A stretch of 64,000 nucleotides of DNA from Candidatus Sulfobium sp. (GTDB lineage: Bacteria; Nitrospirota; Thermodesulfovibrionia; Thermodesulfovibrionales; UBA6898). Under the pieces are notes generated by a model. That model did no database searches and had not been told where the DNA came from. It saw nothing but the letters and a program-made list of their open reading frames with translations. Shown one piece after another: positions 1-64,000 of this stretch. Position 1 is the stretch's first letter, and the number at the start of each line of letters is the position of its first letter. A program made the translations under genes and the position numbers. The stretch covers positions 98,783 through 162,782 of the forward strand of contig JARRRI010000009.1 in the NCBI GenBank assembly GCA_037380845.1, read 5' to 3'.

Positions 1-3000
1 GCTGCTCATGGTGCGCTGGGAGTTGCATGAGGCACTGATGGATGAGCCTGAAGAAGTATAGCACGGCTCTGTTACCCCGAAAATCGTCCTCACCTCGTCG
101 TTGTCGTCTTTTTCCGTCGCGGTCTTATAGAAATACCTTCCGGTCCCGAAGTAGAGCCAAAGCTCGCTGTTGCGGTTGTCCTGCAATTTAACGACGGAAG
201 ATGTCACCGGTCCTATGCCGTCTATGACCTTCGATACCGTCCAATCGTCCGGATCCAGATCGTCGTTAGTCACCAGCCTCCAGACGCCGCCATCCGTCCA
301 GGTGTCCGCAGTACACGGATCTCCGCTGACGCATTTCTTTACGTATCCGCCGTAAAGTACGTCATCCTGGTAATCATTGTTGACGTCCATTGTCGCGTTG
401 AGCATCGAACCGGCAAAGGCGTTGGTGATACCCGTATCTATGGTCCTCAACAACTCCCCGGTCTTCAGGTCGAGGACGAACAGCTTCAGGTTCTGGTCGG
501 AGGTTCCGGAAAACTGTCTGTTCGCAATGGGTCCGGTGGGGCCGCTGCCGATAACTGCAAACCACCTGCCGTCCTTGCTCTTGTCGGAATCGTCCTGCCA
601 GTCCGTCTTGCCGTCGCCGTTAGTGTCGCCTGTCTTCGTAGCGATCCGGACAATTGCCGGACCGGTAGTGGAAAACCCGAGGTCCTCGTTCGAAAATTCC
701 CACAGGAGTTTGGGCTTCTTGGATGCATCGTAAAGGTTTTCGGTCACGTCCAGCGCGAAGTAGGCGGAATAGCCGAGGCCCTTAGTGTTATCGGCAGGAT
801 CCAGAATCGGTGTTCCCACGTCGCTTGTAGCCGGGCTCTCGCAGGTCTCCCCGGCGGGACAATCCGAATCCTGCGAGCATTTCTGCGAGGTGGTAACGGA
901 GCATACCTTCGCCTTGCAGGCCCCGCCGTATCTCATACCTCCGATCACAATGGTCCGGAAACTGTCTTTGTCCTTGTCGCATTTCCAGTAATCGGTCTCG
1001 GTGCAGGCGGTGCTGGGTCCTTCTACGCTGGCATCGAATACATAAGGAGTAAGGTCGACGGAATAGACGTGGCAATATTGTTTATCGGCAGTATACTCGA
1101 GGTAAGGAAGCACGTCCTTTGGTATAAAGGCCCATATCTCCTCGCCTTTCTCCGGGCATGTGCCCTTTCCCGTCGCCACACATTCGGCATCTGATGTGCA
1201 TTCCTGGGTGTGGTCCCCTGTACACGTTCTTAGCAGCCTTGCCTTCTCGTAGTTGCCCTGCCCAGTCCATTTCAGTTGAAGGGTACCGAGCCTGAAAGCA
1301 TGCAGCATTCCGTCGTTCGCACCCGCAAAAACCATTCCCCTGTCACTGTAGCCCGGTGACGATGTCGTAAAGTAGGCGTTGTCGACCGTGCCGTAAGCGG
1401 GGGCGTCAAGCGGCCCGTAATCAGTGTCTCCGTATACCAGATTGTAATAGTTCAGCGGCAGCCAGGAGGCAACCCTGGGCGTCGAATTCAACACATCGCC
1501 GAGCTTCCATACGTTCGTCTCCCCGCTGTCCGGCCCCGCGCCTCCGCTTCCGTCTAGATCGATGGAGACGGTACGAGACCTGTAAGGATCGTCCGAGCAG
1601 GTGGTCGGCGAAGTGCAGTCAGCATCCGAGGTACACGGAGTAGTCGTTCCGGTACAGAACCTGTCGTACCCCCTGACCCAGCTGATCAGCTTCGACGCTT
1701 CGTTCGCACTTCCCGCCTGCAGATAAGGCTGCAGGACTGCAGCGTTATCGGTTTTGAAGTACATCAGCCCGGTGCCCTTGCCGTCCTGGTCCAGGCAGGT
1801 GGCAGAGGCGTCTTTCAGGTCGCAGTCGGTGTAAATCGTCCTGTCCGAAGCCGGTGTCTTCCATAGGAGCTTGCCGGCCTCCCACAGCGAATGGATGTTC
1901 TCGATATCGATAGTATCGACATAACTGTCAGGAGATCCGTTACCGTCGGTATCAAGATACCGCTCCTCCTGAACCCTGTTGATAGTGGGGTCAGTATTCA
2001 GAAACAGCCGGGCCACGTAATCCTTCTTCAGATCGAGCACGCCGTCCTGAACGCCAGTCGAGGAGTCGGGGGTGTCCTCCCTTATGTTGCTGTTGGAGAA
2101 GAAGGGGTCGACATAATACCACAGGTTCTGGAGGGACCCGGCCCAGTACATTTCGGTGTGGAAGTCGAACTGGCGCCTGGGATAGAAAAGGGCCTGGATG
2201 AGGTTGGCACCACTGCCCTCGCCGGAAGCCAGCACCGATGCCGCTGTACCGGAGGTGGCCTTGGCCGCGATTTCGAGGAAGGCGTTCTTGAGAGAGGTCC
2301 TGAGAGCGGCCGGATCCTGAGCCAGATAGTATCTTCCGCCCCCGTACCGGGCCGTTTTGCACATCAGGTTGTCCGACTTGCAGTCATCCAGCCCCGACAG
2401 GTCTGTGTCGGAGTAATCCGAGCAGGTCTGCGAATCAAGATTGCCGGTCCCGGTGAAGACGGTATAAGTAGCCACCTTTTGGGAATAATTCTGGGGAGAC
2501 TGGGTAAAATCATGAATGTCCCTGTTTTGGGCAAGCCATGCCATCTGCTGCACGTTCCGGCTTCCCGCGTAGGCCACACACGAGTTCGAGCTGTCAGCGG
2601 TTGTAATCCCGGTTATGGTATCAAAATGTGTCGTAAGATCGCCGGCCGGCAGCTGGCCGCTGTATGTGTCAAAGGCGGTTTTCACCTTGCCGTTGAGGTC
2701 CGCCGTCGACTGCCCGTCAGTTATCAGGAGAACATTGTTCTTTTGGCATAAATTCTGAGAAGGGACCGGGGTCAGGTCGAAGTCTCCTGTATTTATCCGC
2801 ATCGCCGACGCATCCGTCGTGCTGTCCGTCAGTGCATAATAGCCTATAGTGTTATAAAGGCCTTCCGAAAAGGGGGTCCACGCGCCCGCCCACAGATTGT
2901 CGATGGAGTTTATGATGCCTGCAGAGGCATGCCCGCCGTTGGGTGTGATCGGAATTTTTTCACCCTTATCGGGGATGTGGGACGACGGCAATATTTCCGC

Positions 3001-5453
3001 TCCGTCAAAATTGCTTTGATTGGCGCCGCTGCTGGCTGACGGTATACAGGATCCGCCCGGACAATCGTTAGTGGCACCGCCGGGCAGCAAGGTGCAGGGC
3101 CGGCCTTTATACGGGTCATTAGTATTGCTGTCGCAGACATAGGGACATGGTACGAGGGGGTAGCATATACCGCCATTAGAGCAGGCGCTGTCCGCTGTAC
3201 ATGACTGGGCCTTGTCGTTTGAACAGAACGCTGGCCCGTTTCCGGAAACGGTCTTCGCAGCATCATCTCTAACAGCGCACTCTGTGGATGAGCCGTTATA
3301 ATCGAAGCTCATCGCCCCGATCCTGATCACGCCGGCAAAGTCCTGTATAAGTCCCCTAGGCACGCCCGAGACGGCGATGTTGACAGGCAGGGAGTATATG
3401 GGCGCACCGAGTTGAGCACCCACCGCGAGGTCACTGACAACCGCCGGCAGGTTTATATAGCTTCCCGTATTGGAGGTGTCCGTTGTCGGGTCGGTAACCG
3501 GTGGGATGTCGAGCGCCCCGCAATAGGCCCGAAATTTCGCCAGTATGCAGTTCTCAGTGGCAGTATGACCATCACCGGCCGCATATTCACGTCCTACCCA
3601 CTTAGTGGTCGCCCAGTTGTCAGTGCTGGTAGCGCAGTACCCGGCATACGCCGTGCTGCAAAGAAGCACCGGGCTTCCGGACCTTATTGCATCCGGCCCG
3701 CTGATGCATTTGCCCGTCGGGCAGTCGGTGTCTGAGCCGCACTGCAACCCGTCCTTGGCGCCACCGTTGCACACCCTGTACTCGGCATATATCTGGTTGC
3801 AACCCTGGGGGTTGTTCACCATCGTGATCTCATTTTGCCCCACATCAAAGCCTGCAAACTGATACTGATAGCAGGAGTTCATGCTCTGGGCGAACGTGGA
3901 TTTTATCTGGGTCGTCACCGGCAGCAGGCAGTGACCCTTGTTATCGCTGCAATCCCAGTCCGAAGTACAGCGTTTGCCTAAATTGGGGCCGCTGTCGCAA
4001 ATGTTGGCGTTACAGTCGGAGTCGACGGCGCACGCCGTGCCGGCCATCGAAGCAGGTGAAGAGCAGGTGCCTGTGTCGCAGTCGGCGTTCACAACACAGA
4101 TGTTTCCGTTTGCTATACCACTGTTCGTACATCTCTTTATATCGCAGTCGCTGTCCTGGGTGCACAGGACACCGATCCGTCCTGCAGTACAGAGGCTGAT
4201 CTGGCAGTCTTTGTCGTTATGGCAGGGTGCTCCGTCCCTGCCGCCCCCGCTGCATATCTTGTTATTGCCCGTACCTGTACACGTGCCGTTTTCAGCCGAG
4301 CAAGCCCCCGTTGCGGCGACGCCACAGATTCTCCTGTCCCGCACGTGCCGCTCGTGATAATGCATTGCAAGTCCGAGTTGCAGGTGGTGGACTGATCGAA
4401 TTGACAGACCTTTGTGTTCGAGGCACTGTAATTCAGGCACGTGCTAAAGTCATTGATTATCTGCTGCTTGTCAGCGCCGGAATCGGCAGAATAATCGTCT
4501 ATCGCGGGCTGGCACTTGTCGGCATCGTAATCCCCGTAAAAGATGTCGAGCCAGGTCTGGCCGCCGGTCGATACCGCCGTTGGATTGGCCAGGTCCACCG
4601 GCCCCCTCACACCGAAGGTGATCCCCAGAGATGTGTTGGGATCAGTGTCCGTCGAGTTGTAATTCTGAAAATCTGCATTAATGGCCTCCTTGACGAACTT
4701 CCTGCCCACGCAACCCCTCGTCTCCGCCTTCAGATAGGGCGGGTCAACCGCGTTACAGGTCTCTCCCGAGGGGCAGCCGGCATTGTCAATACAAGCGGTA
4801 TCTGAGAGGGAACAGAGCTTGGTGATATATTTCCCCCCGGTCAGAATCCATTTCTCCTCGTCGAACTTCGAGGCCGTAAGCCAGTTCAGGTAATTGCCGC
4901 TGGCAATAAATTTGGTCACTGTGCGGGGGGGTGTATCGGTGATATCAACACACAGCGCCCCGGCTAAGAATTTTGTAGCCGTATGGCTCCCGCAGCCCGC
5001 CTTGTCCGTCGGAAAAGCCGATACGGGGTTGAAATATTCATTGGTCAAGTCGTACTCGTAATATTGTGTTTGGGGTGGTGCCGAATATGGAACGGTGACG
5101 TTGAAGTATCCGTAATAATTATTACTTTTGCTATAGGTCTCGTCGTAGCAGTAGGTGGCGGCCCTTGTCTCATTGCTGCACGTCCCGCCGGAGGCGCAGT
5201 CTGCATCAGAGGTGCACGTAGCGGTGGAATCGTTCGAACACACGGTCCTTCCCAGGTCGACATACTGCGGGTCATACATACTCGCGGAGTTGTCTATCAT
5301 CAATATGAGGTTCGGGTCCGTCACGCCGATAAACGGCGGCACCTGGCAGTAGTCCTTATTTTCCGCCGCCGCAGCATGTCCGGTCCTTGGGGCCATAAGG
5401 CCGCAAAGGATAAAAAGAACGGCAAACTTCAGCAGGATTGTCTTTTTCTTCAT
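1..5453 (-). CDS. pilY1: Giant PilY1-like type IV pilus adhesin (vWA-like + beta-propeller, many Cys-rich modules); one frameshift near 4340; runs off window start
   Basis: Signal peptide MKKKTILLKFAVLFILCGL; YCQVPPF..PNLILMIDNSASM; after a frame change near 4340 I read an open frame to base 1 with CQKNNVLLITDG, ATSGTAASVLASGEGSGANLIQALFYP, WKLGDVLNSTP, VFAGANDGMLHAF, GEEIWAFIP, LWLYFGTGRYF, all typical PilY1 motifs. Confidence 0.9.
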
Positions 5454-5479
5454 TTTATAAAACCTCGCCCTCGATTCGA

Positions 5480-5495
5480 AGCAAATAGTGTTCCA
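5480..5495 (-). promoter_or_regulatory. sigma54 (-24/-12) promoter of pilY1
   Basis: TGGAACACTATTTGCT, GG-N10-GC, 27 nt upstream of ATG 5453. Confidence 0.7.
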
Positions 5496-5522
5496 CTTAA
5501 ACGGGGATGAAGGCAATTGCCA

Positions 5523-5618
5523 TAAGTGCTTTATTATGAATGAGTTACAACCATGTCCGCTCCGCTTCAGTCTCGGAATTGTGTAATCCGCTTCCCAACT
5601 ATGTAATCAGCTACACAA
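5523..5618. promoter_or_regulatory. IHF-like site and tandem activator (bEBP) sites upstream of the pilY1 sigma54 promoter
   Basis: TATGAATGAGTTA (5535-5547, 1 mismatch to WATCAANNNNTTR); repeats TGTAATCCGCTTCCCAA (5582-5598) and TGTAATCAGCTACACAA (5602-5618) with 20-bp period. Confidence 0.55.
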
Positions 5619-5712
5619 TCGCACGTCCTCTTTTTCGTTCTTTTCACTATGGATTATGAGAGGCACCGACGTCCTTGACCGGGAGCACCTGCAGGCTGTA
5701 GAATCCTTCTGA

Positions 5713-5910
5713 ATGGCAGCCAACAAAAAGACAAAGTCCTTCTGATCGGATGGGATGCGGCAGACAGGAAGATCATTCACCGGCTGGTCGACGAAGGCAG
5801 GATGCCTAACGTGGCGAGGTTTGTCGAGGAAGGTGTGATCGGCAACCTGGATCTGCCTGCCGGCAGACGGGCGGACGAGGCCGGAATTACGGGCAAACGA
5901 CCAAAAGGCC
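5713..5910 (+). pseudogene. N-terminal remnant of alkaline-phosphatase-superfamily (type I phosphodiesterase) gene
   Basis: Reads KVLLIGWDAADRKIIHRLVDEGRMPNVARFVEEGVIGNL..ITGKRP; out of frame with ATG 5713; similarity ends at the convergent gene. Confidence 0.7.
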
Positions 5911-5911
5911 T

Positions 5912-7642
5912 TTACCCGCCTGCCGCCTGCCCGGCGCCGCTTGCGACCTCATAAACACCGATCTCCGGTGTCCTGGAGACATTTTTAAGCTCATGTCTCC
6001 AGGGCTGCTCGAAGGCCCCGTATTTCCTCTTCTCGCTTTCACCCCAGTAAATGTAAGTTATTCCAATATCCCTTGCCAGAGAACGCCAGTCGGCTTCACC
6101 CCTGAATATGCGGTCAAGCTTCCACTCCCTTTCGGCGTAGTCTATCCCGTGGGACCAGAGATGTCCGGGGTATCCCATAGCCACCTCCGCCCCCCAGAAC
6201 GCAGCCGGATGGTTGGGCTCTGGTGCTGTGGCCAGGACCGCGTCAGGCGGCACGTCCTTCAGGGCCGCCTCCGCTTCCCACGTCTCCGATACCTTATAGA
6301 GCCTTACCCCGTTGGCGTTTCCAGGCCATGATGAGATAACCGAAACTACTCCCGGGAAGAACACGAGGCAGCCAATGAGCAGCGCCACAGCAGGAGCCAA
6401 CCTGGATATCGAAGTCCTCCAGATGAGCCAGGCGATCATCAGATAAAGCCAGAACAGCACCTTTATGTTGTCCCAATCCCACGGGGCAACCATGACCCAC
6501 GTAAAGACGAAGAAGAGTAAAAAGAAGACCGCCGCCATGGGGCGGTAGCGGGCAAATGCCTTTTTACGAAGTGAAAACAGGGCCCATCCCGCCAGCAGAA
6601 GCCAGGGACCCAGATTGACCAGCCAGAACGTGAAGAAGTTCGCACCGTTGGCCACCCAGTCCCATTTCAGGTGCAGGGCACCCGGCCTCGACAGGCCCGT
6701 TACAGAAAAGACTGAAAAAGCGAGACCCACAACCGCCGCCGGGACGACCATGCCGAGCATCCGGCCGGGTTTCCTGTAGAGGAGTATGCATGTGCCGAGG
6801 GTGAGGGAAATGATGAAGAAGGCATGGAGGTTGAACCATGCAAGCGCCGGCCAGAGAGAAGCACACACGATTTTTTCTTCTCTGCTCAGGGTCCTTTCGT
6901 CGAGAAGGACGTCTGTCACTGTCTTTATTACATAGATTCCCGCGGGCAAGGCGAAAAGATATCCCCGCTGGGGAACCCAGAGCGAGAGGAAGAAGTTTTT
7001 CCAGGCTACAGTGTTCTGAAGGTCCATCAGCCGGCCGGTACCGAGTACCTTCCAGTTCTCTAGACCACCGTTCAGAAAGAAGGCCCCCACCCCCCACCAT
7101 CCCATCCATCTGTGGAGGAGGGAAACCGTGACCAAGGTCATGACCAGGCCGGCCAGAAAAAGATGGCTTGCCAGAGGCACGCCCAGCGTCTCCCAGAGGG
7201 CGTTATAGAGGTCCATCCCTATCGGATATCTCATAACCGTGCCGGCATAACTCGCATCGCCGGGCCAGAAGCGGGCCCCGCTCGCAATATGGCGGATATA
7301 CTGGATATGAAGGGAGAGGTCGCCAAAGTTATTCAAATCAAGGGTGTAAAGCCCGTTTTGATTGTAGTAGAGCAGATATAGGAAATGTTCAAGTCCCGCA
7401 AGTGTTATGAACAGGAAGAACAGCCCGGTAACAAAACCGATATTGTTGAATAGTCTCCTCTCACCGGGCAGACGGCGCCAGACGAGCCCCGCCGCCGTTG
7501 TCCCTGCGGCCAGGCTTGCGACCGCCACAACGGCATCGACCCGCCCCATGGACAGGCCGAGGACCATCGCCGTCAGTGTCGATACGACCAAGTGCATCAG
7601 GATCGCAGCAGCCACCTTACAGCACCTTCCCTTCCGGAGCAT
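5912..7642 (-). CDS. Polytopic membrane protein, probable GT-C fold glycosyltransferase
   Basis: 576 aa, many TM segments, NNFGDLSLH loop, YPIG, WDWDNIK, C-terminal GYPGHLWSHGIDY domain. Confidence 0.65.
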   Translation of the reverse strand: MLRKGRCCKVAAAILMHLVVSTLTAMVLGLSMGRVDAVVAVASLAAGTTAAGLVWRRLPGERRLFNNIGFVTGLFFLFITLAGLEHFLYLLYYNQNGLYTLDLNNFGDLSLHIQYIRHIASGARFWPGDASYAGTVMRYPIGMDLYNALWETLGVPLASHLFLAGLVMTLVTVSLLHRWMGWWGVGAFFLNGGLENWKVLGTGRLMDLQNTVAWKNFFLSLWVPQRGYLFALPAGIYVIKTVTDVLLDERTLSREEKIVCASLWPALAWFNLHAFFIISLTLGTCILLYRKPGRMLGMVVPAAVVGLAFSVFSVTGLSRPGALHLKWDWVANGANFFTFWLVNLGPWLLLAGWALFSLRKKAFARYRPMAAVFFLLFFVFTWVMVAPWDWDNIKVLFWLYLMIAWLIWRTSISRLAPAVALLIGCLVFFPGVVSVISSWPGNANGVRLYKVSETWEAEAALKDVPPDAVLATAPEPNHPAAFWGAEVAMGYPGHLWSHGIDYAEREWKLDRIFRGEADWRSLARDIGITYIYWGESEKRKYGAFEQPWRHELKNVSRTPEIGVYEVASGAGQAAGG

Positions 7643-9155
7643 TAACCGGACCGAAACCCGGAAGTTCCAGCCCTTCGAAGGTCGATTCCTTCAGGTACAC
7701 ATAAATGGGCTCGCGGGCATCGCGTAATTCGATCCTGCGCCTGACATAGAGGCGCCCGAGGCCTTCTTCATTCACATCTGTCTCTCCAAAAATGATGTCG
7801 GCATCCTGACCTCCGGGTGTCTTGTAATCGCCGTATTCGACGTTGGGAAAGCGCGAAAAGAGCCACGGCAGGGGCCATGAGTCTTTCAGCTTGATGAGTA
7901 TCTTCATGTTGTGATACTCAGGGGAGACCTTAATCTTTTGCCGTATGATATCCTGTACGTCTCTGATATCGTTTTTTGTCTGAACATAAACATAGGGCTC
8001 GGCCGGGTCCGTATAGCGGATAAAATTCAGCCTGTAACTCACAACGGCCGACCTGGCCAGGATTATAACAACAATTCCGGCGGCTACCCGGTAAAGGACG
8101 TCTCTCTTCCCACCGGACCTGTCAACCAGGTCTTCCGTCCACAGCCCGGCGACAAAAAAGAAAGGCCAGATCAGGCTGATGATACACCACGGAGTCTTGT
8201 AGGGAATAAAGGAATATATCAGGAAGTTGACGAGGGCCAGTACCGAAAAGAACCTCATCTTCCATGAACGGCCGAAAACTCCGGCGCAGGCACCTGCGAG
8301 TCCGGCGAGTGCGGGCCATTCATACCTGCCCAGCAGCTGCAGCCAGTAATAGAAGGGCTTGTCGTGGCCGGATGCGCCTATCCCGGTCTTGAGCCAGGGC
8401 ATAATGGCGACAAAAAAGTCGGAGGCCCCTTTCCAGTTATGAAAGAATCCGGTATAGAGGGCGAGCCAGGCAAGGAACGCCACAGACCCCGCCTTAAGGA
8501 GGAACGGTGCTCCAAGCCCCTCACTTTTCTCCCGGTGCGGCCTCCCGGCATCTCCCTTCCCCTTTGTCTGCTTCAGTATGGCGGGTGACAACTCCACCCA
8601 GGCCCATGCGGCCAGGAAGGCGACGCAGAGGATAACGAACGTCTCCTTGAGCAGAAGACAGCCCGTGAGACCGGCCAGGAACCTGATAACGGCTCGCCGC
8701 TCCGCCTTCTCTCTCAACTCTATAAACCCCAGCATCCACAGAACCTGAAAAAAGACATATATCGGCTCGTGAATCGCCGAGCGTCCGAAAAATATTACCC
8801 CCGGGCTCAGGGCCATGGCCAGCGCAGCCGCGTGACTGCCGTAACGTCCGAGGACGGTGGAACTGCGCATGGCAAGCCACACGGTTAAAAATGAAAAAAG
8901 GGCTGTTACGAACCGGAAGGAACCGACCCCGAACCCGAAGATCTTCTCCGATATCTGGAAGAGATAAAAAAGCAGGGGACCGTGATAATTACCCGGGTCA
9001 TAGGTAAAAAAACCGTTCGTCCATATCTGATTAACAAAATAACCGTTGATGCCTTCGTCGAAATGGGGGGGCTTCAGAGACAACGCGGAAAAGAGAAAAA
9101 GTCCGGCCGCCGCAAGGACCGAATAGCGCAGAATTCTGCCTTCAGCAGCGGTCAT
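7617..9155 (-). CDS. TIGR03663/Agl23-like GT-C (PMT-type) membrane glycosyltransferase
   Basis: PPHFDEGIN, YDPGNYHGPLLFY, GHDKPFYY, YSFIPYKTPW, EPYVYVQT, WPLPW motifs. Confidence 0.75.
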   Translation of the reverse strand: MTAAEGRILRYSVLAAAGLFLFSALSLKPPHFDEGINGYFVNQIWTNGFFTYDPGNYHGPLLFYLFQISEKIFGFGVGSFRFVTALFSFLTVWLAMRSSTVLGRYGSHAAALAMALSPGVIFFGRSAIHEPIYVFFQVLWMLGFIELREKAERRAVIRFLAGLTGCLLLKETFVILCVAFLAAWAWVELSPAILKQTKGKGDAGRPHREKSEGLGAPFLLKAGSVAFLAWLALYTGFFHNWKGASDFFVAIMPWLKTGIGASGHDKPFYYWLQLLGRYEWPALAGLAGACAGVFGRSWKMRFFSVLALVNFLIYSFIPYKTPWCIISLIWPFFFVAGLWTEDLVDRSGGKRDVLYRVAAGIVVIILARSAVVSYRLNFIRYTDPAEPYVYVQTKNDIRDVQDIIRQKIKVSPEYHNMKILIKLKDSWPLPWLFSRFPNVEYGDYKTPGGQDADIIFGETDVNEEGLGRLYVRRRIELRDAREPIYVYLKESTFEGLELPGFGPVNAPEGKVL

Positions 9156-9198
9156 CGATCAAAACAGGGCCGAACAAAGAGCCTGCGGCGGGAAGGGG

Positions 9199-9651
9199 TC
9201 AAAGCCAATGGGGAAGACCTTCTGTCCTGACCACCAGCCACTTCATCCTCTCCTTATCGAGGGTGAATCTGATGTGGAGAGGTCTCGCTCCATCGGCGAG
9301 GATATAGCCGGTATCGGGACCGCGTGTCGCCGCTACCCTAACGTCAACTTCGGCTGTCGCGCTTTCGTCCCTGACGTTTATTTTCTTTATATCGTACTCG
9401 ACGCTGACGTCCTTCACCTCGCCGAAGGCCTTTTCCATCAGCTTCCTGAGATATAGATAGGACAGACCGTTGTCGTCGGTGTAATTGAAGGAGACCCTGG
9501 ACATCACGTCGTCAACCTTCCGCTCTTCTATCGCATGCGCCCCCTCGCTGAAGAGTTTCCTGATCCGGGCCTCGTCGGAAGGCCACAGGAAATGGACCAT
9601 TACTGGAGCCAGGAAAAGGAGCGTAAGGAGCGCGATCGATTTTTTGCTCAC
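9199..9651 (-). CDS. Membrane-anchored NTF2/SnoaL-like protein
   Basis: GTG start overlapping bioA stop (GTGA); N-terminal TM then SDEARIRKLF..W.V NTF2-like pattern. Confidence 0.6.
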   Translation of the reverse strand: MSKKSIALLTLLFLAPVMVHFLWPSDEARIRKLFSEGAHAIEERKVDDVMSRVSFNYTDDNGLSYLYLRKLMEKAFGEVKDVSVEYDIKKINVRDESATAEVDVRVAATRGPDTGYILADGARPLHIRFTLDKERMKWLVVRTEGLPHWL

Positions 9652-11054
9652 GTTACCGCCTTTATCGACTCCCCGATCACATCGAGCATCCTCCGGAGGT
9701 CCTGTTCGCTTATATTGAGCGGGGGCATTATCACCACCACATTCCCTAGAGGCCTTATAAATACGCCTTTTCCCCGCGCATGCATTGAAACCCGCCAGCC
9801 CATCTTTTCCTCCCATGGATAAGGCTCCTTCGTGGGCCGGTCCTTCACAAGCTCTACTCCAGCCATAAACCCCCTGTTCCTGGCTTCGCCCACATGCTTC
9901 AGGCGCGAGATCTCCCGGAGTCCCCGTTCTAGAAGTTTGATTCTGCTCTGGAGCCTCTTCAGGGTGCCCTCCTTTTCGAAAATATCGAGGCAGGCCAGTG
10001 CGGCGGCGCACCCCAGGGGATTGCCGGTATAGGAATGGCCGTGGAAAAAAGTTTTCAGGTCCCTGAAATCACCCAGAAAGGCGTCATACACCTCGCCGGT
10101 AGTGACTGTAACCGCCAGAGGGAGATAACCCCCCGTGATGCCCTTCGAGAGACAGAGCATGTCGGGCACAACCGACTCGTGCTCACACGCGAACATCAGC
10201 CCCGTCCTTCCGAAACCGGTCGCAACCTCGTCGGCGATGAGGAGCACATTATATCTGGTGCACAGATCGCGTACACCCCGAAGGTAGCCCGGGGGTGAAA
10301 CTATCATACCTCCCACTGCCTGGACAACAGGCTCGATTATTACGGCCGCGATTTCATCACCATGTCCCGCCAGGATACCTTCCATCTTCTTCAGACAAAA
10401 AATGTCGCAGCCGGGAAATTCACCTCCCAGTTCGCAACGGTAGCAGTATGGCGAAGGCGCCTTGAACGTCTTGAAAAGGAGAGGCCCGAACACCTCATGG
10501 AATATATCCACCCCTCCTACGCTTACCGCCCCGATAGTGTCGCCGTGATAGGCATTGTTTAGCGAAAGAAAACTGTTTTTCCCAGTGACGCCCTTATGCA
10601 GCCAGTACTGAAACGCCATCTTGAGCGCCACCTCGACAGCCGTAGACCCGTTATCGGAATAGAACACCCTTGAAAGGACGGGACCCTGCGCCTGCCCGGA
10701 AGATGGCAGCCACGAAGGGCTGCCCGTACGCCCGAACGACCGGCCAATGACCCCCATCAGTCTTTCAGCCAGTTTTATTGCCGGCACGTTGCTGAGGCCG
10801 AGCATTGTGCAGTGGCTTATTTGCTCAACCTGCTCCCTTATTGCGTCATCGATCTCTTTCTTCCTGTGACCGTGGATATTTACCCACAGCGAGGAGACGC
10901 CGTCCAGGTATCTGTTGCCCTCGATATCCTCGATGCAGGAGTCTGAGCCGCGGGCGACAATGACGGTCTTCTCTCTCTCCCAGTCCTTCATCTGGGTGAA
11001 AGGATGCCAGATGTACCTCTTGTCCAGTTCCTCGAGCCGACTTTGTTCTTCCAT
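9648..11054 (-). CDS. bioA: Adenosylmethionine-8-amino-7-oxononanoate aminotransferase
   Basis: IWHPFTQM, YSDNGSTAVEVALKMA, IADEVATGFGRTG, SKGITGGYLP, FFHGHSYTGNPL. Confidence 0.95.
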   Translation of the reverse strand: MEEQSRLEELDKRYIWHPFTQMKDWEREKTVIVARGSDSCIEDIEGNRYLDGVSSLWVNIHGHRKKEIDDAIREQVEQISHCTMLGLSNVPAIKLAERLMGVIGRSFGRTGSPSWLPSSGQAQGPVLSRVFYSDNGSTAVEVALKMAFQYWLHKGVTGKNSFLSLNNAYHGDTIGAVSVGGVDIFHEVFGPLLFKTFKAPSPYCYRCELGGEFPGCDIFCLKKMEGILAGHGDEIAAVIIEPVVQAVGGMIVSPPGYLRGVRDLCTRYNVLLIADEVATGFGRTGLMFACEHESVVPDMLCLSKGITGGYLPLAVTVTTGEVYDAFLGDFRDLKTFFHGHSYTGNPLGCAAALACLDIFEKEGTLKRLQSRIKLLERGLREISRLKHVGEARNRGFMAGVELVKDRPTKEPYPWEEKMGWRVSMHARGKGVFIRPLGNVVVIMPPLNISEQDLRRMLDVIGESIKAVT

Positions 11055-11251
11055 AAACCCTTATAGTCTACAACGGGGCCGCTTATCTTTCCAAGAATGC
11101 AGAGAAACATTTCACAACTGAGGTGCTGAGACACGGAGAAAGCCCTGTGCGGAAAACAGGAATAATCGTCAGGGGTATTAATTTGGCCTCTGCACTTTGC
11201 GATCTTGCGGGCCGGCATGAATAATTGCCTTTGCCAATTTAGGGATGCGGG

Positions 11252-12040
11252 TCAGAGCCCCTCAGACATGCCGGTCCGTCTGACGTATAAGACAAGGCCG
11301 GGAAGGCCTCCCAGGAAGTTTGCAAAAAACCATGAGAGGGAGAGAGACGTAGCCACTGCAGGGCTTACCCCGATGAGGCCGAGAAGAAGCACGAACGACC
11401 CCTCTCTCACGCCAAGCCCGGACACCGAGATGGGAATGGTGCTTACGGAAATAATAATCGGGAGAAAGACAAAGAGGAGGACCATAGGGATGTCCTCTCC
11501 CATGGCCAGGGCCAGGATAATCACCATAAAGAAATTAAGCAACTGGACGACGAGGGAGAGCAGCACGGCCTTGACGATGACATCCTTCCTGGATTTCAGC
11601 CTCCCGAAATAGTCATAAATTTCGCCGATGGAGCCGAATTTTTTTCCTAATTGCAGCCTGAAAAAAAGGATGCTCGCCACAACGAAGGTGACAAAAATCA
11701 GAGGCATAAGCCACTTGTACACCGTCTTCCCGAAATACCCGGCAGCAAAGGGAAAGGCTGAAATGCCTATGGTCATCAGACTCAAAAAACCAAAGTATCT
11801 GTCCATAAATACGGATGCCAGCGTGAGACTGCCGGGGAGGAGAAGCTTCCATCTCAAAGTCGACACGGCCTGCGCCATTACATAGGGAAGCGCCGCCAGG
11901 ACGAAATAAAGGGGACCGATCTTCGCCAGCATGAGGGCGAATTCCCTGACATCGATCCCGGAGAAGACGGCGTAGAGGGCCGCCGCACTGACAACCACCT
12001 TGACGATAAAGAAGAGGATCTTACGGGTTCCCGGGGCCAA
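11252..12040 (-). CDS. LPG-synthase TM / flippase-like (UPF0104) protein, apparently with an internal in-frame deletion
   Basis: RWKLLL, ASVFMDR, PISVSGLGVRE motifs; the usual FFNxxLP..GGD segment is absent. Confidence 0.75.
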   Translation of the reverse strand: MAPGTRKILFFIVKVVVSAAALYAVFSGIDVREFALMLAKIGPLYFVLAALPYVMAQAVSTLRWKLLLPGSLTLASVFMDRYFGFLSLMTIGISAFPFAAGYFGKTVYKWLMPLIFVTFVVASILFFRLQLGKKFGSIGEIYDYFGRLKSRKDVIVKAVLLSLVVQLLNFFMVIILALAMGEDIPMVLLFVFLPIIISVSTIPISVSGLGVREGSFVLLLGLIGVSPAVATSLSLSWFFANFLGGLPGLVLYVRRTGMSEGL

Positions 12041-12971
12041 TTACTTTCTTGATCACGTATATAGGTTTTTTCTGTGTTTCATGGTAGACCCGCACCATCA
12101 TCTCTCCCAGGAGACCCATCCCGATAAACTGTATCCCTACGATGATGAGCAGCGCCCCCAGCAGAAGGAGCGGCCTTCCGCCTATGTCCCTGCCCAGAAA
12201 GATCTTCTGAAAACTGAGATACAGGGAAATGAGTCCCCCCAGGGCCCCGCTGAAAATGCCCACCGGCCCGAAGAACTGGAGCGGCCGGGTCGAAAAACTG
12301 AGGAGGAACTTTACGGTTATCAGGTCGAGGACCACCCTGACCGTCCGGGAAATCCCATACTTCGACTTCCCCCTCAGCCTCGGATGGTGTACCGTTTCAA
12401 CTTCGGCGATTTTTACCCCGTACCACTTCGCCACGGCAGGGATAAACCTGTGCATCTCTCCGTATAGCTTCAGGTTTTTTATGACATCCCTGCGATATGC
12501 CTTCAGGGAGCACCCGTAGTCGTGAAGGTTCACCCCTGTTACCTTGCTTATCAGCCGGTTGGCCATCATTGAAGGCAGCCGCCTCGATAAAAAGGGGTCC
12601 TTCCTCCTCTTCCTCCATCCGCTGACTATATCGTGGTCCCTGATTGCTTCCAGGAGTTTTGGTATGTCCGCGGGGTCGTTCTGGAGGTCGCCGTCCATGG
12701 TGATGACGACGTCTCCGCGGGCGTAGTCGAACCCGGCGGCGAAGGCTGCGGTCTGGCCAAAGTTCCTTCTTAGACTGAGGGCAACCAGATTGCCGTCCCC
12801 GGATTGTATCCTCTCAAGCAGGGACAGCGTTCCATCGGAACTGCCGTCGTCGATGAAGATCATCTCGTATTCGATGTCGAGAGAGTCAAGCACCGCCTTA
12901 AGCCGGCGGTGGAGCTCCTCCACATTTTCCTCTTCGTTATAAAGCGGGACCACTACTGAAACGGTCATCAA
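12021..12971 (-). CDS. GT2 polyprenol-phosphate glycosyltransferase (ArnC/DPM1-like)
   Basis: VVVPLYNEEEN, DDGSSDGT, RNFGQTAA, MDGDLQNDP, two C-terminal TMs. Confidence 0.9.
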   Translation of the reverse strand: MMTVSVVVPLYNEEENVEELHRRLKAVLDSLDIEYEMIFIDDGSSDGTLSLLERIQSGDGNLVALSLRRNFGQTAAFAAGFDYARGDVVITMDGDLQNDPADIPKLLEAIRDHDIVSGWRKRRKDPFLSRRLPSMMANRLISKVTGVNLHDYGCSLKAYRRDVIKNLKLYGEMHRFIPAVAKWYGVKIAEVETVHHPRLRGKSKYGISRTVRVVLDLITVKFLLSFSTRPLQFFGPVGIFSGALGGLISLYLSFQKIFLGRDIGGRPLLLLGALLIIVGIQFIGMGLLGEMMVRVYHETQKKPIYVIKKVIGPGNP

Positions 12972-14946
12972 TAAATCTCCGCAGAGCTCATTTTCATGCC
13001 CTTGAAATCATAACACTTAAATATCGTAAATTTCATTATCTTGTCCCTTTTTATATGCACGGGAAACACCTCCTTGCTATATCTTTCAAAGGACTTTGCG
13101 AGCCGCTCAGGCATGTCCCTGTTCTCTCCGCGCACCACATATATGGCGTTATAACCTACCAGTTTTCCAAACCCGGGCCACAGGTCGTACTGGTTCATCC
13201 GCCTCCCGAGATTCACACAATATGTCACAGGGTTGCCCTTCACGTAGAAGGCAAGCTCTCCGGCGATCTGGTAGGTGTCTGAAAAGATGAACAGGGGACC
13301 GGCGGAAGACATCCCGGTTTCGATCCGGCTTGTCTCCTCGCCCAGCTCCTTCCAGCCCTGAAGCTTCTTGGCCGGGTCCAGTTTGAGAGGAAGGTTCAAT
13401 ATCGAGGGGACATAGGCAAAAACAGTCACCGCAAATGACAGGACGATAGCCGATGTCACCAGGACCTTGACGGACTTCCGGGCATGGCCTATGTCACGGA
13501 AATAATATGCAGCAAAGCCCACAAACCCCGTCGCGTAGGCAGGCAGCGCCCAATTGCCCTGCACCTTTCCCTGGATGCTCTTCAGTACAAAAAATGCGAT
13601 GACCGGAATGGAGAACCAGAAAAGGAAATCGCCCTTCTTATCCCTTTTCATCTTCCAGAGCGCGACAAAAATCATGACGCACAATATGGGCGTAACTACA
13701 CCCAGCTGGGACCCCAGAAATCCGAAGAAATGGTTCCATGAGATCCTCAGTCCGTCCGCCAGGTGCGCCTGACCGGCGGTGTGCTTCACTGTTACCCAGC
13801 CGTGTGCGGCGTTCCAGAAGACGACCGGACTGAAAACCACCAGACTGGCTGCAAAGGCGATATAAGGGCCGCCGGTCCTGAAGAGCTTCCTCGAATCTTT
13901 GTTGAAGACCATGAAAAGAAAAGCCGACAGGTAGAAGAAGGCCATCGTGTATTTAGCCAGCAGGCCGAATCCTACAGACAGGCCGAGAAGCAGCCAGTAA
14001 CGGTTCGCTTTCCGGCCTGTCTTCCGCCCCGCTGCCTTCCAGAAGAGGAAGAGCGAAAGTATCCAGAGGAACATGAACGGCGAATCTATTGTAAGCAGCA
14101 TCCCGAAGACGGAATAGAGCGGGACGATCTGGACCAGCAGGGCGGACACCAGACCCGTCCGTTTGTCGTAGAGGTTGCCGCCTATGAGGAAAATCACGAT
14201 GCTGCTCAATGCGGAAAGAAGGACCGCGAAAATCCTGACACCGAAGACGTTGTTACCGAAGAGGGAGGTGCCGACGTAAATCAAATAGGCGATCAGGGGA
14301 CCCTTGGAGTAGTAGCTCCAGTCGAGCCGTCTGGACCATTCCCAATATTGGGCCTCGTCAAAGCTCAGGTCGAAAGGGCCGGTCAGGATATAATAGATGC
14401 GGAAGAGTCCGAAAGCCAGAACCATCAGGTAGAGCGCCTGCGTGTAGTCGCGTTTCACGTAAATCTCCTTGGCCCACCTGGCAAGGCGGAGAAAGGCCCA
14501 GGCACATCCACCGCCGACAACGGCGCCTGCAGCGACATCAAAGGGATAGTGGACTCCCACATAGACACGGGATAGCCCGATGAGCGCCGCCGCGAGGACC
14601 ATGATGAAGCTGCCCCGGTCCCTGCGTGAAATCCAGAACACCGTTGCAAAGGCAAAGGTGTTCACGGCATGGTTGGACGGCATTGAAAAGGAAGACCCGC
14701 AACCGGCCATGAGATGGATATCCGGCAGCACGTGGCACGGCCGGGGCCTCGCGATCAGATGATTGAGGAAATGTCCGGTCCCTTCGGAAAAAATATCGGC
14801 GAAGACCGCCAGGACCATACGATGACCGGCAAAAAAAGCAGCGGTGGATAGTTGGTGACAAAAGGCATCACCACATCGAACACAGGGTTCTGAATACCCT
14901 TGTTGAGGAAGTGGAAAAGCGCGGTGTCAATGGAAGTAAGACTCAT
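12968..14946 (-). CDS. PAP2 phosphatase-ArnT/PMT glycosyltransferase fusion, frameshifted near 14818
   Basis: 14946-14819 PAP2 N-terminus (IDTALFHFLN..FDVVMP); 14818-12968 RPRP, SMPSNHA, SRVYVGVHYPFD then DEAQYWEWSRRLDWSYYSKGP, LAKYT. Confidence 0.8.
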
Positions 14947-15081
14947 ATACGCTCACGACCTCTGATCAAAATCGACCCTGCAGCTGAGAAAAACGATCAG
15001 AACGCAAGGAAGGGGCGATAAATAAGATCAAGTCGTCATTACAAGACTTTTTCGGTGTCCCTTCCCTGCTTTTTTTCAATA

Positions 15082-15333
15082 TCACGCCTTCTCAATCAGC
15101 TGCCACTCGGCAAAGCCCTCTTTCCTCTTCTCCACTCTCCGGCCCCTGAGCCTGACCGACTCTTTTACAGGATCGGTCTTCACCGTGATAAAAGCTCTCG
15201 CTATATTGGCCACCGTGGCCTCCTGGAAAACGAATTCTGAGCCGTCCCTGAGAACTATTTTCGTCCGTGCGTGCCGGTGTCCTGCCGGTATTTCGACGTG
15301 GACTTCCACAACAACTTCGTTACTTATGATCAA
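15082..15333 (-). CDS. Small conserved hypothetical protein
   Basis: 83 aa, SD AGGAG, operonic after plsC; IPAGHRHAR..VFQEATVANIARAF..RKEGFAEWQL. Confidence 0.7.
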   Translation of the reverse strand: MIISNEVVVEVHVEIPAGHRHARTKIVLRDGSEFVFQEATVANIARAFITVKTDPVKESVRLRGRRVEKRKEGFAEWQLIEKA

Positions 15334-16134
15334 TCACTTCTCCTCATTCTGAGCCTGCCACACATCGAGCTTCTCTTTTATAAACGCTATGACCTTTTCA
15401 TGCTGGCCCGCCCCGCGGCCCTCGATCTCCAGCGGTTCGCCGAAGGCAAAAAAGACCTTCTTGTGCGTATCTACCGGCCCCAACTCCTTCAATTTCTTCC
15501 CGATGCCCCAGGCATCGGTCTTCAATGCTACGGGTATAACAGGCGCGCCTGCCCTCGCCGCAAGCTTAACCCCGAGGCTGTTGAATTCTTCAGGTCTGAA
15601 CTCGACGGACCGTGTGCTCTGAGGAAAGATAATGACGGATATTCCTGATTCCAACTTTTTCCTGCCCCCTTCCAGCACGGTCTTGAGATCTTCGCGCGGA
15701 TTCTTCCTGTCGATAGCCACGGGGTCCCTCGACCGCATCACATGGCCGAAGACCGGGGCGGTGAGGAGACTGCTCTTCACGACAAAAGCCACCGGCTTTA
15801 CGGGCTGGATGATACATGGAAGCACAAAGGTTTCCAGGGTGCTCATGTGGTTTGCAACGAAGACGACGGGACCGGGGCTGCGCGTGATATTTTCCATGCC
15901 GGTTATCTCGACCTCCACCCCCACGTTCTCCACTATGTGAAGTATATCCAGGCTCCCCTTCACCCATTCACGGTCCCCGTATCGTGCCTTTTTTGCCTGC
16001 CGGGAGTTTGTCCAGACGACCCTGAACACCTGGGGATAGAAGGTGAATTTAGGACTCAGAAAAATCCTCGAAAAAAGGGAGCGTCTGCGGTCAGTGACTG
16101 TCCTGTATGTATCTTTTTCGGCTAACGCCAACAA
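15334..16134 (-). CDS. plsC: 1-acyl-sn-glycerol-3-phosphate acyltransferase
   Basis: NHMSTLE, IIFPQSTRS, PVIPVAL motifs. Confidence 0.85.
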   Translation of the reverse strand: MLALAEKDTYRTVTDRRRSLFSRIFLSPKFTFYPQVFRVVWTNSRQAKKARYGDREWVKGSLDILHIVENVGVEVEITGMENITRSPGPVVFVANHMSTLETFVLPCIIQPVKPVAFVVKSSLLTAPVFGHVMRSRDPVAIDRKNPREDLKTVLEGGRKKLESGISVIIFPQSTRSVEFRPEEFNSLGVKLAARAGAPVIPVALKTDAWGIGKKLKELGPVDTHKKVFFAFGEPLEIEGRGAGQHEKVIAFIKEKLDVWQAQNEEK

Positions 16135-16164
16135 TCAATCCCCTGCAGCAGGCCGGCTGCTTCA

Positions 16165-17745
16165 CTACCTGTTGCCGGCCGCCCATTTTTTTATCTCCGA
16201 AACCATCGACTCAACCGTGGCCTCTTCCGGCATGATCCGTACTTTAAGTCCCGCCTTCTCGATGGCCTTCGCAGTGACGGGTCCGATGGCGGCAATCGCC
16301 ACGTCTTTCAAAAGTGCGTCTGCATCCTCGCCCATAAGCTCCCTGAAATTGTTGAAAGTCGCCGCGCTGGTAAAGGTGGCGATAGTGATCCTTCCCTCTT
16401 TTAAGAACCTTTTCAGTCGCTTGCCGTGAAGCTCCGGCTTGGCAGCCGCATATGCAACCGGCACGTCGATTTCTCCCCCGAGTTCTCTCACCTTTTCCGG
16501 GAATATCTCTCTGGCCACCTCGGCCCTCGGGAGGAGAAATTTCATGCCCCGAAGCGGCCCGGAGTTTTGAAGGGCGGATTTGGTGTCCTTACTCCTCGCT
16601 CCTGACCCCTCGCTCCTCACTTCTTTTACGAATGCCTCGATCAAACCTTCCGCCCGGAATTTTTCGGGAACCAGGTCAACCCTGATCCCGAACTTCTCGA
16701 CCTCTTCCGCGGTCCGGGTGCCTATCGCACACACTTTGAGGCCCTTCAGCTCCCGTATGTCGACTGCCCTCTCAAAGAGCCTCATGAAGAAATATTTTAC
16801 GCCGTTGGCGCTCGTAAATATCAGCCACTGATATTCTCCGAGCCTGTCGATCGACCGGTCGAGCTCTTTCCAGTTTCCCGGCGGCACCACCTCAACGGTC
16901 GAAAACCTTATTATCTCGGCCCCTAGTTCCTCCAGCGGCTCGAATCCGCCGGAGTGCTCCCTGGTTACAAGCACCCGGTGGCCGAACATCGGTCTCTCCT
17001 CATACCATTTGAGGTCCTGCCGGAGTCTCACAACATCGCCCACGACCATGACGGCGGGCGGCCTTATGTCCTTCTCCCTTACAAGGGCGGCAATGTCCTT
17101 CAGTGTCCCCACGATGGTCCTCTGGTCCGGCCTGGTGCCCCACCTGATCACTGCCACCGGCGTTTCCGGCTTTCTGCCGTTTTCTATCAATTTCCGGGAA
17201 AGCACGCCTATGTTCTTCACCGCCATCAGGAAAACGAGCGTGCCTACGCCGGTCGCAAGTTTCGACCAGTCGATGGCAGACTCCGCTTTTGTCGTGTCTT
17301 CATAACCCGGGATGACTGCAAAGGAAGATGAGTACAGCCTGTGCGTAAGGGGAATGCCCGCATAGGCCGGAGCGGCGACGGAAGAACTCACGCCCGGGAC
17401 CACCTCGAACCGTATGCCCTCTCTCGCCAGCACTTGGGCCTCTTCTCCGCCCCGGCCGAACACGAAAGGGTCTCCCCCCTTAAGGCGGCAGACGACCTTC
17501 CCCTCCTTCGCCTTCCTTACGATGGCGGCGTTGATCTCATCCTGGGTCATTGTGTGGTGACCGCCGCGTTTCCCCGCATAGATGAATTCAGCGTCGTGGC
17601 TGATATAGTTGAGTATCTGCGCATTCAGGTGGAAATCGTATATCACCGCCTCGGCTTTCCTGAGACAGTTGAGCCCTTTGACGGTCAGGAGCCCTACATC
17701 GCCAGGCCCTGCACCCACAAGATAAACAACGCCAGCTTTTTCCAT
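16165..17745 (-). CDS. cobA: Uroporphyrinogen-III C-methyltransferase / uroporphyrinogen-III synthase fusion
   Basis: VYLVGAGPGDVGLLT, RLKGGDPFVFGRGGEE, HemD motifs IFTSANGV and FTSAAT. Confidence 0.95.
   Translation of the reverse strand: MEKAGVVYLVGAGPGDVGLLTVKGLNCLRKAEAVIYDFHLNAQILNYISHDAEFIYAGKRGGHHTMTQDEINAAIVRKAKEGKVVCRLKGGDPFVFGRGGEEAQVLAREGIRFEVVPGVSSSVAAPAYAGIPLTHRLYSSSFAVIPGYEDTTKAESAIDWSKLATGVGTLVFLMAVKNIGVLSRKLIENGRKPETPVAVIRWGTRPDQRTIVGTLKDIAALVREKDIRPPAVMVVGDVVRLRQDLKWYEERPMFGHRVLVTREHSGGFEPLEELGAEIIRFSTVEVVPPGNWKELDRSIDRLGEYQWLIFTSANGVKYFFMRLFERAVDIRELKGLKVCAIGTRTAEEVEKFGIRVDLVPEKFRAEGLIEAFVKEVRSEGSGARSKDTKSALQNSGPLRGMKFLLPRAEVAREIFPEKVRELGGEIDVPVAYAAAKPELHGKRLKRFLKEGRITIATFTSAATFNNFRELMGEDADALLKDVAIAAIGPVTAKAIEKAGLKVRIMPEEATVESMVSEIKKWAAGNR
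16587..16621 (+). repeat. Five tandem 7-bp repeats inside cobA/hemD
   Basis: CCTTACT CCTCGCT CCTGACC CCTCGCT CCTCACT. Confidence 0.8.
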
Positions 17746-17890
17746 AAGACATTCATTTTAGCACAAAGCCTCTCCGGGGAGGCACAGACCCTGTGCACTC
17801 TTTCGCCCATCCGGTCACCCGATTTCAGAGATTTTGAGGAAGACTGGGACCGGCGGCTTCCGCCTGTGATAGAATAAACAAGGAGCATCC

Positions 17891-18202
17891 ATGGCGAAGA
17901 AGAAGAACTGCTGGGAAGTAATGAAGTGCGGCAGAGAGCCCGGCGGAAAAAACGCCAGAGAACTCGGCATATGTCCCGCGGCTTCAGACAAGAGGCTGGG
18001 GGGCGTGCATGGCGGAGAAAAAGCCGGAAGGGCCTGCTGGGTGATCGCCGGCACCTTCTGCGACGGTCTTGTGCAGGGTACTTTCGCCCAGAAATACCAG
18101 GACTGCTCCGTCTGCGAGTTTTACAGGCTGGTCAGAAAGGAGGAAGGCACCAGGTACCGAACCTCCCTCGATCTCCTGAAGAAGCTGAAAGTTCTGAAAT
18201 AG
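17891..18202 (+). CDS. Two-CW domain Cys-rich protein
   Basis: NCWEVMKCGRE..CPAA..GRACWVIAGTFC..CSVCEFY; SD AGGAG. Confidence 0.85.
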   Translation: MAKKKNCWEVMKCGREPGGKNARELGICPAASDKRLGGVHGGEKAGRACWVIAGTFCDGLVQGTFAQKYQDCSVCEFYRLVRKEEGTRYRTSLDLLKKLKVLK

Positions 18203-18252
18203 GGTTCCGCCGCAATGACTCACAACCGGATTCCCGCAAGTGAAACGCCTCA

Positions 18253-19164
18253 CTAGTCTATCATGATGCAGTTGCGGCCTGATACTTTTCCCCGATACAT
18301 TAGACGGTCTGCCCGTTTAATCAATCCTTCGGGACTGTCGTTCATCCGCGATATGGTCGCACCGATCGAGATAGTAACGTCGATCAGTTTATTCTCGAAA
18401 AAAGGTTTCGACTGTTCCACGAGCTTGCGGAGTTTCTCCGCCAATTTACCCAGGGCGACTTCTTCTATATTCGCGATGAATGCAACGAATTCTTCGCCGC
18501 CCCACCTGGTTACCACGTCTGATGATCTCATGCCGTTTTGTAATGTTTTGGCTACCATCCTCAGCAGCTTGTCTCCCATGTCGTGTCCGTAACTGTCATT
18601 GATTCTCTTGAAATTATCAATATCCATAAAAAGTACGCCGAATCTCCATCCGTATCTGTTAAATTCGTCCAGCCTGGTGCGAAGAGTTAATTCGGCATAT
18701 CTCCTGTTGCCTATCTCGGTAAGTTGATCAAGCAATGCCAGTCTCTGCAGTTCCTTAACTTTCTGCGCCAGGGTAACCCTGGGAGAGTTGTCGCTGAATA
18801 TTTCCACTGCCCCGATAATCCGCCCTTCGCCGTCCTTGATGGGGCTGGCCCGGACCATGACGGGTACCCTGTGCCCATCCTTATGTTTGAGATACACTTC
18901 CTGCTCCAGTGTCACGTCTTCCTTCATCGACTTGACAAGCGGGCACAGTCCCCGGCAAAGGTTCCTCCCCTGCTGGTCAACGTGCATGAGAATGTTATCC
19001 CAACAGTGCTTTCCAACGATCTCGGAACCGCTGTATCCCGTCAGAAGTTCCGCGCTCCTGTTCCAATATTTGATCGTTCTGTCTTCATCGATAAAATACA
19101 CGCCGTCATAAAGGTTGTCCAGAAGGCCCTTGTAGAACTGGTCCGATCTGCCCATCAATTTCAT
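18253..19164 (-). CDS. PAS-GGDEF diguanylate cyclase
   Basis: PAS domain; RSSD I-site and GGEEF active site. Confidence 0.95.
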   Translation of the reverse strand: MKLMGRSDQFYKGLLDNLYDGVYFIDEDRTIKYWNRSAELLTGYSGSEIVGKHCWDNILMHVDQQGRNLCRGLCPLVKSMKEDVTLEQEVYLKHKDGHRVPVMVRASPIKDGEGRIIGAVEIFSDNSPRVTLAQKVKELQRLALLDQLTEIGNRRYAELTLRTRLDEFNRYGWRFGVLFMDIDNFKRINDSYGHDMGDKLLRMVAKTLQNGMRSSDVVTRWGGEEFVAFIANIEEVALGKLAEKLRKLVEQSKPFFENKLIDVTISIGATISRMNDSPEGLIKRADRLMYRGKVSGRNCIMID

Positions 19165-19203
19165 TCTATTAGTTTAGCGGAAATTGAGCAATCGCGGGCG
19201 CGA

Positions 19204-19785
19204 TTATGACGAGAGCTTGCCGTTGATGAGGGCCGCTATGGCGGTGACGTCCTCCGGGGAAAAGGGCGGTTTTATCTTCGATCTCTTGGCATCGATCATT
19301 TCACTTACAAATTCAACGATTTCCAGCACAGCCATGTCCGGGAGTTTCAGCCCCCGGAGCGTTTTCTCCGTCCCGGTCATTTCGTAAACCGACTCCAGAA
19401 TCTCCTCAAGATCTTCAACCGCAAGGTGAAGCCGAAAAGGATCGAGTGCGGCGGTGCCGATGGATATCTTGCCTTCGGAAGGAGAAAAAGAGAACTTCCA
19501 TGTGCCGACTTCCTTGAGTGTAACCCGGTCCGAGGGATGAAAGGAGGACCGCCTCGCCCGCGGCTTTTCCGCTATCGCCCTCTTCACGGAAGACGAAGGG
19601 CTTGCAGACGGGATGTCCGGGACTGAAAAGGAATCGCCGAAGGGGTCGACACCGAGCCGTTCTTCATCTGCCGACTCCGCTTCAGCAGGATCGGAAGAAA
19701 TGAAGACAGACCGATCGAAACCACATGTGCAGAGAGCGGCGTCTTCGACATTCGTGAATCCACATTCGGGACAGATCCATCCCAT
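19204..19785 (-). CDS. Hypothetical protein with N-terminal zinc ribbon
   Basis: SD AGGAGG before ATG 19785; WICPECG..CTCG. Confidence 0.65.
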   Translation of the reverse strand: MGWICPECGFTNVEDAALCTCGFDRSVFISSDPAEAESADEERLGVDPFGDSFSVPDIPSASPSSSVKRAIAEKPRARRSSFHPSDRVTLKEVGTWKFSFSPSEGKISIGTAALDPFRLHLAVEDLEEILESVYEMTGTEKTLRGLKLPDMAVLEIVEFVSEMIDAKRSKIKPPFSPEDVTAIAALINGKLSS

Positions 19786-19902
19786 ATAATTCCTCCTCCT
19801 TTCATCCCCGGCCTTGAGGGGGAAAAAGGTTCTCATTCATAGTCTCCCAATATCCTGCATAAAAAGCTGTGACTCAGATCACAAAGAAAAAAAGTTAAGG
19901 CC

Positions 19903-20682
19903 TTAATGGACCTCGATATGATACCGGTCGTTGAAAAGATCCACCACCCCCAGAAGTTCCGGGGTAAGGATAGCCCGCACTTCCCGCAATATGCGGGAAG
20001 GGATTCTTCTATAGTATGCCTGGGCGACTCCGCCGGCTATGCACGCCATGGTGTCACTGTCCCCGCCGAGCGATACTGCGTTTCTCACCGCACCCTCGTA
20101 ATCATCGGACTCAAGGAAAGCCGTGATCGACTGCGGCACGGAACCGGGGCATGTCGGGTCAAACATATAGCCTGGCCTGATCTCTGCCAGCGTGGGGCCG
20201 AGGTCATAGCCGAAATTTTCCTCCACATATCTCTTTATCTCGTCCTTGTCCCCGCCCTGCCCGGCCAGGAATATCGCAGCGGCAGTAGCCTGAGCGCCCT
20301 TTATGCCCTCGGGATGGTTGTGCGTAACCTCCGCGCTTCTCCGGGCCTCGCGCAGCACCTCGTCCAGAGACCCGAAGGCAAAGCCGACAGGACTTACCCT
20401 CATGGCGGAACCATTGCCGAGACTGTTGTAGGGACCGAGGCTGTCGGAGCGGACCCACCGCCTGAACATGCCGCCGTATCCTGCATGGGGATATCTTCTG
20501 CCATACTCTCTGAAGGTTGATGCATAGTCCTTGTTATTCAGCAGGCAATCGGCCACCGCCACGGTCAAAACCGTATCATCGGTGAACCTTGACCCGGGCC
20601 CGAAGAGCTCAAAATCCTTCGTCTTTATCGCATGGGCCTCGTAGACAGAGCCTATGATGTCCCCGGCTACCGCTCCGATCAT
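19903..20682 (-). CDS. ADP-ribosylglycohydrolase (DraG/ARH family)
   Basis: GAVAGDIIGS, FTDDT, GNGSAMR, GGDSDT. Confidence 0.92.
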   Translation of the reverse strand: MIGAVAGDIIGSVYEAHAIKTKDFELFGPGSRFTDDTVLTVAVADCLLNNKDYASTFREYGRRYPHAGYGGMFRRWVRSDSLGPYNSLGNGSAMRVSPVGFAFGSLDEVLREARRSAEVTHNHPEGIKGAQATAAAIFLAGQGGDKDEIKRYVEENFGYDLGPTLAEIRPGYMFDPTCPGSVPQSITAFLESDDYEGAVRNAVSLGGDSDTMACIAGGVAQAYYRRIPSRILREVRAILTPELLGVVDLFNDRYHIEVH

Positions 20683-21347
20683 TTCCCTGGCCGCCGAAGG
20701 GGTATAATCCTGCCCTGCCTGATCGTCAGCTGGTCGTCCGCCAGCCTCCCCGCCTGTGCGACATCATGGGTGGTCATGACAACTGTGGGTCCCTCCCGTT
20801 CTTTCATGCGGAAGATCAACTCTTCTATGAAACTGCTGTTTTTGTGGTCCACCGAAGCAGTGGGTTCGTCGAGAAAAAGCATTTCCGGTTCGGTCACCAT
20901 GGCCCTCGCCATACTCAGCCTCTGCCCCTCGCCGCTTGAGAGGGTCAGGGCGTTCTGTTTTCTCTTGTCTGCCAGTCCGAATGACTCCAGACAACGGTCG
21001 ACCCTCTCTGCGATCTCACTCTTCTTTACCCCCCTTACCTTAAGTCCGTAAGCCATATTTCCGAAAACAGACGAGTTGAAAATTCCGGCCTTCGGAAGCA
21101 CCAGGGTTATCCTCCTTTTCAGCGCGATATCCTTTCCCAGGCTAAGGCCGTCGTTCAGGTAATTTATATTTCCCCTGTCCGGTTCTTCAAGGAGTGCGCA
21201 GAGCCTCAGAAAGGTGGACTTTCCGCTTCCATTGGGACCCGTCAGCACATAAACGCCCCTCCTGTCAAAGGAAACGTTGCAGCCCCGCAAAACATCACTC
21301 CCGGGGTATGCCTTCCAGAGGTCCTCGATCTTTAAGACAAGCGCCAT
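20679..21347 (-). CDS. tupC: Tungstate ABC transporter ATPase
   Basis: GPNGSGKST, LSSGE, LDEPT; context. Confidence 0.85.
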   Translation of the reverse strand: MALVLKIEDLWKAYPGSDVLRGCNVSFDRRGVYVLTGPNGSGKSTFLRLCALLEEPDRGNINYLNDGLSLGKDIALKRRITLVLPKAGIFNSSVFGNMAYGLKVRGVKKSEIAERVDRCLESFGLADKRKQNALTLSSGEGQRLSMARAMVTEPEMLFLDEPTASVDHKNSSFIEELIFRMKEREGPTVVMTTHDVAQAGRLADDQLTIRQGRIIPLRRPGK

Positions 21348-22039
21348 CTGTCGCCTTTTTTCTGCATCATGTAAAGGGCCAGATTAATGATCATGGATAT
21401 GAAGAGCAGGACGATCCCCAGGGCAAGGGCGAGTTCGAAATTGCCCTTGTCCGTCTCCAGCGCTATGGTGGTGGTCATGACACGGGTATAACCGGCTATA
21501 TTGCCGCCGACTATGAGTATGGCTCCCACCTCGGCCATAACCCTCCCGAAGCCCGCAATGAGTGCCGACATGATGCCGTACCGGGCCTCCCTTACGACCG
21601 TGACCGTGGTCTGAAACTGCGTGGCGCCCAGGGTTCTTGCGGCCTGGCTTATGATGGGGTCCACGTTCACAATTGCCGAATGGGAGAGGGCCGCCACTAT
21701 CGGGAGGGCGAGGACCGTCTGGGCGGCGATCATTGCACCGGGAGTATAGAGAAGCCCCATGAAACCCATCGGACCGCTTCTGGAAAGGACGAGATAGAGA
21801 AACAGTCCCACCACCACAGGCGGAAGGCCCATCATTGTATTCATCACGCTGATCATTAGCCCTTTGGCCCTCATTCTCTTCAGCGCAATGACAGCTCCGA
21901 GAGGAAGCCCCAGCACCGTCGAGATGATCAGCGCCCACCCGGAGACCTTGAGTGAGAGAAGAATTATCCTCAGAAGTACCGGATCCAGGCTGAATATAAT
22001 TGAGAAGGCATGGCCGAAAGCCTGAATCAGGTAGTGCAT
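21332..22039 (-). CDS. tupB: Tungstate ABC transporter permease
   Basis: GLPPVVVGL, SRSGP, EVGA..VGGNIAGYTRVMTT. Confidence 0.92.
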   Translation of the reverse strand: MHYLIQAFGHAFSIIFSLDPVLLRIILLSLKVSGWALIISTVLGLPLGAVIALKRMRAKGLMISVMNTMMGLPPVVVGLFLYLVLSRSGPMGFMGLLYTPGAMIAAQTVLALPIVAALSHSAIVNVDPIISQAARTLGATQFQTTVTVVREARYGIMSALIAGFGRVMAEVGAILIVGGNIAGYTRVMTTTIALETDKGNFELALALGIVLLFISMIINLALYMMQKKGDRWRLS

Positions 22040-22087
22040 GGTATCAACGCTGCGGAGATTGACTCCAACTTCGGCGCGTAATATTCC

Positions 22088-22918
22088 TCACTTGGCATCG
22101 GGGAAGAAAAGCTCCTCCCCTTTTCTCTTATACGACGCAATAATCTTCTGCCCCTTTTTTGATATGAGCCAGTTCACGAACTTCATGGCCTCTTTGTATT
22201 TTACATGTTTATGCCTCGCCGGGTTCACCGCCATGACGCCGTATTGATTGAACAGCGCAGGGTCTCCCTGAAGAAGGATAGCCATATCCAGCCTGTCTTT
22301 GTCCATTGTGGCAAGCCACGTCCCCCTGTCCGTGAGCGTATAGGCCCTCTTCTCACTGGCGATCCTCTCTGTTTTTTCCATGCCCTGGCCAACTTCGAGG
22401 TACCATTTCCGGTCCTTCGGGTTTACCCCCGCCTTTTTCCATATCGCCAGCTCTTTTATGTTCGTGCCGGACCTGTCCCCGCGGGAGACGAAAGTATAAC
22501 CACCTTCTGCTATCTTTTTGAACGCAACTGCCGCCGACTTCAGGCCCTTTATGCCGGCGGGGTCTCCGGGCGGGCCGATGATAACGAAGTCATTGTACAT
22601 GACGTCGTGACGGTTCACGAAGTAGCCTTCCTTCACCGCCTTCAGCTCGAGCTGCCTGGCGTGAACGAATACCACATCGGCGTCGCCTCTCTTTCCGATC
22701 TCGATGGCCGCCCCGGTGCCGACCGCGACGACATCGACCGTTATCCCCGTCTGCTTCTTGAAGATCGGCAGGATGTAGTCAAAGAGACCTGAATTCTGTG
22801 TGCTCGTCGTCGACGCACACCGTATCCTTGTTTCTGCTGAGACGCTGATTGCAGGCGATACCGTTACGAAAGACACTGAAAGAATGGCAATGATAAGGAC
22901 CAGCGTTTTGAAGCGCAT
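22088..22918 (-). CDS. tupA: Periplasmic tungstate-binding protein
   Basis: SD GGAGG, signal peptide MRFKTLVLII, STTSTQNSGL, SRGDRSGT. Confidence 0.92.
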   Translation of the reverse strand: MRFKTLVLIIAILSVSFVTVSPAISVSAETRIRCASTTSTQNSGLFDYILPIFKKQTGITVDVVAVGTGAAIEIGKRGDADVVFVHARQLELKAVKEGYFVNRHDVMYNDFVIIGPPGDPAGIKGLKSAAVAFKKIAEGGYTFVSRGDRSGTNIKELAIWKKAGVNPKDRKWYLEVGQGMEKTERIASEKRAYTLTDRGTWLATMDKDRLDMAILLQGDPALFNQYGVMAVNPARHKHVKYKEAMKFVNWLISKKGQKIIASYKRKGEELFFPDAK

Positions 22919-22946
22919 GCTTTTTCCTCCTGGGCTTCCGGTTTTT

Positions 22947-23735
22947 TTACTTTTCGGATGAAGCAACTGACGGGACGGCATCCGGATAAAAAAGGCGGGA
23001 ACCATGCCTGACGTATTTCGCGATCACTTTCTGCCCTTCGGCCGATGTCACAAAAGCGATGAAGTCCATGGCCTCCCGGTATCTGACGCCGGGAAATTTG
23101 CCGGGGTTGACGGCTATCGCGCTGTAAGGATTCATCATCAGCGGTTCTTCGCCGTCAAGGAGGACCTTTATCTTCAGCCGTGGCTCAAAGTTGAGAAAGG
23201 TCCCGGCATCCGAGAGAGTATATGCTTTCTTCCGACTGGCGATAAGAAGGGTATCGCCCATCTTGCCGCCGGTCTCAAAATACCAGCCCTTACCCCTGGG
23301 ATTGATGCCGGCGGCCTCCCAGAGGTCCAGCTCCTTTATGTTGGTCCCGGAATCATCGCCCCGGGAAGCAAAGGGCGCCCCTGTTTCGGCGATCAGTTCA
23401 AACGCCTCCACCGCCCTTTTTGTATCGCCGACACGGGCCGGATCCTCAGCAGGCCCGAGTATGACAAAATGGTTATGCATCACCCGCCTCCTGTTGACAC
23501 CATACCCTTCGGCCACGAACTTTTCTTCTCTGAAAGGATCGTGCACGAAGAGCATATCCGCCCCTCCCTTTTTGGCTGTCCGCATGGCCTCACCGGTGCC
23601 GACGGCGATTACCTCGACTTTTACATTGTAGCAGGTCGACTTCTCATATGCGGGGAGCAGCAGATCGAAGAGTCCCGAATTCTGGGTGCTCGTAGTAGAA
23701 GCTATAACGAGCTTCACCTTCCTGGTCGTCGCCAT
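22947..23735 (-). CDS. tupA: Second TupA-family protein, no signal peptide
   Basis: STTSTQNSGL only about 12 residues from Met; SRGDDSGT. Confidence 0.85.
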   Translation of the reverse strand: MATTRKVKLVIASTTSTQNSGLFDLLLPAYEKSTCYNVKVEVIAVGTGEAMRTAKKGGADMLFVHDPFREEKFVAEGYGVNRRRVMHNHFVILGPAEDPARVGDTKRAVEAFELIAETGAPFASRGDDSGTNIKELDLWEAAGINPRGKGWYFETGGKMGDTLLIASRKKAYTLSDAGTFLNFEPRLKIKVLLDGEEPLMMNPYSAIAVNPGKFPGVRYREAMDFIAFVTSAEGQKVIAKYVRHGSRLFYPDAVPSVASSEK

Positions 23736-23740
23736 ATTTA

Positions 23741-23848
23741 AAGATAGTATCCGCGCCCCCGGAAGTCAAATTCTATTCTTTCATCACACTGATGAATTAT
23801 TTTCATCTTATGCCTCTGATTGACACGTTAACCGGCCCTTCATAGAAT
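23741..23848. promoter_or_regulatory. Divergent sigma70 promoters with palindromic operator between tupA and LysR
   Basis: Minus: TTGACT-17-TATCTT (23769-23741); plus: TTGACA-17-TAGAAT (23820-23848); inverted repeats TTCATCA-cac-TGATGAA (23780-23796) and GATGAA-ttatt-TTCATC (23791-23807). Confidence 0.75.
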
Positions 23849-23855
23849 ATTGCCT

Positions 23856-24764
23856 ATGGAAGACCACAGACTGCGGGCATTTTGCCTTGTTTTTGAGATG
23901 AGGAGCTTCTCGAAGGCAGCGGAGGCGATATTCCTCACCCAGTCCGCAGTAAGTCACCTGATCAGGAATCTGGAGGATGAACTGGGCGCCGCCCTCCTCA
24001 TCCGGAGAGGGAAAACAGTCAGCCCGACACCCGCGGGAAGACTTTTCTATGCATATGCAAAACGCATTATGGCCCAATATCAGGAGATGGAGTCCGAAAT
24101 CCGTAACCGGATCGGCAGCGTCAGGGGACCGCTCCATATTGGAGCAACTCCCACCATCGCGGCCTATCTGCTCCCGCAGGTCTTTTACGGTTTTTCGAGG
24201 CAGTATCCCGGGGTGATGATAGAACTTTCAGATATGAATTCGGAAAAGATCGTTGCGCACCTGTTGGAAGGCAGGCTGGAGATAGGTTTTCTGGACGCAG
24301 GCACCGGGCACCCTTCCCTCTCCGCGGAAGCCATAGCAGAGGACGAGATCGTCCTCATCGCTTCCGACGACAATCCGCTCGCAAAGACGGGCAGCCCCGG
24401 ACCCGGAGACCTCGCTTCACAACCCTTCATACTGCCGGAGCCGGGTTCGGCCACCAGGGAATTTATCGAAGGTCTTCTGAAGGAACTGGGCATAGCGCCC
24501 AGGAAACTGAAGATACCGATGATACTCGGCAATCCGGAGTTGACGGTAGCGATGGTCCAGTCAGGGGTCGGCATATCATTTGTCTCCCGCTGGGCTGCAA
24601 AGAAGGCCCTTCTGGACGGTTCGGTAAGATGCGTGGAAATCCCGGGCAGAAGGAGAAGGAGAAACTTCTACCTCGTCTTCGCCGGGAAGGAGCCGTCGAC
24701 GGCCCCGGCCTCCGCCTTCAGGAATTTCGTCAGGGGATTCAACTTCTTCACCCCCTATTATTAA
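23856..24764 (+). CDS. LysR-family transcriptional regulator (CysL-like)
   Basis: SFSKAAEAIFLTQSAVSHLIRNLEDELG HTH; LysR substrate domain. Confidence 0.92.
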   Translation: MEDHRLRAFCLVFEMRSFSKAAEAIFLTQSAVSHLIRNLEDELGAALLIRRGKTVSPTPAGRLFYAYAKRIMAQYQEMESEIRNRIGSVRGPLHIGATPTIAAYLLPQVFYGFSRQYPGVMIELSDMNSEKIVAHLLEGRLEIGFLDAGTGHPSLSAEAIAEDEIVLIASDDNPLAKTGSPGPGDLASQPFILPEPGSATREFIEGLLKELGIAPRKLKIPMILGNPELTVAMVQSGVGISFVSRWAAKKALLDGSVRCVEIPGRRRRRNFYLVFAGKEPSTAPASAFRNFVRGFNFFTPYY

Positions 24765-24766
24765 CC

Positions 24767-25975
24767 TCAGATCTTATCCAGTGCCTGTTTGAGGTCGGCG
24801 ATCAGGTCTTCCTCATCCTCAAGCCCCAGTGCCAGCCTCACGAGGTTGTCCACCATCCCTATATTCTGACGATACTGCTCGGGGTAATCGAAGAAAGACA
24901 TGGTCGACATCTGCGTCACGAGGCTTTCGCTGCCCCCCAGGCTCGGGGTAACCAGGAAAAGCTCAAGGGCGTCGATAAACTTCCTCGTCTCCGCGTTTCC
25001 GCCTTTGACAAGAAAGCTGATGACGCTGCCGAAGCCCTTCATCTGCTCCATTCCGGTTTTATAGTCAGGGTGCGATGACAGGGCCGGATACCATACTTTC
25101 TCGATCTTCGGGTGGGCCTCGAGCATCTCTGCTACTGCACGGCCGGCCTTATTGTGGTGCTCCATGCGCATGCCGAAGGTCTTGAGGCCCCGCTCCAACA
25201 GGAAGCAGGTGAACGGGCCGGGCGTTGCGCCGATCATGCGCTGCATCTTGTAACAGTCGGTCATAAGTGCCGTAGAGCCCAGGGCCACGCCGGCCATCAG
25301 GTCGTTATGGCCGCCCTGATACTTGGTGGAAGAGTGGATGACGATGTCCACACCCAGGGCGAGGGGCTTGATATTGTAAGGAGTTGCCAGGGTGGCGTCG
25401 ATGATCGTCATAATATTTCGCGCCCTGGCCACCTGCACGACGGCCGGGATGTTGAGCACACGCAGGTAGGGGTTTGTCGGAGATTCCGTGAAGATGATGT
25501 TCGTGTTCGGCCTGATGGCTGCCTCTATCGCCGCGGCCGAGGGGTCCACGATAGAATGTTCCACGCCGAACTTGCCGAGGAAATTCGTAGCGAAGTCCCT
25601 GGTTTGGCGGTAGCAGTCACCCGTGAAGATTATATGGCCCCCGGGCTTCATGAAGGTCATGATCGTGAGCAGCACCGCTGCCATGCCCGAGGAAAAGAGG
25701 ACCGCCTTCTCCGCACCCTCAATGGCGGCCAGCTTGCGCTCGGCCTCCTGTTGGGTAGGGTTGCCGTAGCGGGCGTACTCGTGCTCGCGGATCACCTTGC
25801 CCTGGCCCTTGGACCGCATGAATTCTTCAACCTCGTCGGCTGTGTCGAAGTAGTAGTTGGAGGTCTGGACGATAGGCGTCGAGACGGCGTGGTACGGCTT
25901 GGGGACGCGGCCCTCGCCGTGGATGGCTAGTGTGGCAGGATGCCAGTTCAGGGGACCCGACGGCTTCTTAGACAT
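24767..25975 (-). CDS. metB: Cystathionine gamma-synthase (Cys/Met PLP enzyme)
   Basis: [31 protein letters not shown]. Confidence 0.85.
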
Positions 25976-27323
25976 TCTCCCCTCTCCTCTTTTTTAGCGC
26001 ATCGTTAAGCGCCTTTTTTACGGCATCGACTGTAGGGGGTAGCTCGATAGGCTTGTTTGCATATGCGCAGGGGAAGTCGAGCGCCTCCTCGTGATACTTG
26101 ACCTTAAAGTCTGTGAACTTCAGTCCGTGGGCGGTGGATATGACCACCACGTGCTCGGATTTATCTATCTTCCCGGCCTTAATCAGTTTTATCAGTGCAG
26201 CCAGCGCCACCCCGGTATGGGGGCAGTTGAACATGCCGGTAGTATCACCGAGTGCGGCCGCATCCGCCAGTTCCTGCTCCGTTGCCTGTTCGACAATACC
26301 CTTGAACTGCTTCAGTGTGAGGATGGCCTTCCGGATACTGACCGGGTTTCCGATCTGGATCGCGCTTGCCAGTGTCTTTTGCGCCTCCATCGGCTCGAAG
26401 GACTCGAAGTGCTTCAGATATGAGCGGTAGAGAGGATTGGCGCGCTCGGCCTGGGCCACAACAATGCGCGGCAGCTTCGAGATCAGTCCAAGGTCTCTCA
26501 TCATGAGCATGCCGCTGCCGAGCGCTGATACGTTTCCAAGATTGCCCCCCGGGATGATGATCACGTCGGGGACCGCCCAGTCAAACTGCTGAACGATTTC
26601 TATGCCGACGGTCTTTTGTCCTTCGATGCGAAGGGAATTCATGGAATTCGCCAGGTAGATCGTCTCATCCTCCGTGATCTCCTTTACGATCCGCATGCAG
26701 CCGTCGAAGTCGGTGTCCAGAGACAGCACCAGCGCCCCGTTTGCAATCGGCTGCACCAGCTGGGCAATCGATATCTTTCCCTTGGGCAGGAGCACGACCG
26801 ACTGAATGCCCGCTGCCGCGCAATAGACCGCCAGGGCGGCCGAAGTGTCGCCGGTTGAGGCGCAGGCAACGGCCTGGATCGCCGCTCCCTCGCTGATCAT
26901 CTGCTTCACCTGAGATACGAGGACGGTCATGCCAAGGTCTTTGAAGGAGCCGCTGTGGGAGTTGCCGCAGAGCTTGATCCAGAGATTGTCAAGACCGATC
27001 ATCTTCCCGAACCGCTCTGCCCAGAAGAGGTTTGTACCGCCTTCGTAAAGAGAGACGATGTTGTCGTTATTTATCTGAGGGAGTATCCATTCCTTCTTGC
27101 CCCACACCCCGGAGCCGTACGGCCACTCGGTGGATTTGTAACGGTCTTCGAAGAGCTTCATCCATGCCTTTGCATCGCGGCGGGCAAGGGCGTCCGTGTC
27201 ATGACGTACGCCGAGTAGAGAACCGCAGTTCCTGCATCGATAAATGACCGAGTTCAGCGGATAGGTGGCCCGGCATTCTTCATTGATGCATTGAAACCAG
27301 GCTTTATACAAATCAGAATCCAT
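25968..27323 (-). CDS. thrC: Threonine synthase
   Basis: [32 protein letters not shown]. Confidence 0.93.
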
Positions 27324-27477
27324 TATCTCTCGTTATAGAAATGTCTTTTGATCGTACATGAAACACTGTTTCACGGCCGATTATCTTCATACACCAGTAA
27401 GAGAATATCATAACGAAACGTCGTGGATCAATGCAAATACATGCCCGCAACAGTCGTTTCAAAAATCCGCACCAGCT

Positions 27478-27590
27478 TGTCATTGCCGCCAAGGGGAGCG
27501 GGGTGCCTCCCGCAAAGTCTGCGCGCAAAACCGCGAAGACTTTGGGGCGTACGGACCTGCCTGCCGGCGGGCAGGCGAGCCGGCATGACA
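27478..27590. repeat. Palindromic element with TGTCAT(T)GCCG/CGGCATGACA ends and internal palindrome
   Basis: Terminal inverted repeat; CCTGCCTGCCGGCGGGCAGG at 27556-27575. Confidence 0.6.
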
Positions 27591-27648
27591 GTCAAAAGAA
27601 AAACTGAACTCCCGAAGACATGCTGCAAAGGAAAATATCTCCGGCGTC

Positions 27649-28389
27649 TTACTGCCTTTTTGCCATGGCCTTCAGGAACTTTCTGATGCGTTCGGCATTG
27701 GTGCCCATATCGTTTTTCCCTACACGCGAGACCGAGCGGATGTCCAGCCTTGTACGCTGCCCGCTCTTTTCGATCCTGATCACGATATCGTCCTCGAAAT
27801 GGAACCAGAAGGTATGAGCGACCGCCTCGATTCGGCCCTCTTTCCTGTTGGCGTCTATGATCCTCCAGTCCATGCTGCGGGCCACGGCCAATGCCTTGTC
27901 AAATACCCTGACCGGCGGGTCATCGAAAAGCAGGGGCAGTATGTCCGGATAAGCCTCGATCTGCGACTGCGCGACGACCGGACCGCCGTATTCCGAGGGG
28001 TTAGGCGCACCCTTGCGCAGCGGAAGTATCTTGACAAACTTCGGCGGGTGAACAGTATCGGTAGTTATGTCCGAGATGGAAGGGGCCGTCCTGGCCGCCC
28101 GGGACCAGCTCAGTGGAACAAGTACGACGACTGCGCCCAGACACAGGCCGAGGACGGCCCATATGATGTCGCGTTTCATCCTCTTGCCCGCCACCGTGAC
28201 CACGATGCCGATGAGCGAGACAGTCGCGGCGATCAGCCCTCCATAGGCAGACCAGAGGAGCACGCCGAAACCGGTATGGAAGTTCCAGAGTCCCCACCGG
28301 CTCCCGGCTCCTGAAAGAAGCCCTGCCAGGGCAGAGGCCAGAGCAAGGAAAAAACCGAGCCGTGCAACAAAGCTCCTCTTTCTCGTCAT
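27649..28389 (-). CDS. DUF1499 membrane protein
   Basis: ISDITTD..PP.F, GRIEA..FWFHFEDDIVIRI, DIRSVSRVG.NDMGTNAERI. Confidence 0.88.
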   Translation of the reverse strand: MTRKRSFVARLGFFLALASALAGLLSGAGSRWGLWNFHTGFGVLLWSAYGGLIAATVSLIGIVVTVAGKRMKRDIIWAVLGLCLGAVVVLVPLSWSRAARTAPSISDITTDTVHPPKFVKILPLRKGAPNPSEYGGPVVAQSQIEAYPDILPLLFDDPPVRVFDKALAVARSMDWRIIDANRKEGRIEAVAHTFWFHFEDDIVIRIEKSGQRTRLDIRSVSRVGKNDMGTNAERIRKFLKAMAKRQ

Positions 28390-28390
28390 A

Positions 28391-28699
28391 TCATACGCCT
28401 CCCATCTTCATCAGGATCATGCTGTAATCTTCATGAGTGTCCATATCGAGTACCGTTCCCTCATCGGGGACAGGAATGTATTTCACCTTTTTGCCGTGCT
28501 TTCTCATAATTTCGCGCAAGGTGAGACCTCCACGCCAACGTTGCACTTTTTATTGTTGATATCGAGAGAGATGATATCTGCCCCCTTTCGCTCGGTCAAC
28601 CAGAAGGAGATACACCTTCTTAATCAAGGGATTAACAAGCGGTCCACCGGGGGACCGGAAGGTGCCCGCCAGACTTTGCTAAGATTAAGCCGCAACCAT
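28391..28699 (-). pseudogene. Decayed MocA/MobA-like nucleotidyltransferase
   Basis: About 28530-28391 reads GLTLREIMRKHGKKVKYIPVPDEGTVLDMDTHEDY; faint frameshifted MVAA-LILA near 28699. Confidence 0.6.
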
Positions 28700-28943
28700 G
28701 TTTGAGTTCCCGGTAGTGGAGATTTTTGTCCAGCAAGTCATCAGCGAGAACCTAAAAAAAGGCTACCTCCGTACCGGCCCTCTGTCAATTTCTTTTTCGA
28801 AGGCGGCGGACCGCGGTTCTGACCTTGTAAAGTTCTACTTCCTCCCTCTTCGCTGACGGTTTCTGAACCTATTTTCTTTTTATTGAACGCCTTTTCGGTC
28901 TTCTGTTATACTTCTAAATATTGGAATCCCGGGGGAACTGCAG

Positions 28944-29687
28944 ATGCAATTCACGGAAGAAGAGCTTAAGAGATATAACAGGCAGATGCTGATCGAGGGG
29001 TGGGGCTTTGAGACCCAGAAGAAGCTCAAGAACTCGACGGTATTCATAGCCGGGGCCGGGGGGCTGGGCTCGCCGGTCTCCATATACCTCGCCGTGGCGG
29101 GCGTCGGGAAGCTGCGCATTTGCGATTTCGACTCACCCGACTGGTCGAACCTGAACCGGCAGATACTCCACAGCCCTGACAGAATAGGAATGAACAAGGC
29201 CCTCTCTGCAAAACAGACACTGGAGGAAATGAACCCCCATATAAACGTCACCGCCCTTCCGGAGGAGATCACCGCTGAGAACGTAGACCAGCTCGTGGAA
29301 AATGCCGACATAATAGTGGACTGCATGGACAACTTTCCCACCCGCTATCTGCTGAACGAGTCGGCAATAAGAAAAAATATTCCGTTCGTTCACGGCAGCA
29401 TATGGGGACTTGAGGGGCGCCTGACCTTCATCCATTCTCCGGAGACACCCTGCCTGAGATGTTACTTTCCGGAACCCCCGCCAAAGGAAGTCTTTCCCGT
29501 TCTGGGAACCACCCCGGGTGTCATCGGAACACTGCAGGCTACCGAGACCCTGAAATATTTTACGGGCATCGGCAAACTTCTTAAGCGGAAACTCCTTGTC
29601 TGGTCCGGCAACGACATGAGCTTCCGGACCTTCAAGGGTCGCAAAGACCCGAAATGTCCGGCCTGCGGCAAGAAGCCTTCCAAGTAA
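28944..29687 (+). CDS. moeB: MoeB/ThiF family adenylyltransferase
   Basis: RYNRQ, GAGGLGS, SNLNRQ, CLRC and CPAC Zn sites. Confidence 0.88.
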   Translation: MQFTEEELKRYNRQMLIEGWGFETQKKLKNSTVFIAGAGGLGSPVSIYLAVAGVGKLRICDFDSPDWSNLNRQILHSPDRIGMNKALSAKQTLEEMNPHINVTALPEEITAENVDQLVENADIIVDCMDNFPTRYLLNESAIRKNIPFVHGSIWGLEGRLTFIHSPETPCLRCYFPEPPPKEVFPVLGTTPGVIGTLQATETLKYFTGIGKLLKRKLLVWSGNDMSFRTFKGRKDPKCPACGKKPSK

Positions 29688-29705
29688 TCGGCCTTATGAT
29701 TTTAT

Positions 29706-29781
29706 TGGCGGTCCCAACGGGAATCGAACCCGTGTTTTAGCCTTGAGAGGGCCACGTCCTAGGCCTCTAGACGATGGGACC
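29706..29781 (-). tRNA. tRNA-Glu(CTC)
   Basis: GGTCCCATCGTCTAGAGG..CT-CTC-AA..GGTTCGATTCC..GCCA. Confidence 0.95.
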
Positions 29782-29874
29782 GAATTCAAAAAGTCAAGGG
29801 CTGGAGTTCTGAGTCATGCTTTCAGCAACTGTTTTCAGCTTAACACTTCGAACTCCGGCCTTTAACTGCATTTA

Positions 29875-29948
29875 TGGCTGGGGAGAGAGGATTCGAACCC
29901 CTATAAGCAGATCCAGAGTCTACCGTCCTGCCATTGGACGACTCCCCA
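29875..29948 (-). tRNA. tRNA-Gln(CTG)
   Basis: TGGGGAGTCGTCCAATGG..CT-CTG-GA..GGTTCGAATCC..GCCA. Confidence 0.95.
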
Positions 29949-30009
29949 AAAAAGCAATCCAGGAGACTTAATTTATAGCACAAAAAAGGGTCGTTTGTAA
30001 ACGTGGGGA

Positions 30010-30554
30010 CTTATTGCTCCTGCTGCTCAAAGAATGGATGTTCCGTGCCACGAGTTCTTTTCCGGTGCCGGTCTCTCCACGAATGAGTACAGTGGTTGAG
30101 GAGTTCGACGCCAGAAGGTTGATCATATGGATAAGACCCTGGGTCTGAGGACTTTTACCGACAATCGGATATTCAGGGTTCCGATAGAGTGCGGCCTCCT
30201 GTTTTATCTGCCTTATCCCGAGGCTCTTGTCGACCATGACCGCAAGTTCATCCAGATCAATCGGCTTCTGGAAGTAATACTCGGCGCCAAGTTTCATGGC
30301 CTTCACCGCCTCTTCAACCTCTCCGTACCCGGTCATCACTATAATGGATATCTCGGGATAGTCGCCCTTGACCGTCCGCAATACGTCGATCCCGTACATG
30401 TCGGGCAGCCGCAGATCGAGAATCACCAGATCCGGTATTTCCTTACGATAAAAGGCGATGCCCCCCGCGCCTGTCGAAACAGTCGCAACGTCAAAGTTTT
30501 TGCCTTCAAAAAAACCTTGAGACTGAGAGCTATGGTTTCGTCGTCTTCTATGAC
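30010..30554 (-). pseudogene. Fragment of NtrC-family sigma54 response regulator (receiver + start of AAA+)
   Basis: VIEDDETIALSLKVF, shift in T run, DLVILDLRLPD, QKP, GETGTGKELVAR; ends before GAFTGA. Confidence 0.8.
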
Positions 30555-30999
30555 CGAAGAGCAGTTTGACCTGGTCGAGCAGATCATCAATATCCTTGAA
30601 CTGATGATAGACGGAAGCGAATCTTACGTAGGCTACTTTGTCAAGGTCCCTCAGCTCCGTCATGATCCTTTCGCCTATCCAGGCACTCTGGACCTCCCTG
30701 ACACCAAGTCCCGCAAGCTGCTTTTCAATGATATCGACTATCCCGTCGAGTTTTGCCGTCTCGATAGGTCTTTTCTTGCACGCTATGAGGAGTCCTTTCT
30801 TTATCTTGCCGGTATCGAAGGGCTCCCTCCTGCCGTCTTTCTTCACTACCATGGGCACCACGTCCTCCACTCTTTCGTAGGACGTGAAGCGTCTGCCGCA
30901 TTGAAGGCATTCCCGTCTCCGCCGGATAGCGCTGCCCTCCCTGCTCGTCCTGGAATCTATTACCCTGTCTTCGAGGTTCTCACAGAAGGGACATTTCAT
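30555..30999 (-). CDS. nrdR: Transcriptional repressor NrdR (stop lost, runs into the regulator fragment)
   Basis: MKCPFC..DSR..IRRRRECLQCGRRFTSYE, ATP cone, VAYVRFASVY. Confidence 0.93.
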
Positions 31000-31120
31000 A
31001 AGGAAGTATCAGTGTTTATTACCGGTGAGGACACTATGGGAAACGGTGCCGGAGCCGGCGGCGGTTGCCATATAAATTCATATGCCGCATGCCGAAAAAA
31101 ATCGACACTGAACACCGGCC

Positions 31121-32362
31121 CTATTCCCTGTATACCGGAAACCGGTCACAGAGTTGTCCAACCTTCCGGGCAACAGCGTCCACAGATTCCGGTTCCTTGC
31201 TGTTGTTTATCACTGCCGAGATCAAGCCGGCGATCTCCCGCATCTCCCCGGTCCCCATCCCCCGGGTCGTAACACTGGGAGTTCCGAGACGGATCCCGCT
31301 CGTAATAGCAGGCGGCCTCCCATCATATGGTATCGCATTTTTGTTCACTGTAATTCCGGCCATGTCGAGAGCAATTTCCGCGTCCTTTCCGGTAATCCCC
31401 TTATTAGACAGGTCGAGAAGCATAAGGTGGTTATCCGTTCCGCCCGAAACAACAGCGAAACCACGGTTGGCGAGCTCTTCGGCAAGAGAATTCGCATTAT
31501 CGATAACCCGCTTCTGGTATCTTTTGAAATCTTCGCCCATGGCCTCTTTCAGGGCTACAGCCTTGGCAGCTATAGTGTGAACCAGCGGGCCTCCCTGGAT
31601 GCCCGGAAAAATCATCTTGTCCACTGCCCGGGCATACTCGGCCCTGCACATGATCATTCCCCCGCGGGGACCCCTCAGGGTCTTGTGAGTCGTCGTGGTA
31701 ACGAAGTCTGCGTAGGGGACAGGGGACGGATGAAGTCCCGAGGCGACGAGACCGGCAATGTGGGCGATATCGGCGAGAAAATATGCTCCGACCTCCCGTG
31801 CGATATCGGAAAAGACCTTGAAATCGATTATCCTTGAGTAGGCGCTTGCACCCACTACGATCATCCGGGGCCTCAGTTCGACCGCAGTCCTTCTCACTTC
31901 TTCGTAATCGATGTACCCTTCCTTATTGACCCCGTAGGAGAGGTTCGTGTACAGCATACCGGAAAAATTCACCGAGGCCCCGTGGGAGAGATGCCCGCCG
32001 TGGCTGAGCTTCATCCCCAGGATCTTGTCGCCGGGTTTCAATACCGCAAAGTAGGCCGCCATATTGGCCTGCGTCCCCGAGTGGGGCTGCACGTTGACGT
32101 GGTCGGCTCCGAATATCTTTCTGGCCCTGTCTATAGCCAGGTTCTCAACGATATCGGCATATTCACAGCCGCCGTAATACCGCCTGCCAGGGTAGCCCTC
32201 CGCGTACTTGTTTGTAAAGATGGACCCCTGGGCTTCAAGAACGGCCCGGCTCACGTAATTCTCAGAAGCAATGAGAACGATCTTGTTGTGTTCCCTGCTT
32301 TTTTCCTTCCGGATGGCCTCGTAGACCTCGGGGTCGACTACCTTGAGATTTTCACTCTCCAT
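31121..32362 (-). CDS. glyA: Serine hydroxymethyltransferase
   Basis: [28 protein letters not shown]. Confidence 0.98.
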
Positions 32363-32810
32363 GTCCGCTCAGCTTTTCCTCTATATCCTTAATCTTGACA
32401 AGTCGCCTGATATGCCTCAGGCCCTCGAAAGGCGTGTCAAGCCATACCTTGACTATTTCCGCCGCCAGGTCCTTCCCTATTACCCTTCCGCCCATCACGA
32501 GGATGTTGGCATCATTGTGCAGGCGGCTCATTCTTGCCGCGAAAAGGTCATTGCAGAGGGCAGCTCTCACGTTGGGAAACTTGTTAGCGACCATGGACAT
32601 GCCTATCCCGGTACCACAAATGAGTATCCCTTTTTCTATTTCACCTGAAGATACCATTTGCGACACTTTGAACCCGAAATCGGGGTAATCTACGGACTCC
32701 GTTCCGTTGGTGCCGCAGTCGACATATTCCTGGCGGAGCTCCCTGAGCAGACCCAGAATCTCTCCCTTAAGTCCAAATCCGGCGTGATCACAGCCAATCG
32801 CGATTCTCAC
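32352..32810 (-). CDS. rpiB: Ribose-5-phosphate isomerase B
   Basis: DHAG, CGTGIG, HNDAN. Confidence 0.96.
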
Positions 32811-33044
32811 ACAACACCTTTCTGCCTGTTCTGTCTCTGTTATTCCCTGCCTCCGGAGCCTCTGCGGGGTTATTTATAACGGCATAATATCTTATCCGAG
32901 AGAAGATTTCTAAGTCAAGAAACGGCCTCTTCGGCGGCCGGCTTCACCCGGTCTCTCAAGCCCTTGAAATCTCATGGCATTTTTTCCGTTTTGAGGTACA
33001 ATAGGATAAAAATATGTCCCGTTTCTGATTCTCCTCAGAATGTC

Positions 33045-34700
33045 ATGAACCAGGAAAAGAAAGATCTGATCTCCGAGAATTCGAGAAAAATCCTGAGTAA
33101 GGATTTTTCTCAGCTGAAGGAAGCTGTAAACATTATTCTCTTTTACGATGATAAGGAGAACAAGTCCTTTAATGAATTTTCAGTGCAGCTTCTGAAGGAG
33201 CTTTCCGGGATCTCCGGCAAGATAAGACTGGGGTTTGAACGGATCGGCGGGCAACTGTCGGAAAAGTACAACGTGTCGCGCTCTCCCACTTTGCTCATAG
33301 AGCCCGAAAAGTATCGTATACGGATAACCGGAGCCCCCGCCGGCGAGGAGACCCGTACCCTGATGATATCTATCCTCATGGCTTCCACCGGCGCGACTAT
33401 CCTGACGGACGAAAGCAGGAAAAGACTGTCCGGGCTTGAAGATGCGAGGAATATAAAGGTCTTTGTGAGCCCCACATGTCCCTACTGCCCGCAGCAGGCC
33501 GCCCTTGCGGTGGCGGCGGCCATTGAAAGACCCGATCTGGTGAGCGCCGAGATAATAGAAATATTTGAAAACAGAGACCTCGCGGCACAGTACGACGCCC
33601 TCTCCGTTCCCCAGACTTTCATAGAAGACCGCCTGGTCGGACTCGGGCTTCAGCCCGAGGAAGTCTTCGTGGAAGAGATACTCACCGCGGCCCCCATAAA
33701 AGCCGCGCCGGGCAAGAAGGAAACAGGCGAGAAGGACCTGGTCATCATAGGGGCCGGCCCTGCCGGACTCACCGCGGCCATTTATGCGGAAAGAAGCGGC
33801 CTCGAATCGGTCGTAATCGAAAAGAGCAACATCGGGGGACAGGTTTCGATCACTCCCGTCGTTGAGAATTACCCCGGTTTTACAAAGATAGGCGGCAAGA
33901 CGCTTATGGACATGATGGCGCAGCAGGCCGTAAATTATGCCGACATCCGGGAGGGAGAGGAAGTTGTTGAAATCCGTAAGAGTGGAGAGGGCTTCGATGT
34001 CATCACCAACAGGATGAAATATGCTGCGAAGGCGGTTCTTCTGACCACGGGAGCCGAGAGCAGGAAACTCAATGTCCCCGGGGAGAAAGAATATCAGGGC
34101 AGGGGCGTCAGCTACTGTGCCACCTGCGACGGCTATTTTTTCAAAGACGGGAAAAAAGTGATCGTCGTGGGAGGCGGCAATACCGCTGCCACGGAGGCTC
34201 TCTATCTGAAGAATATCGGTGTCGATGTAAGTATAGTCCACAGAAGGGATGAGCTGAGGGCCGAGATGTTCCTGCAAAAGAGCCTTGAGGACAGCGGAGT
34301 GCCTGTCATATGGAATACAGTGGTGAAGGAAATCCTGGGAGACAAGATGGTAAACGCCGTCAGGCTCGAAAACCTTGAGAACCATTCGGTGACAACTTTG
34401 CCTGTGGACGGGGTATTTATAGCCATCGGATATGTACCCAATAACCAACTCGCTTCAAGTCTGGGAGTTGAAGTAGACAGGGAGGGGTACCTGAAAGTCG
34501 ATTCAAGGCACAGAACAAATGTTCCGGGAATTTATGCGGCAGGAGACATCACAGGCGGAATAAAACAGATCGTAACCGCTGTCAGCCAGGGTGCCGTCGC
34601 CGCCATGACGATATTCGAAGATTTCGCACACCCTTACTGGAAAGATACTGAATCAGGGCAGCAACCGACTGAAAGGGACTTTGTTCCCAAAAGCACGTAA
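33045..34700 (+). CDS. Protein-disulfide oxidoreductase-thioredoxin reductase fusion (AhpF-like)
   Basis: Two Trx folds with CPYC; GAGPAG, YCATCDG, GGGNTA, AAGD; start uncertain. Confidence 0.88.
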   Translation: MNQEKKDLISENSRKILSKDFSQLKEAVNIILFYDDKENKSFNEFSVQLLKELSGISGKIRLGFERIGGQLSEKYNVSRSPTLLIEPEKYRIRITGAPAGEETRTLMISILMASTGATILTDESRKRLSGLEDARNIKVFVSPTCPYCPQQAALAVAAAIERPDLVSAEIIEIFENRDLAAQYDALSVPQTFIEDRLVGLGLQPEEVFVEEILTAAPIKAAPGKKETGEKDLVIIGAGPAGLTAAIYAERSGLESVVIEKSNIGGQVSITPVVENYPGFTKIGGKTLMDMMAQQAVNYADIREGEEVVEIRKSGEGFDVITNRMKYAAKAVLLTTGAESRKLNVPGEKEYQGRGVSYCATCDGYFFKDGKKVIVVGGGNTAATEALYLKNIGVDVSIVHRRDELRAEMFLQKSLEDSGVPVIWNTVVKEILGDKMVNAVRLENLENHSVTTLPVDGVFIAIGYVPNNQLASSLGVEVDREGYLKVDSRHRTNVPGIYAAGDITGGIKQIVTAVSQGAVAAMTIFEDFAHPYWKDTESGQQPTERDFVPKST

Positions 34701-34750
34701 GGACACAAAAAATTCCACCGGATGTTAACTTCAGGCTAAGCCTCTTTTCC

Positions 34751-34801
34751 GACATGCCCGAGGTCCTTGGTCGGACATCCACTTTGTACCTGGATTCTCG
34801 A
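34751..34801. repeat. Partial REP-like palindromic repeat
   Basis: GACATGCCCGAGGTCCTTGGTCGGACATCC, near reverse complement of 56220-56249. Confidence 0.75.
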
Positions 34802-34931
34802 TGCGAGTCCTTTTTTACAACGTTAGGTAACCTTGATATACTTCACATGTCCGCGAGCACTTTTTCCATTACCCTCTCGACCTTATAATGTGATATTTGT
34901 GCCTTCTGCGACCGTCTGCTTCTTTCCGGAA

Positions 34932-35984
34932 TTATTTTCCCGACCCTGATATCACCACCTTCTTCCCGGCTTCGGCTCTTTTTTCGATCTTGAGTCTTGA
35001 GATGACATCTTCTTCAGCGGGCCGGACTCTCAGGCTGAATTCTTTTCCCGCCCTTACCACTCTTACCACGACTTCCGGGAGATGTCTCGCATCCGAGTAT
35101 CTCGCACACAGGGAGGCAGCCGTAAGTAGGTCCTCATCGTCGCCGCCGAGCATCAGGGTGAGAGGACTTCCGAAACCGGGTACACGCAGATGGATGCCGT
35201 CCCCGTCCCTAAACGAGTCCAAACTCTCATTTTCGGCCTTGTTTCTGCCTATAATCACTTTGCAGCCCCCAGACAATCTGAAATGTCTCCCTACTCTCAA
35301 CAGGTGGTAGTCTGAAGTGGAGGGGTTCGGATCATTCTCCAGAAGCTCCCTCAGCCGGTAGGCGTAGTTGGGCTCGGTCAAAAGGCATCCTCCGGCCGGG
35401 GCGGGATAGTCCGTAAGTCCGAACTCACGGGCAAGGGCCATCTGGGGCTTTCGCGAGCGGCCGCCGAACCCGTGCAACAGATCCCTGTCCACCATTCCGC
35501 TCTCCTCTGGTACAGTCGGTTTTAACAGTTTAGCGCTCAGGGGCCGCAGCACATGTCCCTTCAATCCCGCTTCCCTGTCGATAATATTAAGGGAGTCCCT
35601 CCGCTGACTCATAGGACGCTGCCCCAGCACCTCGCCGGTAATGATAAAAGAAGCCCCTGTCATGTCCATGAACTCCCTGGCCTCCCGCAGCATGAGTATC
35701 CTGCAATCCATGCAGGGATTCATGTTCCTGCCGTGGCCGAATTTGGGATTCTTCACGATCTCGATGAATTTATCGGAAAGGTGACAGAGTTTTACCTCGA
35801 AGCCGAATTTCTCGGCGGCAGCGAATGGATTTTTTGAACAGGAAGACCTGTCGGAGATTTCGCATCCGAAATGGTTCATGAAGGTGACGGCGGTCACCCC
35901 GATTCCCTGCCTCATAACTATCAGTATCGCCAGCGTGCTGTCCAACCCTCCGGAAAACAAGGCTATAGCCCGAAGTTCACCCAT
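34932..35984 (-). CDS. ThiI/MnmA-like PP-loop tRNA thiolation protein
   Basis: SGGLDS, NPCMDCR, GEVLGQRPMSQ, PAGGCLLT, GRHFRL. Confidence 0.8.
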   Translation of the reverse strand: MGELRAIALFSGGLDSTLAILIVMRQGIGVTAVTFMNHFGCEISDRSSCSKNPFAAAEKFGFEVKLCHLSDKFIEIVKNPKFGHGRNMNPCMDCRILMLREAREFMDMTGASFIITGEVLGQRPMSQRRDSLNIIDREAGLKGHVLRPLSAKLLKPTVPEESGMVDRDLLHGFGGRSRKPQMALAREFGLTDYPAPAGGCLLTEPNYAYRLRELLENDPNPSTSDYHLLRVGRHFRLSGGCKVIIGRNKAENESLDSFRDGDGIHLRVPGFGSPLTLMLGGDDEDLLTAASLCARYSDARHLPEVVVRVVRAGKEFSLRVRPAEEDVISRLKIEKRAEAGKKVVISGSGK

Positions 35985-36939
35985 TGAACGACTCCATCAG
36001 TTGATCGGGAGTTGAAACTGCCGTACCGACTTCGCCGACAACCACGCCTGCAGCGTGATTGGCGATCACTGCAGCTTCCGCCATGTTTGCACCCGCAGCA
36101 CATGCAAGAGTAAAGGCCGAGATCACCGTATCGCCCGCTCCGGTAACATCATAGACCTTTTGCGCTGCCGTGGGTATATGGGAGACACCCTTCTTCTCAA
36201 AAAGGCTCATCCCCTGCTCTCCTCTCGTAATAAGCAGGGCCTTGCACCCCAGCCTCCTCAGCAGAGTCCTTCCCGCCCTTTCAAGAGTCTTCTCGTCCCT
36301 GATCTCGATATTTGCGCCGCTGGCGGCCTCTGCTACATTGGGCGTCACTACGGATACCCCCCTGTAAAATTTGAAATGGCCGACCTTGGGGTCGACGGCG
36401 ATGAACTTCTTTTTCCTCGTTGAGGTCTCCACGATCCCTTTTATCAAGCCCCTGGAGACCATTCCCTTTCTGTAATCCGATACTATTATCGCGTCAAAGT
36501 CCTTAAATAATGAATCGATATGCTGCAGGACTGCGCCCAATACCCTTCCCGCAACATACTTGCTGTCTTCCCTGTCGAACCTCACGACCTGCTGGCTGTG
36601 GGCGATGACTCTCGTTTTCACTGTCGTGGGCCTGTTCGACATGAATATGCCCTCGCATTTCACGCCCCTCTGGCGGAGCATATCGCCCAGGGCCTCGCCT
36701 GCCATGTCCCTGCCGACGATGCCCACCACAGCGGCTCTTGCGCCAAGCGAGACTATGTTGTTGGCAACATTGGCCGCCCCCCCGAGCAGAAAACTCTCCC
36801 GTTCAACCTCGACGACAGGCACAGGGGCCTCCGGAGAGATCCGTCTCACCTTTCCCCATATGTAATGATCAAGGATGAGGTCGCCAATAACAAGGATATT
36901 CTTGTTACGGAACTCGAGGATAATATCTTCAAATTTCAT
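35977..36939 (-). CDS. rfaE1: D-glycero-beta-D-manno-heptose-7-phosphate kinase
   Basis: RISPEAPVPVV, GGAANVA, DVTGAGDT. Confidence 0.93.
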   Translation of the reverse strand: MKFEDIILEFRNKNILVIGDLILDHYIWGKVRRISPEAPVPVVEVERESFLLGGAANVANNIVSLGARAAVVGIVGRDMAGEALGDMLRQRGVKCEGIFMSNRPTTVKTRVIAHSQQVVRFDREDSKYVAGRVLGAVLQHIDSLFKDFDAIIVSDYRKGMVSRGLIKGIVETSTRKKKFIAVDPKVGHFKFYRGVSVVTPNVAEAASGANIEIRDEKTLERAGRTLLRRLGCKALLITRGEQGMSLFEKKGVSHIPTAAQKVYDVTGAGDTVISAFTLACAAGANMAEAAVIANHAAGVVVGEVGTAVSTPDQLMESFNG

Positions 36940-37160
36940 ATTGTTTAATATAGCTTACTTCGCAACGAAAAATGAACTCCGAGTCACCCGGATTTTCCAT
37001 TAAGGCTTTTATTGTCATCATTCCGTCCGGAGCGGCTCCTCTTGAAGGTCCGCTTCAGATTCCCGGTCAGTCTGACGGAAAGGCCCCGCAAACCCCCGGG
37101 AGTGCCTCCCCCCTGGGGAGCCCGCCTGTCAGGCAGGAAGGGACTGGGAGAGGAGTATTT

Positions 37161-38519
37161 TCAGGTCATTGACAAAAAAGCTCCCTTCTTATCGACGTTA
37201 TAGGTGTCCTCATAGTAGCTGCCAGCCTTGAAGTAGCCGGCGTCGATCTGGTAGTTGAGGTTCTTTGCAACATTGTATACGATTTTGCCGTCAACTTCCC
37301 ATCCTGCGTTCTTCGAAACACCGTTCATGGTCTTCGTCGCCCTGATGATGTAGCCGTCGAGTGAGGCGGTAACGTCCTTCGTCGGGGTTACATCGAGGCC
37401 GATGTTGTAATAAGTGGTGTTGTCGACGCCGGAATTGATCCTGCCGGCTGTCGATACGACGTTATACTCATATACCAGTGTGTAGTGCTGGTCGTTGCCG
37501 AGATAGGTTACGAAGTCCTTGAGGTCTCCGTCGGCGAGACCATCATCGTCGCCGCTGCCATATGCAAAGCTGGCCCTCACGTTGAGGGGATCAATCATGT
37601 AATTCAGGCCCGCGGTTACAGCCCAGCCCTTGAAGTCGATGTCGGTCCCGGCGGCGCCGCCCAGAAGGGAAGCGTCCGTTTTGCCGAACTGGAAGTCAGC
37701 AGTTGCCTTGACGCCGAGGCCCGAGAACTCGGCATTGCCCGTGAACCCAAGGTTCTGATGGCTGAAATTGAAATCCGGCAGATTCAGATAGGTATAATTG
37801 ATGCCGACGGAGGTCTTGTCGTCAGGTTTGTAGGTGATTATGCCGACATAGCCGTCGAGGTCGTCGGTGTTGTCGTACCGGCTGCCGGTGTATCCGACAA
37901 CTCCCACAGTGGGGATGTTGCTGAAGGAACCGTCGCCTGCGAACTTGACGGTCAGCAGGTCTATCTCCATCTCCTTTGTCGGGAGCAGGAAGGCAACGAT
38001 GGCGTCATCGCCGAATTTAGTATGATCGAAAAACTCCTTCTGCGCAATTGCAAGGGGCACGTGGCCGATCTTCAGGCCGCTGGGGAAACCGAAAAGGCCG
38101 GAGCCGCTGTAAAGAATCCATGCCTGCAGGATGCCCATGGTAGCGGGCTTCGAATTGAAGTTACCCCACAAGTAGTTGTCCTGCTCGCCCGTTCCGGATT
38201 CGAGCTGTAACATGCCTTCGATATTCGGGGAAATCTTGGCATCGACGCTGAGTCGCACCCTCTCGTCGTACCAGGCTGCGGAATTCTTCTCGGCAGGTAT
38301 GCCGTTGAACCCTTCCGAACTATCTGCGAAACCGGTAGTGTCGATGTTATCGCCGTACCAGCCTCTGACCCTCAGTTCTCCGCTCAGATTGATCTGGGTC
38401 GTCCCTGCTGCCACTACCGCCTGTGTCTCAGACGGAATTTCTGCGTGGATTGCAAAGGCGCTGGCTGCAAAACTCAATACAAAAAGTGCGCCTAAGATGA
38501 TCGCTAAATATTTTTTCAA
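37161..38519 (-). CDS. Outer-membrane beta-barrel porin; C-terminus appears truncated
   Basis: Signal peptide, alternating beta-strands, GWEVD..YQIDAGYF; ends KKGAFLSMT without terminal aromatic strand. Confidence 0.8.
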   Translation of the reverse strand: MKKYLAIILGALFVLSFAASAFAIHAEIPSETQAVVAAGTTQINLSGELRVRGWYGDNIDTTGFADSSEGFNGIPAEKNSAAWYDERVRLSVDAKISPNIEGMLQLESGTGEQDNYLWGNFNSKPATMGILQAWILYSGSGLFGFPSGLKIGHVPLAIAQKEFFDHTKFGDDAIVAFLLPTKEMEIDLLTVKFAGDGSFSNIPTVGVVGYTGSRYDNTDDLDGYVGIITYKPDDKTSVGINYTYLNLPDFNFSHQNLGFTGNAEFSGLGVKATADFQFGKTDASLLGGAAGTDIDFKGWAVTAGLNYMIDPLNVRASFAYGSGDDDGLADGDLKDFVTYLGNDQHYTLVYEYNVVSTAGRINSGVDNTTYYNIGLDVTPTKDVTASLDGYIIRATKTMNGVSKNAGWEVDGKIVYNVAKNLNYQIDAGYFKAGSYYEDTYNVDKKGAFLSMT

Positions 38520-38756
38520 TTTGCTAACCCTCCTTCTCAGAAGTTAAAAGCCAAGAATCGGCGGCCGGCTTCCGCGGCAACGAATTCCCAACTTAAAGAT
38601 ATTTTCTCCGCCCAAGGCGGATTTTACCTTATTTGCATCTCTTGCTGAACCAATAAATTCTTTTATCACCTCCCCTTGAAAGGTTTAGCCTCTCCCACGG
38701 AGGCCGCATAAGTGATTAGTAAGATAAGAAATATTCCTGAGCCTGAATAAATGCAA

Positions 38757-38889
38757 ATTTATATCATCCCTGTTCGCACTTTGTCAAGAATTTTCTCGAT
38801 CCTTTCAAGCCGAGCCAAATTTTGGATAAAAAGGATGCAAGTTAAGGGCCAATCCACGGACTGAGTTGAAATTTTATAGCTAACTGATA
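38757..38889 (-). promoter_or_regulatory. sigma54 and sigma70 promoters upstream of porin
   Basis: TGGCCCTTAACTTGCA (38851-38836); IHF-like TATCAGTTAGCTA (38889-38877); TTGACA-18-TATAAA downstream. Confidence 0.6.
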
Positions 38890-39256
38890 TATCTCTTTAT
38901 TTCCGCCCACTTATTAAACCGCCCACGGCAAAGAAGTCTCCTCAATCCGGATACAGCTGTATCTATTTTTCAACAGTCTTTTTGCAAATATGAGACAATG
39001 GCCGGGCCGGCGTTCCGGTTTGTTCCCTCACAAAAAAAGGAAATAAAACGGGTTTTACCGAAAAAGTGGAAGAAAAAAGTGAGAAAAAGCACTCCTTTCC
39101 GTCTTATAATTCGAACACATTTTGGTCACAATCTTCACATTTTAGGGAGGAATCCCCGGAGTCTTCGGCTCCATCCTTGGAAAAACCGGAAGGTCTCAGG
39201 AGGGAGTTTCTGACTGCTTTGCGCGATAAAGGCTCCAGCAGTTACAATATTTCTTA

Positions 39257-40330
39257 ATGTTCAAGGTCATTTACAGATCAATTCTTAAGGAGCTTTGCGT
39301 CACTTTCCTGCTGACGCTTGCCTTTCTCAATTCCGTATTGATGATGGAAAAAATGCTCCGCCTCAGCAGGCTGCTTTCGGGCGTCGGTGCGTCAATGTCC
39401 GATGTACTGAAGATCATCCTTTTGCTCCAGCCGCAACTTCTGCTTCTCACAATACCCATGTCCCTTCTTCTTTCAACGCTTCTGGTTTACGGAAGGATGA
39501 ACCACGACAGTGAAACCATAATACTGAGGGCAAGCGGCATGGACTTCAGAAAGATTTCTTTTCCTGTAGTCGTCCTTGGCATACTCTGCTTTATCATGAG
39601 TATCGCCGCAAGTTTTTATCTTGCCCCCATAGGGAGCAGCCGGCTTAGGGAAGAGGTGAAGACGATAATTGCCGTGGGCTCGACGCATGCCATAGAAGAA
39701 GGCACTTTCAACTCGTCCTTCAAGGACATCGTAATACTCGTAAAAGCGAAGAAGCCGCCGGACAGGCTTGAGGACATCTTCATCTACGACAGTCGCCGCA
39801 AGGAAGAGCCCAGGGTTCTGATAGCTCGGGAGGGGAGACTTTTCATGCAAAACGGCTCCACTATCGGCATCGACCTGAGAGACGGCTATATGAATATCGC
39901 AAAGGACACGGCGGTGACAGAACTGTTCTTTAAAAGATACAGATTTAATCTGAACCTGGACTATGATTCAGGTTCGCCGAGGAAGAAGGAGTTTACCCCC
40001 CTGCAACTGCTGAAGAAAATACGCACTGCCGGTGCCGGCAAGGAAAAGAAATCCCTGTATCTGGAATTCAACCGCCGCCTGTCGCTGCCGGTGGTCTGCC
40101 TGCTCCTCATCCTTCTGGGGCCTCCCCTTTCCCTGCTTTCCGGTAAGTCGGGGAGACTCGGCGGCCTGGCAATCGGGCTGCTTGTCTTCACCGTTTATTA
40201 CGTGCTGCTGGCGTACTGCGAAAACCTTGTGCTGGCCTCGCGCATCCCCTATTACGTCGGCGCCTGGATACCCACTGCCCTGCTGGGTACCTTCGCGGTA
40301 ATAATGTTCAGGAGGGAGAGCCTCCGATGA
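39257..40330 (+). CDS. lptF: LPS export permease LptF
   Basis: YjgP/Q topology, GRMNHDSETIILRASG, paired with lptG. Confidence 0.88.
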   Translation: MFKVIYRSILKELCVTFLLTLAFLNSVLMMEKMLRLSRLLSGVGASMSDVLKIILLLQPQLLLLTIPMSLLLSTLLVYGRMNHDSETIILRASGMDFRKISFPVVVLGILCFIMSIAASFYLAPIGSSRLREEVKTIIAVGSTHAIEEGTFNSSFKDIVILVKAKKPPDRLEDIFIYDSRRKEEPRVLIAREGRLFMQNGSTIGIDLRDGYMNIAKDTAVTELFFKRYRFNLNLDYDSGSPRKKEFTPLQLLKKIRTAGAGKEKKSLYLEFNRRLSLPVVCLLLILLGPPLSLLSGKSGRLGGLAIGLLVFTVYYVLLAYCENLVLASRIPYYVGAWIPTALLGTFAVIMFRRESLR

Positions 40331-41391
40331 AAACGGTCCAGCGTCTTTATTTGAAGGATTTCTTCATACTCCTGGGTATCCTTGCGGCAGGAATGTCCGC
40401 AATCTTCAGCCTTCTGGACCTTACAAGCAATATCGACAACTTTATGCATGGCAAGCCGTCTGTAATCGACCTCCTGTCTTACGCCGCACTGAACGTACCG
40501 AGGTATTTCCTGTACCTTCTCCCGATGTCGGTACTGATCGGCAGTCTCTTCACATTCAGCCAGGCCCATAAGAGGGGAGAAATCACAGCGATCAAGGCCG
40601 CGGGGGGAAGACTCAGGACGCTCTTTTATCCTTTCATCATCGCAGCGGTTTTACTGAGCGTCGCGGCCTTTCTCGTAGGCGAGGTCGTAGTGCCGGACTT
40701 CTCGGGGAAAGCTATTGAACTCAGGAACAACATAGAAGGCAAAACGAGGCGTCTCAGTTTCACGGACGGGGCGCTGTGGCTGAAAAGCAAAGACGGGTCC
40801 CCTGTTAAGATAGACCTCTATATTCCGGACCGTAAGATAGCCAGAGGTATCAGCATTTTTGTTGTAGGCAAAAATGTCCTGAAAGAAGAAATCCGGGCGG
40901 ACGAGGCCGTTTGGGACGGCAATACATGGATTCTTAAAAACATAAGCGAGTTCGACATCGGCTCGGGCAAAATCGAAAAACTTCCGTCGCTGAAGTATCC
41001 CGACCTGGAATCTCCCGACCTCTTCACTGAAGAGATCAAGACGACCGACGAGATGGGGTTCTTCGAGCTTTACAGGTACATTCAGAGGTTGCGGGCCGCC
41101 GGCTTCAATAACGTAAAGATGGCCGTGGACATCAATTCGAAGATCTCCTTTCCCCTGATAAACGTGTTCATGATGCTTCTGGGCATTTCATTGTCGCTTC
41201 GGATGGGTCTCGGAAGCGGCCTCTTCAGTGCGGGGCTGGGGCTCCTGATCAGCCTCCTCTACTGGTTCAGTTACACCTTCGCACTTTCCCTGGGATATGC
41301 CGGTATCCTCTATCCTCTGTTTTCTGCATGGCTGATACCCTTCTTCTTCAGCCTGCTGTCTGTTTATCTCTTCCTGCAGATACCTGAATGA
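40327..41391 (+). CDS. lptG: LPS export permease LptG
   Basis: EITAIKAAG, KISFPL, SAWLIP; ATGA overlap. Confidence 0.88.
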   Translation: MKTVQRLYLKDFFILLGILAAGMSAIFSLLDLTSNIDNFMHGKPSVIDLLSYAALNVPRYFLYLLPMSVLIGSLFTFSQAHKRGEITAIKAAGGRLRTLFYPFIIAAVLLSVAAFLVGEVVVPDFSGKAIELRNNIEGKTRRLSFTDGALWLKSKDGSPVKIDLYIPDRKIARGISIFVVGKNVLKEEIRADEAVWDGNTWILKNISEFDIGSGKIEKLPSLKYPDLESPDLFTEEIKTTDEMGFFELYRYIQRLRAAGFNNVKMAVDINSKISFPLINVFMMLLGISLSLRMGLGSGLFSAGLGLLISLLYWFSYTFALSLGYAGILYPLFSAWLIPFFFSLLSVYLFLQIPE

Positions 41392-41396
41392 ATCGG

Positions 41397-42266
41397 CTAT
41401 CTGCCGGACTTCTTTGCCTCTTCGAGATAGCGCGAAACTTCGTTCCTGTAAAGCTCATGGAGATGCCGGGATATCGGCCCCACCCGGTATGACTTATGTT
41501 CGAACCGTGAGACAGGCATGACCTCGCCGGTGGTGTTGGTGAGGAAAACCTCTTGCGCGGCGAAAATGTCCTCCGGAACGAACATCCCCTCTGTTACCGC
41601 GATCCCGTTGTTCCCGGCAACGCGGATGGTCACCTCCCTGGTAATCCCTTCCAGAATGCCGGTCTCCCTGGAGGGCGTGCAGACCCGTTCATCACGGACA
41701 AAGAAAATATTGCTCACGGTGCCTTCGGCGATGTAGCCGTCCCTGTTGAGCATGACCGCCTCGTATGCGCCCTTCTCGATAGCCTCGGTCTTTGCCAGGA
41801 TATTATTCAGAAAATTCAGTGACTTGATACTAGGGTCAAGGGCCTCCGCAAGGTTTCTCCTGGTCCTGGCCATTATCAGCTCCGTTCCTTTCTGGTAGTA
41901 TGACCCGGGATATTCCCTGAACCCTTCCGTAATAATCACAACCGTCGGTTCTTTGCAGAGCCGCGGATCAAGGCCGATCTTACCTTTCCCCCTGGAAACG
42001 GTCACCCTTACGTAGGCATCGGACAGGCCGTTATACTCCATGGTTTCATATACCGCGTCCCTCAGGAACTTCCGGTCCGGACACGTGAGTCTTATCAGTG
42101 ACGCCGAACGGGCCAGCCTTTCGAGATGACGGTCAAGCATGAAGACGACACCGCCATAAGAGCGCATTGTTTCATAGATGCCGTCCCCGTAAAGAAAGCC
42201 GTGGTCATATACGGAAATGCACGCTTCGGCCTCTTTTACCACTCTGCCGTTCAGGAATATATACAT
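41397..42266 (-). CDS. Class IV aminotransferase (IlvE/PabC-like)
   Basis: DHGFLYGDGIYET, KSLNFLNN, EGTVSN, LEGITR. Confidence 0.9.
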   Translation of the reverse strand: MYIFLNGRVVKEAEACISVYDHGFLYGDGIYETMRSYGGVVFMLDRHLERLARSASLIRLTCPDRKFLRDAVYETMEYNGLSDAYVRVTVSRGKGKIGLDPRLCKEPTVVIITEGFREYPGSYYQKGTELIMARTRRNLAEALDPSIKSLNFLNNILAKTEAIEKGAYEAVMLNRDGYIAEGTVSNIFFVRDERVCTPSRETGILEGITREVTIRVAGNNGIAVTEGMFVPEDIFAAQEVFLTNTTGEVMPVSRFEHKSYRVGPISRHLHELYRNEVSRYLEEAKKSGR

Positions 42267-42365
42267 AAATCGCCCCCCTTAAAACTCTTCTTGAATTCCG
42301 CACCTTCCCCCTTCCTGCCCGGGCACGTCCTTGTCATGCCTCCTCCGATCTTGTATTATTGCATT

Positions 42366-43955
<1,590 letters not shown>

Positions 43956-44079
43956 TATATGCATCCGGCAACGGGTCTGCAAAACTCATGTGAAGAAGGA
44001 TTCCCGGCGCCGCATCCTGAAGGCAGGCGTTTTGCTTGCGAGAACCGTCATGAGCCGGGGCTGATAAAGCCTTTTATCG

Positions 44080-44151
44080 GTCATACCCGCGCAGGCAGGT
44101 ATCCAGGCCTCTTAAAAAGGACGGATTCCCGACTACTACCTCGGGAATGAC
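44080..44151. repeat. REP-like palindromic repeat
   Basis: GTCATACCCG..GGTATCCA..GGATTCCCG..CGGGAATGAC. Confidence 0.75.
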
Positions 44152-44325
44152 GGCCTGCCAGCATCTCAGGGCCAAGACGGCATCTCACCGTTTTACGGAA
44201 TTGTTATTCCCCCTTGTCACTTCACGCACGGGCAATCTTTCTTCTAATGGCACCCATAAATTAAGGGTAAAACATCTTCGTATTAAAACTTGACTAAAAA
44301 CCTCTATTACCCCGAAAATCAGTTC

Positions 44326-45102
44326 ATGCGTCGTATCAGGTTATTGATAGAGTATGACGGCACCGACTATCACGGCTGGCAGTCCCAGAAATCCGGAGGG
44401 ACGATACAGGACATTCTGAGTGAGGCGATCTTCTCCGTCACCGGAGAAGAGGTGAAGCTGACGGGCGCAAGCAGGACTGACGCCGGTGTTCATGCGCTGT
44501 CTCAGGTAGCAGCATTTAGGACGGGGTCCCGGCTGTCAAGCGAATTAATTATGCGGGCGCTGAACGCAAAGCTTCCGGCGGACATCAGGATACTGGAAGC
44601 TGAAGAAGAAAGTGAAGGGTTTCACCCCAGATACGATGCGGACAGAAAAAGCTATTTCTATATCCTTTCCCCGGACAGGAACCCTTCGGCCTTCCTTCGC
44701 AAATACGTCTGGTATCTGAAAACACCGGTAGATGTCACAGCCATGTCAGAGGCGTCGCAAAAGCTTCTCGGCAAGCACAATTTCTCTTCCTTCAGGGGGG
44801 CCGGCTGCGGCGCCAAACATCCGGTGAGAACGGTCCATGCCTGTGAGGTAGCCAAGCTGGACAGCGTCGGCTTCATGACCGCCGCGATTAGAGGCGATTT
44901 CATCCGCTTCCGGATCGAGGCTGACGCCTTCCTCAGACACATGGTAAGGAATATAGTCGGAAGCCTTGTAGAGGTAGGCAGGGGGAGGATGTCTCCCGGG
45001 GAGTTTTCAGACCTCCTGACCGTCTGCGACAGGACAAAGGCGGGTCCGACAGCTCCGGCCCGCGGACTGTTCCTGGCGAAGATCATTTACAGGGCGAAGT
45101 AA
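44326..45102 (+). CDS. truA: tRNA pseudouridine(38-40) synthase
   Basis: YDGTDYHGWQ, SRTDAGVHA, FLRHMVR, TAPARGL. Confidence 0.96.
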   Translation: MRRIRLLIEYDGTDYHGWQSQKSGGTIQDILSEAIFSVTGEEVKLTGASRTDAGVHALSQVAAFRTGSRLSSELIMRALNAKLPADIRILEAEEESEGFHPRYDADRKSYFYILSPDRNPSAFLRKYVWYLKTPVDVTAMSEASQKLLGKHNFSSFRGAGCGAKHPVRTVHACEVAKLDSVGFMTAAIRGDFIRFRIEADAFLRHMVRNIVGSLVEVGRGRMSPGEFSDLLTVCDRTKAGPTAPARGLFLAKIIYRAK

Positions 45103-45289
45103 TTATTTGACGACCCTGGCTCGCAAAAAGATAAGTTCCTGACAAAACAACACGAACATTGATCACGTCAAGGCGCAAAAAAACTTGTTTATTTTCAGGA
45201 AATATTGTTATCTTCCTTCTCTGCGTACTTTGCTGTTCCTCGTGAGAATTGTTTCTGGTTTCGCGCTATGCAAGGTCTTGTTACGTGCG

Positions 45290-45847
45290 TCAGGGGCCGA
45301 AGGTCCTCAGCATCTCATCGAAACGGGCAAGGTGCTGCGCACCGTACTTCCCAATACTTCTTCGCACTTCGTCCAGTGGACGCTCATGCCCGGCTTTTCC
45401 GCCGTCCTTGGAAAAGAATTTGTCGGCAAAGCAGATGATCTTTTCTTCCACCGTAATCGGCATCATTTCACGTCTCGGCAGGGGCAATTTAAAATGATCG
45501 ATGTCGTCGATGCTGATCCCCACTCCGACGTGACGCTCGCATACCAGGGCGTGACGGGGCAGCCCCTCTCTTTCAAGCAGTTCCCTCCCGAGATAACCAT
45601 GACAGACATAAGGCTTGTCGCCGTCACATCCTATCCCCGGCGCTCTCGTCATAAAGATTCCGATATCGTGGAGCATGGCAGCCTCCTCAATGAAAACCCT
45701 GTCCGGCAGCAGATGAGTCACCTTTGCGGCAATCTCGAGCGATCTGCCCGCAACCAGTCTGCCGTGTTCGACAAGTATGGGAAAGGCGGCGGAGCCCGGG
45801 TCGTAGTATTTCCTTATGATCTCAAGGGGATCTAATCTGCCCATCAC
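45290..45847 (-). CDS. HD-domain phosphohydrolase
   Basis: LHDIG, HGYLG, CERHVG, ADKFFSK. Confidence 0.88.
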   Translation of the reverse strand: MMGRLDPLEIIRKYYDPGSAAFPILVEHGRLVAGRSLEIAAKVTHLLPDRVFIEEAAMLHDIGIFMTRAPGIGCDGDKPYVCHGYLGRELLEREGLPRHALVCERHVGVGISIDDIDHFKLPLPRREMMPITVEEKIICFADKFFSKDGGKAGHERPLDEVRRSIGKYGAQHLARFDEMLRTFGP

Positions 45848-45848
45848 C

Positions 45849-48842
45849 TTAAAATGAGAGCTCGAATTCCATCTTCCTCTTCCCGAAAAACAGAAACCCC
45901 TTGCGCAGAGCCGTCACCTTTACCGTCTGGTCCGGCGTGACGTCGAGGAGGCCTATCTTGATGTCAGATATATCTTTTACCTTCCAGCTGTCTACGGAGG
46001 TTATGATGTCGCCTTTTTCCATTCCTGCCCTGGATGCCGCACCGCCGGGCACCAGGTCCTTTATGATTGCTCTGCCGCCCTTGTCATCGACCATGACGCC
46101 GAGTTTGGCGGTAAAAGGCGCCTTCAGCTCCTTCGGGAAGAGCACATAGCCGCCGACGCCCTCACCGAACTCGCCGTTGATCAGAGTCACGAATTTCCGG
46201 CCCGTCAGCCTGTATGCCCGGTTGGGGATCCCGGAATCATACATTACATGTTCTGCGCCCGCCAGGACCACCATCTGGTAACCTGGTTTTTCTTTGAGGA
46301 AAGCCGCTACTGAATGGGCCATCGTCTCGTCCCACAGTATCTGTGACTGGTAGAAGTTTTCAAAATCCGGACCGGCTGGGTGGTCCTGAAAGATCTCCTT
46401 GAGCCTCTTCCTGTATGCTTCGTCAGCCATATTCATACCGACCGGGATTTCCTTCTTTTGCTCTGCGGAGAGTGCATCGAGTCCGCCCATGGCCACCTTC
46501 TTTATTATCGCGGAGTCTATGTTAAGGGCCACAACCCGTATTCCCTTGGCCTTCGCGTATTCAAGGATCTCCCGGTAGAGGTTGTAATCGTACCGCCATC
46601 TTTTGAAGTACTCGCTCTTTTTAAGAAACTCCTTTTCATCGATCGTTCCCGCAAGATATTCGTCTATCCATTTCTGAAAAGGTCTCTGGAACATCTCCAT
46701 GCCTACCGCCAGCTTCCTGCCCTGCCTGTGGAGGCTCATGATCACGTCAAGCTCGACCTTGTGGTCTGCGTAGTTGGTATGGCGCTCCCCGACGAATATT
46801 ATCGGTGTATCCTTTATACGGTCGATGATCCGGTCCAGTATCAGGGAGTTCTTCGGTTCAACCCCCGCGACGGGCTCCTTGAGGCTAAATAACATGCCGC
46901 GGTCCGTGCCGGCGGTCTCCTTCTCCACGTTCCGCCCTTTTTCGAAACGCAGGACGGAATATTTTCCATAATGGAATATCTTCGGGGCCGCAAGGGCAGC
47001 CTCTTCCCCGGAGCCGGCGTTTGCATAGGCCACCACTTGCGACAGATTAAGCGGGTTGTTTCTTACCACAAGCTCAAATCCGGGCTGCGGGCTGCCGACA
47101 TCGGCAAAGAGCCTCTCAAGGACAGGACTGTCAAAGCCAAGGACCAGGAGTGAGGAAGACTGGACATCCCCGTCCTTAAGGTCCTTCACCTCCACGGACT
47201 TGAACCCCTCTCCCTGGAAAATCCTTATCAGATCCGCATACTTCCCCTTGTCCTTATCTTCGTAAACGATGATCTTCTTTTCGGCGCCGAGCAGCCTTGA
47301 TACGACGGGTGGCAGCTCCCCGCCGGCCAGCCTTCTCATCACGTCATAGTTTTCATCCACGATCAGTTTCGACGGGTTCTCCCCGGCGGCAATATCAAAG
47401 TACTGTTTGTCCTTTTCGATCTGAAGACGCTTTCCTGTTTCGCCGTGGCCCGCAGCGATCTTTATCGGCAGTCGCAGTTTATAGGGTTGCCCTTTCTGGA
47501 TGATCTGCAGTGTCACGGCAGGGTTTCCTTTCAGCACACGCACCATGGGATCTTTCACCCGGAGAGAAGGTATTCCCTTGCGGTCAAGCCACTGACTGAA
47601 AAACCATGCCAGTGACATGCCCGACTCCTGCTCGAATGCCTTCTGTATATCGACCCACGAAGCGTCGCGGAATTCGTTCTGTGTGATGAGCCTTCGCAAC
47701 GCCTTATAAAAAGTCTCCTTCCCCACCATGTCCTCAAGCATATGGAAGACCATCGCTCCTTTGCCGTAACCGATCGCCATCGAGGCAAAGCCCGTCCTCT
47801 CGGTAAATTCCCTCAGAGGGAATTCCTTGTCCGGGGTCACATAGCTCTCATAGTCCGTGAGGATCTTCTTCCTGTACTTCCATCCCTCTCCCTTCTGCTC
47901 GGCATAGAGATGGTCCGAGAGGTACGTGGTGATCGCCTCCAGCCAGTTGCCGGTCCTGAAGTCTGCATACACGTAGTTTCCGAACCATTGATGAGTGATC
48001 TCATGCCCCAGGGAAGTGTCGACTATGAAAGGCAGACGGACGACCTCCTGACCGAGGAGCGTGAAAGTGGGCATCGAATATCCGGTCTGGAGGATGTTCT
48101 CCACAATGGAAAACCTCTTGTACGGATAGTGCACCAGGAGTTTGTCATACATCCTGAAGTAATTCTTCGCGTGCTCCATGTAGGAAGCGGACAGGTTGGC
48201 GTCCTCCGGAAAAAAATAGGTATAGATGTCGATGCCGTCAACAGTGCCCTTGGCCTCCCTGTACCCGGCTGCAACGAGATCTATGCCATCTACCGGATAC
48301 GGGAACCTGAAGGAGTATTCCCTGCCTGTGGCGGTTTCCCTGAAGCTGATATCGTCCGCCTCGGATATGGCGGTAAAATTCTCCGGGACAATGGCGGCGA
48401 GGTCGTAATATGCAAGGCTGTTTATCGATGGATACCAGTTGCCCGTAAGAGAGATGCCTCTCTCATCCACAACGCCGCCCTTTACAACCCCTACGTTCTC
48501 AAGGTTCGCTGCTTCCCCCTGTCCTGCTCTGAAGGTCGCCTCGTACCTGATCTCAAGTACGCCCGCACCGGACAACGCAAAGCCGGCGGCAGGCAGTTTC
48601 ATCGCCTTCCCGTTAAAGGAAGCGGAAAGAATCCGAAGACCTCCCACAGAGACAGTAGTCTTAACCCCTTCCGGCAGCCTGATGACTGCGACACCATGCA
48701 AGAGGTTCTTTTTCAGATCGAAGGAGACCCCGAGTTTATATACCGGGAGAGACGCATCAACTTGTTCCGATGCGGCGGCATGCGACTGAAGGACCATGAC
48801 GAATACAAAAAAGACGCTGAATAAAGACAAGAACTTTACCAT
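45849..48842 (-). CDS. Secreted M1 aminopeptidase-ChaN-PDZ fusion
   Basis: Signal peptide; HEITHQWFGN..WLEA; ChaN motifs VGERH, GMEMF, WDETMA; C-terminal PDZ. Confidence 0.85.
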   Translation of the reverse strand: MVKFLSLFSVFFVFVMVLQSHAAASEQVDASLPVYKLGVSFDLKKNLLHGVAVIRLPEGVKTTVSVGGLRILSASFNGKAMKLPAAGFALSGAGVLEIRYEATFRAGQGEAANLENVGVVKGGVVDERGISLTGNWYPSINSLAYYDLAAIVPENFTAISEADDISFRETATGREYSFRFPYPVDGIDLVAAGYREAKGTVDGIDIYTYFFPEDANLSASYMEHAKNYFRMYDKLLVHYPYKRFSIVENILQTGYSMPTFTLLGQEVVRLPFIVDTSLGHEITHQWFGNYVYADFRTGNWLEAITTYLSDHLYAEQKGEGWKYRKKILTDYESYVTPDKEFPLREFTERTGFASMAIGYGKGAMVFHMLEDMVGKETFYKALRRLITQNEFRDASWVDIQKAFEQESGMSLAWFFSQWLDRKGIPSLRVKDPMVRVLKGNPAVTLQIIQKGQPYKLRLPIKIAAGHGETGKRLQIEKDKQYFDIAAGENPSKLIVDENYDVMRRLAGGELPPVVSRLLGAEKKIIVYEDKDKGKYADLIRIFQGEGFKSVEVKDLKDGDVQSSSLLVLGFDSPVLERLFADVGSPQPGFELVVRNNPLNLSQVVAYANAGSGEEAALAAPKIFHYGKYSVLRFEKGRNVEKETAGTDRGMLFSLKEPVAGVEPKNSLILDRIIDRIKDTPIIFVGERHTNYADHKVELDVIMSLHRQGRKLAVGMEMFQRPFQKWIDEYLAGTIDEKEFLKKSEYFKRWRYDYNLYREILEYAKAKGIRVVALNIDSAIIKKVAMGGLDALSAEQKKEIPVGMNMADEAYRKRLKEIFQDHPAGPDFENFYQSQILWDETMAHSVAAFLKEKPGYQMVVLAGAEHVMYDSGIPNRAYRLTGRKFVTLINGEFGEGVGGYVLFPKELKAPFTAKLGVMVDDKGGRAIIKDLVPGGAASRAGMEKGDIITSVDSWKVKDISDIKIGLLDVTPDQTVKVTALRKGFLFFGKRKMEFELSF

Positions 48843-48922
48843 AAGAATGACTCCTTCCGCAAAAATTATCTATTGACAGGTTAACAACCCTGCCGTGAAA
48901 AAAAGACCTGAATTCCGAATCT

Positions 48923-48996
48923 GTCATTCCCGCAGTCAGTAAGCGGGATACAAGTATACCCAAGTTGGATGCCAGATTACGTACCTCGGGCATGAC
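48923..48996. repeat. REP-like palindromic repeat
   Basis: GTCATTCCCG..CGGGATAC..TGGATGCC..CCTCGGGCATGAC. Confidence 0.75.
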
Positions 48997-49236
48997 GAAA
49001 AATGTGCAATCCGGATCCAACCAGCGGTGAAACGAGGCTTTGCTCAACTATTCGGTTCAAAGACGTCCCTTCTCCATGCTTTGCAAGTATTTTTCAGAAG
49101 TCTGCCCACCGGCAGACGAGGCCTTAATAAATGACATTATATCAACTGCCGGACGAATTTGCTTTTTCCCCGTCGTCGTTGTCCGGAAGAACTGATTTGC
49201 TATAATACAGATACCTGGGAGGCCGGGCAGAGGGGA

Positions 49237-49842
49237 ATGATAAGATATAACGGTATTAACCATCTGGCGATGGTGACGGGAGATCTGGACGGCACAATCC
49301 GCTACTGGAGGGACCTGCTGGGTATGAGGATGGTAGCCGGCCTGGGCAAGCCGGGATACCGCCATTATTTTTTCGAGATCTCCGAAAAAGACACCATCGC
49401 CTTTTTCGAGTGGCCTGACGTCGAACCTGCCGGGGAAAAAGAACACGGCAGGCCCGTGGCCGGGCCGGTAGTCTTCGATCATGTCTCATTCGGTCTGGAG
49501 ACCAGGGAATCCCTCTGGGAGCTCAAAGACCGGATCGCGGCAGCCGGTTTCTGGGTCTCCGAGGTAATCGACCACGGTTTCATCTATTCCATCTATTCCT
49601 TCGACCCAAACGGAATACCGGTGGAGTTCAGCTGGAATGTAGAAGGGATTGACATTCGAAGGGAACCTAAACTGAGCGACTCATCTCCTTCGGAGATTTC
49701 GAAGGAGGGGCCGGAGCCCCGGAGCGGCAGGTGGCCCTCAGTAACGAAACCCACAGCGGAAGAGGACCGGAAGGTGTATCCCGGACAGGGGAGCGAGCTC
49801 TTTCATGGCAGGAAGAAAGATCCGCGGCGGTCCTCTCAATAA
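49237..49842 (+). CDS. VOC/glyoxalase family protein
   Basis: GINHLAM, FDHVSF, SIYSFDPNGIPVEF. Confidence 0.9.
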   Translation: MIRYNGINHLAMVTGDLDGTIRYWRDLLGMRMVAGLGKPGYRHYFFEISEKDTIAFFEWPDVEPAGEKEHGRPVAGPVVFDHVSFGLETRESLWELKDRIAAAGFWVSEVIDHGFIYSIYSFDPNGIPVEFSWNVEGIDIRREPKLSDSSPSEISKEGPEPRSGRWPSVTKPTAEEDRKVYPGQGSELFHGRKKDPRRSSQ

Positions 49843-49859
49843 TGTTTGGCCCCTTGACC

Positions 49860-50110
49860 ACTCCGGCCCTCCTGATGCGGCTCCCGATGCAGCCTCAGCC
49901 GTCTATTCCATGGGGGTAATACTCTACGAGATGCTTACCGGAAGTCTGGACACACTTGGCACAAAGAGGCTGGGGGAGCTTTCCGGAAATGTGCCGCCCT
50001 GGCTGGAGAATCTGACTCTCAAGTGCTGCCAAAAGGAGAAGGCGCAAAGGTATCCTGATCTCGACAAAATATTTTCCGTGCTCGTTGATTTAAAGAAAAA
50101 ACAGGAGTGA
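49860..50110 (+). pseudogene. C-terminal fragment of Ser/Thr kinase-like domain
   Basis: VYSMGVILYEMLTG..PPWLENLTLKC..QRY; no N-lobe or catalytic loop. Confidence 0.65.
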
Positions 50111-50111
50111 A

Positions 50112-51212
50112 ATGACCCTCTTCCTCCTCACATTCTTCCTCGCTTATTCAGCCGTCCACTTCTATGCCTTCCTGAAGGCCAGGGCGGCCCTGAACTTTGG
50201 CGCCGGGACCGGTATCGCTCTCGCCCTGTTCATGATTATCATGATCGCCGCACCTTTCATCATCCGTTACTCCGAAAGGCTGGGCTTCGAGTTATTTGCA
50301 AGGGTGATGGCCTATGTGGGTTATTTCTGGCTGGGCATCCTTTTTCTGTTTTTTTCATGTTCCATTGCGCTGGACATTTACCGTTTTGTGGTATTCGCAG
50401 GCGGGCTTCTCTTCCAAAAGGACCTCTCCGCCTTTGTACTGTCCGCCAGGAACGCCTTCCTGATCCCTCTCGTCTTCTCCCTGGCTGCATCCGCTTACGG
50501 ATATTTCGAGGCAAGGGAAATCCGTACCGAACACGTAACAATCAAAACCTCCAGGATACCGGCCGGTACAGAAAGGCTCAGGATCGTCCAGATATCGGAC
50601 GTACATCTGGGCCTCATTGTCAGGGAGGCGAGACTGAAGAGGATACTTGAAAAAGTGAGGCTGGCCCGTCCGGATATCCTCGTATCGACTGGTGACCTCG
50701 TGGACGGACAAATAAGCAGGATTGACGGCCTGTCCGGCCTGCTCAGGGAAATCACCGCCAAATACGGGAAATTCGCCGTGACCGGGAACCACGAGTTTTA
50801 TGCCGGCTTTGCCCAGTCAAAGGCGTTCACCGAAAAGGCCGGGTTCAGGCTGCTCAGGGCGGAGGCAGTCGATGATTCCGGCATCGTCACCATCGCCGGC
50901 GTCGACGACCCGACAGCAAAGGCATTCGGCCTCGCAAAAAAGCACCGGCCATGGATCAACAAGGAAGCCGCCGGCCTCTTTGACCTTCAGTTGTCAGGCC
51001 ACGTCCACGACGGCCAGATATTCCCGTTCACAATCGTCACGTGGCTCTATTACCCGGTGGTTTCCGGCCTTGCCCATCCTGCAGAAGGCGGCTATCTGTA
51101 TGTGAGCAGGGGATCGGGTACGTGGGGACCGCCGATACGTTTTCTTGCGCGGCCGGAGGTGACGGTAATAGACCTCGTCCATTCGGGCCGGCCGCCTGGA
51201 AGCCGTAAATAA
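50112..51212 (+). CDS. Membrane-anchored metallophosphoesterase (YkuE-like), probable short internal deletion
   Basis: SDVHLG, TGDLVD, GNHE, SGHVH, SRGSGTWGPP; segment before KHRP looks short. Confidence 0.88.
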   Translation: MTLFLLTFFLAYSAVHFYAFLKARAALNFGAGTGIALALFMIIMIAAPFIIRYSERLGFELFARVMAYVGYFWLGILFLFFSCSIALDIYRFVVFAGGLLFQKDLSAFVLSARNAFLIPLVFSLAASAYGYFEAREIRTEHVTIKTSRIPAGTERLRIVQISDVHLGLIVREARLKRILEKVRLARPDILVSTGDLVDGQISRIDGLSGLLREITAKYGKFAVTGNHEFYAGFAQSKAFTEKAGFRLLRAEAVDDSGIVTIAGVDDPTAKAFGLAKKHRPWINKEAAGLFDLQLSGHVHDGQIFPFTIVTWLYYPVVSGLAHPAEGGYLYVSRGSGTWGPPIRFLARPEVTVIDLVHSGRPPGSRK

Positions 51213-51525
51213 TGACGAAGACTGGTCCGGACTGTTCTGTAGCTTACTTCGTCTCGCCCCACGGGTACGGCCATGCCGTTAGGTCTGCCGCGACGATGGA
51301 GTTCTGTCACCCGGCCACCATATTCAGACCGCACCGGTATGCCGCCGGGACGTGTCCGCTATCCTGACGCCCCTCGTAAGCAGGAACTTCAAGAGACCGC
51401 CAGGAGAGATACGGAAGGACCTGGAACTGCCTCCGGAGGCAATGCTGGAGATGCCGCGCAGCACGCGGCCCGGCAGAAACGGCGGACAACAGGCGGCTGA
51501 AGCCATCTGCGGTTTTCTTGCATAA
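51212..51525 (+). pseudogene. Collapsed remnant of a GT-B/arabinokinase-N-terminal-like gene
   Basis: VAYFVSPHGYGHAVRSAATME, frame change, HIQTAPVC..VSR..EIRKDLELP, then NGGQQAAEAI stop; TAATG overlap with upstream gene. Confidence 0.6.
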
Positions 51526-51608
51526 ACCCGGCCTTGCCACCCAAGACATGTTTCGAAGGAAAAATTTATGTTAACTACCCCTTTATACAGCCGGGGAAAG
51601 GCGGGGAA

Positions 51609-52154
51609 CTATGAGGCGGTCAGGATCATGACCATCTGACGGCCTTCCATCTTCGGCTGGGATTCCACTTTTGCGACATCCTCCAGTTCGGACGCCAGCT
51701 TGTTCAGGACATTCGCTCCGAGTTCCTGCCGGCTGAACTCCCGCCCCCTGAAACGCATGGTCACCTTAACCTTGTCTCCGTGATCGAGGAACTTCCTCAC
51801 ATTCCGCTTTTTGAACTCGTAATCATGAGTATCGATCTGCGGGCGCATCCTGACTTCCTTGACGCTCAAGGTGGTCTGTTTCTTTCTGGCCTTCCTGAGT
51901 TTCTTGCCCTGTTCGAACTTGAACTTCCGGTAGTCCATGATTTTACAGACAGGCGGGTCTGCCTGGGGGCTGATTTCCACAAGGTCCAGGTCCCTTTCTG
52001 CAGCCATCTTCAAGGCCGAATCAATGTCCATGATGCCGACCTGCCCTTCATCGGCGACGACCCGTATCTCTTTCGCTTTAATCATCCGGATCTGGTTGTT
52101 TACGCGGGTCCTGTCGACGACCCTCGCGGGCATTGCTCTTTTTCGACTTTTTAT
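51609..52154 (-). CDS. infC: Translation initiation factor IF-3, probable AUA start
   Basis: RVNNQI, LDLVEISPQADPPVCKIMDY, KEVRMRPQIDTHD, FRGRE; AGGAGG 8 nt before in-frame ATA 52154. Confidence 0.93.
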   Translation of the reverse strand: MKSRKRAMPARVVDRTRVNNQIRMIKAKEIRVVADEGQVGIMDIDSALKMAAERDLDLVEISPQADPPVCKIMDYRKFKFEQGKKLRKARKKQTTLSVKEVRMRPQIDTHDYEFKKRNVRKFLDHGDKVKVTMRFRGREFSRQELGANVLNKLASELEDVAKVESQPKMEGRQMVMILTAS

Positions 52155-52441
52155 TGTCTGATCCTCCTTTTATTGTTTTTTATCCAGGTTATCTTCCACA
52201 CACCTGTGCCGAAGAAACGCTGTTTTATAGTTTAACATGACGGGGAGACGAGATCACCCAAAGTCTGCCTATCACGTTTCGGGCCCGCCCTTCGGCGTCC
52301 GGACAGCGGGTCCGGCCTGTTTGAATAATATATCATTAGTCGGAAGGCTTTCGGTATGGTGAGCCCTGCGCCGGACATGCCCGGAGCGTTAATCATATCA
52401 AGGCGGGTCTTCCAGTGTTCCGCATATCTCTGCCGCCGCCG

Positions 52442-52768
52442 TCACTTTCCTTTCATTCCGGCAGCAAACTTATTGAAGTTTATCACTTCAGGCGAGAAGG
52501 TGGGATCTATGAGATATGCCTGGTCGAAGTATTCCGTCGCATCCTTATACTTTCCAAGTTTATAGAGCCCATACCCTATCAGGTAATAGGCGGCGGCGTC
52601 CGGTTTCCGGTTGACATAGTCCTTCAGGTCTTCGACCGCCTTTTTATAATGGCCGCCGTAATAGGCCTCCAGCGCCGCGCAATATTCGCTATTGCCGGCT
52701 GCACCGGATAATCCCGGCACGACTAACAATACCAGTACCGCAATAAAGACCAGAACAACTTTTTTCAT
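52442..52768 (-). CDS. Exported TPR protein
   Basis: Signal peptide, AYYLIGYGLYKLGKY..A..YF..A TPR; SD AGGAGG. Confidence 0.8.
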   Translation of the reverse strand: MKKVVLVFIAVLVLLVVPGLSGAAGNSEYCAALEAYYGGHYKKAVEDLKDYVNRKPDAAAYYLIGYGLYKLGKYKDATEYFDQAYLIDPTFSPEVINFNKFAAGMKGK

Positions 52769-52868
52769 GGTTGCCTCCTTTTTAGGGCCCTTTTTGAGGC
52801 TTTTACAGGCCCGACCTCAACATTATAGCAAATAATTGCGGTGTCTTCCGTGAACCCGCTCACAATAC

Positions 52869-53387
52869 TCACAGGTCTTCAAGGCGAGGGAACCCGGACC
52901 CCTCCCCAGCGGGAGCCTTTCCGGAAATGCCCACCTCCTTCAGAAATCTGCCAAGACATATCATGATCGTCTGGAAACACTGTCTGTACTCCCTGAGGCT
53001 GCAGCCATAAGGGTCCGCTATCTTCCCCAGATTGCGGTCGGAAAAATCCGCCAGGTTATAGATCCTGTCGGCAGCGGAAATGTCCAGCGAAAGGACGAGT
53101 TCCACATGAACGGGCTCCATACAGACAACCAAATCGCTCCTCTCGATGATATTACCGTCGAGCCTCTTCGCCCTGTGGCTGGATATGTCGATCCCCTGCT
53201 CCCGACAGGCGACCACCGAGAATTCAGAAGGAGCGTTGCCTTCAAGGGCATGGGTCCCCGCAGAAGAAGCTCTTACACCCGGGAATATTTCGGGCATCCC
53301 GGAGAGAATACCCTCGGCCATGGGGCTCCGGCAGATATTGCCGGTACAGACGGCAAGGATGTTTATTTTGTCCCCGATATCGGTCAA
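52869..53387 (-). CDS. Low-molecular-weight protein tyrosine/arginine phosphatase
   Basis: VCTGNICRSPMAE, SAGT, IADPYG; TTG start inferred. Confidence 0.88.
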   Translation of the reverse strand: MTDIGDKINILAVCTGNICRSPMAEGILSGMPEIFPGVRASSAGTHALEGNAPSEFSVVACREQGIDISSHRAKRLDGNIIERSDLVVCMEPVHVELVLSLDISAADRIYNLADFSDRNLGKIADPYGCSLREYRQCFQTIMICLGRFLKEVGISGKAPAGEGSGFPRLEDL

Positions 53388-53478
53388 CTCACCGCTCGCG
53401 TTTTGTAAATAGTATCTCCTGAAGTTATAATAACAGATTGCAGGGAGGATTTTAGAACCCCTGTTTGACGAAAAAGAG

Positions 53479-54204
53479 ATGGATGCAGAGACCAGGAGAT
53501 TAGGGATCGCCGACAGTTTCGACTTCCGGTGCGGCAGGGACCTGGAATGCTTCAACAGGTGCTGCAGGGACGTCAATCTTTTCCTCACTCCGTACGATAT
53601 CTTGCGGATAAAGCGCAGGCTTAATGTCTCTTCACATGAGTTTCTTAACACGTACACCTTTCCTCTTTTTCCCGAAGAGATAGGTCATCCGGTAATCCTG
53701 ATGAAGATGGTGCCGGACGACTCCAGAAACTGTCCGTTTGTAGGCAGTGAAGGGTGCATGATCTATGAGGACAGACCCTGGTCCTGCAGAAGCTTCCCCC
53801 TCGAGCCGGTGGCCGGTGCGATGCCGGAAGGATTTGAGATCGTGAAACGGGATTTTTGTATGGGCTTCGGCGGCGGTAAACGCCATACCGTTAAAAAATG
53901 GCGTGACACACAGAATGTGGTCGTCTACGAAGAGATTAATGAAGAGTGGAAAAAATTGACCCATCATGAGAATTTTTCCTCCAGGAACATGCTTGAAGGA
54001 CATCCGAGGGACATTTTTTTCCTGGGAAGTTACAATATCGACGAGTTCAGAAACGTTGTATTTAAAGGGGACTTCCTGAAATTTTTCGATGTGGATAAGG
54101 CTGTATTAAAGAAGATCAGGGCCAATGAAACAGAACTCCTGAAATTTTCCTTCCGGTGGTTGCGCCATGTCCTGTTCGGCGACGACACCATGAAAAGGAA
54201 ATGA
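53479..54204 (+). CDS. YkgJ-family Cys-cluster protein
   Basis: CFNRCC, LTPYD, CPF..GC.IYEDRP.SCR.FP. Confidence 0.88.
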   Translation: MDAETRRLGIADSFDFRCGRDLECFNRCCRDVNLFLTPYDILRIKRRLNVSSHEFLNTYTFPLFPEEIGHPVILMKMVPDDSRNCPFVGSEGCMIYEDRPWSCRSFPLEPVAGAMPEGFEIVKRDFCMGFGGGKRHTVKKWRDTQNVVVYEEINEEWKKLTHHENFSSRNMLEGHPRDIFFLGSYNIDEFRNVVFKGDFLKFFDVDKAVLKKIRANETELLKFSFRWLRHVLFGDDTMKRK

Positions 54205-54460
54205 CGCCAATGTTTAAAGCTGGCAGACCCCTCTGCAGGGCTGTAAGGTGCCGCTGCAAGACATTTTTCGCCGCCCTGACGGGCTCCGCCAGTGTCTTAT
54301 CGCAGTTGCAGGGATTGATGTGATCGGTTATGTCCGATCTGTTATAATAATTAAAGTATGGCGTTTGTTAATCCAGGCGCGTGAATGTGAGGGTCTCCAT
54401 TGAACACGAGTATGACGGGGCTCAATAAATCCAGTGACCCTCGCGAAAAGGAGCGATTAC

Positions 54461-55111
54461 ATGTCACAGGTCATGGAAGATAAAAAGACGATCTGTCCGC
54501 ACTGCGGACAGAAACTCAACAAGTGGAGCACCCCTTCGTTTAATTTTGCCGACGGGCTGGGATGGTGTACCCCCTTCCTCTATATCTGCTTCAATGACGA
54601 TTGCAGTTTTTATACCAACAGCTGGAAGCAGATGTCCGACACCTACGGACAGGAAATGGGTTACCGTTACATGGTCCACCCCGATTCCGGAGAGGCATCA
54701 AGCATTCCCTGCGGCAACAAGGATGCCATGAAGGGAGACATCATAGACGAGATAAGGGAGTCCCAGGAGAAAGCCGAACTCGAGGCGAGAAAAAAGGCGG
54801 CCCAGGTCCTTACCGACTATTTCATCGCCAGGGACCTGGACTCGATATTGGGAGTGCTGACTGACGAAGAAGGATTCGGCAGCATACGGCTGAAAGCGGC
54901 CGATCACCTCGGAGAGATCGGGGACCTCCGGGCCATAGAGCCCATGGCCAACCACACTTTCGCCAACGAGGTGATTCAGGCCAGGGTGGAAGCGGCCATC
55001 CGCAAGATACACGAGAAGAACTTCACGATGGAGTGTCCCTACTGCGCTGAGACCATCAAGATCCGCGCCAAGATCTGCAAGCATTGCGGGAAAGAACTCA
55101 CAGCTAAATAA
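54461..55111 (+). CDS. Zinc-ribbon / HEAT-like conserved protein
   Basis: CPHC..GLGWCTPFLYICFNDDC; C-terminal CPYCAE..CKHC. Confidence 0.8.
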   Translation: MSQVMEDKKTICPHCGQKLNKWSTPSFNFADGLGWCTPFLYICFNDDCSFYTNSWKQMSDTYGQEMGYRYMVHPDSGEASSIPCGNKDAMKGDIIDEIRESQEKAELEARKKAAQVLTDYFIARDLDSILGVLTDEEGFGSIRLKAADHLGEIGDLRAIEPMANHTFANEVIQARVEAAIRKIHEKNFTMECPYCAETIKIRAKICKHCGKELTAK

Positions 55112-55126
55112 TGATATTGAACCCCG

Positions 55127-55156
55127 AGGGGGCCGCTTGCCGGCGGCCCCCTTCTA
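55127..55156 (+). terminator. Hairpin, probable intrinsic terminator
   Basis: AGGGGGCCGC-ttgccg-GCGGCCCCCT then TCTA; weak U tract. Confidence 0.55.
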
Positions 55157-55236
55157 TCTGTCTGCCTTTTTCCTCTTCCGGCGCTGTGTTATACTTTGGT
55201 CAGACAGTGCGTAACCGCTGAAAGCAGGATTTTTCT

Positions 55237-56037
55237 ATGGACAAAGGAAAAAACAACAAAATCCGGCAACTCGTTATAAAAAGCTATTCGTCTGCCGCGG
55301 CGGGGTCCCCTTCCGTCTTTCCGGCAGGCAGCTGCTGTTCGCCGAGCTCCGGCAGTATCAGCCTCTTCGAGACAGGCAAACGGCTGGGGTACTCCGACGA
55401 AGAGCTGAAGATCGGCCTGGGCGAGGCGAACCTGGGTCTCGGATGCGGAAACCCCCATGCTATCGCCGACCTTAAAGAGGGAGAGAGGGTGCTTGACCTC
55501 GGGAGCGGCGCAGGCTTCGACGCCTTCCTCTCCGCCATGAAGGTAGGTCCCGAAGGGTTCGTCATCGGTGTCGACATGACACCGGAGATGGTCGGAAAAG
55601 CAGGGGAGAATGCGGAGAAACTTAAGGCGAAAAATGTTGATTTCAGACTTGGAGAGATAGAGCGCCTTCCCGTCCGGGATTCGGAGGTGGATGTGGTCAT
55701 TTCCAATTGCGTGATCAATCTTTCCCCCGACAAACAGGCGGTCTTCGATGAGGCATTTCGCGCTCTCAGGCCCGGGGGGCGGCTTGCGATCTCCGACATA
55801 TTGAAAAAAGGGGATTTTTCCGAGGAGATCAGGAAGAACGAGCAGGCTTACAGCGGTTGAATCACCGGCTCGGTTCCCGTGGAGGAACTGGAGGAGATCC
55901 TCAAAAAGGCCGGGTTCAGGGACGTCGTCATCCAGAACAAGGACAACAGTGACGACATCATCAGGAGCTGGAACTTCGGTGAGGGCGTCGAGAAGATGGT
56001 CTTTTCGGCCTATATCAAGGCCACGAAGCCGGAATAG
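55237..56037 (+). CDS. arsM: Arsenite methyltransferase, probable selenoprotein (UGA 55858-55860)
   Basis: GLGCGNP, LDLGSGAGFD, ISNCVINL; frame continues past TGA as ITGSV..AGF..SAYIKATKPE to TAG 56037. Confidence 0.9.
55869..55893 (+). promoter_or_regulatory. Bacterial SECIS-like hairpin
   Basis: CGGTTCC-CGTGGA-GGAACTG; loop begins about 17 nt after UGA with G in its first two positions. Confidence 0.65.
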
Positions 56038-56107
56038 CAGCAGCTGATGACGGCCTGACAACATCCGATCCGTCCAAAACGCTGCAAAAAAGCTTCAACT
56101 CGACTCC

Positions 56108-56249
56108 GTCATTCCCGAGGCAGTAATCGGGTCGAAGCGACTCTCAGCCAAGTCGTAGCGACCCCGCGCGGAGACCCGCTTCGGGACTCCCATCGGGAAT
56201 CCAGGTTTTCAGAGAGATTGGATGCCCGACTAAGGACCTCGGGCATGAC
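56108..56249. repeat. REP-like palindromic repeat with nested 66-bp insertion
   Basis: GTCATTCCCG..ATCGGG[insert]ATCGGG AATCCA..TGGATGCCCG..CGGGCATGAC. Confidence 0.75.
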
Positions 56250-56315
56250 GAAAAAGGCCTGGTAACATTCAGTGAACTCCGGCATTGAGGGTATTGCGAG
56301 GGGTTTGATCACGCC

Positions 56316-57374
56316 ATGCTTGAAATCGACGGCAGTTACGGCGAGGGAGGCGGTCAGATACTCAGGACGTCCCTCGGCCTCTCATGTCTTCTGCAGAAAC
56401 CCTTCCGCATTTTCAATATCCGGAAAAGCCGGAAAAAGCCCGGCCTCATGCCGCAGCATCTTGCCTGCGTCAGGGCGCTGGCCTGCCTGTCTCACGCCTC
56501 CGTCAGGGGCGATCACGAAGGGTCCGTTGAAATCATCTTCGAACCAGACAGGCCCGAGCCCGGAGATTACTATTTTGAGATCGGCACCGCCGGGTCGACT
56601 TCTCTCCTCTTTCAGGCTATCCTGCCGTCTCTCATAAGGGCCGGTGGCGATTCACGTATCACGCTGAAAGGCGGCACGCATGTGCCTTTCAGCCCGTCTT
56701 CTGATTACATTCGTGAAGTGTTTGCTCCCTCACTGGAGAAGCTGGGCATATGCCTGAAGATCGGGAGCGTGAGGTGCGGCTTTTATCCCAGGGGGGGAGG
56801 CGAAATCAGGATAGAGGTGTCGTGTCAGGGGAAGATAAGAGGCTTGACCCTGGAAGAAAGGGGTGAGGTAAGATCTATCAGGGGCGTATCAGGCGTGGGA
56901 AATCTGCCGGTGAGCATCGCGGAGCGCCAGAGGAAAGCGGCCCTCATCCCCCTTTTGCATTACGGACTGGCTGCGGAAATCGAACTGCTGGAGGTCCCGG
57001 CTTTCGGCAGAGGGACATTCCTCTTCCTCCTGTTTGAATCGGAAAACTGTATCGCCGGTTTTTCAGCGCTCGGCCAGATCGGGAAAAAAGCGGAGACTGT
57101 GGGGCAGGAGGCGGCCGGGGAACTCATCGGTTATTATCTCACGACAGCGTGTCTCGACCCGCATCTGGCGGACCAGATAATCCCTTACCTCGCCGTTGCC
57201 GAAGGCGAGTCGTCATTTACCGCCAGCCGCATATCGAACCATCTTCTGACCAACCTGTGGATAACGGAGAAGTTCGCGGGCATAAAATATACCGTCCACG
57301 GGGAGAAGGAGAAGCCGGGGAAGGTCTCCGTTCAGCCCGCCTGCACAATCATTAGAAAAGAATTTTGCCGGTGA
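56316..57374 (+). CDS. rtcA: RNA 3'-terminal phosphate cyclase
   Basis: IDGSYGEGGGQILR, PGLMPQH, GGTHV, GFYPRGGG, DPHLADQ. Confidence 0.95.
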   Translation: MLEIDGSYGEGGGQILRTSLGLSCLLQKPFRIFNIRKSRKKPGLMPQHLACVRALACLSHASVRGDHEGSVEIIFEPDRPEPGDYYFEIGTAGSTSLLFQAILPSLIRAGGDSRITLKGGTHVPFSPSSDYIREVFAPSLEKLGICLKIGSVRCGFYPRGGGEIRIEVSCQGKIRGLTLEERGEVRSIRGVSGVGNLPVSIAERQRKAALIPLLHYGLAAEIELLEVPAFGRGTFLFLLFESENCIAGFSALGQIGKKAETVGQEAAGELIGYYLTTACLDPHLADQIIPYLAVAEGESSFTASRISNHLLTNLWITEKFAGIKYTVHGEKEKPGKVSVQPACTIIRKEFCR

Positions 57375-57464
57375 TCAACACGGATTTCTGAAAACTTCAA
57401 AGTTGAATCGATCATTACAGAACAGCACGGCTTTGCCGGTATTCGCGGCGCTTCAGGGCGAAGG

Positions 57465-58973
57465 CTAGGCGAAGCTCTTTTTTTCGACCAGACGGTAGTG
57501 GTTTTCGAATATCTTGCGGAAATGAAAGCCGTAGATCGTGAAAGTTATCGCCATAGGGAGGAGTCTCGGGCGTGTAAAGAGCGACCACAAAAAGAGCCTC
57601 CAGTAGTAGAAGCGCTCTTTCCCGAGGATGCCCAGAAAGACAACGGACTTGAGGGCGGCCTTGATGTGGCTGGCCTTGATATGCATCAGGTTTGCCTGCA
57701 CCGGCTTATAGTCTTTCAGAAATTCTTTGACCCTGGCGTAATAATGACGGGGGGAATAGATCGTCTGGATGATCTTCCGGTAGCCGTTAATAAGCGTCTC
57801 GGGGTTCATCCGGGGAACGAAATTAATTGAAAAGTCCGTGTTGTCACCGGTCGCCGCTTTCAGCAGCCTGCCTTCCTGTTGAAGGCGATGATAGAGTTTC
57901 GTCCCCTGAGGAGCATTTAGCAAACCGACCATCGCCGTCACGATGCCGCTTTCCTGGATAAAACCGATTAACCGTTCGAAGATCGTGGCAGGATCATTGT
58001 CGAAACCCACGATAAATCCCGCCTGGACCTCAAGCCCGAACCGCTGGATCTTCTTGACGCATGCCTTAAGGTCCCGGTTCTTGTTCTGGACCTTCTGACA
58101 TTCGACAAGACTCTCTTCATTCGGGGACTCGATCCCGACAAAGACCGTGGTGAACCCCGCCCCGACCATGAGGCGCATGAGTTCTTCGTCATCGGACAGG
58201 TTTATCGAGACCTCCGTAGAGAGAACGAAGGGATAGGAACGTTTTTCCATCCAGTCGATTATGGCGGGAAGAACCTCCTTCTTGAGCTTTGACCTGTTTC
58301 CTATGAAGTTATCGTCAACAAAGAAAACTCCTCCCCTCCACCCTTTAACGTAGAGGCCCTCCAGTTCGGCCAGTATCTGTTCCTTCTCCTTTGTGCGGGG
58401 TCTGCGTCCGTAAAGCACTGTGATATTGCAGAATTCGCAGTCGAAGGGGCAACCCCGCGAATACTGGATGTTCATCGAGGCATAAGGTTTCAGGTCAACC
58501 AGTTCCATGAGGGGGGCCGGCGTCTCTGTCACATCGGCCCACACCGGGGAGGTGTAACGGTGCTTCGCCCTTCCGTTGCTCAGGTCTTCAAGGAAGAGAG
58601 GAAGTGTTATTTCGGCCTCGTTGAGCACCAGGTGGTCCACATCCTCGAACCCTTCGGGCTCTCCGGTGAAAAGAGGCCCACCGGCTACCGTCCTGACGCC
58701 GAGAATCCTGCATCTGTCGATCACTTCCCTCGCCGAGTCGCCCTGGATCGACATCGCACTGACGAACACATAGTCCGCTCCCTCGATATCCTCATCCAGC
58801 AGGGGCTTGACATTCATGTCGATAAGCTTTTTCTCCCACTCGGCAGGAAGCATGGATGCTACCGTAAGCAGTCCCAACGGGGGAAGACTCGCCTTTTTCG
58901 AGATAAACTTCAGGGCGTGCTTGAAACTCCAGAACGTATCGGGATATTTAGGGTAAACGAGAAGAACCTTCAT
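57465..58973 (-). CDS. B12-binding radical SAM protein (DUF4070-type C-terminus)
   Basis: PPLGLLTVA, RGCPFDCEFC, FFVDDNFIGN, GFIVGFD. Confidence 0.92.
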   Translation of the reverse strand: MKVLLVYPKYPDTFWSFKHALKFISKKASLPPLGLLTVASMLPAEWEKKLIDMNVKPLLDEDIEGADYVFVSAMSIQGDSAREVIDRCRILGVRTVAGGPLFTGEPEGFEDVDHLVLNEAEITLPLFLEDLSNGRAKHRYTSPVWADVTETPAPLMELVDLKPYASMNIQYSRGCPFDCEFCNITVLYGRRPRTKEKEQILAELEGLYVKGWRGGVFFVDDNFIGNRSKLKKEVLPAIIDWMEKRSYPFVLSTEVSINLSDDEELMRLMVGAGFTTVFVGIESPNEESLVECQKVQNKNRDLKACVKKIQRFGLEVQAGFIVGFDNDPATIFERLIGFIQESGIVTAMVGLLNAPQGTKLYHRLQQEGRLLKAATGDNTDFSINFVPRMNPETLINGYRKIIQTIYSPRHYYARVKEFLKDYKPVQANLMHIKASHIKAALKSVVFLGILGKERFYYWRLFLWSLFTRPRLLPMAITFTIYGFHFRKIFENHYRLVEKKSFA

Positions 58974-59220
58974 TCCAACTCCTCATCCTTGCGCCTTGCG
59001 GAGAGCATTCAAGACGAATTAATGATTTCAAAATAACGCTTTCTTACCTGCCTGTCAACTTTTTGAGACCAGGAAAAGTGAAGAGATAAGGATGCTTCCC
59101 CTCTTTTTCTATAAGATAGTGTACTTCTTTTTCTTCGCACAAAGCAAACGGCAACGGCGTCGCCCGCTGCGGGACTTCGGCCTTCCGGAAAGTGACTTTA
59201 TGGAACTATAATGTAATATC

Positions 59221-59811
59221 ATGGTCGATATCCTGGCTATTTACGGCAGCCCCAGGCGCGAAGGGAACACCTCGCTCCTTCTGATGCAGGCCGTAAAGGG
59301 GGCGCGAGAGGCGGGCGCCAAAGTCGAAGAGGTCTTCCTGAGGGACCTCAGGATGTCTCCGTGTCTGGAAATCTATGGCTGCAAAAAGACGGGCAGGTGC
59401 GTTATCCGGGACGATTTCCAGGGCCTTTACGACCGGATCCTCGCCTGCGATGGCATCTTCCTTGCGTCGCCCGTTTTCTTCTATTCCGTGAGCGCCCACA
59501 CGAAGATATTCATGGACCGCTGCCAGTCGTTGTGGGTCAAAAAATACCTGCTGGAGAAGGCGGGAAACAGCGTCCGCAAGCCGGTGCGGAAGGGATTGTT
59601 CATCTCGGCGGGTGCTACAAAGGGCAGAAAACTCTTCGACGGGATGCTCCTGAGCGTTCGCTATTTTTTTGATGCCTTCGATACCGAACTCTGGCGGTCC
59701 CTCCTCTACCGCGGCCTCGATGAAGAAGGTGACGTCCTGAAGCACCCGGAATATCTTGCGGAAGCCTTTGATGCAGGCAGGGAGTTCGTGGAATCTGTAG
59801 AGGAGTCATGA
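59221..59811 (+). CDS. Flavodoxin-fold iron-sulfur flavoprotein / NADPH-FMN reductase family
   Basis: GSPRREGNT, CLEIYGC..C, ASPVFF, KIFMDR. Confidence 0.88.
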   Translation: MVDILAIYGSPRREGNTSLLLMQAVKGAREAGAKVEEVFLRDLRMSPCLEIYGCKKTGRCVIRDDFQGLYDRILACDGIFLASPVFFYSVSAHTKIFMDRCQSLWVKKYLLEKAGNSVRKPVRKGLFISAGATKGRKLFDGMLLSVRYFFDAFDTELWRSLLYRGLDEEGDVLKHPEYLAEAFDAGREFVESVEES

Positions 59812-59929
59812 TGAAAACACCGGCGTATGGGCGGCATCCCTGATCTGTCATTCGCGCCCCGGTCGCCTTTGGCACCGCCGGAGGTATACTCGTCGGGGAT
59901 CCTTCCGGCTTTTTTTACGGCCTCAAAGT

Positions 59930-61291
59930 TTACTCAGGCCTGTGCCTCTTCGATGAGGTCGCGGTGAGGTACAGCAGTCCGGCGATGCCTGCAAGTATAG
60001 AGCCCAGAAGTACCCCCACCTTGGCGTAATCCATCATGGCGGGCTGTCTGAACGAAAGGTCGGTTATAAAAAGTGACATGGTAAAACCGATGCCCCCCAG
60101 GATACCGGTACCAAAAACATGAGCCCAGGTCACACCCGCAGGGAGAGAGGAAAGCTTCAACTTCACCGCCAGCCAGGAAAAAAGGGTTATCCCGACCGGT
60201 TTGCCGAACAGGAGCCCGCACAGGATGCCCAGCATAACAGGGGAAGCAAGTGCCGCCGAAACGTCCATCTCGCCTATCGTGAGCCCGGCATTGGCGAGGG
60301 CGAACAGCGGGACGATGACAAAAACGACCCAGGGGTGAAGCGAGTGCTCGAGCCGCTGGAGCGGAGTCTCCACATCATGACAGGCGAGTTCTATGGACTG
60401 TACCGCGTCCATGTGTTTTTCATTCAGCAGGATTGAATAGCCGCAACCGTCAGTCGGACAGTCGACCTGCCCCAGGTATCCCGCAACCTTTTCCACAAAC
60501 TTTTCAGTGGGATACTTGCCCCTGGCGGGTATGCACATCGCCACAATGACACCCGCCACGGTTGCATGCAGTCCGGAACCGAGGAATGCGAGCCAGAGCG
60601 CGATTCCCAGAAACGCGTAGACCAGCGTTCGCCTTATCCATAGAAGGTTTGCAATGACCATGAGCAGAAAGATGACAATGCCTGTGAGGAGATACAGGGC
60701 AACTATTTTTTCCGTATAGAAAAGAGCGATCACGATGACCGCCCCGAGGTCATCGACAATGGCAAGGGCAGAAAGAAAGATCCTGATGCCCGCAGGCAAT
60801 CTCCTTCCGAGGACGGAAATCGCACCCATGGCAAAGGCTATATCCGTTGCCATCGGGATGCCCCACCCCCCGACACCGGGAAGACCCCTGTTGAATCCGA
60901 AGTAGATCAGCGCCGGGAAGACCATCCCTCCGACGGCGGCGGCGGCGGGGAGCATGGCCTTCTTCAGCGTGGCAAGTTCTCCGACGAGAATCTCCCGTTT
61001 GATTTCGAGCCCTACGATAAAAAAGAATATCGTCATGAACCCTTCGTCAATCCAATCGCGGAGAGTTTTGCTGATGGAGTAGTCACCAAGGACCAGAGAG
61101 AACTCGGTCTGCCAGAAGTCGTGATAAGATGACGAAAAAGCGGAATTGGCCCAGACGAAGGCAAGCACGGTCGCCCCTGCCAGAAGAATGCTGCTCGAAG
61201 CCTCCGCCCGGAAGAAGTACTGAAAGGGCCGGAGAAGATCTTCCGGCAGCTTTTCGGGAGTGGCTATGTACTTCTTGATCTTCTTGATCAC
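59930..61291 (-). CDS. nhaA: Na+/H+ antiporter
   Basis: FFFIVGLEIKRE, PMATDIAFA, LAIVDDLG, GIGFTMSLF. Confidence 0.96.
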   Translation of the reverse strand: MIKKIKKYIATPEKLPEDLLRPFQYFFRAEASSSILLAGATVLAFVWANSAFSSSYHDFWQTEFSLVLGDYSISKTLRDWIDEGFMTIFFFIVGLEIKREILVGELATLKKAMLPAAAAVGGMVFPALIYFGFNRGLPGVGGWGIPMATDIAFAMGAISVLGRRLPAGIRIFLSALAIVDDLGAVIVIALFYTEKIVALYLLTGIVIFLLMVIANLLWIRRTLVYAFLGIALWLAFLGSGLHATVAGVIVAMCIPARGKYPTEKFVEKVAGYLGQVDCPTDGCGYSILLNEKHMDAVQSIELACHDVETPLQRLEHSLHPWVVFVIVPLFALANAGLTIGEMDVSAALASPVMLGILCGLLFGKPVGITLFSWLAVKLKLSSLPAGVTWAHVFGTGILGGIGFTMSLFITDLSFRQPAMMDYAKVGVLLGSILAGIAGLLYLTATSSKRHRPE

Positions 61292-61631
61292 GGCAGCTAT
61301 TCTCCAGGGGCAGTCCCGGTCCCGTGGAGACCGGACGCCCGATAATTTATTCCATTATAACAGTGATCGGCCGGACACCGGAACCGAAGCAGAAACAGAG
61401 AGATGCAGGTAATTTTGACTTCTTCGAAAAAAGCTTCCTTTTATGCAGTCGTTTCCGAGGTAGCAATCGGAGGATCCGTTCTTTTAAGCAGCGGCCTGCG
61501 TCGCTACCCGCCCCTGGTCGCCTCCGGCGCCGCCAACGATGACTTCGCGGTATGACAGCACCGGTTTCACGCTCTCCGTCCCCTGCAGCTCTGCAATGAA
61601 ATTTCTTCCGGATTGTAAGACAATCATTCTG

Positions 61632-61660
61632 TTGACTTCCCGCATGTCGCCTGATAGCAT
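61632..61660 (+). promoter_or_regulatory. sigma70 promoter of the basic repeat protein
   Basis: TTGACT-17-TAGCAT. Confidence 0.6.
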
Positions 61661-61699
61661 GACGGATAGGAGACTCAAATAAAACCGGTGGAGGAGAAG

Positions 61700-62023
61700 A
61701 TGGCACAGGCAAAGGTAGCAAAGAAGGCCGTCAAGACGGCAAAGAAGAGTGCAGCTAAAACAACGAAAGCTGCAGAAAAAAAGGTGGCAAAAACGGCGAA
61801 GGCCGTGAAGAAGAAGGTCGCAAAGACCACAAAGGCGGCGGAGAAGAAGGTTGCCAGGAGTACAAAGGCGGTCAAGAAGACAGCTGCCAAGACCGCTAAG
61901 GCGGCGGAAAAGAAAGTAGCAAAAAAGGCAAAAGCCGTTAAGAAAACAGCGGCCAAAACAACGACGGGCGCAAAAAAGAAGATGGGCGCGACGACAAAAT
62001 CGGTAAGGAAGGCTGTAATCTAA
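61700..62023 (+). CDS. Lys/Ala-rich tandem-repeat basic protein (histone H1-like)
   Basis: SD GGAGGAG; 107 aa, about 35% Lys, 22-aa repeats AK.AKAVKK.AAKT.KAAEKKV. Confidence 0.85.
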   Translation: MAQAKVAKKAVKTAKKSAAKTTKAAEKKVAKTAKAVKKKVAKTTKAAEKKVARSTKAVKKTAAKTAKAAEKKVAKKAKAVKKTAAKTTTGAKKKMGATTKSVRKAVI

Positions 62024-62436
62024 GCCAAACCGGAGAAGGCCGGAATCAATATATTTCAAAACGGAACTGTACTTCGAAAAGCTTCCCCGGGGTTCCGGCG
62101 AATCCTGCATCCTTTGCGGAGACACATTGGTGGTGGCTGCTTGTTAGGGAAAGCGGCGCCGCGTCCTGGATGCCGGCAGGAAGGGAAGAGAATCAACCCG
62201 CCGGTACCGGCATTTGAACCTGTGTGCCCGAAGTTCCCTTAAGCCTGCCAGTCCATTTTTCCGCCACGCTTCCGAATAAAGGCCGGACAATCTTAACAAA
62301 ATTTAATGCAAAAGCCCCCTCTTTCGCCTTGGAAATTCAAATTGTATTCACAGTTAAGTGATAACCTTGCTCATTATGAGATGCACCCGGCCCTCCGGTA
62401 ATAAGGAGGACTTATAAAGCTTGAGGAGGTTTCATA

Positions 62437-62859
62437 ATGTCGAATATATTGGTTGTGGATGATGATTGTCTGGTCAGAATCATATTGAGAGAGGTGCTGA
62501 GGCTTAACAACCATAATGTCAGAGAGGCCTCAAACGGCCAGGAAGCTCTCGACATGATCGATCCCAATGCTCTGCCGGATTTGATCTTCATGGATTACCT
62601 GATGCCGGGACACAGCGGCATAGATTGTGCCAAACAACTGAAGGCCCTGTATCCCTCTTTGAAGATCGTTATCATATCGGGATATTGTGGTATAGATGAC
62701 GATGGCTATCTTATAGCTAATAAGCATCTGTTCGCAGACATTATTCTAAAACCATTCCAGATCAAATATGTGGTCACTACAGTCGAACACGCCCTGGGAA
62801 TCAGCGGACAGTCAAAAGGAAGGCTCGTTGGCTGCGACAACACGACACATCCCGCCTGA
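62437..62859 (+). CDS. Single-domain response regulator
   Basis: ILVVDDD, DLIFMDYLMP, ISG, KPF; SD GAGGAGG. Confidence 0.9.
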   Translation: MSNILVVDDDCLVRIILREVLRLNNHNVREASNGQEALDMIDPNALPDLIFMDYLMPGHSGIDCAKQLKALYPSLKIVIISGYCGIDDDGYLIANKHLFADIILKPFQIKYVVTTVEHALGISGQSKGRLVGCDNTTHPA

Positions 62860-63227
62860 GGCCTGATGTCTTCCCTGTCGCTGCCATAAAAGCCGAAAGT
62901 CAGTGCCCGGGTGTCCATCATTTGGGAGAAATATTGCCGACGGGGGAAAGCTATCAAACGGCGCAAACGCTCCAGGCGATTCATGGCTCTCGCGATAGCT
63001 GCCTGTGCACCGCACATTTCAAAATATTAAAATAATATAGGTCGTTACCGGTAATCAATCATGCTCGGGGAGTTCTATTATGCGCGTTACGCGGGGGAAT
63101 CTTGAATGACCGACTCTTTTCTCCGATGGTTCGCTTCTTATTTGCATCAAGATGGATCAGAAGTGGATAAATTGCTTAAGGATCATACTGCCACTGGATT
63201 CCTCAGGATGGAAAGGAGAAAGCAGAA

Positions 63228-63527
63228 ATGAGCGAAGATGCGGACAATAATATCTCCCGGCGGACGTTGCTTAAGGCAGTTGCGGTAGCAGCGGGCGTGT
63301 CGCTCGCTTCGACTTTTACCGTCACGGCATGCTCCGCGAAGGCGACTAAGGCCGCCATGGAGTACCAGGACAAGCCGCAGGGCGACGAGCAGTGCAGTAA
63401 ATGCAAGTTCTTTATCCCGGGGGGGACGCCGAAAGCAAAAGGCACGTGTCAGGTGGTGCAAGGCTTGATCAGTCCGCACGGCTGGTGCACCGCCTTTACC
63501 GGAAAATCCCGGCCCGGCGAGTCGTAG
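63228..63527 (+). CDS. Tat-exported high-potential iron-sulfur protein (Iro-like HiPIP)
   Basis: SRRTLLK Tat motif; YQDKP, CSKC..C..ISPHGWC. Confidence 0.9.
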   Translation: MSEDADNNISRRTLLKAVAVAAGVSLASTFTVTACSAKATKAAMEYQDKPQGDEQCSKCKFFIPGGTPKAKGTCQVVQGLISPHGWCTAFTGKSRPGES

Positions 63528-64000
63528 ATTGTTGTCTCTATATGTGTATTCCCTTACTTGTGCAAGAGAGACTTTCTAACCCGGATTATTAATGAATAAT
63601 GTGGTGGACACGAAATGGGACAGACTTCCAGAACGTTGATGAATTAGTTGACTTATTAGAGGAAGGCCATCATGGCAGAAAGCAACTGGTGTTTCACAGG
63701 TGATGGGGAAAAAACAAAGTTCACTAATTCATCAACGTCCGTGCCTCCCCCCAACAGTGAGTAAGATGACGGATTTTTTCATTAGAAGGTGTGGACGTCA
63801 CCAACTACTTCTCAAAATTCAAGAACCTGAAGGATGATATTTTCCGTCTGAAAGATGGAAAGCGGGATGTTTCCCTTTCCCCCTCAAAGAGGATGCAGCT
63901 GGATTAACTTGTTGGATGGACGTAGGAAACCTATGTCAGATGGTCATACATGATTTCTTGAGTATTGCTAAAGGCGTTTGTTGCAGCGGCTATTTTCCCC

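Follow-up and report, generated by a model that had tools for sequence, protein, structure and literature searches.

Arsenite methyltransferases (ArsM) containing selenocysteine (Sec) are a family that is already catalogued, and the gene described here adds a member to it rather than a new kind of protein. In the GOS survey (PMC2398784) one table has an entry "Arsenite S-adenosylmethyltransferase, PRK11873", for which 8 Sec sequences are given, and tables in two later reviews include an "Arsenite methyltransferase" with the motif UxxG and the representative WP_011987699.1 under the label "experimentally verified" (PMC9312934, PMC13188914). For this label both reviews, of 2022 (PMC9312934) and 2026 (PMC13188914), cite Fomenko et al., Science 2007. 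The original prediction, made from the sequence of the present locus, had described Sec-ArsM as predicted in selenoproteome surveys and little studied; these tables agree with it, and full-text searches of one literature collection found no study devoted to Sec-ArsM, biochemical studies included. What the 2007 work verified was reportedly the cysteine of mammalian AS3MT, not the insertion of Sec into a bacterial ArsM.

Closely related are three fused ArsM selenoproteins, represented by the models NF041537 (ArsM/AhpD), NF041536 (ArsM/DUF2284) and NF047649 (methyltransferase/UXPK-star), which carry the same UxxG Sec motif according to PMC13188914. Two members of solved structure have Cys at this position: CmArsM from Cyanidioschyzon merolae (PDB 4fr0, 4fsd, 4kw7, 5jx7 and others) and human AS3MT (PDB 8xt7), a eukaryotic and longer protein of homologous fold and cysteine positions. 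A passage in PMC5552862 gives as the criterion for ArsM the presence of at least three of the four conserved cysteines of CmArsM (44, 72, 174 and 224).

The locus analysed here lies in a 64 kb stretch of Nitrospirota DNA, which we call the window. We consider it highly probable that it encodes a 266-residue, single-domain ArsM (NF008823, EC 2.1.1.137) whose third arsenic-binding cysteine is replaced by selenocysteine. The features of the gene and its surroundings are as follows.

52869-53657, - strand: LMWPc-family gene, reaching the cut-off of neither the phosphatase model nor the ArsC model
54434-55111: upstream neighbour, a zinc-ribbon protein
55237..56037, + strand: predicted complete coding sequence of an ArsM-family SAM-dependent methyltransferase, 266 aa, with codon 208 a UGA proposed to encode Sec (from sequence, ORF and translation)
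55333..55338, + strand: codons of the Cys33-Cys34 pair, candidate equivalent of CmArsM Cys44 (invariant in alignment A1)
55444..55446, + strand: Cys70 codon in the GCGNP motif, corresponding to CmArsM Cys72 (invariant in A1, nearly invariant in alignment A4)
55492..55515, + strand: SAM-binding glycine-rich motif LDLGSGAG, residues 86-93 (invariant in A1 and A4; within the Pfam domain)
55708..55710, + strand: Cys158 codon in the SNCV motif, corresponding to CmArsM Cys174 (invariant in A1 and A4)
55858..55860, + strand: in-frame UGA, proposed Sec208 codon, equivalent of CmArsM Cys224, in the motif UxxG (U-I-T-G)
55861..56034, + strand: 58 codons behind the UGA, encoding one helix and two beta-strands (from C-terminal homology, pN/pS and the structural model)
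55870..55891, + strand: SECIS-like hairpin (fold of -9.4 kcal/mol and comparison of lineages)
56035-56037, + strand: TAG, stop codon of the read-through frame
56316-57374: downstream neighbour, RNA 3'-phosphate cyclase (rtcA)

In the ORF list the gene appears as a standard ORF of 207 aa (55237..55860, + strand) ending in ...AYSG-TGA. Translation past the TGA at 55858-55860 yields 58 sense codons in the same frame, up to the TAG at 56035-56037. By itself an open frame of 58 codons is weak evidence. The TGA is the only one inside the 266-codon gene. Of the 57 ORFs in the window with 90 codons or more, 22 end in TGA; the codon thus serves this genome as a normal stop, and a general reassignment of UGA is rejected.

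The read-through protein is a genuine member of the arsenite methyltransferase family by its sequence matches. It scores 319.9 bits against the NCBIfam model NF008823 "arsenite methyltransferase" (cut-off 263), with residues 5-266 matching profile positions 3-269 of 272; this is a model of the 'subfamily' type and not an equivalog. The class I SAM methyltransferase family PF13847 covers residues 80-226, the UGA included (E 3.2e-38), and PF13649 matches as well (E 5.4e-20). When its sequence is compared with solved structures, ArsM proteins score best (5evj, E 3.7e-29; 4fr0 and 4kw7, about 5e-26), and human AS3MT (8xt7) is found at E 2.2e-25 in the same search. An AlphaFold model built with 24 aligned sequences (mean pLDDT 80.7, pTM 0.81) leads to the same family: ArsM chains make up 9 of the 10 best PDB matches in a fold search (E 2.5e-16 to 1.3e-15, TMq 0.55-0.61), with 4fr0 at the top (E 2.5e-16, TMq 0.58-0.61) and human AS3MT also matched.

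Aligned to CmArsM, Cys70 falls on Cys72, Cys158 on Cys174 and U208 on Cys224, the fifty residues between the last two positions being free of gaps. The part of the model behind the UGA comprises a helix (215-225) and two strands (228-234 and 255-263), and block-mean pLDDT is 72-98 over the blocks covering residues 201-266. Since U208 corresponds to Cys224 and these elements are modelled behind it, a 207-aa product would lack one residue of the arsenic site together with part of the fold. The fourth cysteine of the published criterion is less easily placed: the N-terminus, with Cys33 and Cys34, lies outside the PDB alignments, residues 24-40 are modelled at pLDDT below 50, and the pair is thus unaligned to Cys44. 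The thiol/selenol count is three if Sec at the position of Cys224 is included; otherwise there are two certain cysteines, C70 and C158, and the candidate pair C33/C34. In these respects the original prediction held up throughout: an ORF ending in YSG-TGA whose frame runs on for 58 codons of ArsM-like sequence, a 266-aa ArsM-family methyltransferase with the motifs GCGNP and SNCV, and a UGA at the last ArsM cysteine are all recovered. U208 is followed by ITG.

The window protein shares the curated family (NF008823/PRK11873), the motif UxxG, the single Sec and the single domain with the catalogued Sec-ArsM, of which WP_011987699.1 was compared by description only; it differs in coming from another lineage, a Nitrospirota clade, and in having no ars neighbours. 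With CmArsM it shares the SAM methyltransferase fold and the three aligned positions (C72/C174/C224 and C70/C158/U208) at 34-37% identity, but CmArsM has Cys at 224 and its chains of 377-383 aa are about 110 residues longer and carry an extra C-terminal domain. The Cys form of Desulfofarcimen acetoxidans DSM 771 (P0046, 263 aa) is alike in length and architecture, with a collinear C-terminus and 59% identity in A1. Short bacterial ArsM homologues of this Cys type differ from the window gene in having TGC or TGT for TGA, and a hairpin at the corresponding place is rare among them. The methyltransferase part of the three fused selenoproteins also matches (E 5e-50 to 4e-44), but their models span 283-459 positions with 2-3 Sec, and the window protein, with its single domain and single Sec, lacks the second domain and the extra Sec that define them; it scores 160, 170.2 and 150.8 bits against NF041536, NF041537 and NF047649, whose cut-offs are 575, 510 and 460.

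To describe the distribution of the UGA we used a scan of species-representative genomes, which returned 80 homologous loci. The codon aligned to U208 is TGA in 15 of them and TGC or TGT in the remaining 65; no other codon occurs (0/80). At each of the 15 TGA loci this codon is the sole in-frame stop within the match, and in 16/16 TGA sequences, the window included, the frame behind it stays open for 56-104 codons. The 15 loci represent as many species-level genomes, spread over Nitrospirota, Desulfobacterota and Paraclostridium. A tree of 81 sequences, built by a quick maximum-likelihood run, divides the TGA forms between a well-supported 14-row clade of Nitrospirota and Desulfobacterota-type genomes (SH-aLRT 97) and a Paraclostridium pair, which requires a minimum of two Sec/Cys changes. 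The window belongs to a 6-row Nitrospirota clade (97), where its nearest relative (L001) is 75% identical.

ArsM genes are usually, though not obligatorily, associated with arsenic-resistance genes (arsR, acr3/arsB, arsC). None of these was found in the window around the gene (about 5 kb each way), in line with the original prediction, which had noted the absence of arsR, arsB and arsC. The gene seems to form a transcription unit of its own; the upstream gene is followed by a GC-rich hairpin that has a T-rich tail, and the gap to rtcA is about 280 nt. A promoter and terminator scan of 54300-56500 gave nothing beyond shuffle expectation. We surveyed the neighbours of 12 of the 15 TGA loci, taking ORFs up to 3.5 kb from the gene and leaving out L003, L007 and L011. 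Arsenic-type neighbours are present in six of the twelve (L009, L010, L014, L020, L075 and L080) and include ArsR-type HTH_5 proteins, ArsP_1 permeases, SBF-family transporters (a family which we take to include Acr3), LMWPc, thioredoxin-like and DsbD_TM proteins. Within the same distance they were found at 0 of the 4 Nitrospirota loci (L001, L002, L004 and L005) and at neither L006 nor L008. Neither the window gene nor its counterparts in these four Nitrospirota relatives are flanked by ars genes, so that only family membership points to arsenite as the substrate.

This raises the question of whether the protein might be a selenoprotein with the ArsM fold whose physiological substrate differs from arsenite and could be some other soft metalloid, say, or a thiol or selenol compound. 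The absence of an ars context from the window and from all four Nitrospirota relatives examined would fit such a substrate, as would the 'subfamily' rank of NF008823 and the existence in NCBIfam of related methyltransferase selenoproteins whose role is unknown (NF047649, NF041536, NF041537). Against it stand a score above the curated cut-off of NF008823, the conservation of all three aligned arsenic-site positions, and the ArsR, ArsP, SBF-family and LMWPc genes that adjoin relatives within the same 14-row Sec clade. We regard a different substrate as unlikely and retain arsenite as the expected one.

The nature of the residue at position 208 can be approached from both sides of the codon. The codons after the TGA are under purifying selection: across these 58 codons pN is 0.09-0.23 and pS 0.41-0.84, narrowing to 0.09-0.17 and 0.41-0.81 in comparisons with Nitrospirota relatives, and dN/dS is 0.19, 0.07, 0.07 and 0.14 against L001, L002, L004 and L005 respectively, dS being saturated for L003 and L006. 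These downstream values resemble those of the 100 codons upstream of the TGA. The 58 C-terminal residues alone match residues 206-262 of the 263-aa D. acetoxidans protein, directly behind its Cys205, at 53% identity and without gaps (E 2e-20). Protein databases hold the same pattern in truncated form. Among the best 120 relatives, 117 are short predictions of about 207 aa, 116 of which end in AY[ST][GS], immediately ahead of this codon; the remaining three are full length and have Cys at this position. The database clusters ending at the codon number more than 100.

Bacterial SECIS elements are stem-loops located right behind the UGA, with a G in the first positions of the loop. At the present locus a hairpin begins 10 nt after the UGA. 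Its core arms (55871-55877 and 55884-55890) are extended by a U-G pair (55870/55891) to a stem of 8 pairs, two of them G-U (55870-55877 with 55884-55891), which encloses a 6-nt loop (55878-55883) beginning 17 nt past the UGA and carrying G at its second position. Taken alone this hairpin is not significant: among 200 shuffles of the 71-nt stretch of the window, 16 reach an equally stable fold (z -1.51), and the 32-nt stretch gives z -0.87 against shuffles. The support for it is for this reason comparative. Over the stretch +11..+42 behind the codon, the shuffle-normalised mean z is -1.57 for the TGA forms (n=16) and +0.07 for the Cys forms (n=65), with a one-sided Mann-Whitney p of 9.6e-7, a value that overstates independence, as p-values do here, because the TGA sequences are related and the tree needs only two Sec/Cys changes. 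Normalised scores took the place of raw folding energy, which does not separate the two types (means of -13.5 kcal/mol for TGA and -16.2 for Cys); the Cys forms are richer in GC (0.63 vs 0.52 in TGA forms).

We also scored positioned hairpins, defined as at least 6 contiguous pairs closing a loop of 3-8 nt that starts 16-26 nt past the codon and has G among its first two bases. These are present in 11/16 TGA forms and in 4/65 Cys forms, under criteria that were set only after hairpins had been seen. The five TGA forms without one comprise L002-L004, where a 5-bp stem has one mismatch, and L010 and L014, where the script chose an equally long alternative hairpin. A single consensus structure over the 16 codon-aligned TGA sequences fails (-1.81 kcal/mol) because the position of the hairpin differs among lineages by as much as 3-4 nt, and pairs were counted per clade instead. 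The stem sequence itself varies by lineage, between Nitrospirota, one Desulfobulbaceae MAG, the Desulfobacterales-type MAGs and Paraclostridium. Pairing is complete (49 of 49 cells) in the seven Desulfobacterales-type sequences, with compensatory double changes in 2 of the 7 pairs, and the pairing score is equalled or exceeded by 24 of 500 shuffles. For the six sequences of the Nitrospirota clade that contains the window, the count is 44 paired cells out of 48 with zero double changes, so that there is no covariation, and shuffles are uninformative. The third codon positions provide a further indication in this clade: of the six that lie over the hairpin (alignment columns 18-33), none varies among the 6 Nitrospirota sequences, whereas those of the flanking codons (four before the hairpin and six after) all vary, which we read as a constraint at the RNA level overlying the coding sequence. 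Rfam gave no match in the whole window at gathering thresholds and none in 55780-55980 at E values up to 10. The predicted hairpin at SECIS spacing is thus present, with counterparts in other TGA lineages and rarely in Cys forms, and both the pairing of Cys with UGA and the downstream selection that had been put forward as checks on the original prediction came out in its favour. Taken together, the UGA in the window gene most likely encodes Sec at an arsenic-binding position.

If the codon is translated, the amino acid could in principle be another one, either Trp or Cys inserted by near-cognate decoding or Cys inserted through the Sec pathway under selenium scarcity, instead of or in addition to Sec. 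The inserted residue is predicted from the codon pattern, and the Cys forms show that a thiol is workable at this position. We nevertheless consider such a reading very improbable: with UGA a normal stop (22/57 ORFs) there is no general reassignment to draw on, the ArsM family is catalogued as a selenoprotein family, and UGA aligned with Cys and followed by a positioned hairpin is the defining pattern of bacterial selenoproteins.

A slightly poorer case can be made for the TGA as a true stop, with a truncated methyltransferase of 207 residues and a downstream ORF of 52 codons (GTG 55879 to 56037) that is separate or untranslated. This is the result of standard gene calling, and 117 of the best 120 database relatives are predicted likewise. 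In addition, neither selA, selB, selD nor a tRNA-Sec gene lies within the 64 kb window, where the Sec machinery is accordingly not visible; passages in reviews describe selB/selC arrangements from Nitrospirae. A search of the window for ORFs interrupted by one or two in-frame TGAs and overlapping little with other genes produced no second selenoprotein candidate, the other hits being low-complexity or non-coding-looking extensions only, and without such a candidate the window gives no independent sign that the organism decodes UGA as Sec. A true stop would leave unexplained why the in-frame downstream codons are homologous to the C-terminus of the Cys form from the residue straight behind its Cys, why purifying selection on them equals that on the upstream part, and why Cys occupies the position in 65/65 non-TGA homologues; the short product would also be deprived of an arsenic-binding residue, one helix and two strands. 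Termination at codon 208 as the normal fate of this gene is therefore most improbable in our view.

A pseudogene or an assembly or sequencing error, in which TGC or TGT was mutated or misread to TGA, would take a single substitution, and the nearest relatives are MAGs, which makes a metagenome-type assembly probable here too, but the same TGA in 15 species-level genomes of Nitrospirota, Desulfobacterota and Paraclostridium, the more than 100 database clusters that stop at the codon, the lack of further disruptions with low dN/dS past it, and a hairpin that goes with TGA and not with Cys codons make this explanation scarcely credible.

For the preferred reading, a Sec-containing ArsM, a mode of action can be proposed by analogy. 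Following the standard bacterial mechanism, the hairpin 10 nt past UGA208 would recruit SelB-GTP with Sec-tRNA(Sec), and the ribosome would insert Sec at UGA208 instead of terminating, finishing at the TAG at 56035-56037. In the enzyme, by analogy with the mechanism of CmArsM, As(III) would be held by Cys158 and Sec208, and Cys70, perhaps together with Cys33/34, would act in the first methylation and in the disulfide cascade, and the presumed methyl donor would be SAM, seated in the Rossmann site formed by LDLGSGAG. A selenolate has a lower pKa than a thiolate and is a softer ligand, and for this reason tighter binding of As(III) or a faster reaction is expected of the Sec form, as is reaction at lower pH. 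As a matter of speculation, the output of the enzyme would then depend on selenium supply.

The Sec form of the family appears to be common rather than sporadic in anaerobic lineages. A more far-reaching proposal, which we offer tentatively and think doubtful, is that it prevails in anaerobic sulfur-cycling Nitrospirota and Desulfobacterota, hidden by gene-caller truncation, and that the Nitrospirota gene, having left the ars operon, provides high-affinity, selenium-dependent methylation beyond simple detoxification. Such a role could involve toxic methylarsenite as a competitive weapon, or the handling of trace metalloids. If this were true, genes of this kind would be systematically misjudged whenever arsM is surveyed in anoxic soils and sediments. 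More immediately, the gene should be recorded in annotation as one 266-residue selenoprotein instead of a 207-residue fragment, and catalogues of arsenic methylation in anoxic environments probably contain many truncated entries for the Sec clade, since the great majority of the best relatives are short and all but one of these end exactly at the codon. A comparison of Sec and Cys forms would reveal the benefit of selenium at an arsenic-binding site.

Two further reading frames overlap the gene or its 5' side. An antisense ORF (55189..56064, 291 aa) has no Pfam family and is regarded as a shadow of the sense gene. In a longer ORF that includes sequence upstream of the gene, a TGA at codon 36 lies 5' of the ATG at 55237.

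Short predicted forms make up 117 of the 120 best protein matches to the arsM-like gene product in the protein database search, and all but one of these (116 of the 117) stop precisely at the residue preceding the Sec codon. Source names such as 'arsenite methyltransferase' or 'SAM-dependent methyltransferase' are attached to several of them. Judged from these predicted ends, the Sec form of ArsM looks to be systematically mis-annotated in its database relatives. The window itself includes a possible source of error for gene callers, an open reading frame which spans the whole arsM-like gene on the other strand:

55189-56064 (-), antisense ORF of 291 codons

It exceeds in length the 207-codon sense ORF given by standard gene calling, and a Pfam search matched it to no family.

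The length of the frame which follows the Sec codon varies among the TGA-carrying loci found in the scan of species-representative genomes. It remains open for 104 codons in L014 (10604 onward), 71 in L008 and 69 in L020, compared to 56-61 codons in the remaining TGA forms. In L006, L007 and L014, the next in-frame stop is again a TGA. The longer frames and second TGA codons of these loci could represent C-terminal extensions or second Sec codons.

Four TGA loci from Desulfobacterota-type genomes have arsenic-type neighbours, located as follows:

L009, about 6500-14100, neighbour genes of the Sec-arsM cluster
L010, about 1600-8400, the same
L014, about 7400-14100, the same
L020, about 7300-13700, the same

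Here Sec-arsM is clustered with genes for ArsR, an ArsP_1 permease, small thioredoxin-like proteins and DsbD_TM, together with an SBF-family transporter, a rhodanese and LMWPc. These clusters are an arsenic gene set rich in thiol/disulfide functions.

The surroundings of the arsM-like gene in the window include two genes on the opposite strand:

52869-53657 (-), LMWPc-family gene, 1.6 kb upstream of the arsM-like gene
57465-58973 (-), B12-binding radical SAM protein with DUF4070

The LMWPc-family product falls under the cut-offs of both the tyrosine-phosphatase model and the thioredoxin-type ArsC model, and its true start probably lies downstream of the listed one, as the LMWPc domain begins only at residue 100. 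The radical SAM protein resembles P-methyltransferases and ArsL, the radical SAM protein of arsinothricin, but only weakly and below threshold (31 bits for a cut-off of 450 with ArsL).

Directly past the stop of the upstream zinc-ribbon protein gene, the sequence at 55122-55160 (+) shows an inverted repeat of high GC content and, after it, a T-rich run. This element, which was not picked up by a simple scan for terminators, would set the arsM-like gene apart as its own transcription unit.

Further features of the window are:

29706-29948 (-), adjacent tRNA-Glu(CUC) and tRNA-Gln(CUG)
29968-30999 (-), 343-aa ORF with NrdR zinc ribbon, ATP-cone, response-regulator receiver and partial sigma-54 activator domains
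32964-34700 (+), 578-aa fusion of a thioredoxin-like/protein-disulfide-oxidoreductase N-terminus to thioredoxin reductase

No RNA genes other than these two tRNAs were found across the window. The 578-aa fusion scores 355.9 bits with TIGR01292 (cut-off 343) and 159 bits with TIGR02187 'PDO_seleno_TRX', under the cut-off of 185; no in-frame TGA was seen in it. In the 343-aa ORF, only the first 51 positions of the sigma-54 activator domain are present, and the ORF is either a fusion of an unusual kind or a gene whose 3′ end has been disrupted.
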